DNA of 60,202 nt, the filler included, from Dehalococcoidia bacterium (lineage in GTDB: Bacteria > Chloroflexota > Dehalococcoidia > DSTF01 > RBG-16-68-14), in NCBI GenBank assembly GCA_040882355.1. It is 4 parts of 4 records of this genome, joined end to end, with 100 filler letters (N's around TTAATTAATTAA, not from the genome) between each part and the next. Parts side by side here need not be neighbours in the genome. Positions count along the whole stretch, not along the records: positions 16,744 to 32,879 come from JBBEBM010000058.1; 3 more parts are not named here. The stretch is one strand, 5' to 3'. The notes under the pieces are model-generated. The model searched no databases and was not told where the DNA came from. It worked only from the letters and a program-made list of their open reading frames with translations. Positions 1 through 60,202 of the stretch are shown in pieces. The position numbers were made by a program, and so were the translations under genes. Within the stretch, counting starts at the first letter, position 1, and every line of letters begins with the position of its first letter.

Positions 1-58
1 GGGGGGGCGCGCCCAGGGGGGCGCGCGGCCGCCCTCACGGGCGGGCCTAACGGTACAG

Positions 59-1045
59 GTGGGTCGCGCGCTGCCCCAAGGCCTGCAACGCCTCGTTCAG
101 CTCGTGCGGTTTCGACGAGCCGGCCTGCGCAGCGCCGTGGAGGAGATCGCGCCGGAGGTGCTCCACGCGCACTACCTGGTCGAGCACGGCTTCTACGCGA
201 CGTCCGCGGGCTTCCGTCCGTACGTCGTCTCCGCCTGGGGCTCCGACGTGCTTGTCGAGGCCGCCGGCTCGCCGGTCAATCGCGCGATCGCTCGCTTCGC
301 ACTGTCGCGCGCGGACCAGTCGACGGCGAACAACCGCCACATGGCGCGCGAGATGGTGCTGAAGCTCGGCGTCGAGCGTGGGCGCGTGCAGCACATCGTG
401 CTCGGCGTGCAGCGCGAGTTCCTCGACCGACCTGAGGCCTCTGTGAACGCTTACGTCTCAGAGCAACCGCCCACGGTGCTGAGCACGCGTTCGATCGACA
501 AGCCGCTCTACAACGTCGACACCATCGTGCGGGCGATGGCGCGGGTGCGCGAGCGCATCCCGGCCGCGCGACTCGTCATCGTTGGCGAGGGGCGGCTGCG
601 CCCGCAACTCGAGGCGCTCGCTTCGCGGCTCGGTCTGGGCGAGGCCGTTCGGTTCACCGGTCTGCTGTCGCAGGGGGAGCTGCGCCACGAGATGGAGGAG
701 GCGCACGTCTTCGTCTCCGTGCCCTCGTCCGACGCGACGTCGGTGGCGCTGCTCCAGGCGATGGCCGTCGGCTGCTTCCCGATCGTCTCCGACCTGCCGA
801 GCCAGCAGGAGCTTGTCGAGCAAGGCAGCCAGGGGGTGCGTGTGGCAGTTCGCGACGAAGGCACCCTGGCCGAGGCGATCGTGCAGGCGCTAGAGGACCG
901 CGAGCTGCGGCGGGCGGCACTGGAGCGAAATCGAGCCTTCGTGGAGGAGTACGGAGTGCTGGAGACGAATATGGCGAAGATGGAGGCCTGGTACTATCGC
1001 CTGGCAGGCCGCACGGGCGAGTGGACGCCACCACGATTCGACTAG
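59..1045 (+). CDS. Glycosyltransferase family 4 (N-terminus possibly truncated at contig start)
   Basis: GT-B motifs VLHAH, WGSDV, SDATSVALLQAMAVGCFPIVSD; first gene of a polysaccharide operon. Confidence 0.85.
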   Translation: MGRALPQGLQRLVQLVRFRRAGLRSAVEEIAPEVLHAHYLVEHGFYATSAGFRPYVVSAWGSDVLVEAAGSPVNRAIARFALSRADQSTANNRHMAREMVLKLGVERGRVQHIVLGVQREFLDRPEASVNAYVSEQPPTVLSTRSIDKPLYNVDTIVRAMARVRERIPAARLVIVGEGRLRPQLEALASRLGLGEAVRFTGLLSQGELRHEMEEAHVFVSVPSSDATSVALLQAMAVGCFPIVSDLPSQQELVEQGSQGVRVAVRDEGTLAEAIVQALEDRELRRAALERNRAFVEEYGVLETNMAKMEAWYYRLAGRTGEWTPPRFD

Positions 1046-1081
1046 CCGCTGCCGTCGCGTCTTCCGTACACTCGATCTGAG

Positions 1082-2185
1082 ATGCGCCTTGTCTACCTGG
1101 CCGACGCTCCGTACGTCCACACTCGACGGTGGGTCGAGCACTTCGCCCGCATCGGCTGGGAGACGCACGTCATCTCGTTCCGCCCGGCGGAGATCGAAGG
1201 CGCTCAGGTACACTACGTCAATGGCCTGGAGCGCGCCGGCAAGCTGCGTTATCTTGCGCAGGCGGGACGCGTGCGGCGGCTGGTTCAGGAGTTGCAGCCC
1301 GATCTGCTGCACGCGTTGCACCTCACCAGCTACGGCTTCCTCGGAGCGCTCTGCCGCGCTCGACCCCTGGTGACGTCGGTCTGGGGCATTGACGTGCTGA
1401 AGGCGCCCCGGCGGACGCCGCTGCACGGCTTCATCACTCGGTACGCTCTCGCGCACGCCGATCACGTCACGGCCACGGGCATGCGTCTGGCTGGCGCCAC
1501 CCTTCGCTACGCGCCGCGCGAGAAGCCCGTAACGGTTGTGCCGTACGGCATCGACCTCACGCGCTTCCGTCCGTTGCCTCGAAACGACGTTAGCGCCGAC
1601 GGTATTGTGGTCGGGTCGGTCGGGCGCCTATCACCTGAAAAGGGCCTCGACGTGCTCCTGCGCGCTGCTGGCCGGCTCATCGAAGGTGGAACTCGCCTGC
1701 GTTTGGTTCTGGCGGGCGACGGTCCGGAGCGGGGACGGCTGGCCCGGCTCACGGAACGGCTCGGCATCAGCGAGCGCGTCGACTTCAGGGGCGACGTGCC
1801 GCATGAGCAGGTACCGACCGTGCTCGCGGCGCTGGACATCTTCGTGATGCCGTCTCGCGCCGAGGGTTTCGGCGTGGCCGCGCTCGAAGCGCAGGCGATG
1901 GAGCTGCCGGTGATCGCATCACGGGTCGATGGGCTGCCGGATGTTGTTGAGGACGAGCGAACAGGCCTGCTGGTCCCGGCCGGTGATGCAGATTCGCTCG
2001 CAGACGCCATATCCCGCCTTGCGGACGACCCGGCGCTGCGGAGCACGATGGGCCGCGCCGGAAGAGCCTTCGTGGAGCAGCGCTATCGCTGGGAGGAGAA
2101 CGTGGCCCAGATGGAGCGGCTCTATCAGCACTTGCTGGCCGAGTTTACACCAGGCGGCCCGCGTGCTACGGTAGCTGGGAACTGA
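1082..2185 (+). CDS. Glycosyltransferase family 4
   Basis: VGRLSPEKG and EGFGVAALEAQAMELPVIAS (Ex7E) motifs. Confidence 0.93.
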   Translation: MRLVYLADAPYVHTRRWVEHFARIGWETHVISFRPAEIEGAQVHYVNGLERAGKLRYLAQAGRVRRLVQELQPDLLHALHLTSYGFLGALCRARPLVTSVWGIDVLKAPRRTPLHGFITRYALAHADHVTATGMRLAGATLRYAPREKPVTVVPYGIDLTRFRPLPRNDVSADGIVVGSVGRLSPEKGLDVLLRAAGRLIEGGTRLRLVLAGDGPERGRLARLTERLGISERVDFRGDVPHEQVPTVLAALDIFVMPSRAEGFGVAALEAQAMELPVIASRVDGLPDVVEDERTGLLVPAGDADSLADAISRLADDPALRSTMGRAGRAFVEQRYRWEENVAQMERLYQHLLAEFTPGGPRATVAGN

Positions 2186-2247
2186 GGTCGCACGATTCGT
2201 CAATGGTTCGGGCAGCGAAGAGCTTGCTCCCGCCTTGAAGCACTCGT

Positions 2248-3276
2248 ATGCCGGACAACGCTGAACTCCCGTTCGTCTCCGTCATCGTTCCCATGCGCAA
2301 CGAGCGGCGTCACATCGAACGCTGCCTGCGCAGCATGGCGGCGCAGGACTACCCACACGAGCGCTTCGAGGTAATCGTCGTCGATGGGGACTCGAACGAC
2401 GGCTCACGCGAGCTGCTGGAGTCGATCCGAGACGAGGTGCCGAACCTGCGCGTCCTCGAGAATCGAGGCCGGCACACCACGCGCGGGCTGAACATCGGGC
2501 TCGCCTTCGCCCGGGGCGAAGTGATCGCCCGCGTCGACGCCCACGCCGCTGTCGAAGCCGACTTTCTGTCGCAGAGCGTCGCTGCCCTCCATCGCACCAA
2601 CGCGGATGTGGTCGGCGGGCCGATCACGACGCTCGGCGAGGGCGCGACCGGTGAGGCGATTGCCGTCGCTGTCTCCTCACCGTTCGGGGTGGGTAACGCC
2701 GTCTTCCGCTACAGCCAGCGCGAGCAGTGGACCGACACCGTCGCCTTCCCCTCATACCGGCGCGACGTCTTCGACCGGATAGGGCCCTTCGAGGAGATAG
2801 AAGGCGGCGAAGACGACGAGTTCCACTACCGGCTGAGGGACGCGGGCGGCCACATCCTGCTGACGCCGTCGATCCGATCCACCTATTTCGCGCGGCGGTC
2901 GCTCTGGGAGCTGGTGCGGCAGTATTTCGGGTACGGTCAGGCGAAGGTCGTGGTGCTGTCGCGGCATCCACGGCGGACGCGCTTGCGCCAGCTCGTGCCA
3001 TCGCTGTTCGTGCTCGCCTTGCTGGCCAGCGTGCTCCTGGCGCTCTTTGGCGGGTGGTTCACGATTGGGATTGCCTCCCTCGTGGGGGCGTATGTCGCGG
3101 TGTCGCTCGCGGCGTCGGTTCTCGTCGCGCGGACGCGAGGTTGGCGTCATCTCTGGCGGCTGCCGCTCGCCTTCGCCTGCATGCACCTCGCCTACGGGGT
3201 CGGCTTTCTCACCGGCCTGGTGCGACGCGCCTTTGGGCAGGCGGTCGCGCGTCCGCGAGAGGTTGAGGCGCAATGA
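2248..3276 (+). CDS. Glycosyltransferase family 2 (ExoA-like)
   Basis: VSVIVPMRNE, VVDGDSNDG, RVDAH, EDDEF motifs; C-terminal TM helices. Confidence 0.9.
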   Translation: MPDNAELPFVSVIVPMRNERRHIERCLRSMAAQDYPHERFEVIVVDGDSNDGSRELLESIRDEVPNLRVLENRGRHTTRGLNIGLAFARGEVIARVDAHAAVEADFLSQSVAALHRTNADVVGGPITTLGEGATGEAIAVAVSSPFGVGNAVFRYSQREQWTDTVAFPSYRRDVFDRIGPFEEIEGGEDDEFHYRLRDAGGHILLTPSIRSTYFARRSLWELVRQYFGYGQAKVVVLSRHPRRTRLRQLVPSLFVLALLASVLLALFGGWFTIGIASLVGAYVAVSLAASVLVARTRGWRHLWRLPLAFACMHLAYGVGFLTGLVRRAFGQAVARPREVEAQ

Positions 3277-3881
3277 GCGCGACCGTTCGGACGATGGAGG
3301 CTGGCGACGTGCCGGAGGTGGTGCGCCTGCACGAAGCCGCGTTCCCCGACAACTTCATGACGACGTTCGGCGGAAAGTTCCTCGATGCCTTTTACCGGGA
3401 GCTCATCGTACACACGGATGGGTACGGCTGCGTCGCGGTCGAAGGGGACCGACGCTTGGTCGGGTTCTGCGTTGGCGGCGTCGGCGCGATCCAGGGGATC
3501 GCCCGCGGCATGCTGCGCGGCCGGCCGCTGTCGTTCGCGGTGCCTGCGCTGCTGAACGTTGCGCGGTCGCCAGCGCGACTCGCTCGCACCGGCCGGCTGG
3601 CGCTCGGTTACCTGGGCGGCGGCAGCGACGCTGAGGGTGACGCAGGAGAGGCGCATCTGCTTCAGATCGCGGTTGTCGAAGCGTCGCGCGGCTCCGGCGT
3701 GGCGGAACGCCTGGTTGGCGACTTCCTCCGCGAGATGGAGCGGCGCGGCGCGACGACCGTGCGCCTGGGTGTGAAGGACAGCAACGCCCGCGCGATCTCC
3801 TTCTACCAGCGGATGGGCTTCTCCGAGGTGAAGGGCGGTATCTACGAGATCCGGCTGGCGGCGAGCGGAGTCGCCCCATGA
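3273..3881 (+). CDS. GNAT family N-acetyltransferase
   Basis: IAVVEASRGSGVA acetyl-CoA loop, NARAISFYQRMGF; ATGA-coupled to neighbours. Confidence 0.88.
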   Translation: MSATVRTMEAGDVPEVVRLHEAAFPDNFMTTFGGKFLDAFYRELIVHTDGYGCVAVEGDRRLVGFCVGGVGAIQGIARGMLRGRPLSFAVPALLNVARSPARLARTGRLALGYLGGGSDAEGDAGEAHLLQIAVVEASRGSGVAERLVGDFLREMERRGATTVRLGVKDSNARAISFYQRMGFSEVKGGIYEIRLAASGVAP

Positions 3882-5059
3882 GCGAGCCGACAACGGCCGA
3901 TACGAGACCGTTCATCCCCTTCGCGCCACCGGACCTCGGGCAGGATGAGATCGATGCGGTCGCAGACGTGCTGCGCTCGGGCTGGCTCACGGGCGGGCCG
4001 AAGGTGCGCGAGTTCGAAGAGGCGTTCCGCAAGATCACCGGCGCCGAACACGCGCTCGCCCTGTCGTCAGCAACCGCGGGCCTCCACCTCGCGCTCTTGG
4101 CCAGCGACATCGGGCCGGGTGATGAGGTGATCACGACGCCGCTCACGTTCGCAGCGACGATCAACGTGATCCTCCACACCGGCGCCACGCCCGTGCTCGC
4201 CGACATCAACGACGGCGATTACAACATCGACCCGGCGGAGGTAGAGCGCAGGATCACGGCGCGCACGAAGGCGCTGATGCCGGTCCACTACGGCGGCCAG
4301 CCCTGTCGCATGGACGAGCTGATGGACCTGGCACGGCGGCACAAGCTGCGCGTGATCGAGGACGCGGCGCACGCGCTGAGTGCTCGCTACAAGGGGAAGG
4401 CTGTCGGAACGATCGGCGACGCGGCGGTCTTCAGCTTCTACCCGACGAAGAACATCACGACAGGCCAGGGCGGCATGCTCACGACGAATGACGAGGAGCT
4501 GGCGGACCGCGTCGAGCTGCTCCGGCTGCACGGGCTGAGCAAGAACGCTTACGATCGCTACACGCAGAAGGGGTCGTGGGCGTACCAGGTGCTCGCGCCG
4601 GGCTACAACTACGTTCTCACAGACGTGGCCGCCGCCATCGGCGTGCAGCAGCTCGCGCGCCTCGATGCGTTCCAGGAGCGCCGGCGCGTGATCGCCGCAG
4701 CGTACAACGAGCGGTTCGCCGAATTGCCCGAGATCATCCGCCCGACGATACGGGACGACGTGGACACGTCGTGGCATCTCTATGCGATCCGGCTCGACGG
4801 GGAGCGGTTGCGGATCACGCGTGACGAGTTCATCGAGGGGCTGCGCGAGCGAGGCATCGGCACGTCGGTCCACTACGTCCCCATCCACTTCCATCCGTAT
4901 TTCCGGGAGACGCTCGGCCTGCGCGAGGGCGACTACCCGGTGACGGAGCGTGTCTTTGCCGGTCTGGTATCGCTGCCGCTCTTCCCGCGGATGACGGACG
5001 AGGACGTGGAACGCGTCGCAGAGGCGGTGCATGAGGTGGTCGCATTCGGGAGGCGTTAG
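3878..5059 (+). CDS. DegT/DnrJ/EryC1/StrS nucleotide-sugar aminotransferase
   Basis: IEDAAHA, FSFYPTKNITTGQGG PLP-lysine motif. Confidence 0.95.
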   Translation: MSEPTTADTRPFIPFAPPDLGQDEIDAVADVLRSGWLTGGPKVREFEEAFRKITGAEHALALSSATAGLHLALLASDIGPGDEVITTPLTFAATINVILHTGATPVLADINDGDYNIDPAEVERRITARTKALMPVHYGGQPCRMDELMDLARRHKLRVIEDAAHALSARYKGKAVGTIGDAAVFSFYPTKNITTGQGGMLTTNDEELADRVELLRLHGLSKNAYDRYTQKGSWAYQVLAPGYNYVLTDVAAAIGVQQLARLDAFQERRRVIAAAYNERFAELPEIIRPTIRDDVDTSWHLYAIRLDGERLRITRDEFIEGLRERGIGTSVHYVPIHFHPYFRETLGLREGDYPVTERVFAGLVSLPLFPRMTDEDVERVAEAVHEVVAFGRR

Positions 5060-5061
5060 GA

Positions 5062-5655
5062 GTGCTCAAGCGCGCCTTCGACCTCGGCGTCTCCGGTGCG
5101 CTGCTCATCCTCCTCTCTCCCGTCCTGGCGGCGCTCGCGCTGGCGGTGCGATTGGAATCGCGCGGGCCGGTGATCTTCAGCCAGCCTCGCATCGGCAAGA
5201 ACGACAAGCGCTTCACGATGCACAAGTTTCGCACAATGCCGTGGAACCCGGACGCGAAGGCGGCGTCGGTACCCCACGTCGACGACTTCAAGACCTACGT
5301 CTTCGATCCGCTGCACGGCGACAAGCGCTACACCCGCATCGGGCACCTCCTGCGTTCGACAAGCCTCGACGAGTTGCCCAACCTGTGGAACGTGCTGCGC
5401 GGCGACATGTCGATCGTCGGGCCGCGGCCGGAGGTGCCGGGCCTGGTCGACCAGTTCCCAGCGGAGTATCGGCCGCGACATAACGTGCGGCCCGGCATCA
5501 CGGGGCTCGCTCAGGTGAGCGGGCGGGGCCTTTTGACCTATCACGAGACGATCCTCTACGATCTTGAGTACGTGGAGCAGCATTCACTCGTCCGTGACCT
5601 GTCGATCCTGGCTCGAACCGTGCCGACCGTGCTGAGTCGTAGAGGAGCGCGCTGA
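5062..5655 (+). CDS. Sugar transferase (PglC/WcaJ-like phosphoglycosyl transferase)
   Basis: KRAFD, KFRTM, SLDELPNLWNVLRGDMSIVGPRP, RPGITGLAQV. Confidence 0.93.
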   Translation: MLKRAFDLGVSGALLILLSPVLAALALAVRLESRGPVIFSQPRIGKNDKRFTMHKFRTMPWNPDAKAASVPHVDDFKTYVFDPLHGDKRYTRIGHLLRSTSLDELPNLWNVLRGDMSIVGPRPEVPGLVDQFPAEYRPRHNVRPGITGLAQVSGRGLLTYHETILYDLEYVEQHSLVRDLSILARTVPTVLSRRGAR

Positions 5656-7556
5656 TGAACGAACGGACTCGTCAGGGGCCGCGACACGGCGAACGAAGGC
5701 AGGTGCTCGCGGCCCGCTGGCTGCGCCTGCTCCCGGTTCTCGCGCTCGATGCGCTGCTCGTCGTGGCGAGCTATGCGGCGGCGCTCGCTCTGCGCTTCGA
5801 CGGCGAGATCCCCCGCGCATCGATGATCTTCTTCGGGCAGGTGATCGGCTTCATCGTGATCGCCTACCTGGTGAGCAACTACTGCTTCGGCATCTATCGC
5901 ACCGCCTGGCAGTATGCCGGCATCGCCGACGCGATCAACCTCGCGTTCTCGGTCGGCCTCGTGTCGATTATTCTGCTCGGGGTCAATGTCTTCCTGAACC
6001 CGCGTCACATCCCGCTCACGACGACCGGCGTGGCGCCGGCGTTGATCTTCCTCTCGATGGGCGTCGCGAAGCTGTGGCCGCGCTTGCGGGCGCAGTCGCC
6101 GTTCACCAGCTTCGGCGGGCCGCAGCGTCAGGTGCTGATCGCCGGGGCAGGGCACACAGGCCAGATGCTGGCGCGTGAGTTCCTCCAGCACCCTGAGTGG
6201 CAGTACAAGCCGATCGGCTACGTCGACGACGACGCCAAGAAGCGCGGCATGCGCATTCACGGGCTGCCGGTGTTCGGCGAGCGCCACGACATCCCGGGGC
6301 TGGTGCGCGAGCGGCAGGTCGAGATGGTGGCACTGGCGATGCCCTCCGCGAGCGGCGCGATGATCCGCGACTACGTCGGCATCTGCCAGCAGGCGGAGGT
6401 GCCGGTGCGCACGGTGCTGGGTGTGCCGGAGATGGTGCACGCGAGCACTTCCGGGCGTCTGCGCGAGATCACCGTCGACGACCTCCTCGGCCGTCAGGAG
6501 ATGGAGATCGACGTCGCCCGCTGCGGCGAAGCGCTGCGGGGCCGCGAGATCTTGATCACGGGCGCTGCGGGCTACCTGGGTCACGAGCTGGCGCGGCAGC
6601 TCCTCACCTTCGGGCCGGCAGCGCTTCACTTGCTCGACACGAACGAGTCGGGCGTGTTCGAGATGCAGCGCGACCTGGCGGCGGAGGGCGCGCAGGTGCG
6701 CATGTGGGTGACGGACATCTCGGACCGGACGCAGGTAGAGCGCGCGCTGCGCGCGGCGCGGCCGCACGTGATCTTCCACACGGCCGCTTACAAGAACATC
6801 CCGGTGATGGAGGAGCATCCGCAGGCGGCGCTCCACGTCAACGTCGTCGGGACGATGAACCTCTGCCTGGCAGCCGAGGCGATGGGCGTCGAGCGCTTCA
6901 TCTTCGTCTCGACGAACAAGGCGGCGGAGATCGACAGCGTCTACGGCGCGACGAAACGCATCGGCGAGCTGCTGGTCGAGGCGCTGGCGGAGCGCAGCAA
7001 GACGGTGTTTTCGGCGGTTCGCCTGCACAACGTAATGGGCAGCCGCGGCAGCGTGGTGCCGCTGTTCCTGCGTCAGATCGAGCGCGGCGGGCCGGTGCTG
7101 CTGAGCCACGCCGAGGCCACACGCTACTTCATGTCGCCGCCGGAGGCCGTGCGGCTGCTGGTGCAGGCGGCGGCATACGCCCGTCCGGGCCAGGTCTTCG
7201 TGCTGGACCTGGGCGAAGAGGTGAAGATTGCGGACTTGGCCGAGAAGCTGATCCGGCTCCGAGGCTATCAGCCCGGGCGTGACATCCAGATCGTCTACAC
7301 GGGGCTGCGTCCCGGAGAGCAGGTGCGCGAAGAGCCGCTCGACGGGAGGGGCGAGTTCCTGCCCACCGACCACAAGAAGATCTTCCTGGCGAAGGGCGGC
7401 CCGGGCTGCTCAGCCGATGAGCTGATCGAGCGCATCAAGGCGCTGCGCCAGGAGCCGCCGGAGAGCCGCGACGAGCTGATCGCGAGGCTGCATGCGCTGG
7501 CGCGACTCGACCTGCGGGACGTGCAGCCGACCTGGCTGAGGGCGGAGGAGGGCTAG
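5655..7556 (+). CDS. CapD/PglF-type membrane-bound NDP-sugar epimerase/dehydratase
   Basis: 4 N-terminal TMs, CoA-binding-like domain, ITGAAGYLG, HTAAYK, GSRGSVVPLF, GLRPGE. Confidence 0.92.
   Translation: MNERTRQGPRHGERRQVLAARWLRLLPVLALDALLVVASYAAALALRFDGEIPRASMIFFGQVIGFIVIAYLVSNYCFGIYRTAWQYAGIADAINLAFSVGLVSIILLGVNVFLNPRHIPLTTTGVAPALIFLSMGVAKLWPRLRAQSPFTSFGGPQRQVLIAGAGHTGQMLAREFLQHPEWQYKPIGYVDDDAKKRGMRIHGLPVFGERHDIPGLVRERQVEMVALAMPSASGAMIRDYVGICQQAEVPVRTVLGVPEMVHASTSGRLREITVDDLLGRQEMEIDVARCGEALRGREILITGAAGYLGHELARQLLTFGPAALHLLDTNESGVFEMQRDLAAEGAQVRMWVTDISDRTQVERALRAARPHVIFHTAAYKNIPVMEEHPQAALHVNVVGTMNLCLAAEAMGVERFIFVSTNKAAEIDSVYGATKRIGELLVEALAERSKTVFSAVRLHNVMGSRGSVVPLFLRQIERGGPVLLSHAEATRYFMSPPEAVRLLVQAAAYARPGQVFVLDLGEEVKIADLAEKLIRLRGYQPGRDIQIVYTGLRPGEQVREEPLDGRGEFLPTDHKKIFLAKGGPGCSADELIERIKALRQEPPESRDELIARLHALARLDLRDVQPTWLRAEEG
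7453..7556 (+). repeat. Left copy of ~100-bp direct repeat (3' end of capD-like gene)
   Basis: AGAGCCGCGACGAGCTGATCGCG...GACCTGCGGGACGTGCAGCCG...GGCGGAGGA recurs at 8831-8933. Confidence 0.92.
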
Positions 7557-7653
7557 CGGCGGGCGCGGGGTCCTATCCTAGAGAGCGCATTGGTGGGATG
7601 CTACTCCTGCATTCGTCTACCGCCGAGTGGCCCGGCGCGCTAGAATTGCGCCA

Positions 7654-8823
7654 ATGGTGATCGATAGGGCCGCACTTGCTCGGAGCAAGATGCCCTACCT
7701 CGGGTGGTGGATTGAGGGCCAGGCCGGGAGGGGCATCGCATCCCGCTATGTCTGGTATGCATCTGAAGACAAGGACCGCGACTTCGCGCAGTTCTCGGTC
7801 TCCATCAGCGCCCGGTATGGCTACGAGGAAGCCATGGAGGCTGGACTCGCTCTTACCAAGGGAATGATCTTCCTGTGCAGCTGGCGAGATGGGGAGGAAC
7901 GTGAGGTAGCGCTGCCGCTGGTCCAACGGACACGATCGACCCGCGAGATCGCGGATGCTATTCTCCGCGGCCTTTACCGACTGTATGAAGGTGGATTTGC
8001 GAAGAGCGATGCGCCAATTGATATGGCTGGCGCTGCTGCCGAATTGGGGACCGCACGCGAGCTGTTCATGCGTTCGGTCGAGCGGCTTGTACACGATGGA
8101 CATGTTCAAGGGGCCGGAGACTTCAGCTTTACCAATTGGCCAACGGGTAACATCTGGCTCACGCCGGCTGGAGCGACGTATGTCGAGGAGAAACTGCTCG
8201 CCCCGCCCGCGCGGGAGAGAAATGAGGTGATGAAGGAGCAAGTGGAAGTGGAGAAAGCCACGGATCCGGCGAGCGTCGCTGTCGTCCACGGTCGCGACGT
8301 GCGGCTCAGCAAGGACATGTTCACTTTCCTGCGTGCCCTTCACCTTAGGCCGATCGAATGGGGGGCCGCGATCAAGCGGGTGGGGAAGGGAGCACCATAC
8401 GTGGGAGAGGTCGTTGATGCGCTCTTTCGTGACACTCAGGCAGTTGTCGTACTTCTGACGGGTGATGACCTAGCTCAGTTGCGACCCGAGTTGCGGAGAA
8501 AGTCCGACCGGGGCGAAGATGCGGCGCGCCCGCAGCCGCGCCCGAATGTGCTGTTTGAGGCCGGGATCGCATTCGGGCGCATGCCTGAGCGAACCATCTT
8601 GGTGCAGGTAGGGGAGATTCGCGAGATCAGCGATCTGGCCGGTCGTCATGTCGTTCACCTAGTGGATGCTACATCACGGCATGACCTGGCGAACCGTCTT
8701 GAAGCGGCTGGCTGTCCGGTGGACAGGAGCGGCTCAGATTGGCTGACAAGTGGCACGTTTCGCGGGACAGCAAGACGGACTCAGAAGTCGGCATACGAGG
8801 ATCATGGGCTAGTTGTGTTGTAG
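7654..8823 (+). CDS. wHTH + TIR-like nucleotide-binding domain protein (Cap12/PycTIR-type TIR)
   Basis: VVHGRD, AVVVLLTGDD, RPNVLFEAG, SDLAGRH motifs; upstream wHTH-like segment ending LTPAG; start uncertain (7627/7654/7690). Confidence 0.82.
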   Translation: MVIDRAALARSKMPYLGWWIEGQAGRGIASRYVWYASEDKDRDFAQFSVSISARYGYEEAMEAGLALTKGMIFLCSWRDGEEREVALPLVQRTRSTREIADAILRGLYRLYEGGFAKSDAPIDMAGAAAELGTARELFMRSVERLVHDGHVQGAGDFSFTNWPTGNIWLTPAGATYVEEKLLAPPARERNEVMKEQVEVEKATDPASVAVVHGRDVRLSKDMFTFLRALHLRPIEWGAAIKRVGKGAPYVGEVVDALFRDTQAVVVLLTGDDLAQLRPELRRKSDRGEDAARPQPRPNVLFEAGIAFGRMPERTILVQVGEIREISDLAGRHVVHLVDATSRHDLANRLEAAGCPVDRSGSDWLTSGTFRGTARRTQKSAYEDHGLVVL

Positions 8824-8830
8824 GTCGTCC

Positions 8831-8933
8831 AGCCACCAAGAGCCGCGACGAGTTGATCGCGCGGCTGCACGCGCTGGCGCGGCTCGACCTGCGGGACGTG
8901 CAGCCGGCGTCGTGGCTGAAGGCGGAGGAATAG
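8831..8933 (+). repeat. Right, diverged copy of capD 3' end (gene remnant)
   Basis: Encodes SRDELIARLHALARLDLRDVQPASWLKAEE*, nearly identical to the CapD C-terminus. Confidence 0.92.
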
Positions 8934-8947
8934 AACAATGTCGTCCT

Positions 8948-9030
8948 TCCCACCCACCCGCCCAGAAAAGTAGTTCCTGGGGGACAGCCCCAGGCCCCCG
9001 GCAGGCGCCTCTGGCGCCCTGCACCCCCGC
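8948..9030 (+). repeat. Dispersed GC-rich palindromic element (MITE/REP-like)
   Basis: CCCACCCACCGCCCAG...CTGGGGGACAGCCCCAGGCCCCCGGCAGG...CCCTGCACCCC; related copies at ~12077-12165, 46671-46697 and 48517-48632 (reverse). Confidence 0.8.
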
Positions 9031-9121
9031 CTCGTTCGCCGTGTGCTTCCGTGAGTTCAGGTGTGAACCTTGCGGCGCCGGGCTAAAGCCTGGCATTCGG
9101 ATTGGAGAGGCGGTGTCGCAC

Positions 9122-9146
9122 GGGCGGGTCTAAGACCCGCCCCTAC
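9122..9146 (-). repeat. GTAG-type REP palindrome
   Basis: Reverse strand GTAGGGGCGGGTC-TTA-GACCCGCCC overlapping the wecB stop. Confidence 0.75.
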
Positions 9147-10270
9147 GAGTCGCGCGTGAGGATGTCAGCGATGCGGGGGGCGGCGTGGCCGTCACCGAAG
9201 GGGTTGATCTGCCCAGGCGGACGGGCCATCGATTCGTAGGCGGCGGCGTCGCTGAGCAGCAGGCGGGTCTCGCGGACGATGGCGTCGATGTCCGTGCCGA
9301 CGAGGCGCGCGACGCCCGCTTCGACCGCCTCCGGGCGCTCGGTCACGTCTCGCAGCACGAGGACGGGCTTGCCGAAGGCGGGCGCTTCCTCCTGGATGCC
9401 GCCCGAGTCGGTGAGGATCAGGTAGCAGTCGCGCATCAGCGCAACGAAGTCCAGGTAGTCGAGCGGCTCGATGAGCGAGATGCGCTCGTGGGCGCCGAGG
9501 CGCTCGCGCAGCACGTTCGCGACGTTCGGGTTTGGGTGGACGGTGCAGACGACGCGCGAGGCGTCGTCCAGGCCGTCCGCGATGGCGAACAGGGCGTCGC
9601 AGATGCGCGCCAGCGGCTCACCGAAGCTCTCCCGACGGTGCACGGTGACGAGCACGATGCGCTTGCCTGCCGCTGGTTCCGGTAGACTGGGTGTCCGCTC
9701 CGGTGTGTCCGCCAGCCAGTCGCGGACCTGGTAGAGCGCGTCGACGACGGTGTTGCCGGTAACGTGGACCGCCGCTTCCGGGCAGCCTTCGGCGAGCAGG
9801 TTCTGGCGGGCGCGCTCCGTCGGGGCGAAGTAGGCATCGGCGACGAGGTCGGCGATGCGGCGGAAGACCTCCTCCGGGAACGGGCGCTGGCGGTCGTAGG
9901 TGCGCAGCCCGGCCTCGACATGGCCCAGCTTCACGTGTGCCAGGTACGCAGCGAGCGAGGCAGCAGCCGCGGTCGCCGTATCGCCCTGGACGAGCACCCA
10001 GTCGGGCCGCTCGCGCTCGATCACCTCACTGGCGAGGTGCAGCACCGACTCGAAGACAGCCGTCGCCGCCTGGTCTTCGGTCATCACGTCGTACTGGAAA
10101 TCGGGCGTGAGCTGGAAGACGTCGAGCATTGGTTGGAGCAGGTCGCGATGCTGGCCGGTGGCGACCAGCCTGCACTCGACACCGGCTCGCCCGCGGAGCG
10201 CGCGAATGACCGGCGCCATCTTGTTCGCCTCCGGCCGGGTGCCGACGAACGCGAGGAGCTTCAGGGGCAT
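9143..10270 (-). CDS. wecB: UDP-N-acetylglucosamine 2-epimerase (non-hydrolysing)
   Basis: GTRPEANK, QGDT, HVEAGLRT, TDSGGIQEEA, NPFGDG; start MPLKLL at 10270. Confidence 0.95.
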   Translation of the reverse strand: MPLKLLAFVGTRPEANKMAPVIRALRGRAGVECRLVATGQHRDLLQPMLDVFQLTPDFQYDVMTEDQAATAVFESVLHLASEVIERERPDWVLVQGDTATAAAASLAAYLAHVKLGHVEAGLRTYDRQRPFPEEVFRRIADLVADAYFAPTERARQNLLAEGCPEAAVHVTGNTVVDALYQVRDWLADTPERTPSLPEPAAGKRIVLVTVHRRESFGEPLARICDALFAIADGLDDASRVVCTVHPNPNVANVLRERLGAHERISLIEPLDYLDFVALMRDCYLILTDSGGIQEEAPAFGKPVLVLRDVTERPEAVEAGVARLVGTDIDAIVRETRLLLSDAAAYESMARPPGQINPFGDGHAAPRIADILTRDS

Positions 10271-10277
10271 GGGATGG

Positions 10278-11615
10278 CTACGGCGCGCGGGGCGCGCCCA
10301 GGCGGCGGACCTCGAAGCCGGCGGTGCGCCAGGACGCTTCGTCGATGATGCCACGCGTATCGAACACGAGTGGCCGCCGCATGACGGGGCCCAGCGCCGC
10401 CGGATCGAGCGCCTGGAACTCGCGATGGTCCGTCATCAGCAGCAAGCAGTCGGCGCCTTTCGCCGCCGCTTGCGGCGAATCGAAGCTCTCGCCCAGGTCG
10501 GGCGGCGCGGCTGCGTAGGGGTCGTGCAGGTGGAGCGCCCAGCCCCGCAAGCGTAGCGATCTGGCGACAGCCAGGGCGGGGCTGTTGCGCGTGTCGTCGG
10601 TGCCCGCCTTGTACGCGAGGCCGAGCACCGCGACGACCGGCGCGCTCACGTTCGAAAGCAGCGTACTCAGCTCTTCACAGACGCGCTCGGGCATGGCGTC
10701 GTTCACAGCGCGGGCGGCGCGGATCAGCGGCGCTGGCTGCGAGGACGCGGTCGCCGCCGCCAGGAACCACGGATCGACGGGGATGCAGTGGCCGCCCACG
10801 CCGGGACCCGGGCGGAGCACGTTGACGCGGGGGTGCTGATTGGCGATCGCGATCGCGCGCCAGATGTCGACGCCCAGCACTTCGGCGAGCGAGGCGAACT
10901 CGTTCGCGAGCGCGATGTTCACGTCGCGATAGGTGTTCTCCATCAGCTTCACCATCTCGGCGGTGCGCGCGTCAGTGAGGATGATCTCGCCCTCGACGAA
11001 GCGAGCGTAAAGCTCGCGCGCGGACTCGGCGGATGCGCGGTCGATGCCGCCGATGACGCGGGCGTTCTGGACGAGCTCCGCGAGCACGTTGCCGGGCAGC
11101 ACCCGCTCCGGCACGTGGGCGATCCGCAGGTCGCGGCCGGCCTTCAGTCCGGAGCGCTCCAGCTCGGGCACCAGCACATCGTTGGTGGCGCCGGGCGGTA
11201 CCGTCGACTCCAGGACCACGAGGTTGCCCCTTCGGAGCGCAGGGGCGACGGCCTGCGCTGCCGCGCGCACGTGGCTCAGGTCGGCGGAGCGGGCGCCGTC
11301 GTTCTGGATCGGCGTAGGAACGGCGATGACGAAGACGTCTGAGGGGACGGGAGTGCCGGCGACCGCGAAGGCGCCGGCATCGAGCGCCTGCGAAAGGAGG
11401 TTCTCGACCCCGTCCTCGCTGGTCTCGACACCGCCGGAAGCGAGCCGGCTGCGGACCGCCGGGTCGATGTCGACGCCGGTGACGCTGAAGCCGCGACTGG
11501 CGAGCATGACGGCCATGGGCAGGCCAACGTAGCCCAGGCCAACGACGCAGACGGTCTGGACGGGCGCTGTCGGCGCTTCGCGGGACGCGGGGATGTTCCG
11601 GCTTTCAGGAGGCAG
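10278..11615 (-). CDS. wecC: Nucleotide-sugar dehydrogenase (UDP-ManNAc/GlcNAc dehydrogenase)
   Basis: GLGYVG, ESTVPPG, PERVLPG, GGHCIPVDP; probable CTG start after GGAGG RBS. Confidence 0.88.
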   Translation of the reverse strand: MPPESRNIPASREAPTAPVQTVCVVGLGYVGLPMAVMLASRGFSVTGVDIDPAVRSRLASGGVETSEDGVENLLSQALDAGAFAVAGTPVPSDVFVIAVPTPIQNDGARSADLSHVRAAAQAVAPALRRGNLVVLESTVPPGATNDVLVPELERSGLKAGRDLRIAHVPERVLPGNVLAELVQNARVIGGIDRASAESARELYARFVEGEIILTDARTAEMVKLMENTYRDVNIALANEFASLAEVLGVDIWRAIAIANQHPRVNVLRPGPGVGGHCIPVDPWFLAAATASSQPAPLIRAARAVNDAMPERVCEELSTLLSNVSAPVVAVLGLAYKAGTDDTRNSPALAVARSLRLRGWALHLHDPYAAAPPDLGESFDSPQAAAKGADCLLLMTDHREFQALDPAALGPVMRRPLVFDTRGIIDEASWRTAGFEVRRLGAPRAP

Positions 11616-11694
11616 CTCTTCGCCCTCCGTGCGCGAGTGAGTATCGCACCCATCGTACCCGTGGGCCGGAACGCCCGCAACCAGCGAACGCCCG

Positions 11695-11907
11695 CTAGCG
11701 CATGCGCGGGGCGTGGAGGGCGCCGTTGCTGATCGGCTCGTCGATGTAGAGGTCGCCGTTGCGGATCTTGATGTTGAAGCCGCACTCGGGATTCGTGCAC
11801 GCCCACGCCTTGTAGTGGATGGCCGCGCCCTGGCTGCCGAAGTCGGACAGGGGCACCAGGTCCCCGTTCCTGCACTTCTGGCACCTGGGTAGATTGCCGA
11901 GCTCCAT
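11695..11907 (-). CDS. Small zinc-ribbon-like hypothetical protein (70 aa)
   Basis: GGAGGT RBS then MELGNLPRCQKC...KAWACTNPECGF; CxxC...CxxxxC. Confidence 0.8.
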   Translation of the reverse strand: MELGNLPRCQKCRNGDLVPLSDFGSQGAAIHYKAWACTNPECGFNIKIRNGDLYIDEPISNGALHAPRMR

Positions 11908-12076
11908 GGTCCACCTCCCCACGAAAAGACACGCCGGGCTCGTACGATGATGCGCAGCGGTCTCTGTCCGCGGGCAGCAAGAACCGATGCGCTGGCGGGG
12001 CAAGCCAGAGTATAACAGCAAAACGAGGGCGGATGACAGCAGGGCGCTGAAAAAACCCAAAAACCAACGTCATTCG

Positions 12077-12165
12077 TCCCCACCACCCGCCCAGCGATGT
12101 TTGGGTGAATCTGGGGGGACACCCGCCAGGCCCCCTGGCAGGGGACGCTGCCCCCTGCACCCCGT
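12077..12165 (+). repeat. Dispersed GC-rich palindromic element (same family as 8948-9030)
   Basis: CCCCACCACCCGCCCAG...CTGGGGGGACACCCGCCAGGCCCCCTGGCAGGGG...CCCCCTGCACCCC. Confidence 0.8.
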
Positions 12166-12407
12166 TTTTCAGCACCCGGATAGATAGTGCGGCGCCTTAA
12201 CACAAAGTTCACACTTCGTTATCGTCAAGTTAGCGCGCCTGGGAGACGATGGAAGGCGAGGGCGGACCGCTCGCCAGCGCTGGAAAGCGTTCGATATGCT
12301 GAGCTTGGAGGCAGGGATTGCGGGTGGTCCGCCCTTTACCCGTCGAACGGGGCACCCGCCGGCCGCGTTATAGTTAGCGTAGACGCCCATTTTGGAGGGA
12401 GCGGCCC

Positions 12408-13103
12408 ATGGCCGGCACGATCCTGGTCGTTGACGATGAGAAGAACATCGTCCAGCTTGCCCGGCTCTACCTGAACAAGGAGGGCTACCGGGTTGAGGTG
12501 GCGTACGATGGCGCCCAGGCGCTGGACAAGGCCAAGAGCGTGCGCCCGGACCTGATCGTGCTGGACATCATGATGCCGGAGATGGACGGGCTGTCCGTGG
12601 CCAGGGAGCTGCGGAAGACCAGCAACGTCCCGATCATCATCCTCACCGCCCGCGGCGACGACATCGACCGCATCGTTGGGCTGGAGCTGGGCGCTGACGA
12701 TTACGTCACCAAGCCGTTCAACCCGCGTGAGCTCGTCGCGCGCGTGAAGGCGGTGCTGCGTCGCGCCGGCGACGAGACGCCACGCCAGGCCGTGCTGGAG
12801 GCCGACAGCCTGCGCCTGGACCCGGCGAGCCGCGAGGTAACCATCGAGGGGCAGCAGGTGACCCTGCGCGCGAAGGAGTTCGACCTGCTCGCCGCGTTCA
12901 TGCGTCACGCCGGGATCGTGCTCGACCGCGAGCGACTGCTGCAGCTCGTCTGGGGCAGCGACTACTTCGGCGACACGCGCACCATCGACGTCCACGTCGC
13001 GTGGCTGCGCGAGAAGCTGGCCAAGGCGAAACACGTGAAGATCCAGACGGTGTGGGGAGTCGGGTACAAGCTGGTGGTGGATGCGCATGCTGCGGAGTCT
13101 TAG
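12408..13103 (+). CDS. OmpR/PhoB family response regulator
   Basis: VVDDE, LDIMMP, GADDYVTKPF, C-terminal wHTH TVWGVGY. Confidence 0.96.
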   Translation: MAGTILVVDDEKNIVQLARLYLNKEGYRVEVAYDGAQALDKAKSVRPDLIVLDIMMPEMDGLSVARELRKTSNVPIIILTARGDDIDRIVGLELGADDYVTKPFNPRELVARVKAVLRRAGDETPRQAVLEADSLRLDPASREVTIEGQQVTLRAKEFDLLAAFMRHAGIVLDRERLLQLVWGSDYFGDTRTIDVHVAWLREKLAKAKHVKIQTVWGVGYKLVVDAHAAES

Positions 13104-14658
13104 CGCACAGCTCATTCTCGCATTCGCCTTCATCGTCGTCCTGGCGTTGGCGATATCAGGCGCGGGCACGCTCTGGCTCCTGCGCGACCAGGAACGCGAA
13201 GCCGCTGAGGAGCGCGTCGGGCGGCTGGCCGAGCCGGTGACGCTCGCGCTGGCCCTCCTGGGAGACGCCGGGATCGACCAGGCGGAGAAGAACAAGGCGG
13301 TGGCGGAGTACGCAGACAGCTTCGACGTGCGCATCCTCCTCGTCGACGAGTTCGGGCGGGTTGTCGCCGACACCGAGTCGAAGCTCGTCGGCACCACGAT
13401 CGATGCGGTAGCAGACGATGAGCTTCAGCTCACGAGCCGGGGAAGCGCCAGCTTTCGCATGACCGGTTACTCCACGGACGAGGAGGACCTGTTCCTCTTC
13501 GCCGCGCCCGACGACAGTGTTGCGGTCTCAGACCGGCTGGCGCTGGTCCAGTTGTTCATCTACCAGCTTCCTCCTTCGCTGTCCCGGGCCCAACTCCAGG
13601 CGCAGGTGGACACGCTCATCACGTCGCCGGACGCGATCCGCTTCCTGCCGAAGCCGGAGCTGCGGCCGCTGGTCGCCGTGCCTGAGCAGGAGATCACATC
13701 CGCCTGGCGCGACGTGATCCCACAGCTTGTCATCGCCGGCGCGGCTGCGCTGCTCGCGTCGGTGGCAGCCGCGCTGCTCGTGTCGCGTTCGATCTCGCGT
13801 CCGCTCGCGCGCATGACCCGCGCGGCGCAGGAGATGGCGCGCGGCAACTACGACCAGAAGCTGGATCTGCGACGCGAGGACGAGGTGGGGCGCCTGTCGC
13901 AGGCCTTCGACGTGATGGCGGGCGAAGTGAGCCACTCGCACCAGATGATGCGTGACTTCCTCGCCAACGTCTCGCACGAGCTGAAGACGCCGCTCACGTC
14001 CATTCAGGGCTTCTCGCAGGCGATGGAGGACGGGGCGATCAGCTCCGAGGAGGAGTATCGCGACGCGGCGCACATCATCAACGAGGAGAGCCAGCGCATG
14101 CGCGGGCTGGTGGATGACCTGATCGACCTTTCGCGGTTGGAGTCCGGCCAGGCGGTGATCGAGCGGGCCGCTGTCGATCCGGGCGAAGTGCTTCGCTCGT
14201 CGGCCAGGCGCTTCCAGCGGCAGGCGAAGGAGAAGGGCGTTGACCTCGGCGTCGATCTGGCGGACCTGCCCCGAATCGAAGGCGATGGCCGGCGCCTGGA
14301 GCAGGTCTTCAGCAACCTGATCGACAACGCGATCCGGCACACGCCCGAAGGCGGCGCGGTGAGCGTGCGCGCGGAGGCGCCCGACGGCGTGGTACGTGTG
14401 ACCGTGCACAATTCGGGCTCGTACATTCCGCCTGAGGACACGCAGCGCGTCTTCGAGCGCTTCTTCCAGCTCGACCGGAACCGGAGCAGCGGCAACGGCG
14501 GTTCCGGCCTGGGCCTCGCGATCGCCCGCGAGCTCGTGCAGGCGCATCGAGGCAGCATCGTCGCGCACAGCGACCGTGAGGCGGGCACGGAGTTCATCGT
14601 TGCGCTGCCGGTGACGCCGCAGCGCAGGAACGGCGGAACGCAGCGGGAGCCGGCGTGA
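13081..14658 (+). CDS. HAMP-domain sensor histidine kinase
   Basis: Two TMs, HAMP, SHELKTPL H-box, NLIDNA, GSGLGLAI. Confidence 0.95.
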   Translation: MRMLRSLSAQLILAFAFIVVLALAISGAGTLWLLRDQEREAAEERVGRLAEPVTLALALLGDAGIDQAEKNKAVAEYADSFDVRILLVDEFGRVVADTESKLVGTTIDAVADDELQLTSRGSASFRMTGYSTDEEDLFLFAAPDDSVAVSDRLALVQLFIYQLPPSLSRAQLQAQVDTLITSPDAIRFLPKPELRPLVAVPEQEITSAWRDVIPQLVIAGAAALLASVAAALLVSRSISRPLARMTRAAQEMARGNYDQKLDLRREDEVGRLSQAFDVMAGEVSHSHQMMRDFLANVSHELKTPLTSIQGFSQAMEDGAISSEEEYRDAAHIINEESQRMRGLVDDLIDLSRLESGQAVIERAAVDPGEVLRSSARRFQRQAKEKGVDLGVDLADLPRIEGDGRRLEQVFSNLIDNAIRHTPEGGAVSVRAEAPDGVVRVTVHNSGSYIPPEDTQRVFERFFQLDRNRSSGNGGSGLGLAIARELVQAHRGSIVAHSDREAGTEFIVALPVTPQRRNGGTQREPA

Positions 14659-14804
14659 TGCGCTACAGTGAGGTTCGACATTCAGACGGCGACCCGCCTC
14701 GGCGGGCCGCGCCGCGCAGGGACGCGCTCACCATCAGGCTCGCGTTCCCCGCCCGCGAGAGGGAGTCGTTGTTATGACTCGCACTCGGGGTTGGGGAGCG
14801 CCGC

Positions 14805-16415
14805 ATGGGCTGGCGTAGGCTCCTTTTCCTTTCCGCCGCCTGCGCGCTTACGCTCGCCGCGTTCGCGTCGAACGCCGGTGCGCAGGAACCGGCAGCGCCC
14901 AAGCTCATCTTCCCGCTTTCAGCCGGACAGACGTGGCGCATTACGTGCGGCTACGCGCTGCCTGAAGGCGTCGAACATGACGCCTGCGGCCACTCAGACG
15001 GCCAGTGGAACCGCTACGCGCTCGACCTCCAGCGCGTAGGCGGGCGCGAGGCGACGGAGGGCCAACCGGTGCTGGCGGCGGCGGACGGCCGCGTCATGGA
15101 GGCGGACGATGACGATGGTCTCGGCTGGCACGTCTTCATCGATCACGGCGACGGGTATACGACGGTCTACGGCCACATGCGGGACCGACCCGTTGTGGAC
15201 GAGGGCACGAAGGTGCGTCAGGGTCAGGTGCTAGGCTTCGCCGGGTGCACCGGGCGCTGCACGGGCGATCACATCCACTTCGCGCTCTGGAAGGACGGAG
15301 CGAGCGTGCCGCCGGAGCCGCTCTGCGGTCGATCCGGCTTCGAGACGGGGCAGCTCGTCGAGAGCTGCGCCGAGCCCCGCGATCCACTAGGCGGCGACTT
15401 CGATGGCGACGGACTGCCGGACGCGGCGTTCCTCGCCCGTGACGCGACTGAGGCGCGGCTCGATCTGTTCCGAGGCGATGGCGGATCGCTCGCGGCGCCG
15501 GAGAGCTGGTGGCGATCGGATGGGGCGTCGCCCAGTGAGGTCCAGCTCACGCTCTCAGGCGACTTCACGGGCGACAAACGGAGCGACGCCGCTGCGCTTG
15601 TGGGCGGGCCGGACTGCACGCTTGCGCTGCTGGTCTTCGTTGCGGGGGACGGCAAGTTCGAGGCGCCGGACACGCGTGGCTGGTGGTCGACCCATGCCGG
15701 CTGCTCCGACCCGGTCCGCGACGCCGCGGCAGGCGACTTCGACGGCGACGGTCGGGCGGATGTCGCGCTGCTGTACCAGCATCTCGATGGCGAGACGAGC
15801 ATCGAGATCCTGCGTTCGGAAGGGAAGCGTTTCGAGGCCGAGCCAGCGCCTCGCTGGCAGAGCGAGACACTGACGCTGATGCGAGCGTCCCGCCTGCTTG
15901 CCGGTGACTTCGACGGCGACGGTCTGGATGACCTGTCGATCCTGTTCGGTCCGTTCGACTGCCGGCCGCAGGTCAGGGTCTTGCTCGCGGAAGGCGACGC
16001 GCCCCTGGCAGGCGCGCAGGACTGGTGGCGGGCGCCGGTCTGCGGCCCGGCCTCAATCGTGAACGCCGCCGTCGCGGACTTCGACGCTGACGGGCGCGAC
16101 GACGTGGCGCTGCTCGAGCAGGACGGACCGACCACGCGCCGCATTGAGGTGCTGCGCTCCGACGGGCAGCGCTTCGTGGCTGGCGAGACGCCCTGGTGGC
16201 AGGAGGAGGCTGCCTACCCGGGCACCCGCCTGCGCGGACTGGCGCCCGGCGACTTCACGGGCGACGGCCGCGCCGACCTGGCGCTCTTGCTGGGCGAGGC
16301 GCCGTGCAAGACGAAGCTTGTGCTGTTGGGCTCGCTGGGCGTGGCGTTCCTGCCAGGAGAACGCTGGTCGTCTGAAGATGGCTGTGGGGATGGCGTGGCG
16401 ATCGTGGTGCAGTAA
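14805..16415 (+). CDS. Secreted M23 peptidase-like domain + FG-GAP/VCBS repeat protein
   Basis: Signal peptide; H...ALD, TVYGH, HIHF; six GDFxGDG-type repeats. Confidence 0.85.
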   Translation: MGWRRLLFLSAACALTLAAFASNAGAQEPAAPKLIFPLSAGQTWRITCGYALPEGVEHDACGHSDGQWNRYALDLQRVGGREATEGQPVLAAADGRVMEADDDDGLGWHVFIDHGDGYTTVYGHMRDRPVVDEGTKVRQGQVLGFAGCTGRCTGDHIHFALWKDGASVPPEPLCGRSGFETGQLVESCAEPRDPLGGDFDGDGLPDAAFLARDATEARLDLFRGDGGSLAAPESWWRSDGASPSEVQLTLSGDFTGDKRSDAAALVGGPDCTLALLVFVAGDGKFEAPDTRGWWSTHAGCSDPVRDAAAGDFDGDGRADVALLYQHLDGETSIEILRSEGKRFEAEPAPRWQSETLTLMRASRLLAGDFDGDGLDDLSILFGPFDCRPQVRVLLAEGDAPLAGAQDWWRAPVCGPASIVNAAVADFDADGRDDVALLEQDGPTTRRIEVLRSDGQRFVAGETPWWQEEAAYPGTRLRGLAPGDFTGDGRADLALLLGEAPCKTKLVLLGSLGVAFLPGERWSSEDGCGDGVAIVVQ

Positions 16416-16433
16416 CGAGTTCGGCGGCTCGCT

Positions 16434-16643
16434 CTAGGTGAGCCGGGGCGGGGCACCGGCGCGTTCCAGCTCGAAGAAGATGTAGTCGAGCTGGCGGGGC
16501 GGGTGGCCGAGCGTTGTGAGCAGCGTGGCGGTCTCGGCGCGGTGGTGGGTGCTGTGGTTGGCGACGTGGAGCAGCGCCTGCCAGAGGACGCGCTGCTGCG
16601 CGTTGCTCTGGGCAACGGCCGCCAGCTTGCCCGCGCCCAGTTT
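16434..16643 (-). CDS. DinB family protein, C-terminal fragment (contig end)
   Basis: Translates ...LWQALLHVANHSTHHRAETATLLTTLGHPPRQLDY... Confidence 0.75.
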   Translation of the reverse strand, partial: KLGAGKLAAVAQSNAQQRVLWQALLHVANHSTHHRAETATLLTTLGHPPRQLDYIFFELERAGAPPRLT

Positions 16644-16743
16644 NNNNNNNNNNNNNNNNNNNNNNNNNNNNNNNNNNNNNNNNNNNNTTAATTAATTAAN
16701 NNNNNNNNNNNNNNNNNNNNNNNNNNNNNNNNNNNNNNNNNNN
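16644..16743. other. Artificial contig linker
   Basis: N run containing TTAATTAATTAA (stops in all frames). Confidence 0.98.
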
Positions 16744-16863
16744 CGCGTCGCGCGCACCGCCGCTGCCCAGGGCGAGCGCCGCCGTGAGGCCGACGCCGGC
16801 CAGCGTGAGGACGATCAGCGCCCAAACGAGGAGTCGCCGTGGCAATACCGTGCTGCCGGGCAT
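16744..16863 (-). CDS. N-terminal fragment of a secreted/membrane protein
   Basis: AGGAGG RBS, MPGSTVLPRRLLVWALIVLTLAGVGLTAALALG... Confidence 0.6.
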
Positions 16864-16961
16864 GCTTCGCCTCCTGTAGGCGTAGCGGTGGGGCGGGGGC
16901 TGGGCTACAGGGCGCTCAGGGCCACCAGTCGCTCACGGTATAGGGCACCGGCGCGAGGATG

Positions 16962-17474
16962 TCAAGGGGTCGGCGTGCCTTGTGGCTCGGGAGTTGGAGT
17001 GCTAGTCGGTATCGCGACGGTGATGATGCGACCGATGTCGTTGTCCTCCTCCGCCGTCGTAAAGCAGTCGACCTCGTAACGGCCCGCCTGCTCCGGCGCC
17101 CTGAAGTCCTGTTTGAGGTCGCCCAAAAGAGGCTCCGACTCTCCAACGGGCCCCCCATTCTCGTTGACGTTGAGCGGCAGCTCGAAAATGCGGGCCACCA
17201 GCCGGTCGTCGCGCTTCCCTACGCCATCGCGGAGCAGGTCGCAGGCCACCGTCATCAGCACAGGGTATGGCTGCTGGTACTCCAACGTGAGCGAAAGGGT
17301 GCCGCTGGGCCTGAAGTCGCCTGTGATCGAGAGGCCCCTGAAGATCTCGCTCTCCTCGGACTCCGGCGAGAAGTCGACGCCGCAGCCTGCGGCGACCAGC
17401 ACGGTCGCGAGAAGGGCGCCCAGGAGGAGCGGCCGCCCAAAGCGATGTCGCGAGGGTGCTTGGGGTCGGGTCAT
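16962..17474 (-). CDS. Hypothetical lipoprotein
   Basis: Signal with lipobox AAGC; Pro/Thr tail. Confidence 0.7.
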   Translation of the reverse strand: MTRPQAPSRHRFGRPLLLGALLATVLVAAGCGVDFSPESEESEIFRGLSITGDFRPSGTLSLTLEYQQPYPVLMTVACDLLRDGVGKRDDRLVARIFELPLNVNENGGPVGESEPLLGDLKQDFRAPEQAGRYEVDCFTTAEEDNDIGRIITVAIPTSTPTPEPQGTPTP

Positions 17475-17611
17475 GAGCGACGTTTCAGCCTAGCCGAGGC
17501 CCGGCGCGTGAACAAGCCGACGCCTCCGCCGGCGCGAAGACGGCGGCAAGGTGCGCATGTGCGCCGTCGCTTGACGGCGGTTCAGGCTGGCCGTAGGCTC
17601 AGCTTAGTACC

Positions 17612-18121
17612 ATGCTCCGACGCGTCCTGCCTGTGTTCCTCCTTGCGCTCTCGGCTGCGGCCGCCGTCGGGTTGGCGGCGTGCGACAACGCTTCGTCGGA
17701 CGCGTCGCCGACGGTCGATGACGGCGGCACTACGGTGCGGGTCGGCGACGGGCTGGCAATCAGGGCGGAGCTGGCGCTGACGCCCGCGCAACGGACGTTA
17801 GGCCTGGGCCAGCGCGACTCGCTGGCCAGCGGCGCCGGCATGCTCTTCGTCTTTCAGGAGCCCGACGAGCACACGTTTTGCATGTGCGGCATGCGCTTCC
17901 CGCTCGATTTCGTCTGGATAGGGCCGGACATGCGGGTGGTGGACCTCTCACGCGACGTCCCGCCGCCGGACGAGGCGAACGGCGAGCCTGCGAGCTTTCG
18001 TCCGAGCGAGCCGGTGCTCTACGTGCTCGAGATCAACGCGGGCCTGGTGGACGGCGCCGGCGTGCAGGTGGGTGACGCGGTAACCTTCGAGCCGGAGGTA
18101 TCGCCGGGACAGGCGTCGTAG
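17612..18121 (+). CDS. DUF192 family lipoprotein
   Basis: LAAC lipobox; GMLFVF, MRFPLDFVWI, YVLEINAG. Confidence 0.88.
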   Translation: MLRRVLPVFLLALSAAAAVGLAACDNASSDASPTVDDGGTTVRVGDGLAIRAELALTPAQRTLGLGQRDSLASGAGMLFVFQEPDEHTFCMCGMRFPLDFVWIGPDMRVVDLSRDVPPPDEANGEPASFRPSEPVLYVLEINAGLVDGAGVQVGDAVTFEPEVSPGQAS

Positions 18122-18125
18122 CATA

Positions 18126-18917
18126 GTGAACATAACGAACGATCTCAGCCAGCGAGCGAAGCGCCTGCTCCGGTCCGCCGTTCCGTGGCTGCTCGTCGTC
18201 GCGCTCGCACTCTTCGCATCGTGCGGCGACGATGGCGGCGAGGCCGATGGCAGTGTCGCGCCAACCGCGTCGCCGGGTGGGCCGCCACTGGAGGGCAGTC
18301 TGTTCGCCAACGCGAGCTTCGAGGAGGGGGAGGCGCCCTGGGTCTCGCTGGAGTCGTGGGGCACGCAGTTCGCCGTCAGCGACGACGTCGCGCACTCAGG
18401 CGGGCATAGCGCGTTCCTCGAGCTGCGTAGCGAGGGCGCCGAAGACCAGCCGGCGCGCGTGTTCGGCGTCGTACAGGAAGTGACGCCCGACGAGTTTCCG
18501 GACGTGGTCTCCGGCTACTACTACGTCGACCGCTGGGAGCCGGGCACGCCGAAGCAGTACATGCAGTTCGTCGTGATCGTGTTCGGCGCCGACAACATTC
18601 CGGCGGAGGCGGCGCCGGCGACGAATCACCAGATCCGCTACATTCTGGCCGGCGTCGACTCGCCGCCGATCGCGATCACCAACGCTCGTTTCGTCATGGT
18701 CGGCACCGGCGCACCGAAGCAGGGCGAGTGGGTGCGCTTCGAGCGCAACATCCGAGAGGACTTCGAACAGCTCTGGGGCTCGGTGCCGGAGGGGCACGAC
18801 TTCATCCGCATCCTTTTCGAGGCGCGCTGGGACGAGCGCGCTCCGGACGCGCCGGCGTCCGCGGCGGACGTGTACTACGACGATCTGTACGCGGGGCCCG
18901 CGCCCGTGACGCCGTAG
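18126..18917 (+). CDS. Hypothetical lipoprotein with CBM/galactose-binding-like fold
   Basis: FASC lipobox; NASFEE...W, AHSG, YYDDL typical of CBM4/9-like domains. Confidence 0.7.
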   Translation: MNITNDLSQRAKRLLRSAVPWLLVVALALFASCGDDGGEADGSVAPTASPGGPPLEGSLFANASFEEGEAPWVSLESWGTQFAVSDDVAHSGGHSAFLELRSEGAEDQPARVFGVVQEVTPDEFPDVVSGYYYVDRWEPGTPKQYMQFVVIVFGADNIPAEAAPATNHQIRYILAGVDSPPIAITNARFVMVGTGAPKQGEWVRFERNIREDFEQLWGSVPEGHDFIRILFEARWDERAPDAPASAADVYYDDLYAGPAPVTP

Positions 18918-19065
18918 CCGAGCCCCTTCCAACAGGCTGAAGCCTGTCCCGCAGAAGGCAGAGGTCGACCGCCGGCTGGAGTCGGCGGCATGCAGGCGAG
19001 GCTTCCAGCCTCGCCTATGGTGAGTGCGGGGCGGAACGGCGAGAACCCGTCGCGCAGGCGAGGCG

Positions 19066-19581
19066 CTAGCCCGTGGCCCCGCCGGCGGGCGCTACGTCGA
19101 CCGGCACGGTCGCCTCGTCGGCCCCCGCGCTGGCTGTGAGCTGCCAGCTCCCGGCCTGCGGGAAGACGAGGTTGACGACGTAGTAGCTACCGGCGTCGTC
19201 CTCGCCGGTGGGAGTCGCGCGCCGGGCCTCGAATTCGACCGACGCGCCGCCTCGCTCCGCTCTCAGCGGAAGCGATTCCTGCTGATAGCCGTTCGTGACG
19301 CGGAGGACGAGCTTGTAGGACTGGTCCGTTTGCACCGACGCGAACTGGTCGCTCGTGCGCCAGAAGATGGGGTCTTCGCCCGTCTCGTACGGCAGGTCGA
19401 GCGAGTTGCCGGACGTCGGGTCTGTCTCGCTTGCCGTTGGCGAGACGATGGTGACGCTGACCGCTTCGGTCGGCGTCACCGCGGCCTCGCTGGCTGGCTC
19501 GTGATCGTCGCACGCGACGGCGACCGTGAGGGCGAGGAGCGTCGCGGCGAGCAGGAGAGCGGTCCGTATCTGCGATCTCAT
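19066..19581 (-). CDS. Hypothetical lipoprotein, Ig-like (YtkA/FixH-like) C-terminus
   Basis: AVAC lipobox; YVVNLVFPQAGSWQLTA; downstream of and co-directional with the mauF-like gene. Confidence 0.7.
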   Translation of the reverse strand: MRSQIRTALLLAATLLALTVAVACDDHEPASEAAVTPTEAVSVTIVSPTASETDPTSGNSLDLPYETGEDPIFWRTSDQFASVQTDQSYKLVLRVTNGYQQESLPLRAERGGASVEFEARRATPTGEDDAGSYYVVNLVFPQAGSWQLTASAGADEATVPVDVAPAGGATG

Positions 19582-19603
19582 CGTCTCAGTATAACGCCGG
19601 GTT

Positions 19604-20392
19604 TTACGAGAGGAGCGGAGCGACGAGGAGGTAGGCGGCGAACGCGCCGAGGGCGACTCCGGTCACCTGGTGGACGTGCGGCGCGAGTGCGATCAGCCGC
19701 TGGTTGAGGTCCGCGACGTCGCCGGGCTCTTTGCAGTTGGCGCTGCTGTAGATCGCGAAGGCGCGTGTTGCGCCGTAGACCAGGCCGGCGAGCGCTCCGT
19801 AGACGACGTTGCCGGAGACGAAGAGCCAGGCGAGCATGATCGGGAAGCTGGCGTAGGGCACCCTTGTGAAGACGCCGAAGCCGACGGTCCCGCCGAAGAT
19901 GACCGCGCTCCGATAAAACGTGCCGTGCACCCAGCTCGCGGGGACCTGCCAGTCGCGGCCGGGTACCGGCAGGCGCAGGAAGCCAAGCTCGTGGGCGGCG
20001 TAGACGAGCGAGACAGCGCCCAGCGCGATCGCGAGCGGTACCGTCGCGTCCGGCCAGAGGGCCTCGACGCCCCAGCCGGCTGTCGCGACGAGGACGCCGG
20101 TGGTCATGCCCGCCACCGTCATCGCGAGGGCGTAGACGGTTGCGCGCTGCAGCCAGCGCCGGTAGGTCTGAGTCCCTTCCACGAAGGGAGCGATCGTAAA
20201 GATCGCGTTGTGGCCTCAGGCGCTGCAGGTCTGGGCCAGGCCGACCAGCGCGGCAAGGGCGAGGCCGAGGCCGGCGGCGCCCGCCTCCCACGACAGTCCG
20301 GCTGTCGCGGCGGCGAGCGCCAGGCCCAGCGCCAGCCCGAGCGCGAGCAAGAGGGCGTGCCTGGCGTTGGTGAGCTGTTCCGCTCGGATCAT
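19604..20392 (-). CDS. MauF/CcdA-like polytopic membrane protein with in-frame TGA (probable selenocysteine at codon 59)
   Basis: ATG 20392 MIRAEQL...GLAQTCSA-TGA(20218-20216)-GHNAIFTIAP continues in frame into the 19604..20182 ORF; WQVPASW and GFGVFTRVP motifs. Confidence 0.72.
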
Positions 20393-20443
20393 AGTCTCAG
20401 TGTAGCCGTTCCGGCGAGGCCGTGGCCCCGCTGCTACGGCTCC

Positions 20444-20806
20444 TCAGCCCGGGCAGAACTGGGGGTTGTTGTGGTAGTCGCTGCCGCAGCCGCAGATGCC
20501 TTCCGGGCAGACGCAGTCGCAGCAGGTGACGGTGTCCGTCACCCAACAGCCGGAGGCGTAACCGACCCAGAACATGCAGGGCTTGGCGCAGACGCCGCCG
20601 GAGCTACAGCGTTCGCAGGCGCAGGGCAGGCTCGGGAAATCGCAGACGGTGGGAAAGCTGCCGGCGCTGGCCGGGCGCCCCTGCGTCGCCACGCCCGCCG
20701 CGGCGCCGAGGAGAGCGCCCATCGCCGTCTGCGCGCCGCGCCCGAATAGGCCGCGACGGGTCGTGTGGCGGGCGAGGCCTTCGCTAGCGCGTTGGAGCAG
20801 GCTCAC
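20444..20806 (-). CDS. Tat-exported Cys-rich peptide (MauA-like), paralog 3
   Basis: TRRGLFG twin-Arg; 14 Cys; SGCWV...TCCDC...DYHN. Confidence 0.85.
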   Translation of the reverse strand: MSLLQRASEGLARHTTRRGLFGRGAQTAMGALLGAAAGVATQGRPASAGSFPTVCDFPSLPCACERCSSGGVCAKPCMFWVGYASGCWVTDTVTCCDCVCPEGICGCGSDYHNNPQFCPG

Positions 20807-20830
20807 GGGCGAACACTGATTGCTCGCGCC

Positions 20831-21220
20831 CTACGGGCAGAACAGGGGGTTGTTGTGGTAGTCGCCTCCACAGCCGCACCAGCCGTCCCCCGCGACCGCG
20901 GGACAGACGCAGTCGCAGCAGGTGACGAGAGCATTCAGGTCTGTGTTGAACACGACCCAGCAACCGGAGGCATAGTACTCGGTCAAGATCATGCATGGCT
21001 TCGCGCAGACGCCGCCCGAGCTGCAGTTGTTGCAGGGGCAGGGCGGACCGGGGAACTGGCAGAACGTGGTGAGTCCGGCGCTCGCCGGGTTCGTTTGGGC
21101 CAGGGAGCCTGCCGCGGCGCCGAGCAGCGCGCCGGTGGCCACCGTTACGCCCCGCCCGAACAGCCCCCGACGGCTGGTCCTGCGGGCGAGTCCCTCACTG
21201 ACGCGGCGCAGAACCTCCAT
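20831..21220 (-). CDS. Tat-exported Cys-rich peptide (MauA-like), paralog 2
   Basis: SRRGLFG; same 14-Cys pattern. Confidence 0.87.
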   Translation of the reverse strand: MEVLRRVSEGLARRTSRRGLFGRGVTVATGALLGAAAGSLAQTNPASAGLTTFCQFPGPPCPCNNCSSGGVCAKPCMILTEYYASGCWVVFNTDLNALVTCCDCVCPAVAGDGWCGCGGDYHNNPLFCP

Positions 21221-21223
21221 CGA

Positions 21224-21604
21224 TTACGGCTTGATGCAGTTGTGCGGGTCGTTGTGGTAATCGGTGCCGCAACCGCAGATGTCGTAGCCACCAAAGCCGT
21301 TGCAGTCGCAGTCGCAGCAGGTGACATTTCCTACGACCCAACAGCCCGAGGCGTAGTAGACCGTCATGATGATGCACGGCTTCTTGCAAACGCCGTTGTT
21401 GCAGCCGTCGCAGTGGCAGCCGGGGCCGGGAAAGGAGCAGACTGTGTTGTAGATATGCCTCGCTCCCACGCGGTCCGCCTGGGTTACCGCGCCGGCCGCG
21501 GCGCCGATCAGGGCGCCAGTCGCGACCTCCGCGCCCCGGCCGAAGAAGCCGCGGCGGCTGGTCTTGCGGGCGAGTCCCTCACTGACGCGTTGTAGTAGGT
21601 CCAT
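21224..21604 (-). CDS. Tat-exported Cys-rich peptide (MauA-like), paralog 1
   Basis: AGGAGG RBS; SRRGFFG; same 14-Cys pattern. Confidence 0.87.
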   Translation of the reverse strand: MDLLQRVSEGLARKTSRRGFFGRGAEVATGALIGAAAGAVTQADRVGARHIYNTVCSFPGPGCHCDGCNNGVCKKPCIIMTVYYASGCWVVGNVTCCDCDCNGFGGYDICGCGTDYHNDPHNCIKP

Positions 21605-21622
21605 GGTGCGCCTCCTCGTCTC

Positions 21623-22243
21623 CTAATGGCCTTCGGTTGCTACGGGCTCCCCGCCTCCGGCGGGCAGGCGGCGCGCCTTCGCGCCGTTCGTGTGATCGCC
21701 GAGCTTCGCTGCACTAAGCAGCATATCGAGATGCTGGCGGTTGTTCGCGAGGCCCTTGGCCTGGACCACGCCCTCAGCGTCGAGCATGTGGGCGAAGGGC
21801 GTGACCCGTACCTTGAACTGGTCGGGTAGCGACTCGTCCGGGTGGACGGCGACGGTGACTTCTACGGCGTTCTCCTCGGCGAAGCGCTGCGTGAGCTCGA
21901 GCTCGCCGCGGCTCAGGAAGAGCACCCGCAGGTCGCCGGCGTACTCCTGGGCGAAGGCGTTCAGGTCCGGGATGAGCGCCTTGCACGGCGCGCACGAGGG
22001 CGAGCCGAAGACCAGGAGCAGCGGCAGCCCGCGGAAGTCCGCGAGCGAGAGTCCGCGACCGTCGAGCGCCTGGACGGCGAACTCAGGGGCGGCCGTGCCC
22101 GGCGCGAGGCCGTCGCGCGCAACGCCCTGCGCGGTACCCAGGTACATCATGCCGAGCTGACGCAGCAGCAAGAAGACGACTGCGCCCTGGAGGAAGACGA
22201 TCCCCCACAGGACGATGTAGCTGATCAGCCATGGACCGCTCAT
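21623..22243 (-). CDS. mauD: MauD-like membrane-anchored thioredoxin
   Basis: N-terminal TM + LLRQLG, GLAPGTAAP, CAPC, TPFA, KGLANNRQHL. Confidence 0.85.
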   Translation of the reverse strand: MSGPWLISYIVLWGIVFLQGAVVFLLLRQLGMMYLGTAQGVARDGLAPGTAAPEFAVQALDGRGLSLADFRGLPLLLVFGSPSCAPCKALIPDLNAFAQEYAGDLRVLFLSRGELELTQRFAEENAVEVTVAVHPDESLPDQFKVRVTPFAHMLDAEGVVQAKGLANNRQHLDMLLSAAKLGDHTNGAKARRLPAGGGEPVATEGH

Positions 22244-22920
22244 GCCGTGCGCTCCATCTCGATCGTCGTCTCGTCGATGTGGGCGGTCGGGCGGTGCCCG
22301 TTGCTGCTGTGGTTGTGGCCGGTGACCTGCGTGCGCTGCGTTTGCGAGAAGATCGCGCGGAAGGCCGCGGCCTCCGGCAGCAGGATCAGCGCGTCGAAGA
22401 CGACGCCGGCGATCAGCACGACGGGGATGACTTCGCTGACCGGCGGCAGGTCGGCGCTGGAGCCAAAGAGCGCGTACTCGAGCGAGCCGAAGCGGCTGGC
22501 GCCCAGCGCGACGACGAGCGCCATGCTGGCGAAGATCAGCGATCGCAGGAGCGCCGTCGCGCCGATCGGGTCGGCCTGCACCGCGCCGAAGCAGTGGCAG
22601 TCGAGCTCGCGGCCGCGCTGAAGGTTGACGCCAATGGCGAAGGTGAAGCTGAGGAAGAGCGGCACGGCGATGCCGGCGGCGACGCCTGTGCCGAACCCGA
22701 CGAGCAACAGCACGCCGAGTGCGGTCTCGATCCAGGGCACGGCGGCCGCGAAGGGCCGGGCGAGCGTCGCGGGCAAGACCTCGTACTCGGCGACGGCCTG
22801 GCGGAAGCTCGCTCGATCGACGAGCTTCGATACGCCGGCAAGGAGCAAGACGCCCCCCAGCACCAGCCGCAAGAAGAGCTGGATGTGGGGCTGCGACAGC
22901 GCTTCGATCGGGTACGACAT
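22240..22920 (-). CDS. mauE: MauE/DoxX family redox-associated membrane protein
   Basis: LRLVLGGVLLLAGVSKL, VPWIE, RGRELDCHCFG; start MSYPIE at 22920. Confidence 0.87.
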   Translation of the reverse strand: MSYPIEALSQPHIQLFLRLVLGGVLLLAGVSKLVDRASFRQAVAEYEVLPATLARPFAAAVPWIETALGVLLLVGFGTGVAAGIAVPLFLSFTFAIGVNLQRGRELDCHCFGAVQADPIGATALLRSLIFASMALVVALGASRFGSLEYALFGSSADLPPVSEVIPVVLIAGVVFDALILLPEAAAFRAIFSQTQRTQVTGHNHSSNGHRPTAHIDETTIEMERTA

Positions 22921-22943
22921 GATCCCTCCGCCCGCCTCGACGC

Positions 22944-23855
22944 CTACGCGCTCGCCGACCGGTAGCCGGTCAGGTGGCTCCCGCTTCCGGCGACCTGCAG
23001 CAGGTAGAAGCGACCGTCCTCCTCGCCGAGGGGAAGGTAGCCGGCGGCGCTGAGCTGCAGGAGCGGTAGGGCGGGGTTGGCGCCATCGAGCATGTCGGAC
23101 CAGACGGCCCGCTGCGCCGCGCCGATGACGATCTGGTTGTAGCGCACCGTCGCCGTGCGGGCGAAGGAGCGGTCGGCGGCGCGGGTGAGCGAGAGCGTGG
23201 GGCTCAGGCGCCGCGACAGGTCTTCGGTCGGGTCGAGCAGCGTGCCGGACAGGATCGAGAGCGAGGCCCACATCGGCTCGGCGCGGTCGGCGGCCAGCGC
23301 CAGGCGGTCGCCGGTCTCGCGGTCGAGCATGAGGTTGAGCATCGCGTGGGAGCCGGCGCCGTTCAGCTTGGAGGGCGTGAGCACCTCGGTGCGCAGGCCG
23401 GTGTCCGGTCGCTTCGTCAGGTCGTAGTGCTGCTTGAGCAGCCCTTCAGGGTCGAACTGGAAGCGTGGGAAGCGCCAGGCCGTGTTGTTGGAGTAGAGCA
23501 GGACCTGGGCGAGCTGGTCGCCCCCGGGGTAGTCGCGGAAGAAGAACTCCGCGCCCGCTTCCTGCACGGCCAGCGGCCGGCTGCGGATGGCGGCGGCGGC
23601 CGGCGCCCAGCAGCAGACCTCGCTCAGCTCGTGCGCGAGCCCGCTATCGCCCGCCCAACGGGCGGCATCGACGGCGCGCGTGCGCAGGCTATCGATGCTG
23701 TACGGGCCTTCGGCCGGCCCGCCTCCCGCCTGGCCACCCGCGAGCGAGCCCGCAGAAGAGGCGGCGAAGCTGCGGAGCGGTGCCATGCGGGTCAGCCCCA
23801 GGCCGACCATAGCTGCTCCCAGTGTCGTCAGGAATCCGCGTCGTGTACAGGACAT
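22944..23855 (-). CDS. Tat-signal hypothetical protein, first gene of mau-like operon
   Basis: TRRGFLTTLGAA twin-Arg signal; GGAGG RBS; no recognisable family. Confidence 0.75.
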   Translation of the reverse strand: MSCTRRGFLTTLGAAMVGLGLTRMAPLRSFAASSAGSLAGGQAGGGPAEGPYSIDSLRTRAVDAARWAGDSGLAHELSEVCCWAPAAAAIRSRPLAVQEAGAEFFFRDYPGGDQLAQVLLYSNNTAWRFPRFQFDPEGLLKQHYDLTKRPDTGLRTEVLTPSKLNGAGSHAMLNLMLDRETGDRLALAADRAEPMWASLSILSGTLLDPTEDLSRRLSPTLSLTRAADRSFARTATVRYNQIVIGAAQRAVWSDMLDGANPALPLLQLSAAGYLPLGEEDGRFYLLQVAGSGSHLTGYRSASA

Positions 23856-24159
23856 GACCTAACCTCCCGCCCCCGGCTTTCGCCGGGTACGCTCCCCTAC
23901 GCTCGTGTCGGTTGCGTCTATTCTACCACCTCTGTCAAGAGAACGACATAACCGGTCTGGATGTAACCCAGGCATGGCACCCGAGCATTCGCGGCCCCTT
24001 GCCCAAGGCAGCACCCTCTTTACCGATCATCGACCCAGGATGGCTGAGAACGAACCCCGGGCGATTCGCCCCTCGCTGACGGCAAGTTCGAGGTGCTGAT
24101 TCCGGCAGATCGCTGGTTCCGAAGGGCAGCGACGCCGGCGACGCTGGTATACTGCGGTC

Positions 24160-24423
24160 GTGACCTCTGTGAATGGACCGGCGTTGGCCATCGAGAACGA
24201 GGCGCTCGTGCTCGACCTGGTCGAGTGGATCGCCGAGAGGCCGCGGACCTACGCCGACACGATAGACGCCTGGCGGACATCGTGCCCCCGTCTGTCGATC
24301 TGGGAGGACACGCTCGACCATGGGTTCGTGGCATGCGAGCATCGCGGCGGCTCCGACGTGATCGTCAATGTGACACCTGCCGGGCTAGCGCTTCTCAAAC
24401 GCAGCGGGCGAGGAGACTCGTAG
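24160..24423 (+). CDS. Small conserved hypothetical protein (wHTH-like)
   Basis: LDLVEWI...AWRTSCPRLSIWED...VTPAG; start uncertain. Confidence 0.65.
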   Translation: MTSVNGPALAIENEALVLDLVEWIAERPRTYADTIDAWRTSCPRLSIWEDTLDHGFVACEHRGGSDVIVNVTPAGLALLKRSGRGDS

Positions 24424-24493
24424 GGCCGGAGGCGGACTGCGTTCGCAACGGCTGGCGGGACTGATCGAGAAATCGGGTAGAATCGTATCTCGT

Positions 24494-24568
24494 GGGCCCG
24501 TAGCTCAATGGCAGAGCAGCGGACTTTTAATCCGACGGTTGAGGGTTCGAGCCCCTCCGGGCCCCCCA
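24494..24568 (+). tRNA. tRNA-Lys(UUU)
   Basis: GGGCCCG acceptor, D-arm GCTC/GAGC, loop CTTTTAA, GTTCGA T-loop, encoded CCA. Confidence 0.95.
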
Positions 24569-24571
24569 AGG

Positions 24572-25561
24572 TCAGTCAGTACCCACGAGCTCCGCGTCCG
24601 GCGGGTCGGGTACCAGGGACTCCGCGAAGCGATCGTCGCCGGTGACGTGCACCTTCAGGAACACGGTCCCGTAGCGATTGATCAGCTCGTGCCCGCGAGC
24701 CTCGGGCAGCGCGTCCGTGCAGCCGAGGCAGTGGTCGATGAACGAGAGGTGGTGGCCCTCCGGCAGCAGCACGTAGTGGGTGATCGTCGCGACGGCTAGC
24801 GCGTCGTACAGGTTGTCGACCTCGTCCTTCGGCACGATCTCGTCCTTGCTACCGGCGATGACCATCACCGGCGCTCGGACGTCTGCCGCCACTGGGATCA
24901 GCGACTCCGGGAGGCCGGGCGCCAGCGACACCGCGGCGTCGAACTGCCCGTCTGGCGCGACAGACACGGCCGTCCAGCCGCCGAACGAGTGGCCGGCGAT
25001 GGCGGTGCGCTCCGGGTCGACGAGAGGGCCGAGGGGCTCGGTCCCGTCATCGTGCAGCGTCACCATCTCGTCGAGAATGAACGCGACATCGCCCGGCCGC
25101 TCCTGCGCGGACGCGGCGATGTTCTGCGCGTCGCACAGCACACAATCGTCTGTGGTGTTACCGGGATGCGGCGGCGACGCGACGACGAAGCCCCAGGAGG
25201 CAAGGTGCCCCGTGAAGAAGCTCTGGTTCTCCAGCATGCCACCGCTGCCGTGCGAGAAGATCACCAGCGGGAACGGCCCGTCGTCGGTCGCAGGCGCCTC
25301 GTCGGTGACGGCGCCGGCTGCGCCCTCCGCCGGATACCAGATCCAGGTCTCCATCGCGCGCGGGGTGGCGTCGGCGGTGGACGGCCGCGTGGAAGTCATC
25401 TTCGTCACGCCGACGGCGTACGGCCCGGTCCCGCCGGGATCGCCGAAAAAATCGCTCTCGCCGTCGCCCGAACCGCCGCCCAAGTCGCACGCGGCGTTCA
25501 AGAGACAGGCGATTGCGAGGAACGGCACCGCGACGATGGCAAGGGGGAGGCGTCCGATCAC
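24572..25561 (-). CDS. Alpha/beta hydrolase lipoprotein (dienelactone hydrolase/PAF-AH-like)
   Basis: FSHGSGG, GHSFGG nucleophile, D and H of triad; NAAC lipobox; probable GTG start. Confidence 0.85.
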   Translation of the reverse strand: MIGRLPLAIVAVPFLAIACLLNAACDLGGGSGDGESDFFGDPGGTGPYAVGVTKMTSTRPSTADATPRAMETWIWYPAEGAAGAVTDEAPATDDGPFPLVIFSHGSGGMLENQSFFTGHLASWGFVVASPPHPGNTTDDCVLCDAQNIAASAQERPGDVAFILDEMVTLHDDGTEPLGPLVDPERTAIAGHSFGGWTAVSVAPDGQFDAAVSLAPGLPESLIPVAADVRAPVMVIAGSKDEIVPKDEVDNLYDALAVATITHYVLLPEGHHLSFIDHCLGCTDALPEARGHELINRYGTVFLKVHVTGDDRFAESLVPDPPDAELVGTD

Positions 25562-25581
25562 GTTCCTAACCCCAATCCGGC

Positions 25582-26490
25582 TTACGCCCTCTCGATGTAG
25601 CCGAGCTCGATGATCCCGTAGCCGACGCGATCGCCAGAGCGGTAGCGGGCGAAGCCGTCCTTGCACCACGTCTGGCCGAACCGCGTCGGCGCGATCGCGA
25701 GTACCTCTTCGCCGATGATGTGGTGCTCCCGCTGCCGCTCGTCGACCAGGTGCAGCTCGACGCCGGTCTGGCGGGTGCCGCCGTCCGTCGCCCGCACGTC
25801 CATGCGCACCTCTGCCAGGTCCATCACCTCGTGCCCGTCCCAGAGGCCGCCGATGAAGATCTTCGTCTCGCCGAGCGTGACGCGCACCGCGTTGAACCAG
25901 AAGTCCCTGCCGAACTCTCCGCTCAGATAGTCCCAGCGCGGCAGGCGCGACCAGTCTCGCTCGTCGCCCCAGGTGTGGTCGCGGTGGCCGAAGCAGTCAA
26001 GCGGGTACGTCGCGCCGCCGAGCGTCATCGTGCCCGTCACCACGCCCGCGTGCTCGATGTGACCTGCGGGTCGGAGCGCTTCCGCTTCCGGCTGCGGCGC
26101 ATGGTTCGGATAGAGGTAGGTGGGACTCATGCCCTGCCAGGTCACGTCCATCTTGTGGGCACCGTGCGCGTAGCGCAGCCGGAAGCCCGCGAGCGGCTCC
26201 TCCCAGACGATCTCCATCGCGCCGAGCGCGAGGCGCCGGTCTTCCATCGGCGGAAGCGGCGCGTGCTGGTCGATCAGGCTGTGGACGATCTCGCCCTGGC
26301 GCACGAGATGCAAGTAGATGTTCGCGTGGTCGCTGTTCGGATAGTTCCCGATCCTCACCGTCACCCCGATCTCGACCTGGGGGTCGTAGAAGGCGAACCA
26401 GAAGCTCTCGTTCCAGAGCGGCCGCCTGTCGGAGCCGGGTAGGTGCCGGCGGTCGTCTTCGATCGTGGCCATGTGCACGGCGCTCGCCAT
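25582..26490 (-). CDS. Hypothetical beta-barrel (tocopherol cyclase/lipocalin-like) protein
   Basis: WNESFWF, GHIEHAG, GHRDHTWG motifs; operon with APH and SDR genes. Confidence 0.7.
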   Translation of the reverse strand: MASAVHMATIEDDRRHLPGSDRRPLWNESFWFAFYDPQVEIGVTVRIGNYPNSDHANIYLHLVRQGEIVHSLIDQHAPLPPMEDRRLALGAMEIVWEEPLAGFRLRYAHGAHKMDVTWQGMSPTYLYPNHAPQPEAEALRPAGHIEHAGVVTGTMTLGGATYPLDCFGHRDHTWGDERDWSRLPRWDYLSGEFGRDFWFNAVRVTLGETKIFIGGLWDGHEVMDLAEVRMDVRATDGGTRQTGVELHLVDERQREHHIIGEEVLAIAPTRFGQTWCKDGFARYRSGDRVGYGIIELGYIERA

Positions 26491-26502
26491 CGATCCCTCC
26501 TC

Positions 26503-27576
26503 TCAGCTTGCCTGGAACGGGATGTCGAGCAACGCGGCCAGCCGTCGCGTGATCGGGCTGTCCAGTCCGTTGCCCGGCGATTGCGCGGGCGCGCTCAAGC
26601 GTCGCAACTGACGGTAGAGGCTGACCATGATCACGCCGAACCGCAAGCCCGCCATCACCTCGTGGTAGAAGAGGTGCTCCGTCTTGCGGGCGGTAAGCTC
26701 CTCGTAGCGGCACACGGTTTCGTTTCGATCGGGGAGCCCTGGCAGGCGAGCGACGCCGTGGCCCTCGCTGTGGTGCCAGTCGAGGAAGAGCCACCACGCC
26801 AGGTCGGCCTCCGGGTCGCCAAGGAACGCCATCTCCCAGTCGAGCGCGCCGGCGACGTCGTTGTCGCGGAAGATGATGTTGGGCAGGCGCGCATCGCCCC
26901 AGCAGAGGGCGACGCGCGCTGGCGTGAAGCGATGCTCTCGAAGCCAGCGCAGGGCGGCGTCGAGGACCGGCTCGGGCTCGTCTTGCTGCGCCCAGCGCAG
27001 GAAGCTCTCGTAGTAGTCGATCTGCCGATCCAGCGGGTCGGTCCCGGCGCCCGGTACGCGGAGGAAGGACAGGCCCAGCGCCTGCCAGTCGACGGAGTGG
27101 ATGCGCGCAAGCGTCTCGACGCCGCGCCACCACATCTCCTCGCGCGCATCGGGCGTGGCGTCGGCCAGGACGCCCGTCGTGTGGTAGAAGGGGACATCGG
27201 GTGGCACCTCGCCTTCGATACGGTCCATCACGTAGAACGCTCTGCCGACCACGCCTTGGTCCTCTTCGAGCCAGCGCACCGTGGGGACGGCGATGCCTGT
27301 GTCGATCAGACATCGCATCACGCGGACTTGCCTGGCGAGGTCGTACTCGGGGAAGACGCGCACGTCGCGCGGCTCCAGCCGGAACACCAGGCGCTCCGCG
27401 CGCTCCTCGCCGCGCTCCCGCCACGCGAGGTCGGCGAGCAACGTCTCGTTCGAGAAGCCGGCGCCCGGCTTGGTCAGCGACGACAGGCGAACGTCATCGG
27501 CGTCCGGCAGCTTGCCCACGAGCCACTCGGACAGGCTCGCGCGGATCGTCTCCATGTCGCGTTGCTGGGCAACCAC
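26503..27576 (-). CDS. Phosphotransferase (APH/ACAD10-like) family protein
   Basis: GFSNET, WGDARLPNI, LDWEM, GDPEADLAW. Confidence 0.9.
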   Translation of the reverse strand: MVAQQRDMETIRASLSEWLVGKLPDADDVRLSSLTKPGAGFSNETLLADLAWRERGEERAERLVFRLEPRDVRVFPEYDLARQVRVMRCLIDTGIAVPTVRWLEEDQGVVGRAFYVMDRIEGEVPPDVPFYHTTGVLADATPDAREEMWWRGVETLARIHSVDWQALGLSFLRVPGAGTDPLDRQIDYYESFLRWAQQDEPEPVLDAALRWLREHRFTPARVALCWGDARLPNIIFRDNDVAGALDWEMAFLGDPEADLAWWLFLDWHHSEGHGVARLPGLPDRNETVCRYEELTARKTEHLFYHEVMAGLRFGVIMVSLYRQLRRLSAPAQSPGNGLDSPITRRLAALLDIPFQAS

Positions 27577-27583
27577 GTCCCGC

Positions 27584-28492
27584 CTACTGGAACCCCATAA
27601 CGAAGCCGTCCTTGATCGGCTCGCGCTGTTCGAAGAACGGCCCCATCGCCTCCACGAGCCCATCTACGGTCCACGCACCCTCGGCGTCGAAGCTCTGCGC
27701 GACGGTTGGGCCGGCGAGCACGGACGCGCGGTTGCCGTAGATGATGAACACCTGGCCGGAGACTCGCTCCGCCGCCCGCGACGCGAGGAAGCCGACCAGC
27801 GGCGCGACGTTCTCAGGCGCGAACGCGTCGAAGCCCTCCTCCGGCTTATTGAACATGCCGCCGCCGATGGCCTCGGTCATGCGGGTGCGCGCTCGCGGGC
27901 AGATCGCGTTGGCGGTGACGCCGTAACGCTGGCAGGCCTGCGCCGTCGCCATCGTCAGCGCAGCGATGCCGGCCTTCGCCGCCGCGTAGTTCGGCTGGCC
28001 CGCCGAGCCGAGCAGGAACGCCTCGGACGCCGTGTTCACGATCCGGCCGTAGACCGGCCCGTTCTGCTCCTTGGCGCGGTCTCGCCAGTAGGCGGTCGCC
28101 CAGCGCGTGGTGCAGAAGTGGCCCTTCAGGTGCACGCGAATGACGCCGTCCCACTCCTCCTCCGACATCGTGAAGACCATCCGGTCGCGCAGGAAGCCGG
28201 CGTTGTTGACGAGGATGTGGAGGTCGCCGAAGGTGTCCAGGGCGGTGTTGATCAGCTTCTCGGAGTCGTCCCAGTTGGCAACGTCGCCGTAGTGAGCGAT
28301 CGCCTCGCCTCCGGCGCCGGCGATCTCGTCGACGACCTGCTGGGCCGGGCTCTCGCTGCTTCCCGAGCCGTCCGCCTCGACTCCCAGGTCGTTCACCACG
28401 ACCCGGGCGCCCAGCTTGGCGAGCTGCAACGCCTCCACCCGGCCGAGCCCTCGGCCAGCTCCCGTGACGATCGCGACCTTCCCCTCTAGCAT
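27584..28492 (-). CDS. SDR family oxidoreductase (3-oxoacyl/hydroxyacyl-CoA type)
   Basis: TGAGRGLG, NNAG, YAAAK. Confidence 0.93.
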   Translation of the reverse strand: MLEGKVAIVTGAGRGLGRVEALQLAKLGARVVVNDLGVEADGSGSSESPAQQVVDEIAGAGGEAIAHYGDVANWDDSEKLINTALDTFGDLHILVNNAGFLRDRMVFTMSEEEWDGVIRVHLKGHFCTTRWATAYWRDRAKEQNGPVYGRIVNTASEAFLLGSAGQPNYAAAKAGIAALTMATAQACQRYGVTANAICPRARTRMTEAIGGGMFNKPEEGFDAFAPENVAPLVGFLASRAAERVSGQVFIIYGNRASVLAGPTVAQSFDAEGAWTVDGLVEAMGPFFEQREPIKDGFVMGFQ

Positions 28493-28551
28493 GCGGCGTC
28501 TCCTCCTCTTACGCGCTCAACTCGCGGGCTGAGCGCCAGAATCGCGTCCCG

Positions 28552-28580
28552 TTGACTTCGCAAGTAGGCAAGCGTACCAT
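28552..28580 (+). promoter_or_regulatory. Sigma70-type promoter of P450 operon
   Basis: TTGACT-N17-TACCAT. Confidence 0.55.
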
Positions 28581-28650
28581 GATACCCGCCGCCAATTCGC
28601 GATGTCGAGAGCGCGAAACGCGGCGCAAGCCGGAAGCGAGGGATGGATAG

Positions 28651-29913
28651 TTGAAGCTGGAAGAGATAAACCTGCTCGACCTGGACCGCTTCGTCGAGGG
28701 CGTCCCCTTCGAGGAGTTCGCGCTGCTCCGGGCCGAAGCGCCGGTCTACCTGCATCCCGAGCCCGACGGCGGGCCGGGGTTTTGGGTGATCACCACGTAC
28801 CACGACATCGTCACCGTCTCGCAGGACTGGGCGACGTACTCGTCCGCGCAGGGCGTCGTCGGCCTCTCGCGCGCCGAGCGCCAGTACGGCGGCGACGACG
28901 CCGACCCCGAAGCGGGCGGGCCTGCCGCAGAGGGCGCCCAGCTCATGATGCTCAACATGGACCCACCGAAGCACACGAAGCTGCGAAAGCTCGTCAACAC
29001 CGGCTTCACGATGGCCCGCATCAACAGGCTCGAGGAGGCGGTGCGCAAGGTGACGACGGAGATCCTCGACAGGGTCGCGGACCGCGGCGAGTGCGACTTC
29101 GTCACCACCATCGCCGCCGAGCTGCCGCTGCAGGTGATCGCCGAGCTGATGGGCATCCCGCAGGAGGACCGGCACAAGGTCTTCGACTGGAGCAACCGGA
29201 TGATCGGCAGCGCCGACGAGGAGTTCCACTCGGCCGGCGGCGGCCCGCTCCAGGCGAGCATGGAGATGTTCGCCTACGCGGAGGAGCTCGCCACGAAGCG
29301 CCGCACAGAACCGCGAGACGATCTGATCAGCGTGCTCCTGGGCGCCGAGGTCGACGGCGAGCAGCTCACGCCGCTGGAGATCGACGTCTTCTTCCTCCTC
29401 CTCGCCGTCGCCGGCAATGAGACGACGCGCAACTTGATCGCCGGCGGGATGATCGCGCTGTTCGAAAGCCCCGATCAGTGGCAGCGCCTCCTCGATGACC
29501 CGTCGCTCTGCACCAGCGCCGTCGAGGAGATGCTGCGCTGGGTGACGCCGGTAATGTACTTTCGCCGCACCTCGACGCATGACATGGAGGTGCAGGGCCA
29601 GCAGATCAAGGAGGGCGACAAGGTGTCGCTCTGGTATATCTCCGGCAACCGCGACGAAGAAGTCTTCCCACACGCCGATCAGTTCGACGTCGGCCGCAGC
29701 CCGAACATGCACATCGCGTTCGGCGGCGGCGGGCCGCACAACTGCCTGGGCCTCAATCTCGCGCGTCTCGAGATCAAGGTGATGTTCGAGGAGCTGCTCC
29801 GCCGCATGCCGGACCTGGAGCAGACCGGACCGGCCGCCCGCCTCCGCTCCAACTTCATCAACGGCGTCAAGCACCTGCCGGTGAAGTTCACGCCCGCCAG
29901 GGTGCCCGCGTAA
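28651..29913 (+). CDS. Cytochrome P450 (CYP125/124-like)
   Basis: AGNETT, EMLR, FGGGGPHNCLG heme motif. Confidence 0.95.
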   Translation: MKLEEINLLDLDRFVEGVPFEEFALLRAEAPVYLHPEPDGGPGFWVITTYHDIVTVSQDWATYSSAQGVVGLSRAERQYGGDDADPEAGGPAAEGAQLMMLNMDPPKHTKLRKLVNTGFTMARINRLEEAVRKVTTEILDRVADRGECDFVTTIAAELPLQVIAELMGIPQEDRHKVFDWSNRMIGSADEEFHSAGGGPLQASMEMFAYAEELATKRRTEPRDDLISVLLGAEVDGEQLTPLEIDVFFLLLAVAGNETTRNLIAGGMIALFESPDQWQRLLDDPSLCTSAVEEMLRWVTPVMYFRRTSTHDMEVQGQQIKEGDKVSLWYISGNRDEEVFPHADQFDVGRSPNMHIAFGGGGPHNCLGLNLARLEIKVMFEELLRRMPDLEQTGPAARLRSNFINGVKHLPVKFTPARVPA

Positions 29914-29921
29914 CGGCGCGA

Positions 29922-30236
29922 ATGTCGGACTTCGTGAAGGTCGCTGACCTGGCGGAGGTGCCGTCCGGCGAGATGGTGCTCGTCGACCTCAACGGCGAGG
30001 AAGTCGCGCTCGCGAACGTCGACGGCGCGATCTACGCCGTGAGCGACACCTGCACGCACATGGCAGGCCGTCTCTCCCAGGGCATGCTCGAAGGCGCGAT
30101 CGCGACCTGCCCGCTCCACTCGGGCCAGTTCGACGTCCGCACCGGCGAAGTCGTGAGCGAGCCGCCCGACGAGCCGCTTCGCACCTATCGGGTCGTAGTC
30201 AACGACGCCGGCGAGATCCTCGTCGCAGTTGACTAG
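29922..30236 (+). CDS. Rieske-type [2Fe-2S] ferredoxin
   Basis: CTH...CPLH ligands. Confidence 0.93.
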   Translation: MSDFVKVADLAEVPSGEMVLVDLNGEEVALANVDGAIYAVSDTCTHMAGRLSQGMLEGAIATCPLHSGQFDVRTGEVVSEPPDEPLRTYRVVVNDAGEILVAVD

Positions 30237-30238
30237 CG

Positions 30239-31396
30239 ATGGACTACGGCTGGGCGCAGGAGTACGTCGACTTCAGAGAAAAGGTGCGCGCCCTCGTCGA
30301 CGAGCACGACTCGCCGGAGATCCACCTCGAGTACTCGCAAGAGGACCGGCGCGGCCCGCGCACGGCGGCCTTTCGCAAGGCGCTCGACGGGCGCGGCTGG
30401 CTCCGCATGTGCTGGCCCGTGGAGTACGGCGGCGAAGGCAAGTCGCCGTGGTACCAGTTCATTCTCATCGAGGAGTTGGAGTACCGCGCCATGCCGTACG
30501 GCCTGCTCAGCGTCACGTCGGTAGCGCCCGCAATCATGGCCTACGGCAGCGACGAGCAGAAGAAGCGGTACATGCCCGGCATCTGGGACGGCTCGGTCAG
30601 CTTCGCCATCGGTTACACGGAGCCCGAAGCCGGCACCGACCTCGCGTCGCTGCAGACGCGCGCCGTCCGCGACGGCGACGACTGGGTGATCAACGGCCAG
30701 AAGATCTTCACATCAGGGGCGCATTCGGCGACGCACGTCTGGCTCGCGGCGCGCACCGATTCCGACGCGCCCAAGCATCGCGGCATCTCGATGTTCATCG
30801 TGCCGATCGACGCGCCCGGCGTCACGATCACGCCGATGTACACGATGTCCGGCCTGCGCACGAACCAGACGTTCTACGACGACGTGCGCGTCTCCAGCGA
30901 CGCCCTCGTCGGCGAGGAGAACCGCGGCTGGTACATCGTCGCGCATGCGCTCAACCACGAGCGCGTTGGCCTCGCGCCGACGGGCGGCCTCGGCCGCAGC
31001 TTCGATGCGCTGGTGCAGTACCTGCGCGAACGACGCCCCGAGGCGCTCGAGGACCCGCAGGTGAGAATGCGACTCGCCGAGATGCGGATGGAGGTCCACG
31101 TCCAGCGCGCCCTGGCAACGACGAACGGTTCGATCATCGCGAACGGCGGCACGCCGACGATGGAGGCTTCGATGGCGAAGGTCTGGAGCAGCGAGCTGCG
31201 CCACCGACTGCACAGCCTCGCCATGGACCTGCTCGGCCGCTACGGCGGGTTGACGCGCGAGTCCGGCGATCTTGCGCCCGCGAACGGCCGGCTGGAGATG
31301 ATTTATCGCACGTCGCCCATCCTACGCTTCGGCGGCGGCACGAACGAGATCCAGCGCTCGATCATCGCGCAGCGCGGCCTCGGCCTGCCGCGATGA
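30239..31396 (+). CDS. Acyl-CoA dehydrogenase (catalytic subunit of heteromeric pair)
   Basis: GYTEPEAGTDLASL, NGQKIFTS, LNHER, GGGTNEIQR. Confidence 0.93.
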   Translation: MDYGWAQEYVDFREKVRALVDEHDSPEIHLEYSQEDRRGPRTAAFRKALDGRGWLRMCWPVEYGGEGKSPWYQFILIEELEYRAMPYGLLSVTSVAPAIMAYGSDEQKKRYMPGIWDGSVSFAIGYTEPEAGTDLASLQTRAVRDGDDWVINGQKIFTSGAHSATHVWLAARTDSDAPKHRGISMFIVPIDAPGVTITPMYTMSGLRTNQTFYDDVRVSSDALVGEENRGWYIVAHALNHERVGLAPTGGLGRSFDALVQYLRERRPEALEDPQVRMRLAEMRMEVHVQRALATTNGSIIANGGTPTMEASMAKVWSSELRHRLHSLAMDLLGRYGGLTRESGDLAPANGRLEMIYRTSPILRFGGGTNEIQRSIIAQRGLGLPR

Positions 31397-31406
31397 GCCG
31401 CTAACG

Positions 31407-32513
31407 ATGGACCTCGCGCTCTCGGAGACCCAACAGCTCGTCCGCGACTCCGTGCGGGATTACCTGGCGCGCGAGGTGCCCTTCGACCGCATCCGTGAAG
31501 TCGAGCGCTCCGGCAGCTACGATGTCGAACTGTGGCGCTCGCTCCAGCAGCTCGGCTGGCTCGGCCTGCCGTTCCCCGAAGCGATCCGCGGCTCGGGCGG
31601 CTCGATCGCCGACCTCGCCGTGCTGATCGAGGAGCTCGCGAAGCGGGCCGCGATCATCCCCATCCTCGAGACGATGGTCGCCGCGCTCACCATCCAGCGC
31701 TTCGGCGACAACGCGGCGCGTGAGACGGTCGCTGCCGTGCTCGCGGGCGGCGCGATCGTCGTGCCCGCTGTCCTCGAGGCGAACGACCGCTTCGACGACG
31801 TGCGCATGGCGATCGACGGCGGACGGCTCAGCGGAGAGAAGTACTTCGTCGACTACGGCGCCGACGCGACACATCATCTCGTCGCGGCGTTGCGCGACGG
31901 CGAGATCGCGCTTTACCTCGTCGCGCGTGACGACCCGGGGGTGAAGGTCGAGCCGCTCCACACCATCGGGCGCGCGCCGCAAGCGCGCGTGACGTACGAC
32001 GGCGCCACGGCTACGCCGGTCTGCGGCGGCGACGGCTATCGCTACCTCGTCCGGCTCGGGCGCGCGCTGGCGGCGGTGCAGTGCCTCGGCTGCGCGCAGC
32101 AAGCGCTCGACATGACCGTCGACTACGTGTCGCGGCGCGTGCAGTTCGGCCAGCCGATCGGCTCGTTTCAGGCCGTGCAGCACCACTGCGCGAACATGGC
32201 GACGATGGTCGAGTCCGCCCGCTTCCTCGCCTACGAGGCCGTCTGGGCCGTCGACCACGACCTCGCCAGCGACGAGCAGGTCGCCCTCGCGAAGGCGTGG
32301 GCGTCGCGCTCCGTCGCCGAAGTGACGATGCAGGCGCACCAGCTCCACGGCGGCATCGGCATCGTGGAGGAGTACGACCTCTACTTCTTCAGCCTGCGCG
32401 GCAAGGAGCGAGCGCTCGCCTGGGGCAGCGCGGAGGAGTGCCTCGCCATCGTCGCCGGCTCGGTCGACCAGCGTGAGGACTGGCTGCCGATGTGGCCATC
32501 AGCCAGCACCTAA
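31407..32513 (+). CDS. Acyl-CoA dehydrogenase (partner subunit)
   Basis: RVQFGQPIGSFQAVQH, QLHGGIG; lacks the EP..G.D motif. Confidence 0.9.
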   Translation: MDLALSETQQLVRDSVRDYLAREVPFDRIREVERSGSYDVELWRSLQQLGWLGLPFPEAIRGSGGSIADLAVLIEELAKRAAIIPILETMVAALTIQRFGDNAARETVAAVLAGGAIVVPAVLEANDRFDDVRMAIDGGRLSGEKYFVDYGADATHHLVAALRDGEIALYLVARDDPGVKVEPLHTIGRAPQARVTYDGATATPVCGGDGYRYLVRLGRALAAVQCLGCAQQALDMTVDYVSRRVQFGQPIGSFQAVQHHCANMATMVESARFLAYEAVWAVDHDLASDEQVALAKAWASRSVAEVTMQAHQLHGGIGIVEEYDLYFFSLRGKERALAWGSAEECLAIVAGSVDQREDWLPMWPSAST

Positions 32514-32592
32514 AACGTCACCCGCCGAACGAAAGACATCGCGAGAGGCCGGCGCGCCCGACGAATCTCGTGACCTAGCGACGCCACCGGCG

Positions 32593-32879
32593 CTATGGCT
32601 CTGCCAGCTTCCCGTTGCGCGGCGGTTGGTCCGGGTGCGGCATGGCACAGGTCGAACCGTGGCGGCCGTAGACGAACTGCACATCCTTGATGTCGATGTC
32701 GCCGTCACTGTTGATCTGACCGGACGGCTCCAGGTCGAAGCGGTCGTTGTAGAGGAGCGCGCCGAGCTTGGTGCCCCAGCGGAAGGCGAGCAGTTGCTCG
32801 TCGCGCACGTCCACGGCGCAGTCACCGTTCACGTCGCCTTCCAGCCAGCGGATCGTCAGCTCGCTGTCGTCGCAGCCGA
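32593..32879 (-). CDS. C-terminal fragment of surface protein with dockerin/EF-hand-like (flexitail-like) tail
   Basis: DVNGDCAVDVRD...SDGDIDIKDVQFVYGRHGSTC. Confidence 0.65.
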
Positions 32880-32979
32880 NNNNNNNNNNNNNNNNNNNNN
32901 NNNNNNNNNNNNNNNNNNNNNNNTTAATTAATTAANNNNNNNNNNNNNNNNNNNNNNNNNNNNNNNNNNNNNNNNNNNN
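32880..32979. other. Artificial contig linker
   Basis: N run with TTAATTAATTAA. Confidence 0.98.
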
Positions 32980-33484
32980 TCGCGCCGCTGGTGAACCACT
33001 TGTGGCCGTTGATCACCCACTCGTCGCCGTCGCGGACCGCGCGCGTCTGGAGGCCGGTCGGATCGGCGCCCGAGACGTCGGGCTCAGTCATCGAGAAGCA
33101 CGAGCGGATCTCGCCCGCGACGAGGGGCTTGAGCCAGCGCTCCTTCTGCTCCTGGGAACCGAACTGGTGGAGGATCTCCGCGTTGCCCGTATCGGGCGCG
33201 GCGCACCCGAATGCGCGGGGCGCGATCGGGCTGCGGCCGAGGATCTCGTTCACGTAGGCGTACGGCAGGAAGCCCGTCCCGTTCCCGCCCGCCTCCGGGT
33301 CGATGAACAGCGCCCACATGCCGGCCGCCTTCGTCTTCGCCTGCAGCTCTTTCATCAGCGCCTGCGCCGCCTCTGGGTTGCCTTCGTGGAAGACCGGCTC
33401 GTTGGGGTAGATGTGCTCCTCCATGAAGACGGTCACCTTGCGACGAAGCTCACGCACCTCTGGGGAGACGGAGAAATCGACCAT
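32980..33484 (-). CDS. Acyl-CoA dehydrogenase, N-terminal part (truncated by gap)
   Basis: MVDFS start; APDTGNAE, FSMTEPDVSGAD, NGHKWFTSG. Confidence 0.9.
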
Positions 33485-33565
33485 TGTGGCACCTCGCGGT
33501 TGGAATTCGGGAGCTAGCGCGCGGATTGTACCACAGGCCAAGCTGGGCCAGAACGACGACGCAGA

Positions 33566-33593
33566 GCGGCCCTCGAGAAAACTCGAGGGCCGC
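33566..33593. terminator. Perfect hairpin downstream of ABC operon
   Basis: GCGGCCCTCGAG-AAAA-CTCGAGGGCCGC; weak U tract. Confidence 0.5.
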
Positions 33594-33618
33594 CGGCCTT
33601 CGCGCGCGTTAGCTCGCC

Positions 33619-34497
33619 TTACTCAGATGCCATGGGCTCGAGCGCCGTCGACTCCAGGCCCCAGTCCGCAAGGATCTCCGCGTACTCGTTGCTGGCCATC
33701 AGCGCCGCGACCGCCGCCTCAATCGCGGCCTTCAGCTCCGGCGAACCCTTGCGCACGACGATCCCATACGGCGCGGGGTCGATCTGCGTCCCGACGACTT
33801 CGAGCGCGCCGTCCGACTGCTCGGCGTCGAAGCTGGCGACCGGCATGTCGGACAGATTTGCGTCGGAGCCGCCGGTACGCAAGTCCTGGACGGCCAGCGG
33901 ATTCTTGGCGAACGCGACGACGTCGATCGGGTCGTCGCACTGTTCGTCGCTGAGCTTGCTCACGAGCGTCGACTGAATGCTGCCCAGCACCACGGTAACG
34001 GTGCGGCCGCAGAGGTTCTCCAGGCCGTTGATGTCATCTGGGTTGCCGGCAGGAACCAGGATCCCGGTGCCGACCAAGAGGTATGGCACAAAATCGGCCA
34101 ACTTCTGCCGATCCTCGGTGATCGTCAGCGCCGACATCACGATGTCGAACTCGCCGCTGTTGACGAACGCGAGCAGCCCCTCGTAGCCCGTGTTTTCGAA
34201 CTCGACCTGCACGCCTAACTTCCTGGCGATCGCCTTAGCGAGGTCGATGTCGAGGCCCGCCGGCGTCTCCGTCCCCTCTTCGAAGAATTCCATCGGCGCA
34301 TATGAGATGTCCGAACCGACGGTCAGCATCCCGTCCTGCAGCTCCGGCACGTTCGAGACGTCGACGGCTCCGGGGATAGCATCGGGTGTCGACGCGGGCG
34401 GGTCTACGCTCGTCTGGCCGCCGCAGGCCGTCAGGGCCAGCGCAGCCCCCAGGGCACCGGCGAGTAGCATTCGACGCGTCCACCTACGATATGTCAT
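33619..34497 (-). CDS. Polar amino acid ABC transporter substrate-binding lipoprotein
   Basis: LTAC lipobox; YAPMEF, GLDIDLA, SALTITEDR. Confidence 0.92.
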   Translation of the reverse strand: MTYRRWTRRMLLAGALGAALALTACGGQTSVDPPASTPDAIPGAVDVSNVPELQDGMLTVGSDISYAPMEFFEEGTETPAGLDIDLAKAIARKLGVQVEFENTGYEGLLAFVNSGEFDIVMSALTITEDRQKLADFVPYLLVGTGILVPAGNPDDINGLENLCGRTVTVVLGSIQSTLVSKLSDEQCDDPIDVVAFAKNPLAVQDLRTGGSDANLSDMPVASFDAEQSDGALEVVGTQIDPAPYGIVVRKGSPELKAAIEAAVAALMASNEYAEILADWGLESTALEPMASE

Positions 34498-34577
34498 GGC
34501 AAAGTTCTCCTTCAGGCACGAGGGCGCCCTGGGTTGATTCGCTAAGGCACCTATCGGAGTTTTCGGCAGGCCACGGC

Positions 34578-35411
34578 CTAACTTGCACGCCGGGAGGGGG
34601 TCCGGGATGACGTGTGGGAGTCGGGGCCAAAGCTGGCGCCCCAGAGGATCTTGCTCAGGAAGGCCTTCGTGCGCTCCCGCTGAGGGTGATCGAATACGGC
34701 CTGTGGCGTCCCCTCTTCCAGGACCACGCCCTCGTCCATAAAGGCGACCCGGTCCGCGACTTCGCGGGCGAAGGCCATCTCGTGCGTCACGACGATCATC
34801 GTCATGCCATCACGGGCAAGCGACTTCATCACGTCCAGAACTTCGCCCACCAGCTCCGGGTCGAGCGCCGAGGTCGGCTCGTCGAAGAGCATCAGCTTCG
34901 GCTCCATCGCCAGCGCCCGCGCGATGGCCACACGCTGCTGCTGGCCACCCGAGAGCCGCGCCGGGTGCTCGTCGACCTTGTCGTCAAGCCCTACCCGCGC
35001 GAGCAGAGCCCTCCCCGCTTCCTCTGCGTGCTTGCGCGGCAGCTTCCTTACGCGCATCGGCGCCTCGATCACGTTGCCGAGCGCGCTCAGGTGGGGAAAC
35101 AGGTTGAACCGCTGGAAGACCATGCCGATCGCCGCGCGTTTGCGCGCGATCTCGCGCTCGCTGTCCTCTTTGAGCTGGCCGTTGCGCTCTCGGTAGCCGA
35201 CCAGATCACCATCAACATAGATCCGTCCGCCGTCCAGTACCTCGAGATGGTTGATGCAGCGAAGCAGCGTCGTCTTGCCCGACCCGCTCGCGCCGATGAG
35301 GACGACGACCTCGCCGCGTTGCACGTCGAGACCCGCCCCACGCAGCACCTCCAGCGCACGGAAGCGCTTGTGGACGTCGATGCACTGCACCATCAGGTCA
35401 GTCATGTTCAC
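34578..35411 (-). CDS. Amino acid ABC transporter ATP-binding protein
   Basis: [26 protein letters not shown]. Confidence 0.95.
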
Positions 35412-35438
35412 TCAACCTATGCACGCCTCGAACGTCCC

Positions 35439-36200
35439 TCAGGCACCTCGGCCGCTACCCGTGAGCGCGAGTGCTCGCGAGACGAGCGTCTCCGGCTGCT
35501 CGCGCTCTCCTCGGGAGAGCCACCGCTCCAGTTCGGCCTGGAGGAGGCTGAAGACCGTGACCACGACGAGGTACCAGAACGCCGCGACCATGTAGAGCTC
35601 CAGCACTCGATGGTTGGCCGCCGACTGGAGCTGGGCCGCGTTGGTCAGCTCGACGATACCGATCGCGAAGGCGACCGAGGTGTTCTTGAGCATGGCGACG
35701 AACTCGTTTCCGGTGGGCGGCACCATCGTCCGAACCGCCTGGGGCAGGATCACGCGTCGCATCGCCTGTATGTTGGTCATGCCCAGGCTCTTCGCGGCGT
35801 CCTTCTGATTCGTATCCACAGAGCGGATGCCGCTGCGCACAATTTCGGCCATGTAGGCGGCCTCGTTCAAGCCGAAGGTGATCACCGCGGCTCGCCAGCG
35901 CGTCCACTCGTCGTTGAAGACGTCACTGTCGATGAGTTCCTTCAGGCCGAAGAAGACGATGAGCAGTTGGAGCACGACGGGCGTCGCCCGCCAAAACCAC
36001 ACGTAGAACCCCGCAAACCCCGACACGAACGGGTTCTGGGAGACGCGCATCACGCCGAGCGCGACGCCAAGGACGACTCCTAGCGCCATCGAGGCGGCGG
36101 CGATATAGAGCGTCTCTCTCAATCCTCGGAGGATGATAGGATGGAAGAGAAAGTCGCCGACGGTGCCCCAGTCGAACAGAACAGCGAGGAACGCGCCCAT
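35439..36200 (-). CDS. Amino acid ABC transporter permease
   Basis: RATPVVLQL, AAYMAEIVRSG, ILPQA, LKNTS. Confidence 0.94.
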   Translation of the reverse strand: MGAFLAVLFDWGTVGDFLFHPIILRGLRETLYIAAASMALGVVLGVALGVMRVSQNPFVSGFAGFYVWFWRATPVVLQLLIVFFGLKELIDSDVFNDEWTRWRAAVITFGLNEAAYMAEIVRSGIRSVDTNQKDAAKSLGMTNIQAMRRVILPQAVRTMVPPTGNEFVAMLKNTSVAFAIGIVELTNAAQLQSAANHRVLELYMVAAFWYLVVVTVFSLLQAELERWLSRGEREQPETLVSRALALTGSGRGA

Positions 36201-36331
36201 GGTCTCTTTATCGGCGCGGTCCGCGACGGGCTCAAGGGCGGCGATCCCCTACTGCGCTCGGTCACCGGCCTGCTCTGGGCCCGGGCGCACGAACGCACGG
36301 CCAATCTGGCCGTGCGTTGAGTGATTCTCAC

Positions 36332-36406
<75 letters not shown>

Positions 36407-36505
36407 CGGTCAACACCCAGTATACAGCGGCCTTCGGCGATCGCAAGGCGGTTGACAGGGCGGCATACCGCCCAGTAGCATCGTCGCAGCGAAGGGAGAA
36501 CCGCG

Positions 36506-37345
36506 ATGAGCCAGATACGAGAGCTAGAGGCCGAGCTGCGCGCCATCGGCGCCACCTACAGCGGCAAGTGGACCTGCGCTCTAACCGACCTCTCGACGGG
36601 GGAACACATCGCCATCGACGAGGACGACGCGATGCCTACCGCGTCGCTGATCAAGACGCCGATCCTCGTCGCGCTCTACCAGGCCGTCCACGAAGGCAAG
36701 CTCTCGCTCAGCGACCGCGTCCGCTACGGCTCCGAGCACACCTGCCTGGGCTCCGGCGTCCTCCAGTACCTCGACCCGGGCGTGGAGCTCTCAGTGCGCG
36801 ACGCCGCCGTGCTGATGATGATCATCTCCGATAACGCCGCGACCAACCTGTGCATCGACCTCGCCGGCCTCGACCGCGTCAACGAGCAGATGCGCCGTCG
36901 CGGCCTGCAGACGACCGAGTTGAAGCTGCGCCTGGGCGACTCTGGCATCGGCATGGAGGGGCGCAACATGGCCGTGAGCACCGCCGGCGAGATCGTGCGC
37001 CTGCTCACCCTCATCTACCAGCACGAGTGCGTCTCGCCGGAAGCGGACGAGGACATGCTGCGCATCATGCGCCGTTGCCAGACCCGCGCCGAGCTGACGC
37101 GACTCTTGCCCTGGAACGAGCTGAACATGCTGCCCAAACACCGCGACAACTGGGTGGCGGAGAAGGGCGGCTCGTTCATGAACGGCGTGCGCACCTCCGG
37201 CGCCGTCTTCCACGGGCCGCGCGCGACCTTCGTCATGTCCGCCTTCTGCGAGGGCGGGCTCGCCGGCGGCGCCGGCCCTAACTCGGAGGGCAACGAGCTC
37301 AACGGCAAGCTTGGCCTCGCCGCCTGGCAGGCTCTGGCCGAATAG
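36506..37345 (+). CDS. Class A beta-lactamase-related serine hydrolase
   Basis: SLIK (SxxK), SDN, KGG; no signal peptide. Confidence 0.85.
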   Translation: MSQIRELEAELRAIGATYSGKWTCALTDLSTGEHIAIDEDDAMPTASLIKTPILVALYQAVHEGKLSLSDRVRYGSEHTCLGSGVLQYLDPGVELSVRDAAVLMMIISDNAATNLCIDLAGLDRVNEQMRRRGLQTTELKLRLGDSGIGMEGRNMAVSTAGEIVRLLTLIYQHECVSPEADEDMLRIMRRCQTRAELTRLLPWNELNMLPKHRDNWVAEKGGSFMNGVRTSGAVFHGPRATFVMSAFCEGGLAGGAGPNSEGNELNGKLGLAAWQALAE

Positions 37346-37456
37346 CATCGGGCGCACGGCGGTTCGGCGTTCCAGGTCCGTCGTTCCTGATTGACGGGCG
37401 TCGCCTTCGTCTCGTACCATACGGAAGCTCATGCGTACGAATGAGGCTACGTTCTG

Positions 37457-38161
37457 ATGACCGGGGCCGCGATCATTGACCAGGCGCGCCAGCAAGGCCG
37501 CACTCTGCTCTCCGAGGTGGAAGCGAAGCAGCTCCTGGCCGAAGCGGGAATCCCTGTCGTCGAAGCGCGCCTGGCTACGTCACGCGACGAGGCCGTCGCG
37601 TTGGCTGGCGAACTGGGCTACCCGGTCGCCCTCAAGGTCGTCTCGGCCGGAATCGCGCACAAGAGCGACGTCGGCGGCGTGAAGCTGAACCTCGCCTCCG
37701 CGGAGGACGTTGGCGCCGCCTTCGACGCGATCCTGCAGGCCGCGAAGGCCGCCGCGCCCGAAGCGACGATCGAAGGCGTCTCCGTGCAGCGGATGGCCGA
37801 ACCGGGCATCGAGGTGATCGCCGGCATGACGACCGACCCGCAGTTTGGGCCGGTGCTGATGTTCGGCCTGGGCGGCGTGCTCGTCGAGGTGCTCAAGGAC
37901 GTCGCCTTCCGCATCGTCCCCATCGTCGCTCGCGACGCGCGCCAGATGGTGCGCGAGATCAAGGGATTCCCGGTGCTCGAGGGCTATCGAGGCCAGGAGC
38001 CCGCCGATCTCGATGCGCTGGAACAGCTCCTGCTCAGGCTGTCCGCGTTCATCGAAGCGCACCCTGAGTTCGCGGAGCTCGACCTGAACCCCGTCTTCGC
38101 CTACGCGAAGGGCGCCGTCGCCGTCGACGCGCGCATCGTACTGTCTACGGAGAAAGCATGA
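37457..38161 (+). CDS. ADP-forming acyl-CoA synthetase, ATP-grasp (beta) subunit
   Basis: HKSDVGGV, FGPVLMFGLGG, ELDLNP, VDARI. Confidence 0.92.
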   Translation: MTGAAIIDQARQQGRTLLSEVEAKQLLAEAGIPVVEARLATSRDEAVALAGELGYPVALKVVSAGIAHKSDVGGVKLNLASAEDVGAAFDAILQAAKAAAPEATIEGVSVQRMAEPGIEVIAGMTTDPQFGPVLMFGLGGVLVEVLKDVAFRIVPIVARDARQMVREIKGFPVLEGYRGQEPADLDALEQLLLRLSAFIEAHPEFAELDLNPVFAYAKGAVAVDARIVLSTEKA

Positions 38162-38280
38162 ACAAACGAAAGAACGTCGCCTGGCAGAAGCATCGCGCAA
38201 AGCGCAAGAAGCTGCGGCTCAGGCGCAAGCAGGCAGCCGGCGGCGGGTCGCAGCCGGCTGCGGCGCGCGCCTCCTCTTAG
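38158..38280 (+). CDS. Small basic protein (40 aa), below ORF-track cutoff
   Basis: ATGA overlap with upstream stop, GGAG RBS; MNKRKNVAWQKHRAKRKKLRLRRKQAAGGGSQPAAARASS. Confidence 0.7.
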   Translation: MNKRKNVAWQKHRAKRKKLRLRRKQAAGGGSQPAAARASS

Positions 38281-38296
38281 GCCCAGCGAGGGACCC

Positions 38297-39730
38297 ATGT
38301 CCGAGCTGAGTGCCAGGCTATCGCGGGCGCTCGCGCCCCGTACCGTCTGCGTGGTCGGCGACAAGCGCGCAAACGGCTACCTCTGGCTGCGCAACATGAG
38401 CACCTTCCAGGGGAAGCTCTCCTCCGTCCAGGTCGACCCGAACGAGATTCCCGGCATCGAAGAGTTGGGCGTGCCCAACTACCCCTCGCTCGCCGATGTG
38501 CCGGGCGATATCGACTACGTGATGTGCGCGGTGCCGCGCGCGATCGCGCCGCGGATCGTCGCCGACTGCGCGTCGCGCGGCGTCGGCGGCGTCGCGCTCT
38601 TCACGTCCGGCTTCGCCGAGACCGGCGAGGACGAAGGCGCCCGCCTCCAGGCCGAGATCGGGCGCGTCGCCCGAGATGCCGGCATGCCGCTCATCGGCCC
38701 GAACTGCATGGGCCTCTACCACGCCAGGCTCGGCGTACGCCAGTCCGGCGAACAGCCGGGGGGCGAGGCCGGCCCCGTCGGCTTCATCTCGCAGTCGGGC
38801 ACGCACGCGATCAACTTCAGCCTGGTCGGCGCCGCGAACGGCGTGCGCATCAGCACGTCCGTCAGCATCGGCAACGCCGAAGTGCTCGACGTGCCGGATT
38901 ATGTCGACTACCTTACCACGGATCCTGACACGAAAGTGATCGCGATGTACGTTGAAGGCGTCAAGGACGGTCGCCGCTTCCTCGCATCGCTCCGTCGCGC
39001 CTGCGAGGCGAAGCCGGTCGTGGTCTGGAAGGGCGGCGTCACGGAGGCCGGCGCGCGCGCGACCGCCTCGCACACCGGATCGCTCGCAACGTCGACCGCG
39101 GTCTGGGACGCGGCCGTCCGCCAGGCCGGCGCCCTCGTCGCCGACACCATCGACGACACGGTTGACGTGCTCAAAGCGCTGCTCTTCTGCAAGCCGGCCA
39201 CGAACGGCCGCATGGGGCTGATGGCGATGACCGGCGGCCAATCGGTCGTCATCACCGACGCATTCGCACGCGCCGGGCTGGAGGTGCCGACGCTTACGCC
39301 TGCCAGCTACGAGAAGCTGGCAGGGTTCTTCAACATCATCGGCGGCAGCTACCGCAACCCGCTCGACATGGGCGGCACGATCGGCTTCGGCGGCCAGTCC
39401 GAGCAGCTCCAGCGCCTCTTCGACATCCTCGACGAAGACGAGCACGTCGACGCGATCGCGATGGAGCTGGCCTCCGGCTTCATGGCGCGCCGCTGGCAGG
39501 CCGACCCGGCCAGCCTCGACAGCTTGCTCGACCTGCTCGTCGCGCACCAGCAACGTTCGGCAAAGCCCTTCCTCACGATCCTCCACCCCGGCCACGTCGA
39601 AGAGATCACCGCGAAGGCGCGCGCCCGCGTGACGGAACGCGGCCTGCCCGTCTTCCCGTCATTCGAGCGCGCCGCCGTCGCCCTCCGCCGCGCCGTCGAC
39701 TACTGGCGTTCACGCGAAGAGAGCGAGTAG
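38297..39730 (+). CDS. ADP-forming acyl-CoA synthetase, CoA-binding (alpha) subunit
   Basis: GPNCMG, SQSG, SHTGSL phospho-His, NPLD. Confidence 0.92.
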   Translation: MSELSARLSRALAPRTVCVVGDKRANGYLWLRNMSTFQGKLSSVQVDPNEIPGIEELGVPNYPSLADVPGDIDYVMCAVPRAIAPRIVADCASRGVGGVALFTSGFAETGEDEGARLQAEIGRVARDAGMPLIGPNCMGLYHARLGVRQSGEQPGGEAGPVGFISQSGTHAINFSLVGAANGVRISTSVSIGNAEVLDVPDYVDYLTTDPDTKVIAMYVEGVKDGRRFLASLRRACEAKPVVVWKGGVTEAGARATASHTGSLATSTAVWDAAVRQAGALVADTIDDTVDVLKALLFCKPATNGRMGLMAMTGGQSVVITDAFARAGLEVPTLTPASYEKLAGFFNIIGGSYRNPLDMGGTIGFGGQSEQLQRLFDILDEDEHVDAIAMELASGFMARRWQADPASLDSLLDLLVAHQQRSAKPFLTILHPGHVEEITAKARARVTERGLPVFPSFERAAVALRRAVDYWRSREESE

Positions 39731-39897
39731 CTCCGGGCCCGGGTTCGCCTGATGGCGTCCGAGGGTTGGAAACTCTCAGCTCCCAGCGTGGGCGCGCTTC
39801 TTGGTCCGCATTCCTAGGGCGCCTCTTCTCCAGGAAGCTGCGGGATTCATCCCGTAGACAGATCACGAATCTCTTCAAAAGTTTCCGCCCTGCCCCC

Positions 39898-39926
39898 TTG
39901 ACAAGGCTTATGGACAGGTTTATTGT
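39898..39926 (+). promoter_or_regulatory. Sigma70-type promoter of ArsR-SRPBCC operon
   Basis: TTGACA-N17-TATTGT with GACA/TGTC half-sites nearby. Confidence 0.6.
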
Positions 39927-39946
39927 TCTAGGCAAGAGAAGTTGTC

Positions 39947-40570
39947 ATGCCGACACTGAACCGCCGCCCAGAGCAAACACCAGTACGGACGCTGGACGAC
40001 CTCGACACCCTCCAGGTGCTCGGGCACCCGCTCCGGGCCCAGATCCTGGAAGCCCTCCGTGAGCCGGGATCCGCGGCGACGGTGGCCCGCCGCGTCGGCC
40101 AGCCGCGCCAGAAGGTGAACTACCACCTCAAGGAGCTCGAACGCGCGGGCCTGGTCCAGCAGACCGGCGAGCGGCGCGCGGGCAACTTCATCGAAACGCT
40201 CTACCAGTCGGTGGCGCGCAACTTCATCGTCTCACCGGAGGTCGCCTGGTCGGACCCGAAGCGCATGCAAGCCCTCCGCGACCAGCACTCGCTCGGCGCG
40301 CTCGTCCTCCTTGGCGAACGGCTTCAGCGCGATGCCGTCTCCCTACTCGACCGGGCCGCGTTCGCCGGCGAGGAGATCGCGAGCGCATCGGTCACCGCAG
40401 AGGCGAACTTTGCGAGCGAGGAAGATCGAGCCGCGTTCCTTGAGGAGTACCTGCAGTCGACGGCAAGACTGCTCGAACGGTACGGGACGAAGACGGGTAC
40501 GCCGTACCGGGTGGTGCTGGCGGCGTACCCGCACAGCGATGGAGGTAACGATGGAGATCACCATGACTGA
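39947..40570 (+). CDS. ArsR-type winged HTH transcriptional regulator
   Basis: HPLRAQIL, RQKVNYHLKELERAGLV. Confidence 0.9.
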   Translation: MPTLNRRPEQTPVRTLDDLDTLQVLGHPLRAQILEALREPGSAATVARRVGQPRQKVNYHLKELERAGLVQQTGERRAGNFIETLYQSVARNFIVSPEVAWSDPKRMQALRDQHSLGALVLLGERLQRDAVSLLDRAAFAGEEIASASVTAEANFASEEDRAAFLEEYLQSTARLLERYGTKTGTPYRVVLAAYPHSDGGNDGDHHD

Positions 40571-41318
40571 GAAGGGCGACGCTGCGACCGGCACGTACGA
40601 ACGGACCTTCGTGCTCTCCGTACCGGCCGGGCGCGCCTGGCAGCTCTTCACGGACCCGCGCGAGCGCGAGAACTGGATGGTGCCGCCCGGACGCGATCCG
40701 ATGGAGCACCCCGATCAGCCAATGATCGAAGGGTTCCAGCAGGAGGAATACACGGTCGGCGAGGTCGACGAGCACAAGCGCCTCTGTTGGTCGCAGACGG
40801 CCGACCTCGAGGGCGACGTCCGCTGGGTGGACACGACCGTTGTCTTCGAAGCGACGGACTCCGGCACGAAGATCACGATCACCCGCAGCGGCTTCGGCGA
40901 TAGCGCCGCGTGGCAGCTCTTCGCGCAGTCGACGGGCCTCGGCTGGGAGGAGTCGATCGCCGACCTGATCGCCTACGTCGAAACCGGCGTGCCAGCTGGC
41001 CGCCACTACTCGTCGCAGATGAGGGTGCCCAAGGGCAGCCTGGGCGCCCAGATGCGCGACACCGGCGCCGGTGTGCGCATCGCGTACGTTGTCCCGGGCG
41101 GCTTCGCCGAAGCGGCCGGCATGCAGGAGGGCGACCTCATCCTACGCCTCGGCGACGCCTCGGTCTTCCGCCGGTCGGACGTCTGGTGCCTGGAGCGGGT
41201 GCTGAAGCCCGGCTACGAGCTGGACGCCGAGTACGTCCGCGGCGGCAAACTGCTGAGCGGCAAGGCGCCGCTCTCCGATACCCATTACACGGAACTGAGC
41301 GGACGAGGCGGCGCCTGA
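40563..41318 (+). CDS. SRPBCC (AHSA1) + PDZ domain protein
   Basis: AWQLFTDP, GTKITITRSGF, GWEE; VVPGGFAEAAGMQEGDLIL PDZ. Confidence 0.82.
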   Translation: MTEKGDAATGTYERTFVLSVPAGRAWQLFTDPRERENWMVPPGRDPMEHPDQPMIEGFQQEEYTVGEVDEHKRLCWSQTADLEGDVRWVDTTVVFEATDSGTKITITRSGFGDSAAWQLFAQSTGLGWEESIADLIAYVETGVPAGRHYSSQMRVPKGSLGAQMRDTGAGVRIAYVVPGGFAEAAGMQEGDLILRLGDASVFRRSDVWCLERVLKPGYELDAEYVRGGKLLSGKAPLSDTHYTELSGRGGA

Positions 41319-41350
41319 ACGTCACACCAAAGCAGCGAGAGGAGCGCGAC

Positions 41351-42103
41351 ATGAACGCAAAGATCGAGATTACGGCCCACGAAACTGAAGAGGACAACGG
41401 CACGGGCAAGAAGCTGGAGCGCACGTTCGTCGTTGCCGTGCCCGTCGAACGCGCCTGGAGAGCGATGACCCATCCCAAGGAGCTCGCCAAGTGGTCCTTT
41501 CCCCGTCAGGTTGCTGAAGACGGCTCGACGGAGACGGAGATCCTCGGCGAGACGCGCACGTCCGAAGTCCTCGAGTTCGAGCCCGGCCGCATGTTCCGCA
41601 CCCGGACAGAGCTCACGGGTAGCGAGGGGTGGGGCATCATACCCGGCGCGCGGGAGATGACCGTCGTCTTCGAGGCGACCGATACAGGGACGAGGATCAC
41701 GATTACTCATTCGGGCTTCGGCGAACGCGCAGACCTGTCGGGCGTAAGCCGCGGCGTCGACGAGACGATCGCCGACCTCATCCTCTACCTCGAGACGGGC
41801 GTCGCCTTCCCTCGACACCACCACGGCGAGCGGAGCTGGATCGGCTTCTCCGGCGGCGAGGTGCGCGCCGGCCTCGAAGTCCGGTCGGTCCAGCCGGGCA
41901 CGTTCGCCCAGCGCCTAGGGCTGAAGGCCGGAGACCTCCTCGTTGAGCTGGGCGGCGCTTCGGTCTTCGGTTTCGCGGAGGTGCAGTTCTTCACGAAGGA
42001 GCACGGGCCCGGCGAGCACGCCGAGGCTGCCTGGGTTCGCGACGGCCAGCTCATGCGCGGGTCAGCCGAGCTGGGCCCACGTATCGCGGTGGTTCGGACG
42101 TAG
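41351..42103 (+). CDS. SRPBCC + PDZ domain protein (paralog)
   Basis: AWRAMTHP, GTRITITHSGF; VQPGTFAQRLGLKAGDLLV. Confidence 0.82.
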   Translation: MNAKIEITAHETEEDNGTGKKLERTFVVAVPVERAWRAMTHPKELAKWSFPRQVAEDGSTETEILGETRTSEVLEFEPGRMFRTRTELTGSEGWGIIPGAREMTVVFEATDTGTRITITHSGFGERADLSGVSRGVDETIADLILYLETGVAFPRHHHGERSWIGFSGGEVRAGLEVRSVQPGTFAQRLGLKAGDLLVELGGASVFGFAEVQFFTKEHGPGEHAEAAWVRDGQLMRGSAELGPRIAVVRT

Positions 42104-42210
42104 CGACCCGAACCCGCCTGAGCTCAGCGCTGTCGATCTGGCCCTGGGCGGCTCGTCGCTATAGTGGACGCGCTGAGGGACAGCCGCACGAATAGCGAAG
42201 GAGAATCCCC

Positions 42211-42618
42211 ATGCTCTACATGCTCATGATCTGCTACGACCCCAGCGTTCCAGCCGACCCGGCAGAACAGAACCTCCAGCCGGAGCACGCAAAGCTTGAG
42301 AATGAGCTGCGCGAGCGCGGCACGTTTGTCTCGGGCGCGGGCCTCTGGCCGGCTGAGACGGCGAAGACCGTCCGGCTGCAGGATGCCAAGCCCGTCACGA
42401 TGGACGGTCCGTTCGCCGAGACGAAGGAGGCGGTCGGCGGCTACTACATCGTCGACTGCGACGAAGGCGAGGCTATCGCCATCGCCGCGCGTCTCCCGGT
42501 GGAGTCGCGCGCGCGGGTGCAGGTGCGGGCGATCGCGCCCTTCCACCCCAACATCGAGCGCCTTCGGGACGTCGACGGCTATGTCGATCCGCGGTTGCTC
42601 CGTTCGTCGTCCCAGTAG
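42211..42618 (+). CDS. YciI/DGPF domain protein
   Basis: DGPFAETKEAVGGYY. Confidence 0.92.
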   Translation: MLYMLMICYDPSVPADPAEQNLQPEHAKLENELRERGTFVSGAGLWPAETAKTVRLQDAKPVTMDGPFAETKEAVGGYYIVDCDEGEAIAIAARLPVESRARVQVRAIAPFHPNIERLRDVDGYVDPRLLRSSSQ

Positions 42619-42662
42619 GCGCGGCAATAGGCGCTGCGTGAGGTGGTCGAAGGAGGCACACC

Positions 42663-43055
42663 ATGCTCTACATGTTTCTGCTCTACTGGAACGAGTCGGA
42701 CCCGCCGGCCGCATCCGAGGACGTGATCGCGGAGCACTTCGCCTTCGCGCAGGTCGCCCGCGAACGCGGTGCATACGTTTCGTCGGAATCGGTCGGCGGC
42801 GGCTCCAACGCGACGACCGTCCGCGTGCGCGACGGCAAGACACTGGTGACGGACGGGCCATTCGTCGAGACCAAGGAGGCGATGGGCGGCTTCTACATCC
42901 TGGACTGCAAGGACCTGGACGAGGCGCTGGAGTACGCCGCCAAGATCCCGGACGCGAAGTACTCCGGCGTCGAGGTGCGTCCCGTCATGCACGTGCCTGA
43001 CTGGCCGTACGACGAAAGCCCCTCGCGAACCCGGCAAAGCATGGGCGGAGCCTAA
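42663..43055 (+). CDS. YciI/DGPF domain protein
   Basis: DGPFVETKEAMGGFY, VEVRP. Confidence 0.92.
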   Translation: MLYMFLLYWNESDPPAASEDVIAEHFAFAQVARERGAYVSSESVGGGSNATTVRVRDGKTLVTDGPFVETKEAMGGFYILDCKDLDEALEYAAKIPDAKYSGVEVRPVMHVPDWPYDESPSRTRQSMGGA

Positions 43056-43100
43056 CCGAAGCGTATGGAGACCCTCCCAGCACGCGCGGGAGAATGCGAC

Positions 43101-43325
43101 ATGATCAGCTTCACGGATCACGAACTGCTAGCTCGCGCGAGCATCGACGAGCGCCATCGCGAGGCCGAGCGTAACCGGATGCGCCACGAGGTCGCGAAAC
43201 GCCAGCCCAGTGTCCGCGCCGCGACGGCCCGTCGTCTCACCGGCATTGCTTTGCTGATCGACCAGGAGGCGACGTACCGCTGGGCTGCGGCGTACACCCT
43301 GCCCGGCGAAAGCGCCCCAAGCTAA
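43101..43325 (+). CDS. Small hypothetical protein
   Basis: ORF in operon context; start 43065 or 43101. Confidence 0.5.
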   Translation: MISFTDHELLARASIDERHREAERNRMRHEVAKRQPSVRAATARRLTGIALLIDQEATYRWAAAYTLPGESAPS

Positions 43326-43335
43326 GGAGCGCCAC

Positions 43336-43830
43336 ATGCAGACACAGACGTATGCGCCCGTCAACGTCGGCGCCCACTGGGCCCGCCTCAACGACCACCT
43401 CATTGAGCTGATCGATTGCATCCCGGACGACAAGCTCGACTGGAGCCCGACGCCGGAGCAGTGGAACTTCCGGGGTATCCTGCTCCACATCGTCGGAGCG
43501 CGCCATCACTGGCTCGAGAACGCCGTCCGCGACGGGGAAGCGACGCCGGATATGTTCGCCGGCGGCAAGACAGTGGACGGCCTGAAGGAACAGCTCCGCC
43601 TCTCCTGGGAGCGGCTGGCGCGCTTCCTCTCGGACCCGGCGAAGCTTGCCGCTACGTATGAACCGGCGCCGTTCGACCCGCGCTACGCCGACGAGCCCGA
43701 CGTGTTCGACGGACGCTACATCGCCTACCACCGTCTCGTGCACGACGCGCACCACCGGGCCGATCTGATGCATCACCTCGCGCTGCTGGGCGTCCGCCCG
43801 CCGGAGGAGCGCCGCCGCCGGCCGCTGTGA
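43336..43830 (+). CDS. DinB family protein
   Basis: ILLHI...HDAHHRAD His triad. Confidence 0.85.
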   Translation: MQTQTYAPVNVGAHWARLNDHLIELIDCIPDDKLDWSPTPEQWNFRGILLHIVGARHHWLENAVRDGEATPDMFAGGKTVDGLKEQLRLSWERLARFLSDPAKLAATYEPAPFDPRYADEPDVFDGRYIAYHRLVHDAHHRADLMHHLALLGVRPPEERRRRPL

Positions 43831-43886
43831 GGCACCCGCTATACTGGTGCGCGCTGAGACAGCGGCCCGGAACATCGAGCGAACGC

Positions 43887-43914
43887 TTGACGCTAAGAAC
43901 CGTCACTATATAAT
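43887..43914 (+). promoter_or_regulatory. Promoter of ECF sigma gene
   Basis: TTGACG-N16-TATAAT 11 nt before ATG. Confidence 0.6.
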
Positions 43915-43925
43915 CTATAGTCACT

Positions 43926-45224
43926 ATGGTGCGAAGTATCACGGCCGCCACAGGCAAGTCATCCGCGGATTCCACGGAGCGCACCGTCGAACGCATCTTT
44001 CGCGAGGAGTCGGGGCGCATCCTTGCGTCGCTCATCGGCTTCTGCCGCGATTTCGACCTCGCCGAAGAAGCAATGCAGGACGCGTTCGCCGTTGCCCTGG
44101 AGCGCTGGCCCCGCGACGGCGAGCCGGCCAATCCGGGCGCCTGGATCACCACGACGGCGCGCCGCAAGCTCATCGACCGGCTTCGCCGCGACGGGAAGCT
44201 CGCCGAGAAGCGCGCCCAGATCGAGGCCGACGCCGCCCTCGCAACGAGCGAATCGGAAGCTGACGAGATGACCGAACTACAGGACGACCGCCTCCGGCTG
44301 ATCTTCACCTGCTGTCACCCTGCGCTCGCGCCCGATGCGCAGGTCGCACTCACGCTTCGCGCGCTCGGCGGCCTGACGACGCCGGAGATCGCGCGCGCGT
44401 TCCTCGTGCCCGAGGCGACGATGGCGCAGAGGCTCGTGCGCGTGAAGCGCAAGATCCGCGAGACGTCGATCCCCTACCGCGTGCCGCCGGCGCACCTGCT
44501 GCCGGAACGCCTCGACACCGTGCTCGCGGTGCTCTACCTGATCTTCAACGAAGGTTACAGCGCCAGCGCCGGCGACGCGCTGATCCGGCGGGAGCTCTGC
44601 ACCGAAGCGATCCGCCTCTCGCGCGTGCTTTGCGAGCTGATGCCGGACGAGCCGGAGGCGCTCGGCTTGCTCGCGCTGATGCTCCTCCACGATTCGCGCC
44701 GCGACGCGCGCGCAGGCCCGCATGGCGAGCTGGTCGTGCTCGAAGCGCAGCACCGCTCGCTGTGGCACGCCGCCCAGATCGAAGAGGGGTCGGCGCTGGT
44801 CGAACGAGCGCTGCGCATGCGCCGCGCGGGCCCGTACCAGCTCCAGGCCGCGATCGCCGCCCTGCACTGCCAGGCCCCGCGGGCCGGAGACACCGACTGG
44901 CCGCAGATCGCCGTGCTCTACGAGGAGCTGCTGCACGTGCAGCCGACGCCGGTCGTCGCGCTCAACCACGCCGTCGCCGTGGCGATGGCCCGGTCGCCGG
45001 ACGCCGGTCTGAACCTCCTGAACGACGCCGGGCTCAGCGCCGCGCTCGACGGCTATCATCTCTACCACGCCGCCCGCGCGGACCTGCATCGTCGCGCCGG
45101 GCGGAAGGCGGACGCCGCCACCGCCTATCGCCGCGCGCTCGCCCTCACGACGAACACAGTCGAGCGCCAGTACCTCGAACGCAGGCTAAGCGAAGTAGCG
45201 ACCGGAACGATCGAGAGAAGCTAG
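43926..45224 (+). CDS. ECF sigma factor with C-terminal TPR extension (ECF42-type)
   Basis: [42 protein letters not shown]; adjacent DGPF genes. Confidence 0.93.
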
Positions 45225-45241
45225 TCAGGAAGGGAGTCGTC

Positions 45242-46417
45242 ATGGCACAAGTAAGAGTCGTCGTCGGCACGAAGAAGGGCGCGTTCATCTACGCCTCGGA
45301 TGAGCAGCGGCAGCACTGGGAGCAATCGGAGCCGATCCTGCCCGGCTGGACGATCTACAACGCCGCGGCTGACGTTCGTTCGGATCCGCCTCGCGTGTAC
45401 CTCGCGGCCAATCACTGGGCCTGGGGCCCTTCCGTGGCGAAGAGCACGGACTTGCAGGAGTGGGACTGGGTGAGCAAGGGGCTCGCCTTCCCGAAGGACC
45501 TGGGCATCGCCGTCCAGAACGTCTGGACTGTCCAGCCCGGTCACGAGAGCGAGCCGGGCGTCGTCTACGCGGGCACGCAGCCGGCCGGCCTCTTCCGCAG
45601 CGAAGACTGGGGCCACACGTGGTCATCGGTCGACAGCGTGAACAGCCATCCCTACCGTCGATACTGGTTCCCGAGCGGCGGCGGCGAGAGCTGCCTGCAC
45701 TCGATCATCATCGACCCACGCGACCCGCGGCACATGTACATCGCCATCAGCTCCGGTGGGACGTACCAGACGCGCGACGGCGGCGACACCTGGGAGCTTT
45801 GCTCTCGCAAGTGGGACGTCCTGGCAACGCCGGAGACGAGGCAGTTCATGGCCGATCAGGAGGAGCAGTTCAAGGAAGCCATCGGCGCGTTCACCGCGAA
45901 CCTCCCTCAACTACCCGAGAACGTTGACCCCGCGGCTGCCGACGAGATGCACAAGCTGGCCATCGACACCAAGAACCCCGACCGGCTCTGGACGCAGACA
46001 CATGTCGGCGTCTTTCGCTCCGACGACGGCTCGGCCACGTGGCAAGGCGTCACTGAGGGCTTGCCCTCGTTCCACGGCTTCCCGATCGCCGTCAGCCGGC
46101 GCGCGCCCGACTCGACCTACGTTGTGCCGCTGGAGTTCGAGCGCGACAACTTCCGCGTCTGCGGCGGCCAGTTCGCGGTGTACCGCACGCGTGACGAGGG
46201 TAAGCACTGGGAGAAGCTCACCAACGGCCTGCCCGGGCCCGGCAACTACCAGAGCGTCTACCGCGAGGGTCTCGCCACGGACGGCCTCGATCCGGAGGGC
46301 GTCTACGCCGGCACGAGCAACGGCATGGTCTACGCCAGCGCCGATGGCGGCGACCACTGGCAAGCCCTGCCCGGCATGCTGCCGCCTGTGCTCTCCGTGA
46401 CCTGCGCGGTCTGGTAG
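45242..46417 (+). CDS. BNR/Asp-box beta-propeller protein (sialidase-like fold)
   Basis: VGTKKG; repeated SxDxGxTW Asp-boxes. Confidence 0.88.
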   Translation: MAQVRVVVGTKKGAFIYASDEQRQHWEQSEPILPGWTIYNAAADVRSDPPRVYLAANHWAWGPSVAKSTDLQEWDWVSKGLAFPKDLGIAVQNVWTVQPGHESEPGVVYAGTQPAGLFRSEDWGHTWSSVDSVNSHPYRRYWFPSGGGESCLHSIIIDPRDPRHMYIAISSGGTYQTRDGGDTWELCSRKWDVLATPETRQFMADQEEQFKEAIGAFTANLPQLPENVDPAAADEMHKLAIDTKNPDRLWTQTHVGVFRSDDGSATWQGVTEGLPSFHGFPIAVSRRAPDSTYVVPLEFERDNFRVCGGQFAVYRTRDEGKHWEKLTNGLPGPGNYQSVYREGLATDGLDPEGVYAGTSNGMVYASADGGDHWQALPGMLPPVLSVTCAVW

Positions 46418-46570
46418 CCGCCAGCCCAAGTCCGCGGACGCCCTTCGACTCCTTCACACTCGCTGGTGGTGGCCCCGGCTGCATATTCAGTGTCCCGCGC
46501 ATGCGATAAGTCGCCTTCACCTCGTTGCGAATCGCCGCGCTGGCAGGGGGGAGCCCGAGGGGGCGCCCCC

Positions 46571-46670
46571 NNNNNNNNNNNNNNNNNNNNNNNNNNNNNN
46601 NNNNNNNNNNNNNNTTAATTAATTAANNNNNNNNNNNNNNNNNNNNNNNNNNNNNNNNNNNNNNNNNNNN
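46571..46670. other. Artificial contig linker
   Basis: N run with TTAATTAATTAA. Confidence 0.98.
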
Positions 46671-49564
46671 CAGGGGGCGGAGCCCCCTGCACCCCCGGGC
46701 CCGTCACCGACAGGACTCTCCTCATCCAGCCGCGCGAGCCACGCCTCCCCGAGCCCCTTCGCGTAGCGGAAGCCGAGGCGGACCGCCTCGCCGCCCGCCG
46801 GCCGCGCCTCGATCGTGCACCCGGCGCGGCTCCGGTTCGCGTCGATGCCCAGCAGCTCGATGCCGTTGCGACGCATCTCGTTCGCGATGACGCCGGGGCT
46901 GTAAAAGCCGAAGGGCCACTCGTTCAGCCACGAGCAGTAGAACTCCAGCGGGTAGTAACGCTTCACCCACGCCAGCTTGCCCGCCGTCTCGGCCATCGCC
47001 GCGGCGTGCGCCTTCGGGAAGCCGAACGAGGCGAACGCGAGCACCTTTTCGTAGACGCGCTGCGCCGTCGCCTCATCGAGATAGCCCTTGGTGCGACAGC
47101 CCTCCAGGAACGCCTCGCGCAGCTTCTCCATCTCTTCGCGCGAGCGCTTGCGGCTCATCGCCCGGCGCAGGCTCTCGGCCTGGCCCGCCGTGAAGCCGGC
47201 GACGGTCATCGCCACTTCCAGCACCTGCTCCTGGAAGACGATCACGCCCTTCGTCTCGGCGAGGACGGGCTCGAGGCACTTGTGGTCGTAGGTGACGGGC
47301 TCCGCGCCGATGCTGCGCTTGATGTACGGGTTGACCGCGCCGCCCTGGATGGGGCCGGGCCGGATCAACGCGACCTGCACCACCAGGTCCTCGATGCTGC
47401 TGATCTTTAATTGAAGGATCGTCTGGATCTGCGCACGGCTCTGGATCTGGACGATGCCCAGCACGTCGCCGCGCTGGATCATCTCGTAGACCCGCGGGTC
47501 GTCGAGCGGGATGCGCACCGGGTCGATGCGCTTGCCGTGCCGCTCCTCGATCAGCTTGAGCGCGCGATAGAGGTGGCCCAGGCTGGGGTAGCCAAGCAGG
47601 TCCATCTTGATGAAGCCCGCGTCCGCGACCGAGTCCTTGTCCCACTGGCAGATGTAACGACCCTCCATCGCCGAGGGCTGCACCGGCACCTGCTCCACGA
47701 TCGGCGTGCTGGAGATGATCACGCCGCCGGAGTGCTGGCTCAGGTGGCGGGGCATGCCGCGCAGCTCCTCCACGAGCTGGACGAACTGTTGCCAGATGGG
47801 CGCGCTCATGCGCTGGCGGAACTCGGGCAGCGATCGCATCTCCTCGACCAGCGTGCCCGCGAAGCGGCCGCGCATGCGCTTGGCGAGCTTGTCGATGTCG
47901 GCCTCCGGCAGGCCGAGCGCCTTGCCCACGTCGCGGATCGCCATCGGGTAGCGGTACTGGATGACGTTCGCCACCATCGCGGCATACTCCGTGCCGTACG
48001 TTGCGAAGACGTGCTCGAACATCTTCTCGCGCGCCTCGCGGGCGAAGTCGATGTCGATGTCCGGCATGTCCTCCTTCTGGCGCGACTCGTTGAGGAACCT
48101 GCCGACGAACAGGTCGTACTTGATCGGGTCGATGCCCGACAGCCCGAGCAAGTAACAGACGAGCGATCCCACCGACGAGCCGCGTCCGCGCGCCGGCAGG
48201 TCGTTGTCATGGGCGTAGCGCATCAGCTCCCAGTTGCGCAGGAAGAAGCCCGCCTGCCCGGCTTGGCGAACGAGGCTCAGCTCGGAGTCCAACCGCTCTT
48301 CGATCTGCGGCGCCGACCAGCCGTACAGCTCGCGGGCGCTGGCGCGACAGACCTCCTCCAGGTACTCGTCCGCCGTCCTACCATCCGGCGCCTCGAAGTC
48401 CGGGAAGCGGTAGGTCAGGTCGCGCGTAAGATCGAAGCCGGAGCGTGTCGTCGATTGCTCGGTAGCGGCGACCTTTAGGTCGCCACCTGCGGCTACATCG
48501 TTCGCTGATCGGGAACGGGGGAGTGCAGAGGGGGCAGAGCCCCCGCTGCCGGGGGCCTGGGGCCTGTCCTGAGCCAAGCCGAAGGAGTGTCCCCCAGATA
48601 TCTCAATTACCTCTCTGGACGGGTGGGTGGGATCGATGACGTCATTTCGCAATGGGGCGGGGTGAGGGCCGGGCACGCAGCGCTCAGCAATAGCGACGGT
48701 GTTGCGCAGCGCCTCCGGTAGATCGACGAACAGCGCTGCCATCTCCTCCGGCGACTTCAGGTAGCACTCCGCGTTCTTGCGGCGCAGGTGCTCCGAGGCG
48801 TCGAGTGTCGTGCGATGACGCACGGCGACGAGCACGTCCTGCAGTCGATGCCGGGCGCGCTCGTGGTAGTGGACGTTGTTCGTCGCGACGACACCGACGC
48901 CAAGCGCCTGCGCGAGCTCGACCAGCGCCCGGTTGCGCGGCCCGTCGCCGTGGACGAAGTTGTCCTGTAGCTCGATGAAGAAGCTGTCGCGTCCGAAGAG
49001 CTCCCGGTAGCGCGCGGCCGCCTTTCGCGCCCCCTGCGGATCGTGGGTTGCGACCAGCCGAGGCACCTCGCCGTCTCGGCAGCCTGAGAGCGCGATCAGG
49101 CCCTCGGTCCGGCCGTCGAGCGCCTCGGGATCGAGCGCGACGTCCTCGCGTGGGCTTGAGAGGTGCGCCATCGAGAGGAGGCGGCTGAGGTTCGCGTAGC
49201 CGCGCGGCGTCTCGGCGAGGAGGGTGAGGTGGCGTTGATCATCCACGCGTGTAGGGGCGACCATCCGGTCGCCCTGGGCGGGCAGCCGCCCGCCCCTACG
49301 TGCCCCGCCCATCGCGCCCGGCGTTCGTTCGGCGTCAGGCCGTCGCAGCGTGATCTCCGCGCCGATGATCGGCCGGACGCCCCACTCCTTCGCCGTTTGG
49401 GCGAACTCCATCGCCCCGGCGAGGCAGTCGTGATCGGTGAGCGCCAGCGCCGGATAGCCGAGCGCTCTCGCCTGAAGCACCAGCTCCAGCGGCGTCGAGG
49501 CGCCCTCCCGGAATGAGAAGCAGGAGTGGCAGTGGAGTTCTACGTACGATTGGGCATACTTCAT
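46671..49564 (-). CDS. dnaE2: Error-prone DNA polymerase III alpha (3' end lost in gap), with in-frame repeat insertions
   Basis: YVELHCHS, TDHD, GRGS, PDIDID, PRHLSQHSGG, QWDKD, FGFPKAHAA; downstream of imuB. Confidence 0.93.
48462..48496. repeat. GTAG-type REP inside dnaE2
   Basis: GTAGCGGCGACC-TTTA-GGTCGCC...GCTAC. Confidence 0.75.
48517..48632 (-). repeat. Dispersed palindromic element inside dnaE2, with nested 24-bp repeat
   Basis: Reverse complement matches 8948-9030 and 12077-12165; extra CTCCTTCGGCTTGGCTCAGGACAG inserted. Confidence 0.8.
49251..49299. repeat. Inverted pair of GTAG-type REPs inside dnaE2
   Basis: GTAGGGGCGACC-ATCC-GGTCGCCC-T-GGGCGGGCAGCCGCCCGCCCCTAC. Confidence 0.8.
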
Positions 49565-49613
49565 GAGGATCTGTTATACTATTGTCGCTTTCGTATTACC
49601 GAGAAGGAGCATC

Positions 49614-49886
49614 ATGAAGTCTCCAGTCACCGTGTCCAAGAAGGGGTGGGTCGTCATCCCCCGCGAGATCCGCGAGCGGCATAACATCAAGCCCGGAGAT
49701 AAGGTGCAGATCGTGGATTACGGCGGCAGCATTACGATCGTGCCGGCTATGAAGGATCCAGTCAGAGAGATGCGCGGGATGCTCAGGGGAGGGCCATCGC
49801 TGACGAAGGCGCTTCTTGAAGATCGCCGGCTTGAGCGCGAGCGGGAGGACCTGCGACTCCATCGCATGGGTGGCGAAGGAACCTAG
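49614..49886 (+). CDS. vapB: AbrB/MazE-type antitoxin
   Basis: VSKKGWVVIPREIRERHNIKPGD; AAGGAG RBS; TGTTATACT extended -10 upstream. Confidence 0.9.
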   Translation: MKSPVTVSKKGWVVIPREIRERHNIKPGDKVQIVDYGGSITIVPAMKDPVREMRGMLRGGPSLTKALLEDRRLEREREDLRLHRMGGEGT

Positions 49887-50307
49887 CCCAGTGCCTCGAT
49901 ATGTACTCGATTCTTTTGCGTTCCTTGCACTGTTCCTCGACGAGCCGGGCGCTGCCAAAGTCCAGGAGCTGATAGAGGGAGCCAGCCAGGGGAGCGATGA
50001 GCTATTCATTCCCGTCGTTAACCTCGGTGAGGTCCTGTACACGGTCGAGAACAGACGGGGTCTGGAAACGGCGCAAGATACGCTCGCGGCCGTGCAACAA
50101 TCGCTTGTTCGTATCGTCGACGTCGACCAGCCGCTTGCGCTCAGCGCCGCGCGGCTCAAGGCAACGACCGGCATGGGCTACCTGGACTGCTTCATCGTCG
50201 CTCTTGCTCAGCAACTTGAAGCCCGGGTGGTCACAGGCGACATCGACTTCAAACGCGTTGAAGAACTGGTAACCGTCGAGTGGCTGCCGGTGGACGATCC
50301 GCAATAG
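49870..50307 (+). CDS. vapC: PIN-domain toxin
   Basis: YVLDS, NLGEV, YLDC, VTGDIDF; start 49870 or 49891. Confidence 0.92.
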   Translation: MAKEPSPVPRYVLDSFAFLALFLDEPGAAKVQELIEGASQGSDELFIPVVNLGEVLYTVENRRGLETAQDTLAAVQQSLVRIVDVDQPLALSAARLKATTGMGYLDCFIVALAQQLEARVVTGDIDFKRVEELVTVEWLPVDDPQ

Positions 50308-50320
50308 TCGCCTCGCCTTC

Positions 50321-50611
50321 TCACCCATACCGCTGCTCCCACCAACCGCCCTGCACGTCGTCCCGGAAGACCGTGATCGCGCGTTCGTCCTCCAGCAGCA
50401 GCTCGTAGTACGCGCGCGCGATAGGCGCTGCCGTCCACCAGCGGTCGTCCGTGCGATAGCGGTCCTGCACGCCGGCGACCGAGCGCCAGACCCCGTTGCG
50501 CAGCACGGCGCTCGGCGCGCCGCCCGCGTCCGCGCGCACCTGAAGCGGCCGCGGCACGTTCAGGCGTCGTAGGGTACGAGCACCGTTCGCTCCTCGGGAT
50601 GCCGTGAGCAC
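50321..50611 (-). CDS. Small protein resembling ImuB C-terminal domain (DUF6504-like)
   Basis: LNVPRP...DDRWW...RAYYELLL...WWEQRY; overlaps imuB 3' end. Confidence 0.75.
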   Translation of the reverse strand: MLTASRGANGARTLRRLNVPRPLQVRADAGGAPSAVLRNGVWRSVAGVQDRYRTDDRWWTAAPIARAYYELLLEDERAITVFRDDVQGGWWEQRYG

Positions 50612-51732
50612 GGGTTCACCTCCATGACGCGCCAGACCACCGGCCGGTTATAGCGGGCGCGGAGCTGCTTGATCGCCTGCGCGATCTGGTTCAGGTTCTG
50701 CTGGCTGTCGGTGAACAGCTTCGCCTGCTTCGCTACCTCGTAGCCGATGCCGCTCAGCGTCACCGCGACGGCGTCGACCGCCTGCGGCAGCTCCAGCAGC
50801 GAGAGGCGCGTCCTGATCAGCAGCAGCATCCGGCGCTCGTCGCCGGCCGGCTCGCGGAACGTCTCCAGCCGTTCCCAGACGATCCGCTCGTCGGCGAGGA
50901 GCTGGACGTGCATGCGCCGCGCCGTCCGGCCGCGCAGGCGGCGCACGAGACGCGAGACGATCTGCCGGCCCGCCGCGAGCAGCGCCTCGGTGGCGACGAC
51001 GGGCGCTTCGAACGACAGACGCTCGGTGAGCAGCTCTTGCGGCTTGCGCGGGCGCAGCGGCTCCGCGTCGATGCCGTTCGCCAGCTCCCAGAGCCGTCTG
51101 CCTGCCCGCCCGAACTGCGCCTCAACGGCTGGCTGCGGCAAGGCGGCGACGTCGCCCAGGGTGCGCAGCGCGAGCAGGTCGAGCCGCTGTCCGACTTCCG
51201 GACCGAAGGGCAGCAGCGCGACGTCCTTGTCCTGCACGAACTCCCGCTCACGGCCCGGCGGGACGACGCCGGCGTCGCCCGGCGGGCTCATCGACGCCGC
51301 CGCCCGCGCGACGAACTTGCCCGTAGCGATGCCCACGCTGGGCACGAGCGCCGTTGCGCCCTGGACGGCTCGAACGAGCGCGGCGGCCAGGGCGAACTCG
51401 TCTTCGTAGTGGCCGGCCAGCCCCGTCAGGTCGCCGTACGCGACGCCCAAGCCCTCAGGCTCCACGCCGGGCGTTACGCCCTCGATCGCGTCCACCATCG
51501 CCTCCGCGACCTCGCGGTAGAGGGCATGGTGCGCCTCGATGAAGACGGCGTGAGGGTGGAGCGCCTTCGCCTTGCGCAGCGTCAGGCCGCGATCGAGCCC
51601 CGTCAGCTCGGGCGAGGCGTCGAGGACAGCGCTCCGCTCGTAGACGGCGAGAGGCTGCCCGGCGAGCGCGGGGTCCGCCCGCCGCTCGACGGCGACGGCG
51701 AAGGTGGGGACGGCGACACAAGCGATACGCAT
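50560..51732 (-). CDS. imuB: Catalytically inactive Y-family polymerase
   Basis: Y-family pattern (GLTLRKAKALHP, SVGIATGKFVA, LRTLGDVA) lacking the catalytic Asp/Glu motifs. Confidence 0.85.
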   Translation of the reverse strand: MRIACVAVPTFAVAVERRADPALAGQPLAVYERSAVLDASPELTGLDRGLTLRKAKALHPHAVFIEAHHALYREVAEAMVDAIEGVTPGVEPEGLGVAYGDLTGLAGHYEDEFALAAALVRAVQGATALVPSVGIATGKFVARAAASMSPPGDAGVVPPGREREFVQDKDVALLPFGPEVGQRLDLLALRTLGDVAALPQPAVEAQFGRAGRRLWELANGIDAEPLRPRKPQELLTERLSFEAPVVATEALLAAGRQIVSRLVRRLRGRTARRMHVQLLADERIVWERLETFREPAGDERRMLLLIRTRLSLLELPQAVDAVAVTLSGIGYEVAKQAKLFTDSQQNLNQIAQAIKQLRARYNRPVVWRVMEVNPCSRHPEERTVLVPYDA

Positions 51733-51768
51733 CGGCTGGCCTCAGCACGGCGGCGGGGAGTGCTCTCC

Positions 51769-51797
51769 ATCATATAGAACGTGTGTTCGCTTATCAA
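51769..51797 (-). promoter_or_regulatory. imuB promoter with LexA (SOS) box in spacer
   Basis: TTGATA-N17-TATGAT; CGAACACACGTTCT (GAAC-N4-GTTC) at 51776-51789. Confidence 0.88.
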
Positions 51798-51842
51798 GGG
51801 GTAGTTATGGCGAGAGCTGTATGAGGACACGTCGCCGCGCGT

Positions 51843-54800
51843 CTAGATGCAGGAGAGCCCGAACTCCACTACCACAGCGCCAATGTCGCCGACGCTGATG
51901 GTGCCGTCCGGTGTGGGCGGACTACCTGACTTGTCCAGTCGAACGCCGGGGTAGTTCCCCAATCCGACGCCGCTTCCGAACACACCGACGACGGCGCCGA
52001 TGTCACCCACGGCGACGATGTTGTCCCCGCCGACGTCGTGGAAATCCAGGGAGTTGATCGGATTATTCGGCCGGTTCGGCCCGGCCGGCTGCCCGAGCTC
52101 CAGGCCGTCCCGGCAGCCGTCGCCGTCTGAGTCCGCCTGGTGCGCCATGGTGCCGCGAGACCCTGCCTCGATGGCGTCGCCTATCGTGTCGCCGTCGGAG
52201 TCCACGTCGGCGGCGCCGGTGATGCCGTCGCCGTCGGCGTCGTTCTCCACGTCGGGCAGGGTGTCGCCGTCCACGTCGGCGCGGGCCACATTGCAATGAG
52301 TGAGGGCGCTGTGCGGGAGCTGACCGCCGACGCCGACGCGCACGCAGGCCGTAAAGTAGGCTAGCTCCAGGACGTTCGTGAGCCGGTCGCCTTCCTCATC
52401 TCCGCCGCCAAACTGCGCAGCGCCGTTCGGTTCATCGGTGACGCCGTCGAGGTCGTTGTCGGCGCCGTCGCCCTTCAGTTCCGGCTTGCTGAAGAAGTCG
52501 TCCGGGTTGGAGCCGGCGGAACACTCGAAGCCGTCCAGCCAGCCGTCGCCGTCGCTGTCGGCCCGGTTCTGCCGCACTTCGATCACGTGCTCAACCACCT
52601 GCGACACCGGAATGCCCAGCTTCTGGGCAAGCGCGGTCGCGCTCGCTTCCTGCACGCCGTCGTGGTCGACATCCGCGTTGACGCAGAAGATGCCGAGGGG
52701 CGGCGTGCCGTTTGGTGGGTAGAGCTCGGCTGGCTCGGTGAGCTTGATGACAGAGACCGCGTTCGGCGCGTTCGACTTCGCGCAGTCGCCGGAAGCGTTC
52801 GAGCACTCAACAGCGTCCGGCATCGCGTCGCGGTCGTCGTCGTTGTCGCAGGCGTCGCCGCCCCCGTTCGCAGATTTGTTTTGGATGAGGAAGGGCTGGG
52901 TGTCGGTGACGGTCCCCAGCGGTACCGCGTCGACGGGTTGGCTGCTGAGGTAGGTGGTCGCGGGCGTTGTCTTCGGGCTGGTGGCGCTGGACGCATTGGC
53001 CGGCCCGATGATGGAGGTGGACAGACGCAGCCAGCGGCCCACCCAGGCGTCGAGGTCGGCGTCCGCCTGATCGGCGTTTGAGTGAAGCGGACAGTTGTCG
53101 ATGGGATCATAGATCGGTGAGCCGCCGCCCGTCGTGTCGCCGTCCGTGTTGCTGCTGAGAGGGTTGGTCATCAGGTACAGCTCGATAGCGTCGCTCAGGC
53201 TGTCGTTGTCGCTGTCCGGGTCACTGGGACTGCTGTTCCACCACAATTCGATGCTGTCGAACAGGCCGTCTCCGTCGCTGTCGACGTTGCCCGTGCTCGG
53301 ATCGAAGGAGTCGTCCAGGCAGTCGTTGTCGCTGTCCAAGATCCCGGGTGTGCCGATTTCGTAGCAGCGCAGGTTGATCGAGATGTCGAGGCCCGGACTG
53401 CGCTTGTCGGTCTTGGCTGGGTTGTTCGCCCAGAAGGCGGTCGCGCCGGTCACGGTCCAGCGGGGATACAGCCCGCCGGCGAAGGGGTTGCTACGCAGCT
53501 TCGGCGACGTGAGGGCCGTCTGCACCGTGCCCGCCGTGCCGTCGGCCGTCTTGCTCGCGCTGTTGGCGATGACGACGTACTGTCCGACGCCCCCCGGCAC
53601 GTTGCCGGCCCACTTCGTGTAGCCGAGCAGCCCGCAGGCGTTCTGGCCGTTGCTGTCGACGAAGCTGTTGATCAGGAAGACGCGGAACGACTGCGCCTTT
53701 CCCGTCTGGCTTGAAAGCGCGTCCAGCTCGCCCTTCGACGCTGACGGGCAGAGGATGTCGCCGTCGCCGCCAGGGCTAGCGGACGGGTCGGTGCCGGTGA
53801 ACAGCGTGGTATTCCAGGTAAACGTGATGCCGAATGGCGTCCAGATCTCGTTTGCTTCATTGAGCGAGTTCGTAATCCTGGTCGAGTCCCATGCCGCCTG
53901 ACCGAGCGTGCCGACCTCGGGGAACGTGAGCGGGATCGAGCAGGAGACGGCGCAATCCGGCGAGCCCGTCAGGCCCAGGTTGACGCGTAGCTGCCCGGCG
54001 CAGAGCCTCGCCGTGTTGATCTGCTTCGTCAGGAGCTGCTCGCCCGCGCTCGACTGCTCGTTCATCAGGTTCTCGGGGCTCCAGCCCGGCGGGTGGGTGA
54101 GGCAGAGGGCATGGCCCAGCTCGTGCGCGAGCGTGCTGCGCGTGGACCCGATCTCGACGGCGCTCACGGCGGTTGGGAGGATGTCGGCCCAGAAGGTCAC
54201 CTGGACCTTCTCGCTGCTCTGGATACAGTCCGTGGGCCAGGTAACCGCCCAGCGCTGCGGGTCGCCCGCCTGGATCCGGTCGCCCTCGCGCGCGGGGCAG
54301 TCGCCCGTTCCGGCGAACATGCGGAAGTTGGCGCCGACGTGGCTCGCCGCGAGCGAGACCACCAGCGTGTTCTTAGGCGCGGCGAGCGCTCCCGCGTTGA
54401 CGACCATCGTCGCGACCTGGCCCGGCAGGCTGGCCGTGCTCTGCTGTTGCGACTGCATGCACAACGGAGGGAAGCCCGGCGGATCGCCGCGGCCGCCGAG
54501 CACCGGCGTCGAAACGCGCACCTGACCCCAGGGCACGTTCTGCGTCACATAGTTGAACGGCAGCGGTTGCGTCGTCTCGAAGAGGTTGGTGCCGCCCAGG
54601 AAGACGCTGCTCAGCTCCGCCGACGAGCGATTCGTGACCGGGTAGATGGACGTAGGCGGAAGGCGCTCCGTCAGCCAGCTCTCCAGCGTCGTGCTCTTCG
54701 CAGCCAGCGGGTAGGGGCGCACGAGGTTGTGCTCGGGGTCGGCGCTCTCGGGCGCTGCGAGCACGTCCGGCTGGCCGTCGCAGAAGAGATCGACGCGGCC

Positions 54801-55169
54801 GTGCACGTTGCCCGTCACGACGTTGGCGGCCGCGCTGTTCTCGGTCCAGTCGACAGGCGAGTAGATCGCCGGCTGGCCGAGTGGGCTGCCGTAGTCGAAG
54901 TCGATGATCGACGTCATGCTCACTGGGGCGCCGATGAAGGTGGTGGGCGGGAGCGGGCAACTCTGGCCGGGCAGTGGCGTCAGGCAGAGCGGTTCGAGCT
55001 GTTGCACGCGGATCTTCGGGCTGTCGGGGAACGCGGCGAGCGCCGGCGACGCGTCGCGGGCGAATCCGAAAGCGGCCGCGAGCAGGGCGATCGTGAGGCC
55101 CGCGATTCGGAGCGGCGAGGCGGAGCTATGCCGGACGACCTTTTCGTGTGGATGGGCCGGAGCGTTCAA
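51843..55169 (-). CDS. Secreted protein: zinc-metallopeptidase-like domain, thrombospondin-3-like Ca repeats, flexitail-like C-terminus
   Basis: Signal peptide; HELGHALCLTH + NLM; DxDxDG repeats, DNCP; terminal DGTISVGDIGAVVVEFGLSC. Confidence 0.8.
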   Translation of the reverse strand: MNAPAHPHEKVVRHSSASPLRIAGLTIALLAAAFGFARDASPALAAFPDSPKIRVQQLEPLCLTPLPGQSCPLPPTTFIGAPVSMTSIIDFDYGSPLGQPAIYSPVDWTENSAAANVVTGNVHGRVDLFCDGQPDVLAAPESADPEHNLVRPYPLAAKSTTLESWLTERLPPTSIYPVTNRSSAELSSVFLGGTNLFETTQPLPFNYVTQNVPWGQVRVSTPVLGGRGDPPGFPPLCMQSQQQSTASLPGQVATMVVNAGALAAPKNTLVVSLAASHVGANFRMFAGTGDCPAREGDRIQAGDPQRWAVTWPTDCIQSSEKVQVTFWADILPTAVSAVEIGSTRSTLAHELGHALCLTHPPGWSPENLMNEQSSAGEQLLTKQINTARLCAGQLRVNLGLTGSPDCAVSCSIPLTFPEVGTLGQAAWDSTRITNSLNEANEIWTPFGITFTWNTTLFTGTDPSASPGGDGDILCPSASKGELDALSSQTGKAQSFRVFLINSFVDSNGQNACGLLGYTKWAGNVPGGVGQYVVIANSASKTADGTAGTVQTALTSPKLRSNPFAGGLYPRWTVTGATAFWANNPAKTDKRSPGLDISINLRCYEIGTPGILDSDNDCLDDSFDPSTGNVDSDGDGLFDSIELWWNSSPSDPDSDNDSLSDAIELYLMTNPLSSNTDGDTTGGGSPIYDPIDNCPLHSNADQADADLDAWVGRWLRLSTSIIGPANASSATSPKTTPATTYLSSQPVDAVPLGTVTDTQPFLIQNKSANGGGDACDNDDDRDAMPDAVECSNASGDCAKSNAPNAVSVIKLTEPAELYPPNGTPPLGIFCVNADVDHDGVQEASATALAQKLGIPVSQVVEHVIEVRQNRADSDGDGWLDGFECSAGSNPDDFFSKPELKGDGADNDLDGVTDEPNGAAQFGGGDEEGDRLTNVLELAYFTACVRVGVGGQLPHSALTHCNVARADVDGDTLPDVENDADGDGITGAADVDSDGDTIGDAIEAGSRGTMAHQADSDGDGCRDGLELGQPAGPNRPNNPINSLDFHDVGGDNIVAVGDIGAVVGVFGSGVGLGNYPGVRLDKSGSPPTPDGTISVGDIGAVVVEFGLSCI

Positions 55170-55386
55170 GATAGCGCGACCTCCCCGCCATCATTTTCCG
55201 ATGACGCGAGCGCCTGTCTGTGACCTGGTTCATAGAACGGCGGGGTCGCGTCACCTACCTTAGGCGTGTCGATAGCGTAAGCGGGGACTAGAGGCTTGTC
55301 AAGATGAAACGAATCATGTTAGATAGGGGCGTTTGGTGGTCGGTGGTCGGTTCCTGGTGGCCCCGCATTCGGAGAGGAGGCGCGTC

Positions 55387-58300
55387 ATGCGCCCACAGCG
55401 CATCTTCCTGCTCATAGCGGTCTCCCTGCTCGTGGCGCTGGCCGGTGTCGTTAGGCCGCCGGACGGTCCGTCCACGCCCGCCTCCGCCGCCACCGGCTGC
55501 GCCGACGTGGACGGCGACGGCATCGTCCACCTGATCGATGGCGTGATGGTGGCGAACTACTTCGGCACCGCGGCCGGGTCCGCGCCTGCTCAGGTCAACA
55601 TCAACAAGACGGGCGCTAACATCGACCTGGCTGACGTCGTCAGCATCGCCAGCGCGCTGGACACCACCACCGGCTGCCAGGCGAGCGGCCTCGCCAACTT
55701 CAATCTCTCAGGCGGCGCGCTGGCCGTGGACGCCAACGGTGAGGTGACCACGCCCGGCGACCCCGTGCAGACCACCCGCACCGTCACTCAGAACAACTTC
55801 GACGTGAGCGTCCAGCTCACCAGCACGGCGGGCGCGGGCATCGCCGGCTTCCAAACGCGCCTCCACTGGGATGAGGCGCTCCTTGACTTCGTGCCTAACA
55901 CGGCGGGCCGCAACGAAGCCTGGCAGGAGAATACCGGTCTCACCACCGCAAGCAACCAGGTGCTGGGCCCGGCGGACGACGGGGCGGGCAATGAGGCGTA
56001 CGTGGAGCTGATGGCGCAGCATATCAGTGAGCCGAACAACACGTTCACGGGCCCAATCGCACAGTTCGAGTTCGCTTGCCACGCGAACGGCACCGCCAAC
56101 GTCACGCTGGAGACGACCAGCTACCACACCAGTCTGGCGGCGAAGGCGAACACTCAGTACTTGCCGACGACTGCCAACGCCACGATCACGTGCGGCATGC
56201 CCAACCTGCCCGCCGTCGACCTGGGCGCCCTCACCCCGCCCGCCCCCACGAAGATCGCCTTCCTCAGCGACCGCGACGGCAATTCCGAGATATACGTTAT
56301 GAACGAGGACGGCAGCGGGCAAACGAACCTCACCAACCACCCCGCGCAAGATGCCGAACCTTCCTGGTCGCCCGATGGATCAAAGATTGCCTTCACCAGC
56401 GACCGCGACGGGGACAACGAGATCTTTGTCATGAACGTTGACGGCGGCGGTCTCAAGCAGCTCACGGACAATGCCTTCTCAGAGCTGGACGCCTCTTGGT
56501 CACCGGGTGGAGCCCAGATAGCCTTCATCTCGAACTCAGACGGCGAGTTCGACGTTTACAAGATGAACGCGGACGGCACGGCAGTCACTCAGCTCACGAA
56601 CGTGGCTGCTGCTGATAGCGACCCTAGCTGGTCGCCCCTCGGTAACAGGATCGCGTTTACGAGCACGCGAGACGGGGGCGACGGTGACATCTTTGTGATG
56701 GACGTTGACGGTACCGATCAGACGGCGGTGACCGCCAACTCAAGCGTGGAGGGCGAAGCTGAGTGGTCGCCGACTGCAAGCAGGCTCGCCTTTCACCGCA
56801 CCGCCGGCCTGACCCGTGACATCATCGCGATGAACGCCGACGGTCTGGACGAGACCAACCTCACGCCGCCGACCGGGAGTGATCAAGACAGTTCGCCTTC
56901 GTGGTCACCGGACGGGAGCACGCTTGCGTTCACGTCGGATAGGGACGGTAACCCAGGCGAAACAGCCGAGATTTACGTAATGAACTCGGACGGGACGGCG
57001 CCTACTCGCCTTACGACGCGCATCGGTACAGAGTTCGGGAATGCCCAACCAGCCTGGCAGCCCAACCCCGTCGCCGACTCCTCCACGCCCGCACCGGACG
57101 TTACGTACGCCGGAGACGCCCCGTCTGACGCCTCGGAGTTCAGCATGACCGTCGCCTCCGGCGACGTGAACGGCGACGGCGTCGACGACCTGATCATCGG
57201 CGATCCTGTCACGAACAGCCTGGACGGGCAGCTCTCCGTTGTGTACGGTTCCACCGCCCTCGGGACCGGCGCGCCGGCCACCATCGACCTCTTCTATGCC
57301 AAACCCAACGTCGTGATCACGGCCCCTGACGGCGGCGCTAACGAGCTGTTGGGCACGGGCCTCGCGGCGGGTGACGTCGACGGTGATGGGATCGATGACA
57401 TCGTCGCCACGGGCAACCACAGCGGCGACGGCCGGGCTTTCGTCATCTTTGGTCAGAACGACTGGCCGAGCACGATCGACCTGCTTTCGCCGCCCGGCGC
57501 CGTAGAGGTGCGCACGATCACCGCCGTCGACAGCGCCGACAGCATGGTCGCCGTGGCGGTGGGCGATGTCGGCGGGCCGGACGCGAAGGCCGAGATCGTC
57601 CTGGGAGCGAACTCGGCGGACGGCCCGGCGAACGGGCGCGACCGCGCAGGTGAGGCCTACGTGATCTACGGATCGGCTTCGCTGCGCAGCACGGCGACGA
57701 TGAGCGCCTCCGCTGCCGACTACACCGTGATCGGCAAGGACCCGTTGGACCGGCTCGGCTGGTTCGTCGGCGTCTCGGGCAGCATTAGCAGCGACTCCAC
57801 CAATGAGCTGTATCTGGGCGCGCTCCTTGCCGACGGCGGCGAGGCACCCGTGCCCGCGCGCGACGCCGCGGGCGAGGCCTATGCTATCTTCGGGCCGATA
57901 ACCGGCGGGCCGACCACGCAAGACCTCTCGTCGACGCCCGCCGACGTCATCGTTGTAGGCGGGGACGTGAACGATCAGCTCTTTGCGGCGGGCGGCGGCG
58001 CGACGAACAAGGTGCTGGGCGCCATCAGCGCAAACGCCGCCGGCCCGGCGAACACCGAGGCCTTTAGCGGCGAGCTCTTTCTCAAGCAGGGCCCGTTCTC
58101 CTCGGGCACGGTGCTCGACGCCGGCTCGTCGTCGAGCACGCTGCGAGTCTTCGGCGCGGACGCGGGCGACCAGCTCAGCCCGAACGCGCCAATCGACCTC
58201 AATAACGATGGACAGCAGGACATCATCATCAGCGCATTGACCGGCGACGGCCCCGGCTTCCCGCCCGGACCACGCGCGGACGCCGGCGAGGCGAACGTCC

Positions 58301-60168
58301 TCTATGGAGCTGCCGGCTCACTGACCACCGGCACGATCGACTTCGGTGCGGCGCCGCCGTATGTCGTGCCCAGCCAGCGCATCTACGGCGCGGCGGCCGG
58401 CGATCACTTCGGCTACCGCCAAACGTCCGGCGACCTGAACGGTGATGGCAAGGCGGACCTGATCGTCGCGGCGCCCGACGCGGAGCACGGCGCGCGTACC
58501 AACCCGGGCAAGGTCTACGTCTTCCTCTCGGACAGCCCAACGCTCGCGCTGGACGCTGTGCCCGGCGGTGACGTCGACACGACGCGCAACGTCCACTCCG
58601 GCGAGACGTTCTCGGTCACGTATCGCATCGAGGGCGTGCCCGCGCTCGTGGGCCTCTCCTCATTCGACGTGCAGCTCAGCTACAACAACACCTTCCTCGA
58701 AGGCCTTTCGGTCACGCCGGGCGGCTTCTTCAACGTGTCGGGCGTCGGCTACAACTGCTCGCAGCAGAGCATCGGCGCGGGCACGGCGCGCCTCGCCTGC
58801 GCGTACGCCGGCCCGGCGCCCGTACCGGGCCCGGCCGGCCAGGGCGACCTGATCACGCTGACGTTCAAGGCGCGCAGCACGGCGGTCAGCTCGACGAGCA
58901 TCACGACCACCAGCGCGACGCTGCTGGAGCCGGCGAAAGGCACAGCGTTCGCCTCGCCCGGCCTCCCGGTTGCGACGCTGAGCGTGGAGCTGATCGATTC
59001 CGTCGCGGGCGGCGGCGCTGGCTGCGACGATACAGCGGCCTCCGGCTGCCCGGCGGAGGACCTCAACCTGAACGGCGCGCGCGGGATCGCGCCCGGCAGC
59101 ATTATCGTCGCCGATACCGCGGCGCACGTCCTGCGCCGGATCGAGGTGGAGGACGTCGATGAACCGACGAGCTTCCGCCTCGCCGGCGATGGCACGGCCG
59201 GCTTCGTGGACGGCTTCGGCACTACCGCCCGCTTCCGCGAGCCGAGCGGCATCGACATCGACTCGCAGGGGAACCTCTACGTCGCGGACGCGTGCAACCA
59301 CCGCATCCGCAAGATCACGCCGGCGGGGCTCGTCACCACCGTCGCCGGCGGCGCGAACGGCGCCGTCGCCTCGGGCTGCGCGAACGGCGGCTATGCAGGC
59401 GACACCGGGCCCGCGCTCGTCGCGGAGCTGGACACGCCGCGCGACGTCGCGGTGGATGGCGCGGGCCACCTCTATATCGCGGACACGGGCAACTGTCGCA
59501 TTGCCCGCGTGGACGCGAACACCGGAGAGATCACCACGATCGCCGGCATACCCGAAGACTGCGGCTTCGCGGACGGGCTGGTCGGAGTCACTCCGGGTTC
59601 GGCGCAGTTCGCCCAGCCCGAGGGTGTGGCGCTGACACCGTTCATTAGCCTCGCCCGGCCCTCGGCGCTCCTGGTGGGCGACACAGGCAACGACCGCATC
59701 CGGAAGGTGTTGGGCGGGCAGGTGACCACAGTCGCGAGCGGGCTGCAGGAGCCGCGCGGGATCGCCGTCGACGCCACCGGGCGCGTCTTCTTCGCGAACT
59801 CCGGCGCCGACACGGGCGCCACGACCGACAACCTGGTGAAGCGGATCGACCTGGACGGCAGCGTGACGACGATCGCAGGCGGCGGCCCCGGCTGCACGGA
59901 GCCGTGCGCCGCGCTCCAGCAGACGCTGGACACCACGTCCGACGTGATCCTGGCGAATGGCATCTTCGCCGTGACGGACGAGTTCGTGAAGCAGATCTTC
60001 AGCGCCGCCGATGCGCAGCCTCCAGGTACCGTCAGGCCATCACCCTGCACCTCTGGCGGCAACAACAGCGGGGACACGGCGGCGATGGCGGCGCCCCTGC
60101 TCGCGCTGGCGTTCCTGGGTACTCGCCGCTGGCGCAAGCTGAGGGTGCCTCGGCCGCGGGACGACTGA
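55387..60168 (+). CDS. Large surface protein: dockerin-like, cohesin-like, PD40/TolB propeller, FG-GAP repeats, cohesin-like, NHL repeats, C-terminal anchor
   Basis: GGAGG RBS; ADVDGDGIVHLID; PSWSPDG repeats; GDVNGDG repeats; LYVADxxNxRIR; C-terminal TM + RRWRK. Confidence 0.88.
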   Translation: MRPQRIFLLIAVSLLVALAGVVRPPDGPSTPASAATGCADVDGDGIVHLIDGVMVANYFGTAAGSAPAQVNINKTGANIDLADVVSIASALDTTTGCQASGLANFNLSGGALAVDANGEVTTPGDPVQTTRTVTQNNFDVSVQLTSTAGAGIAGFQTRLHWDEALLDFVPNTAGRNEAWQENTGLTTASNQVLGPADDGAGNEAYVELMAQHISEPNNTFTGPIAQFEFACHANGTANVTLETTSYHTSLAAKANTQYLPTTANATITCGMPNLPAVDLGALTPPAPTKIAFLSDRDGNSEIYVMNEDGSGQTNLTNHPAQDAEPSWSPDGSKIAFTSDRDGDNEIFVMNVDGGGLKQLTDNAFSELDASWSPGGAQIAFISNSDGEFDVYKMNADGTAVTQLTNVAAADSDPSWSPLGNRIAFTSTRDGGDGDIFVMDVDGTDQTAVTANSSVEGEAEWSPTASRLAFHRTAGLTRDIIAMNADGLDETNLTPPTGSDQDSSPSWSPDGSTLAFTSDRDGNPGETAEIYVMNSDGTAPTRLTTRIGTEFGNAQPAWQPNPVADSSTPAPDVTYAGDAPSDASEFSMTVASGDVNGDGVDDLIIGDPVTNSLDGQLSVVYGSTALGTGAPATIDLFYAKPNVVITAPDGGANELLGTGLAAGDVDGDGIDDIVATGNHSGDGRAFVIFGQNDWPSTIDLLSPPGAVEVRTITAVDSADSMVAVAVGDVGGPDAKAEIVLGANSADGPANGRDRAGEAYVIYGSASLRSTATMSASAADYTVIGKDPLDRLGWFVGVSGSISSDSTNELYLGALLADGGEAPVPARDAAGEAYAIFGPITGGPTTQDLSSTPADVIVVGGDVNDQLFAAGGGATNKVLGAISANAAGPANTEAFSGELFLKQGPFSSGTVLDAGSSSSTLRVFGADAGDQLSPNAPIDLNNDGQQDIIISALTGDGPGFPPGPRADAGEANVLYGAAGSLTTGTIDFGAAPPYVVPSQRIYGAAAGDHFGYRQTSGDLNGDGKADLIVAAPDAEHGARTNPGKVYVFLSDSPTLALDAVPGGDVDTTRNVHSGETFSVTYRIEGVPALVGLSSFDVQLSYNNTFLEGLSVTPGGFFNVSGVGYNCSQQSIGAGTARLACAYAGPAPVPGPAGQGDLITLTFKARSTAVSSTSITTTSATLLEPAKGTAFASPGLPVATLSVELIDSVAGGGAGCDDTAASGCPAEDLNLNGARGIAPGSIIVADTAAHVLRRIEVEDVDEPTSFRLAGDGTAGFVDGFGTTARFREPSGIDIDSQGNLYVADACNHRIRKITPAGLVTTVAGGANGAVASGCANGGYAGDTGPALVAELDTPRDVAVDGAGHLYIADTGNCRIARVDANTGEITTIAGIPEDCGFADGLVGVTPGSAQFAQPEGVALTPFISLARPSALLVGDTGNDRIRKVLGGQVTTVASGLQEPRGIAVDATGRVFFANSGADTGATTDNLVKRIDLDGSVTTIAGGGPGCTEPCAALQQTLDTTSDVILANGIFAVTDEFVKQIFSAADAQPPGTVRPSPCTSGGNNSGDTAAMAAPLLALAFLGTRRWRKLRVPRPRDD

Positions 60169-60202
60169 TCCGGATCGGCGCGTTACGAGGAAGGGGCCCC
60201 GC

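Follow-up and report, generated by a model that had tools for sequence, protein, structure and literature searches.

An eight-gene operon of the uncultured Dehalococcoidia bacterium GCA_040882355.1 appears rather likely to encode a mau-type cassette dedicated to oxidative folding outside the cytoplasm, in which MauE, MauD and an apparently selenocysteine-containing MauF homologue would serve a new, disulfide-knotted exported client. The stretch of DNA analyzed (the window; 60,202 nucleotides, filler included) is made up of four contigs joined by runs of N, with the operon on the contig at window positions 16744–32879. From 23855 to 19066 on the minus strand, all eight genes run in one direction with intergenic gaps of –4 to 51 nt, and the MauD-like gene overlaps the stop of the MauE gene. 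A sequence-only reading of this DNA had described a co-directional operon of a Tat protein, mauE, mauD, three peptides, a mauF-like gene and a lipoprotein. All eight genes were recovered (Table 1); the mauF-like gene is present and is a homologue of MauF, but it had been read too short, with an in-frame TGA overlooked.

Table 1. Genes and features of the operon and its neighbors, in window coordinates.
Feature	Position	Strand	Description
TatP303	22944..23855	-	303 aa; first gene of the operon; M-S-C-T-R-R-G-F-L; no known family
MauE	22240..22920	-	DsbB-like membrane protein, motif C-H-C-F-G; PF07291
MauD-like thioredoxin-fold protein	21623..22243	-	hydrophobic N-terminus, C-A-P-C; TIGR02661 below cut-off
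Client copy 1	21224..21604	-	126 aa; putative MauA-type twin-arginine leader and ~75-aa core, 14 Cys
Client copy 2	20831..21220	-	129 aa, 14 Cys
Client copy 3	20444..20806	-	120 aa, GTG start, 14 Cys
MauF homologue	19604..20392	-	262 codons with one in-frame TGA (putative U59; motif C56-S-A-U59)
In-frame TGA, proposed selenocysteine codon	20216..20218	-	conserved TGA in the MauF homologue
Candidate SECIS, two adjacent 6-bp hairpins	20174..20206	-	+13..+29 and +31..+45 after the TGA
Lipoprotein	19066..19581	-	final operon gene, 171 aa, outside known families; lipobox ...V-A-V-A-C-D
Lipoprotein-like neighbor	18126..18917	+	263 aa; convergent; PF11249 (DUF3047) weak, 22.4 bits, below cut-off
DUF192 neighbor	17612..18121	+	convergent; PF02643, 93.7 bits

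The synteny survey that the sequence-only reading had called for found the cluster in 12 further genomes, and the order TatP303-MauE-MauD-client (one to three copies)-MauF-lipoprotein is kept in 12 loci of other species (Dehalococcoidia/Chloroflexota genomes). The TatP303 gene is present in 9/9 related loci with enough upstream sequence, and the lipoprotein gene in 11/11 loci extending that far. Linkage of the client to MauE, MauD and MauF holds at all loci of sufficient extent, save for MauF in L015, where no homologue lies between the clients and the lipoprotein. The DUF192 gene and the gene with the weak DUF3047 match each adjoin the operon in 10 of the 12 loci. Within a sample of 401 genomes of the phylum, a strong match to the client was obtained in one genome and a strong match to TatP303 likewise in one, the window's own, compared with 128 genomes holding a MauE above cut-off. 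The client is as rare as TatP303 and co-restricted with it; an ‘orphan’ MauE, which had been regarded as special, is ordinary in this phylum.

The three client copies in the window are 61–64% identical pairwise and share 14 invariant cysteines, in agreement with the earlier description of three paralogous 14-Cys peptides. The single tryptophan that they were said to have in common (S-G-C-W-V) was confirmed, and the same 14 cysteines and tryptophan are invariant across 62 family members. These 62 sequences have 29 invariant columns; K75, W89 and D98 never vary, and D115 and H117 hardly do. Among 115 database homologues, 109 have 14 cysteines, six have 16 and none has an odd number, and the 25 copies encoded at the loci have either 14 (22 copies) or 16 (three copies). 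A cysteine count that is always even fits disulfides. Copy number varies from one to three per locus and the copies of one genome mostly cluster together, which points to recurrent duplication or conversion. The client matched nothing in Pfam, NCBIfam or PDB sequences, its structure model was poor (pLDDT 56.8), and the Foldseek search with it was uninformative. It begins with a long twin-arginine leader that has a conserved stretch before R-R, as in MauA. Assignment to Tat is a reading of motifs (T-S-R-R-G-F/L-F-G; M-S-C-T-R-R-G-F-L) without a model match; TatC is encoded in the window's genome. Aligned by hhalign, the leaders of the client and of MauA gave 85–87% probability over 28–32 columns with a score of 30.1, the controls scoring 16.4 (TatP303 leader) and no more than 13 (30 column shuffles). 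The MauA leader scores 24.4 against that of TatP303, and the resemblance of the client leader to MauA seems to stand only moderately above that of a generic Tat pair.

The identities proposed for mauE and mauD held. MauE matched PF07291 with 87.9 bits, compared to a Pfam gathering cut-off of 27 (104.2 bits in the six-frame search), and is 34% identical to MauE of Paracoccus denitrificans, L-D-C-H-C-F-G aligning with I-D-C-G-C-F so that CXC falls on CXC. The MauD-like protein is 33% identical to P. denitrificans MauD over 189 residues, with its CXXC motif S-C-A-P-C aligned to S-C-P-V-C. TIGR02661 is the best of its 13 NCBIfam matches and covers model positions 4–181 of 189, at 76.1 bits and thus below the equivalog cut-off of 188.6; its best tblastn matches on plasmids are annotated MauD proteins of amine dehydrogenase operons. 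According to the accessible part of a preprint (Gonzalez et al., bioRxiv 10.64898/2026.03.05.709764), MauE replaces DsbB as disulfide generator through a CXC active site followed by F-G, an activity demonstrated for two other MauE proteins, and MauA occurs in only 10.2% of MauE-bearing species. The window's genome holds a single recognizable MauE, that of the operon, and neither DsbB nor VKOR was found in it. Since the operon MauE is the only recognizable disulfide generator of this genome, it could be a housekeeping oxidase that just happens to adjoin its heaviest client.

The frame of the MauF homologue, previously taken as two ORFs, comprises a 58-codon ORF, a TGA, 11 codons and a 192-codon ORF. 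The TGA is present in 11/11 loci, the following 33 nt stay in frame and are conserved as protein, and the supposed start codon downstream of the TGA is GTC or GTT in six of the 11. At the aligned site, seven other Chloroflexota loci have TGA (six) or TGC (one, L039), and true MauF (L022, L025) has TGC/TGT. In an hhalign comparison to MauF (97.0% probability, E 9e-11, 155 columns), U59 fell on the cysteine of MauF's S-P-C-G-Y, meaning that this conserved cysteine is replaced here by a TGA codon, giving S-A-U-G-H if selenocysteine is inserted: a variant rather than a loss. True MauF itself matches no Pfam or NCBIfam model. Because the TGA is kept throughout and is aligned to MauF's conserved cysteine, it very probably encodes selenocysteine, and the MauF homologue is apparently a selenoprotein with the motif C-S-A-U. 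The window's genome encodes tRNA-Sec, SelA (464 bits), SelB (wing domain, 67.8 bits) and SelD (373 bits). SelA was found in eight of 12 cluster-bearing genomes, which may be incomplete, with two of the eight showing fragments, and is in any case common across the phylum (231/301 genomes). In the candidate SECIS hairpins, 98.3% of cells are paired, compared with 35–55% when the pairing is slid; two pairs show compensatory changes, 12 of 500 shuffles were equally good and the hairpins lie inside coding sequence. The fold has an MFE of –20.1 kcal/mol with a z of –2.2 in the window and of –0.7 to +0.3 elsewhere, each being a single fold, and Rfam gave no match to the candidate element.

The locus is not a TTQ amine dehydrogenase. 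Profile searches found no MauA, MauB or MauG in the window's whole genome, which is 93.9% complete, and PF02975 (MauA) had no six-frame match there, with the positive control working. MauB and MauG were likewise not found in any of the 12 further cluster-bearing genomes, hence 0/13 in all. No member of the client family matched PF02975 (0/62 at E≤10), and only one tryptophan is invariant. The sequence-only reading had noted no mauB or mauG in the contig piece and had named their presence elsewhere in the genome, together with a TTQ/CTQ cofactor in the peptides, as evidence against its view; its observation was borne out and extends to the whole genome. Its suggested profile check for kinship of the peptides with MauA was negative. 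What stands of its central idea, that Mau folding machinery has been repurposed, is the set of small-subunit helpers without the dehydrogenase and the even cysteine counts; the RiPP-like, metal-binding or toxin-like roles that it proposed found no direct support.

The remaining two proteins belong to no known family. TatP303 matched no Pfam or NCBIfam model, and its homologues amount to no more than 11 of 1.84 billion representatives at E≤1e-3. Its AF2 model (pLDDT 80.4, pTM 0.83) is mostly alpha-helical with no beta-propeller, Foldseek against the PDB returned nothing at E≤1e-3, and the best VIA fold match, an Rhs immunity protein, has a Z of 6.9, below the tool's meaningful level for helical proteins. 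The lipoprotein had no match in Pfam, NCBIfam or PDB sequences.

The closest known arrangement is the methylamine dehydrogenase cluster mauFBEDACJGMN of P. denitrificans PD1222 (NC_008688.1), which shares homologues of MauE, MauD and MauF, the order of large protein, E, D and small Cys-rich Tat client (annotated mauB-E-D-A) and the MauA-type leader on a Cys-rich client. It differs in having MauB, MauG, amicyanin, MauJ, MauM and MauN, none of which is encoded in the Dehalococcoidia operon, whereas the latter adds the helical Tat protein and the lipoprotein. MauA has 12 cysteines and two conserved tryptophans; the Dehalococcoidia client has 14 and one, occurs in one to three copies and has a core without detectable homology to MauA. 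The mauF gene heads the P. denitrificans cluster, whereas its Dehalococcoidia counterpart lies downstream of the clients with TGA for the cysteine codon. In its general scheme, the system might also be likened to the Dsb proteins of Escherichia coli, where DsbB-DsbA oxidizes and DsbD-DsbC isomerizes: both would have a membrane oxidant, a thioredoxin-fold carrier and possibly a second membrane redox protein. This is an analogy without membership by sequence, and it takes MauF to be a reductase.

The general idea of Mau helpers serving other Cys-rich clients has partial precedent in what is accessible of two sources. The generalist MauE of Gonzalez et al. shares the CXC-F-G motif, occurrence without MauA and an adjoining thioredoxin-fold partner; that part of the preprint names no client family, whereas here MauE belongs to a fixed operon with a particular client family and a MauF homologue. 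A link of MauE/MauD to Cys-rich precursors had already been proposed for Streptomyces (Kloosterman et al., 2020, PMC7794033), where decRiPPter candidates likewise place Mau helpers, without other mau genes, by small Cys-rich precursors. Those are candidates only, from another phylum and with other precursor families, and MauF, Tat and selenocysteine are not mentioned in the portion of the paper available. The literature searched held no description of the client family, TatP303 or the Chloroflexota Sec-MauF, and no characterized family covering them was found; the existence of such a family is what the sequence-only reading had named as telling against it.

In the folding cassette that we favor, the small pre-proteins encoded by one to three tandem client genes would be exported via Tat by their MauA-type twin-arginine leaders. 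MauD, a membrane-anchored thioredoxin fold with C-A-P-C, would introduce disulfides into the ~75-residue, 14-Cys core, and MauE (C-H-C-F-G), DsbB-like and probably quinone-linked to judge by other MauE proteins, would re-oxidize MauD. The MauF homologue with its C-x-x-U motif may form a second redox arm that most likely proof-reads or isomerizes the seven disulfides, so that the product would be a disulfide-knotted mini-protein. The client probably acts together with TatP303 and the lipoprotein on the external side of the membrane.

Other readings of the locus were weighed against this cassette. The least probable, and a very improbable one, is a metal-binding or iron-sulfur mini-protein that takes up its metal in the cytoplasm and passes through Tat already folded, with MauE/MauD/MauF acting on other substrates. 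Proteins that carry cofactors typically leave by Tat, the client core contains C-x-C, C-C and C-x-x-C motifs, and MauE/MauD, as the genome's only recognizable disulfide system, may be general. Yet the clients matched no ferredoxin or other metal-cluster family, their extra cysteines arise in pairs only, the linkage to MauE/MauD/MauF is kept save for MauF in L015, and MauA, which is Tat-exported too, is cofactor-free at export. Improbable as well, if not to the same degree, is a secreted antimicrobial or RiPP-like family of tandem precursors matured by MauE/MauD/MauF, for which TatP303 would be the immunity or binding protein. It would suit the varying copy number with its recurrent duplication or conversion, the occurrence of the same leader type before unrelated Cys-rich cores beside MauF homologues (other Chloroflexota; Nonomuraea) and the Rhs immunity protein as TatP303's best, though weak and sub-threshold, fold match; decRiPPter lists three candidate families that include mauE, with mauD present as well in one of the three, in the accessible part of that work (PMC7794033). 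Against this, the core is highly conserved, unlike fast-evolving toxins, and its conservation of 57–91% between species is a poor fit to a toxin. Moreover, the Pfam and NCBIfam matches of the operon proteins include redox helpers only, and neither a protease nor an ABC exporter nor another modifying enzyme, and ~75 residues after cleavage make a small protein, not a peptide.

The least improbable of the rivals, though still an unlikely one, is a divergent quinoprotein-type enzyme, with the client as a MauA-like small subunit bearing a cofactor derived from Trp (such as a Cys-Trp quinone on the invariant G-C-W) and TatP303 as a new large subunit in place of MauB. The order X-E-D-client parallels mauB-E-D-A, the leaders of client and MauA are alike, and in language-model features the client's nearest named clusters are all PF02975 MauA (score 0.96, 10/10 named matches). 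The invariant W89, D98 and K75 with the nearly invariant D115/H117, an interspecies conservation that is enzyme-like and the strict co-restriction of TatP303 with the client point the same way. However, the mature client has no detectable homology to MauA, with an hhalign probability of 0.4% and no MauA chain among the PDB sequence matches at E≤10 in addition to the failure of PF02975, there is just one conserved tryptophan and no MauG, the operon has no flavoprotein, cytochrome or cupredoxin gene, and the helical model of TatP303 lacks the beta-propeller. Doubtful as it is, this would make client and TatP303 the two subunits, small and large, of a new redox enzyme acting outside the cytoplasm, whose protein-derived cofactor forms on G-C-W without MauG, with Sec-MauF, MauD and MauE as the machine for cross-link and disulfides. 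The function of MauF has, to our knowledge, gone unexplained for decades; if such a redox enzyme were real, MauF would be a selenoenzyme that catalyzes the maturation of the cofactor or of the disulfides.

The operon lies on the second of four contigs in the window (contig C58), which belongs to a genome of 3.33 Mb in 82 contigs with completeness of 93.9% and contamination of 1.7%. Because these contigs are joined by N runs (16644-16743, 32880-32979 and 46571-46670, as paired runs of 44 nt), neighbourhood arguments are valid only within 16744-32879. Eight consecutive reading frames follow one another with intergenic gaps of -4 to 51 nt, and the remaining genes of the contig encode unrelated cytoplasmic enzymes (hydrolase, DUF7065/7064, APH kinase, SDR, P450 and acyl-CoA dehydrogenases). 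A scan for promoters and terminators gave no signal exceeding shuffles. Identical words, T-A-Y-A-C-T-G-A-G-A-C-K, stand directly 5' of the ATG of both the MauF homologue and the lipoprotein, and may be a common translation-initiation or processing signal.

Features of the operon and its surroundings, with their occurrence in 12 related loci
Feature	Window position	Strand	Description	Related loci
Operon	23855-19066	minus	eight reading frames
TatP303		minus	first gene; 303 aa, N-terminus M-S-C-T-R-R-G-F-L	9/12; remaining three cut by contig ends
TatP303 V-C-C-W	23611-23622	minus	residues 79-82
MauE		minus	follows TatP303	10/12
MauD-like		minus	follows MauE	11/12
Clients		minus	three small paralogues after MauD-like	12/12; 1-3 copies
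MauF homologue	19604-20392	minus	membrane protein after clients; 262-codon read-through frame, TGA at 20216-20218	10/12 (10/11 extending past clients); none between clients and lipoprotein in L015 (8372-8686)
58-codon ORF	20216-20392	minus	5' part of the read-through frame
Lipoprotein		minus	last gene	11/12; twelfth, L017, ends before it
Repeated word, MauF homologue	20393-20407	minus	directly 5' of ATG
Repeated word, lipoprotein	19582-19596	minus	directly 5' of ATG
263-aa protein			convergent	10/12
DUF192 protein			convergent	10/12
87-codon ORF	24160-24423		between tRNA-Lys and operon; no family match
tRNA-Lys (anticodon ttt)	24494-24568	opposite to operon	~640 nt upstream of operon

The gene order is kept in 12 loci of other species representatives, all of them Chloroflexota/Dehalococcoidia MAGs, in which tandem copies of the client, the putatively exported Cys-rich mini-protein, group mostly within their own genome. 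Across 401 evenly sampled genomes of the phylum, strong matches to the client family and to TatP303 came from the genome under study only, with three marginal rows (E 2e-4 to 9e-4) and one marginal row, respectively; MauF homologues were present in 14 genomes (including G227, flagged as unpublished) and MauE scored above its cut-off in 128 (including G227, G145 and G173). Most related loci also carry flanking genes missing from the window's contig (L010:1677-5637, L010:11507-13759, L019:10297-13032): two ketosynthase-like genes lie upstream and divergent, together with genes for an acyl-carrier protein and a cohesin-domain protein, and a gene for a protein of 750-910 aa, with a dockerin domain in L019, lies downstream. 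The flanking cohesin and dockerin genes look like a cohesin-dockerin pair in Dehalococcoidia. A PDB sequence search found no match for the lipoprotein or for the 263-aa neighbour.

The helper genes are recognisable homologues of the methylamine dehydrogenase maturation proteins. MauE, the single copy found in this genome, matched PF07291 with 87.9 bits (cut-off 27) and is 34% identical to MauE of P. denitrificans, its C-H-C-F-G aligning on C-G-C-F and matching the CXC-F-G pattern that Gonzalez et al. (bioRxiv 10.64898/2026.03.05.709764) give for the MauE active site. The best model for the MauD-like protein was TIGR02661 (MauD), at 76.1 bits (E 2e-21) and below the equivalog cut-off of 188.6. 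It is 33% identical to P. denitrificans MauD over 189 residues, with the CXXC aligned, and its top tblastn matches among plasmid records were annotated mauD genes within amine dehydrogenase operons. Neither DsbB nor VKOR was found in the genome.

The 192-codon ORF of the membrane protein that follows the clients has a 21-residue motif in common with MauF (62% identity), and its family aligned to MauF at 95.8% probability. A conserved 58-codon ORF precedes it, ending ...Q-T-C-S-A-TGA, and exactly 33 nt in frame separate the two. TGA as the stop and a spacing of 33 nt are shared by 11 of 11 loci; the 11 codons after the TGA differ synonymously and read G-[YH]-N-[AE]-I-[FY]-[TE]-I-[AS]-P-[FS]. 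In 6 of these 11 loci the downstream ORF would have to open with GTC or GTT, codons at which translation cannot begin. Taken by itself, the 58-aa ORF showed no alignment with the N-terminus of MauF (0.2% probability), whereas the read-through family aligned to MauF over 155 columns (97.0% probability, E 9e-11), with the TGA falling on the Cys of S-P-C-G-Y. This aligned site is TGC or TGT in true MauF and TGA in a Nonomuraea copy. Among 14 other Chloroflexota loci scanned, the site was reached in seven, with six TGA and one TGC (five and one of six when the unpublished G227 is left out); of the remaining seven, five have alignments that end before it and two were without a match.

The genome encodes tRNA-Sec, SelA, SelB and SelD. 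Of the 12 related genomes, which may be incomplete, just 8 yielded SelA, and SelA is common in the phylum (231/301, a tally that takes in genomes flagged as unpublished). Two 6-bp hairpins, a candidate SECIS in the 33-nt region 20174-20206, lie 3' of the TGA, at +13..+29 and +31..+45, where 98.3% of cells pair versus 35-55% when the positions are slid; they include two compensatory pairs, were equalled by 12 of 500 shuffles, gave a z of -2.2, and were without significance in single folds from other lineages. Rfam has no family near the TGA. It is very probable that this codon specifies selenocysteine and that the MauF homologue has the motif C56-S-A-U59. Because the TGA stands at the conserved Cys of MauF and is swapped for Cys codons in relatives, the residue would be redox-active, and we infer a redox role for the selenocysteine-containing MauF.

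The three client paralogues are 61-64% identical to one another. Of 319 candidates in a database search, 292 reached E<=1e-3, so that the family has at least that many members. Among the 120 listed, identity is 57-91%, every named one is a 'hypothetical protein', and the two with organism labels are Chloroflexi/Dehalococcoidia MAGs. Invariant in 62 aligned members are 14 Cys, W89, D98, K75-P76, F58-P59 and three Gly. An AF2 model of the client was too poor for use (pLDDT 56.8), and its Foldseek rows all had E>1 and no MauA chain. The sequence-only reading had proposed searching the peptides against MauA; PF02975 was matched by none of the 62 members at E<=10, and the family profile matched no MauA chain in the PDB. 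Against five MauA sequences, profile comparison aligned the leader alone (85% probability over 28 columns), and the mature parts gave 0.4% probability. Leader scores were 30.1 for client and MauA, 16.4 for client and TatP303, and 24.4 for MauA and TatP303, with 30 shuffles at or below 13; against these controls the client-MauA leader likeness is real but modest. In the ESM Atlas the nearest named neighbours of the client were MauA clusters (0.96), a lead only. The leader motif suggests that the client would be exported via Tat, and TatC is present in the genome.

Other small Cys-rich proteins adjoin MauF homologues in the Chloroflexota loci L030, L033 and L036 and, with MauE and MauD, in the Nonomuraea locus L024. 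They contain 8-18 Cys in unrelated cores and have a common leader type, ...L-S-E-x-[LF]-A-R-K-x-[SN]-R-R..., which suggests a leader-defined class of clients of which MauA may be one member. Proteins of 134-142 aa with 16-18 Cys (L033:583-1011, L036:3-407 and 591-1019) have MauE on one side and a MauF homologue that contains TGA on the other, and their leader, …L-S-E-S-F-A-R-K-F-N-R-R-K…, is of the same type. An unannotated stretch of Nonomuraea gerenzanensis (L024, record NZ_LT559118.1, 4761-10492) holds two adjacent Mau-like cassettes. One has MauE-like and MauD-like genes, a Tat protein with 12 Cys and the C-terminus C-G-C-K-S-T-T-H-Y, and a MauF homologue whose frame contains a TGA. The other, on the opposite strand, combines a second MauE-like gene with a second membrane protein and a further secreted protein rich in Cys.

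TatP303 had just 11 representatives at E<=1e-3 among 1.84 billion proteins. Its AF2 model is confident and mostly helical (pLDDT 80.4, pTM 0.83). Foldseek returned nothing at E<=1e-3 for this model, and the best row of a wide VIA search, an Rhs immunity protein (Z 6.9, 3.6 A rmsd, 132 aligned residues), lay below the tool's bar for helical proteins; in a sequence-profile search of the PDB no row had E below 0.5. Comparison with MauJ showed no likeness, and scans with P0126 and P0128 for the context of distant relatives returned no match. The V-C-C-W motif occurs in all 11 close orthologues and is absent from the six distant relatives; it could form a vicinal Cys pair beside a Trp and so a possible redox or cross-link site.

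We favour a mau-type oxidative-folding cassette serving a new disulfide-rich client, in which MauD and MauE would oxidise the client and the client would associate with TatP303. A new quinoprotein-like enzyme is an unlikely alternative reading of the system: the single Trp that the sequence-only reading had seen common to the peptides proved to be the invariant W89, and MauB and MauG, first noted as missing from the contig piece, were not found elsewhere in the genome either (MauG being searched as MauG/CCP). Neither was found in any of the 12 cluster-bearing genomes, nor was MauA found in this genome by a search that recovers the P. denitrificans gene. That the client is an antimicrobial or RiPP-like product seems slightly less probable again. 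Two published precedents are near to this system: a set of Streptomyces families, with mauE and mauD, that are candidate RiPPs (PMC7794033), and the work of Gonzalez et al. (bioRxiv 10.64898/2026.03.05.709764), in which MauE is a generalist oxidase.

A metal protein is the least probable of the three. All landmarks are present in 115 of the 120 listed database homologues; 109 of these 115 carry 14 Cys, six carry 16 and none carries an odd number. The 25 copies taken from the loci comprise 22 with 14 Cys and three with 16. These always-even counts fit seven or eight disulfides. A literature search, made largely outside subscription journals, found nothing on a selenocysteine MauF or on the client family.

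To our knowledge, MauD, MauE and MauF, and MauF above all, have long been known solely as ill-understood helpers of the small subunit of one enzyme. Here the three accompany an unrelated, strongly conserved Cys-rich client without a dehydrogenase, which argues that together they are a portable folding kit, one that a leader type defines. Both the client family and the 303-aa protein that partners it are new, and they would represent a compact system for studying how a predicted seven-disulfide protein forms outside the cell, in a genome without detected DsbB or VKOR; and the proposed redox-active residue at the TGA/Cys site makes the role of MauF a testable question.

Follow-up and report, generated by a model that had tools for sequence, protein, structure and literature searches.

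An in-frame TGA that very probably encodes selenocysteine in a widespread, mis-annotated family of CcdA-like membrane proteins of Chloroflexota

A gene interrupted by an in-frame TGA was analysed in a 60,202-nucleotide stretch of DNA (filler included; hereafter the window) made of four parts of the genome of a Dehalococcoidia bacterium (phylum Chloroflexota; assembly GCA_040882355.1). The complete selenoprotein gene as proposed here lies on the minus strand (19604..20392; 789 bases, 262 codons followed by TAA) and its TGA, at codon 59 (20216..20218), very probably encodes selenocysteine (Sec, U). From comparison of sequences, the gene very probably represents a widespread, mis-annotated family of Sec-containing CcdA-like membrane redox proteins in Chloroflexota. 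The best explanation of the observations as a whole, and one that we regard as likely, is that positions 20392-19604 constitute one gene in which UGA codon 59 would be read as Sec, aided by a structured RNA located just 3′ of it, and that the product would be an electron carrier similar to CcdA and DsbD.

The minus-strand frame opens at ATG 20392, passes through TGA 20218-20216 and closes at TAA 19606-19604, such that an ORF of 58 aa (20216-20392) and another of 192 aa (19604-20182) share a single frame and are separated by 11 codons. A first-pass annotation of the window had described a hydrophobic frame running from ATG 20392 via the TGA into the ORF called at 20182, and both the ORF coordinates and the frame agree with that description. 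Around the TGA, read-through yields ...GLAQT-C-S-A-TGA-G-H-N-A-I-F-T-I-A-P-F-V(GTG 20182)-E-G..., and the read-through product is 262 aa long, with a single U in the motif C56-x-x-U59 (C56-S-A-U59-G). The 58 N-terminal codons dropped by gene callers (20219..20392, minus strand) are predicted to encode an additional transmembrane (TM) helix and the first half of the active-site helix. A ACTGAGAC motif precedes ATG 20392, and likewise the ATG of the next gene; GTG 20182 has no ribosome-binding motif. Positions 20216-20218 are covered by contigs of four public runs from one study (one run is possibly the source sample) with no differing letter listed; the read check set beforehand thus returned no alternative codon. 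Among the 19 runs found, none is listed as an RNA data set that could show expression.

The TGA is kept in all 24 orthologous loci compared (the window, L025 and 22 metagenome loci, four more loci that end before the site being excluded), within C-S-[AT]-U-[GA]-[YH]-N and with C56-x-x-U59 invariant; TAA and TAG occur at this column in none. Such fixity of a single stop-type codon argues against an ordinary stop, in which case the locus would hold two genes, one for a 58-aa membrane peptide and one for a protein of 172-192 aa starting at GTG 20182 or later, the form taken by all public gene calls found. The 11 codons separating the TGA from GTG 20182 are the most conserved stretch of the gene, the codon at the annotated GTG is GTT or GTC, i.e., no start codon, in 6 of the 24 loci, and dN/dS is 0.21 upstream of the TGA (codons -34..-4) vs. 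0.23-0.29 downstream. Moreover, a CcdA fold deprived of its N-terminal part would miss the active-site helix. Even with the conserved Met that distant homologs have four codons past the TGA, a possible start, the two-gene reading is very improbable. Further afield, a TGA within S-P-U-G, T-A-U-G or A-P-U-I is present at 14 loci, from 14 published genomes of Chloroflexota; several complete genomes of the phylum have S-P-U-G forms. A similar TGA pattern, T-V-U-G, was observed in the unpublished genome G604 (locus L066), which is one of the 30 counted among 401 genomes but supports none of the conclusions drawn here.

Homologs with Cys point in the same direction. The U/C column is one of the four invariant columns of a 28-row alignment (A4), in which P0122, P0186, L029, and L030 have Cys; the corresponding motifs are WTPCG in P0122, WSSCG in P0186 and LPCG in L029-L037. 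These Cys-containing homologs are single, full-length proteins, which also speaks against an ordinary stop. Relatives hold either TGA (24/24) or Cys (P0122, P0186, L029, L030) at column 59, the outcome of the homolog check proposed in the first-pass annotation.

The family comprises 708 clusters at 50 % identity, and every public annotation found is truncated, including a RefSeq entry of 204 aa; one truncated homolog belongs to Candidatus Amarolinea aalborgensis. None of the 120 close homologs listed (161-198 aa) reaches the N-terminus. Among 150 representatives, 127 begin 0-16 residues past the U column and two are 58-aa N-terminal pieces that end at it. One match from a ‘Proteobacteria’ MAG (L026) falls in a histidine-kinase gene and was rejected as a chance match.

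Two hairpins are predicted directly after the UGA on the minus strand. Hairpin 1 (20190..20206; GCGAUC-UUUAC-GAUCGC) starts at the 10th base past the UGA (+10..+26), and hairpin 2 (20174..20188; CCCUUC-GUG-GAAGGG) occupies +28..+42, with a loop that begins with GU, 33 bases past the UGA. The RNAalifold consensus also contains a possible lower stem (20154..20225) pairing CAGCG.C (20225-20219) with G.CGCUG (20160-20154), which would enclose the UGA and both hairpins; synonymous sites are nearly invariant in codons -3..-1, and the stem is held as tentative because it shows no covariation. Entropy at synonymous sites averages 0.04 bits in the 12 stem codons (exactly zero in 10) vs. 1.13 bits in the 99 other conserved degenerate codons (zero in three; Mann-Whitney p = 3e-8), and 1.06 bits in the five loop and linker codons that pass the same conservation filter. 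Likewise, dS is 0.35 in codons +1..+15 vs. 0.90-1.02 elsewhere. In hairpin 1, synonymous variation is zero in all stem codons and the loop codon is variable. In the stem of hairpin 2, CCC, TTC, and GGG are invariant in the 24 loci and GAA in the 22 that have Glu at its position, the other two having Gln (CAA); the loop codon is GTG, GTT or GTC.

Outside the window clade, L067, L070, L075, and L081 have different stem sequences at the position of hairpin 1, the counterpart of hairpin 2 in L069 (CCUCU/AGAGG) includes two compensated pairs, and L070 and L073 have other stems carrying a GGUC loop; loops in distant members are GGUC, CGUGA or CGGGC. A covariance model built on the clade recovers the site in 3 of the 14 distant Sec loci, namely L069 (35 bits, E = 1e-7), L065 (E = 0.005) and a third that reaches only E = 0.25; it has no match in 13 Cys-form loci. 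The covariation term of RNAalifold is about zero because the stems are invariant within the clade, and the fold of the 98-nt segment reaches a z of -1.96 only. Folding energy of the whole segment was rejected as a discriminator, as it did not separate Sec forms from Cys forms.

The perfect 6-bp hairpin GCGATC-TTTAC-GATCGC that the first-pass annotation placed at 20206-20190 is indeed there and does start at the 10th base after the UGA. As to its proposed role as the SECIS element, it lies shortly downstream of the UGA and its stem codons are frozen, but hairpin 2 may be the better candidate for the apical loop. For SelB binding, criteria of the bSECISearch type ask for a G or GU in an apical loop suitably spaced from the UGA; the UUUAC loop of hairpin 1 contains no G. 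Hairpin 2, with its GU-initial loop, is absent from the first-pass annotation.

The window genome encodes the Sec machinery that was to be looked for: tRNA-Sec scores 79.5 bits (cut-off 47) and is also called by ARAGORN as tRNA-SeC(tca), and selA (570 bits), selB (322 bits), and selD (373 bits) all exceed their cut-offs. All 14 published genomes with distant TGA-bearing loci have selA. Since selA passes its cut-off in 308 of the 401 sampled genomes of the phylum (a count that includes the five unpublished genomes G604, G435, G531, G556, and G643), finding it together with the gene says little. These data bear on a further explanation, namely that read-through of the UGA inserts a residue other than Sec (Trp, Cys or Gly), whether through near-cognate decoding or because the code is reassigned. 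Such read-through would keep the frame too, and nothing specific favours it; it is made exceedingly improbable by the presence of selA in the genome and in all 14 other carrier genomes, by a column that holds Cys and not Trp in homologs, by the conserved structured RNA directly past the codon, and by the fact that TGA ends genes normally in this genome.

The latter point comes from a codon-usage screen of the genome, which gave 73 candidates, the proposed selenoprotein gene of the window among them (scores 0.49 and 0.59). Twenty candidates, those without an evident start just past the TGA, were chosen by eye; a Pfam domain spanning the TGA was found in none of them, and in six the domains before and after the TGA are distinct, i.e., the TGA is a normal gene end. 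The screen is blind to Sec within 10 codons of the start or 15 of the end, and is thus not a census. Two GC3-based screens were dropped, both having missed the selenoprotein gene in hand. The genome, which is 94 % complete, has no match to the FdhA model TIGR01553 for a Sec formate dehydrogenase, and its selD has no in-frame stop; taken with the codon-usage screen, these searches found no second selenoprotein gene with which the SECIS could be compared.

Sequence comparison assigns the product, a membrane protein with seven helices, to the CcdA/DsbD superfamily as a divergent member; the first-pass annotation had called it MauF-like, and it is this superfamily membership that the comparison shows. 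Comparison by hhalign of alignment A4 with five canonical CcdA genes gives 97.7 % and E = 2.2e-12 over 202 columns, and places U59 on the Cys of the TM1 “SPC” of canonical CcdA. The S-P-C-G type motif that the first-pass annotation gave for MauF/CcdA-like proteins fits: SPC is present in canonical CcdA genes from this phylum and S-P-U-G in distant Sec forms, and U59 aligns to the very Cys of SPC. The window protein itself falls under every Pfam and NCBIfam threshold and has no DsbD match in Pfam at E ≤ 0.1. Other members of the family are closer to the models: P0186 passes Pfam DsbD_2 (34.4 bits vs. a cut-off of 24.9), DsbD_TM and DsbD_2 match 5 and 3 of the 28 members of A4 at E ≤ 0.01, respectively, and NCBIfam DsbD matches 3 of the 28. 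The AF2 model of the selenoprotein has a pLDDT of 89 and a pTM of 0.86. Its best Foldseek probability, 0.57, is a weak match to CcdA 5VKV (TM 0.32-0.36, E = 0.32), the top rows of VIA-align are NqrE and Rnf subunits (Z 5.4-6.5), and a profile search of PDB sequences with the selenoprotein returned none at E ≤ 10.

The second active-site Cys of CcdA is missing in the window clade, which has F-T-R-V-P-Y where CcdA has W-T-P-C (TM4); this TM4 Cys is retained in L028, L067, and the L029-L037 clade. Several distant members, some with S-P-U-G, have no obvious partner Cys, hence the canonical two-cysteine relay cannot hold throughout the family. P0122 has only one Cys in its motif.

The gene belongs to a conserved arrangement, in which a TAT protein, a MauE-like protein, a MauD-like thioredoxin and one to five Cys-rich TAT proteins precede the selenoprotein gene, and a lipoprotein follows it. 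In the window, all of these genes are on the minus strand. The operon is headed by a 303-aa protein with an RR signal (22944..23855), which belongs to no known family in Pfam or NCBIfam scans and has counterparts of 65-68 % identity at the same position in L025, L052, and L061. It is followed by a membrane protein of the MauE/DoxX family (22240..22920, likely start ATG 22920; PF07291 MauE, E = 8e-29, 101 bits), conserved in the operon, which also weakly matches HvfX, a family involved in the maturation of Cu-binding RiPPs (E = 0.0025). Next comes a membrane-anchored thioredoxin-fold protein with a C-A-P-C motif (21623..22243), similar to MauD, TlpA and ResA, matched by AhpC-TSA (E = 1e-13) and Redoxin and also conserved in the operon; against the MauD model TIGR02661 it scores 76 bits (E = 2e-21), below the 188.6-bit cut-off.

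Three tandem genes for Cys-rich proteins of 120, 129, and 126 aa (20444..21604), each with an RR signal and about 16 Cys, separate the thioredoxin gene from the selenoprotein gene. In related loci, between one and five copies immediately precede the selenoprotein gene, and such genes stand there at the distant loci L070, L073, L075, and L076 too. A MauA-like identity was considered for these proteins and rejected: a profile of 24 of them matches no Pfam family or PDB chain apart from a chance match to legumain (E = 0.44). The AF2 model of the Cys-rich protein has a pLDDT of 79-94 over residues 51-120 and no Foldseek match, the best E being 4.2. Directly downstream of the selenoprotein gene lies a gene for a predicted lipoprotein of 171 aa (19066..19581) with the lipobox-like LTVAVAC, and a lipoprotein is found at this place in 23 of 27 related loci (L025 and 26 metagenome loci); in the other four (L042, L049, L060, L061), either the available sequence stops with the selenoprotein gene or shortly beyond it, or none of ten queries matched.

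In sequence comparison, the proposed Sec falls exactly on the first active-site Cys of CcdA, half-way along a kinked TM helix. The window clade has lost the TM4 Cys and gained C56, three residues before Sec, and the redox couple is therefore probably a selenenylsulfide formed within one helix. Most likely, the carrier would take up reducing equivalents in the cytoplasm and deliver them through the membrane to the MauD-like thioredoxin; this supply of electrons would allow the many Cys residues of the Cys-rich proteins, once exported, to be kept or re-shuffled, as CcdA serves ResA/CcmG. It is the conserved gene order that suggests a service to the Cys-rich proteins.

The same features can be read differently. 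Sec may be real and the protein a membrane chaperone or transporter with a single selenol, which would for instance hand a thiophilic metal such as Cu, or else sulfur or selenium, to the Cys-rich proteins. This would suit the loss of the TM4 Cys in the window clade, the several S-P-U-G members without a conserved partner Cys, the single motif Cys of P0122 and the weak HvfX match of the MauE-like protein, as well as the RR (TAT-type) signal of the Cys-rich proteins, such a signal being typical of proteins exported with a cofactor. All detectable relationships, however, are to redox carriers of the DsbD/CcdA type, the C56-x-x-U59 invariant in the 24 loci is a classic redox motif, a CxxC thioredoxin-fold partner always adjoins and the Cys-rich proteins match no metal-binding family. 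Membrane selenoproteins for mercuric transport and for Cu/Zn efflux do figure in Table 1 of PMC13188914; on balance, we consider a chaperone or transporter unlikely.

If the proposed Sec-containing electron carrier is real, a large family (708 clusters) would be added to the prokaryotic selenoproteome, with the first stand-alone CcdA-type membrane carrier whose Sec is buried in a TM helix. The coexistence of Cys and Sec forms, and of forms with and without the second Cys, would provide a natural experiment on the replacement of Cys by Sec, and a function would be linked to three unannotated families, namely the Cys-rich TAT proteins, the 303-aa TAT protein and the lipoprotein. Gene callers could recover the family by one simple rule, a search for two hairpins behind a TGA that lies in S-P-U-G or C-x-x-U-G. 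A broader joint reading is put forward as possible rather than probable. According to it, (a) an undescribed Se-dependent pathway of the Chloroflexota envelope, composed of the MauE-like, MauD-like and Sec CcdA-like proteins, may serve the maturation of TAT-exported proteins that have about 16 Cys and form a new class; (b) the mechanism may be new to the superfamily, one selenol or a one-helix CxxU selenenylsulfide replacing a Cys pair placed on two symmetry-related helices; and (c) where a Sec formate dehydrogenase is absent, as here, this protein may keep the Sec machinery under selection.

The first-pass annotation had raised the possibility of an undescribed selenoprotein family. This agrees with the empty Pfam and NCBIfam scans and with a table from 2026 that covers 119 families of prokaryotic selenoproteins and contains no stand-alone CcdA-like family (PMC13188914, Table 1); no description of the family was found in the literature searched. 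In that table, the sole selenoprotein with a DsbD-like part is TsoB, which resembles a rhodanese/DsbD fusion (NF045694; PMC13188914, Table 1). Two of the 28 family members weakly match the TsoB model (E = 0.008), and the window protein has no match to it at E ≤ 0.1. The window protein differs from TsoB in having no rhodanese domain; TsoB, as tabulated, has two Sec in UxxxxU, whereas the present family has one in CxxU or SPU, and the operon here differs. Other membrane selenoproteins are a putative mercuric transport protein (C/SxxU), the SO_0444 Cu/Zn efflux transporter (UxC) and YeeE/YedE (GUxSG) (PMC13188914). In the same table, they resemble the window family in having Sec in or beside a TM segment, and the MerT-like family has a CxxU-type motif (PMC13188914, Table 1); in contrast, Pfam and NCBIfam scans reveal no sequence relationship between them and the window family.

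Among gene clusters, the locus is reminiscent of mau. Its MauE member, its MauD-like thioredoxin and its small Cys-rich RR-signal proteins encoded beside a polytopic membrane protein all recall a mau cluster, with its accessory proteins MauE, MauD, and MauF, its TAT-exported, disulfide-rich small subunit MauA and its gene order. On the other hand, the Cys-rich proteins here match neither the MauA family nor a solved fold, the MauD match does not reach the equivalog cut-off and the large subunit of the dehydrogenase is not seen at the locus.

The closest likeness is to the TM domain of CcdA and DsbD (PF02683, PF13386; 5VKV), with which the window protein shares six core helices, a redox residue at the S-P-C position, midway along a kinked TM helix, and, in the neighbouring gene, a membrane-anchored CxxC thioredoxin that recalls the pairing of CcdA with ResA or CcmG. 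It departs from these proteins by its probable Sec in place of Cys, its additional N-terminal helix and its scores below Pfam thresholds; its clade has a Cys at -3 (CxxU) instead of the Cys of the TM4 W-T-P-C, and its neighbours are Cys-rich TAT proteins and MauE rather than cytochrome c maturation genes.

The gene under study lies on the minus strand, where, as the first-pass annotation had proposed, a frame opens at ATG 20392, runs through 58 hydrophobic codons to ...GLAQT-C-S-A, meets TGA at 20218-20216 and continues in the same phase (G-H-N-A-I-F-T-I-A-P-F-V-E-G...) to TAA at 19606-19604. The read-through product has 262 residues and the motif C56-x-x-U59. The ORF listing begins a downstream ORF at GTG 20182, in frame with ATG 20392; no ribosome-binding motif lies ahead of this GTG. 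The window consists of four pieces separated by N runs around TTAATTAATTAA linkers at 16644-16743, 32880-32979 and 46571-46670, and the piece holding the gene (16744-32879, 16,136 bases) corresponds at 100 % identity to contig C58 of the window's own genome, G000. The TGA withstood a check against public contigs: those of four runs from one study, one of which may be the source sample, cover it and list no differing letter there. Before ATG 20392 stands the 12-mer TACACTGAGACT (20393-20404, minus strand), and the near-identical TATACTGAGACG precedes ATG 19581 of the lipoprotein gene (19582-19593, minus strand). The pattern common to both, TA[CT]ACTGAGAC[TG], is absent before the remaining operon genes and may be a translation-initiation or processing signal.

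The gene is truncated in every public annotation found. Among the 152 relatives retrieved from 5.8 billion proteins by word-indexed searching, the best 120 all measure 161-198 aa and align over no more than 76 % of the query; these public gene calls therefore all start past the TGA. At the DNA level, the window was compared with L025, a Dehalococcoidia MAG locus (68 % identical), and 26 metagenome loci, four of which begin downstream of the TGA site and were excluded. All 24 loci (the window, L025 and 22 metagenome loci) read C-S-[AT]-TGA-[GA]-[YH]-N and have conserved N-terminal sequence ahead of it; in six of them GTT or GTC stands at the presumed start codon GTG 20182. Pairwise dN/dS is 0.21 upstream (codons -34 to -4), compared with 0.23 and 0.29 in two stretches past the TGA.

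HMMER, run exhaustively against 1.84 billion representatives, matched 708 proteins at E <= 0.001. Among the 150 matches listed and re-aligned to the U column, 127 start 0-16 residues past it (95 at a Met four residues past), 19 are later fragments and two are 58-aa pieces stopping exactly ahead of the TGA. The other two, P0122 (W-T-P-C-G, 56 % identical) and P0186 (W-S-S-C-G), are full-length and both have Cys in the U column. Distant members (P0127-P0270) share a conserved Met four codons past the UGA, U-G-x-x-M, which offers gene callers a ready false start. Whole-genome searches, in 401 genomes each from the class and the phylum, found TGA in S-P-U-G, T-A-U-G or A-P-U-I contexts at 14 loci in 14 published genomes (an unpublished genome, G604, has the same pattern and was left out of this count), as well as a Cys clade with L-P-C-G (L029-L037). 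Homologs thus carry either Cys or TGA in this column, as expected of a Sec codon. Only four columns of a 28-row alignment are invariant, and the U/C column is among them. The gene is widespread in Chloroflexota.

G000 (3.33 Mb, completeness 94 %) encodes the machinery for Sec insertion that the proposed selenoprotein called for: a tRNA-Sec scoring 79.5 bits against a cut-off of 47 (ARAGORN likewise reads it as tRNA-SeC with anticodon TCA), and selA (570 bits), selB (322 bits) and selD (373 bits), all above curated cut-offs. The organism is able to make selenoproteins. selA is also present in all 14 published genomes with distant TGA-form loci, which weighs little because 308 of the 401 Chloroflexota genomes sampled have a selA above the cut-off (a tally counting five unpublished ones), making the Sec trait very common in the phylum. 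The FdhA model has no match in G000, and its selD has no in-frame stop. A codon-usage screen of G000 gave 73 candidates, including the gene under study, and none of 20 hand-picked others has a Pfam domain across the TGA; since the screen is crude, the claim is limited to no second selenoprotein gene having been found. Open frames at L113 (G000:C54:45049-45360) and on G000:C22 near 20280 and 23966 share P-Q-[SL]-I-T-P-x-G-[YN]-TGA-P-[FS]; their low coding scores make it probable that they represent the antisense strand of a repeated motif rather than selenoprotein genes.

Folding of the window sequence places two minus-strand hairpins after the UGA: hairpin 1 at 20206-20190 (GCGAUC-UUUAC-GAUCGC), whose loop lacks a G as previously remarked, and hairpin 2 at 20188-20174 (CCCUUC-GUG-GAAGGG), whose loop starts with GU 33 bases past the UGA and would fit the bacterial SECIS consensus better than hairpin 1. 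In the alignment fold, a further, lower stem may surround the UGA. The stems were defined by base-pairing of the single window sequence, independently of conservation, and there is no covariation within the clade because they never vary. Mean codon entropy is 0.04 bits over the 12 stem codons (exactly zero in 10), 1.06 bits over five loop and linker codons passing the same conservation filter, and 1.13 bits over 99 other conserved degenerate codons (zero in three; Mann-Whitney p = 3e-8), while dS is 0.35 at the hairpin region vs. 0.90-1.02 elsewhere in the gene. Distant Sec forms have hairpins of different sequence at the same two places, e.g., CACAGC/GCUGUG in L067, CAUGGU/ACCAUG and CUUCUC-GGUC-GAGAAG in L070, UUUCCUC-GGUC-GAGGGAA in L073, and ACGCGGC/GCCGUGU and AUCCUC/GAGGAU in L075. 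Searched with a covariance model of the window clade, the 14 distant Sec loci yield three hits: L069 (35 bits, E = 1e-7), where hairpin 2 has two compensated pairs, L065 (E = 0.005) and, weakly, L076 (E = 0.25). The remaining 11 go undetected, and none of 13 Cys-form loci is matched. Whole-segment folding energies do not separate Sec from Cys forms.

The operon runs from a 303-aa RR-signal protein through a MauE family member (PF07291, E = 8e-29), a membrane-anchored thioredoxin-fold protein with C-A-P-C (E = 2e-21 to the MauD model, short of that model's cut-off) and Cys-rich RR-signal proteins to the selenoprotein gene and a lipoprotein. This order is repeated in every related locus long enough, with the Cys-rich gene in one to five copies. 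The leading twin-arginine-signal protein (22944-23855, minus strand) recurs in L025, L052 and L061 with 65-68 % conservation and matches no Pfam or NCBIfam model. The Cys-rich genes (20444-21604, minus strand) are tandem paralogs, with arrays also in L041, L044, L045 and L046; at 26-33 % identity, such a gene also lies upstream of the selenoprotein gene in the distant loci L070, L073, L075 and L076, the first of which additionally carries a thioredoxin gene. Their products share an invariant pattern (C..C...C, GCW, CCDC.C, CGCG, DYHN) and form an unclassified protein family, since they match no Pfam family, PDB sequence or solved fold and their domain is modelled confidently (pLDDT about 90).

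The window protein falls short of every Pfam and NCBIfam model. Its relative P0186 passes DsbD_2 (34.4 bits, cut-off 24.9). Among the 28 alignment members, five match DsbD_TM, three DsbD_2 and three NCBIfam DsbD, and two have a weak match to the TsoB model. Compared profile to profile with canonical CcdA (five genes from the same phylum), the family alignment scores 97.7 % probability at E = 2e-12 over 202 columns, and U59 falls on the Cys of the CcdA S-P-C motif. The AlphaFold model (pLDDT 89, pTM 0.86) has seven helices, and a break at residue 57 separates C56 from U59. In Foldseek, CcdA 5VKV is highest in probability, yet at 0.57 (TM 0.32-0.36), and VIA-align ranks NqrE and Rnf subunits first (Z 5.4-6.5). 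The window clade lacks the second CcdA cysteine, since W-T-P-C of TM4 faces F-T-R-V-P-Y; L028, L067 and the Cys clade retain it. On these comparisons the protein belongs to the CcdA/DsbD superfamily as a divergent member, its probable Sec occupying the first active-site position and its partner cysteine having moved. U59 and Cys56 would pair as a selenenylsulfide, and the protein would ferry reducing power to the MauD-like thioredoxin on behalf of the exported Cys-rich proteins. Because of the missing second cysteine, and because some distant members have no partner Cys, a single-selenol role in handing over metal, or sulfur or selenium, is a real alternative to such electron transfer.

At the level of comparative genomics, the data establish a single gene with a UGA conserved at the CcdA active-site cysteine, constrained downstream RNA, Sec machinery and a conserved operon. 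The earlier observation is confirmed, and the proposal of an undescribed, Sec-containing transmembrane protein of carrier type is supported, leaving aside its "MauF" label. Most probably, the gene represents a new branch of the CcdA/DsbD superfamily that contains Sec. A review of May 2026 tabulates 119 prokaryotic selenoprotein families (its Table 1), and the sole entry in that table with a DsbD-like part is TsoB, a rhodanese/DsbD fusion with UxxxxU (PMC13188914). The full-text literature, with few subscription journals, yielded no further selenoprotein tied to CcdA, DsbD, MauE, TsoB or Chloroflexi cytochrome c biogenesis. The window protein does not match the TsoB model and bears C-x-x-U instead of UxxxxU. 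Compared with CcdA, Sec would replace the first active-site Cys, and the window clade has C56 in place of the TM4 Cys.
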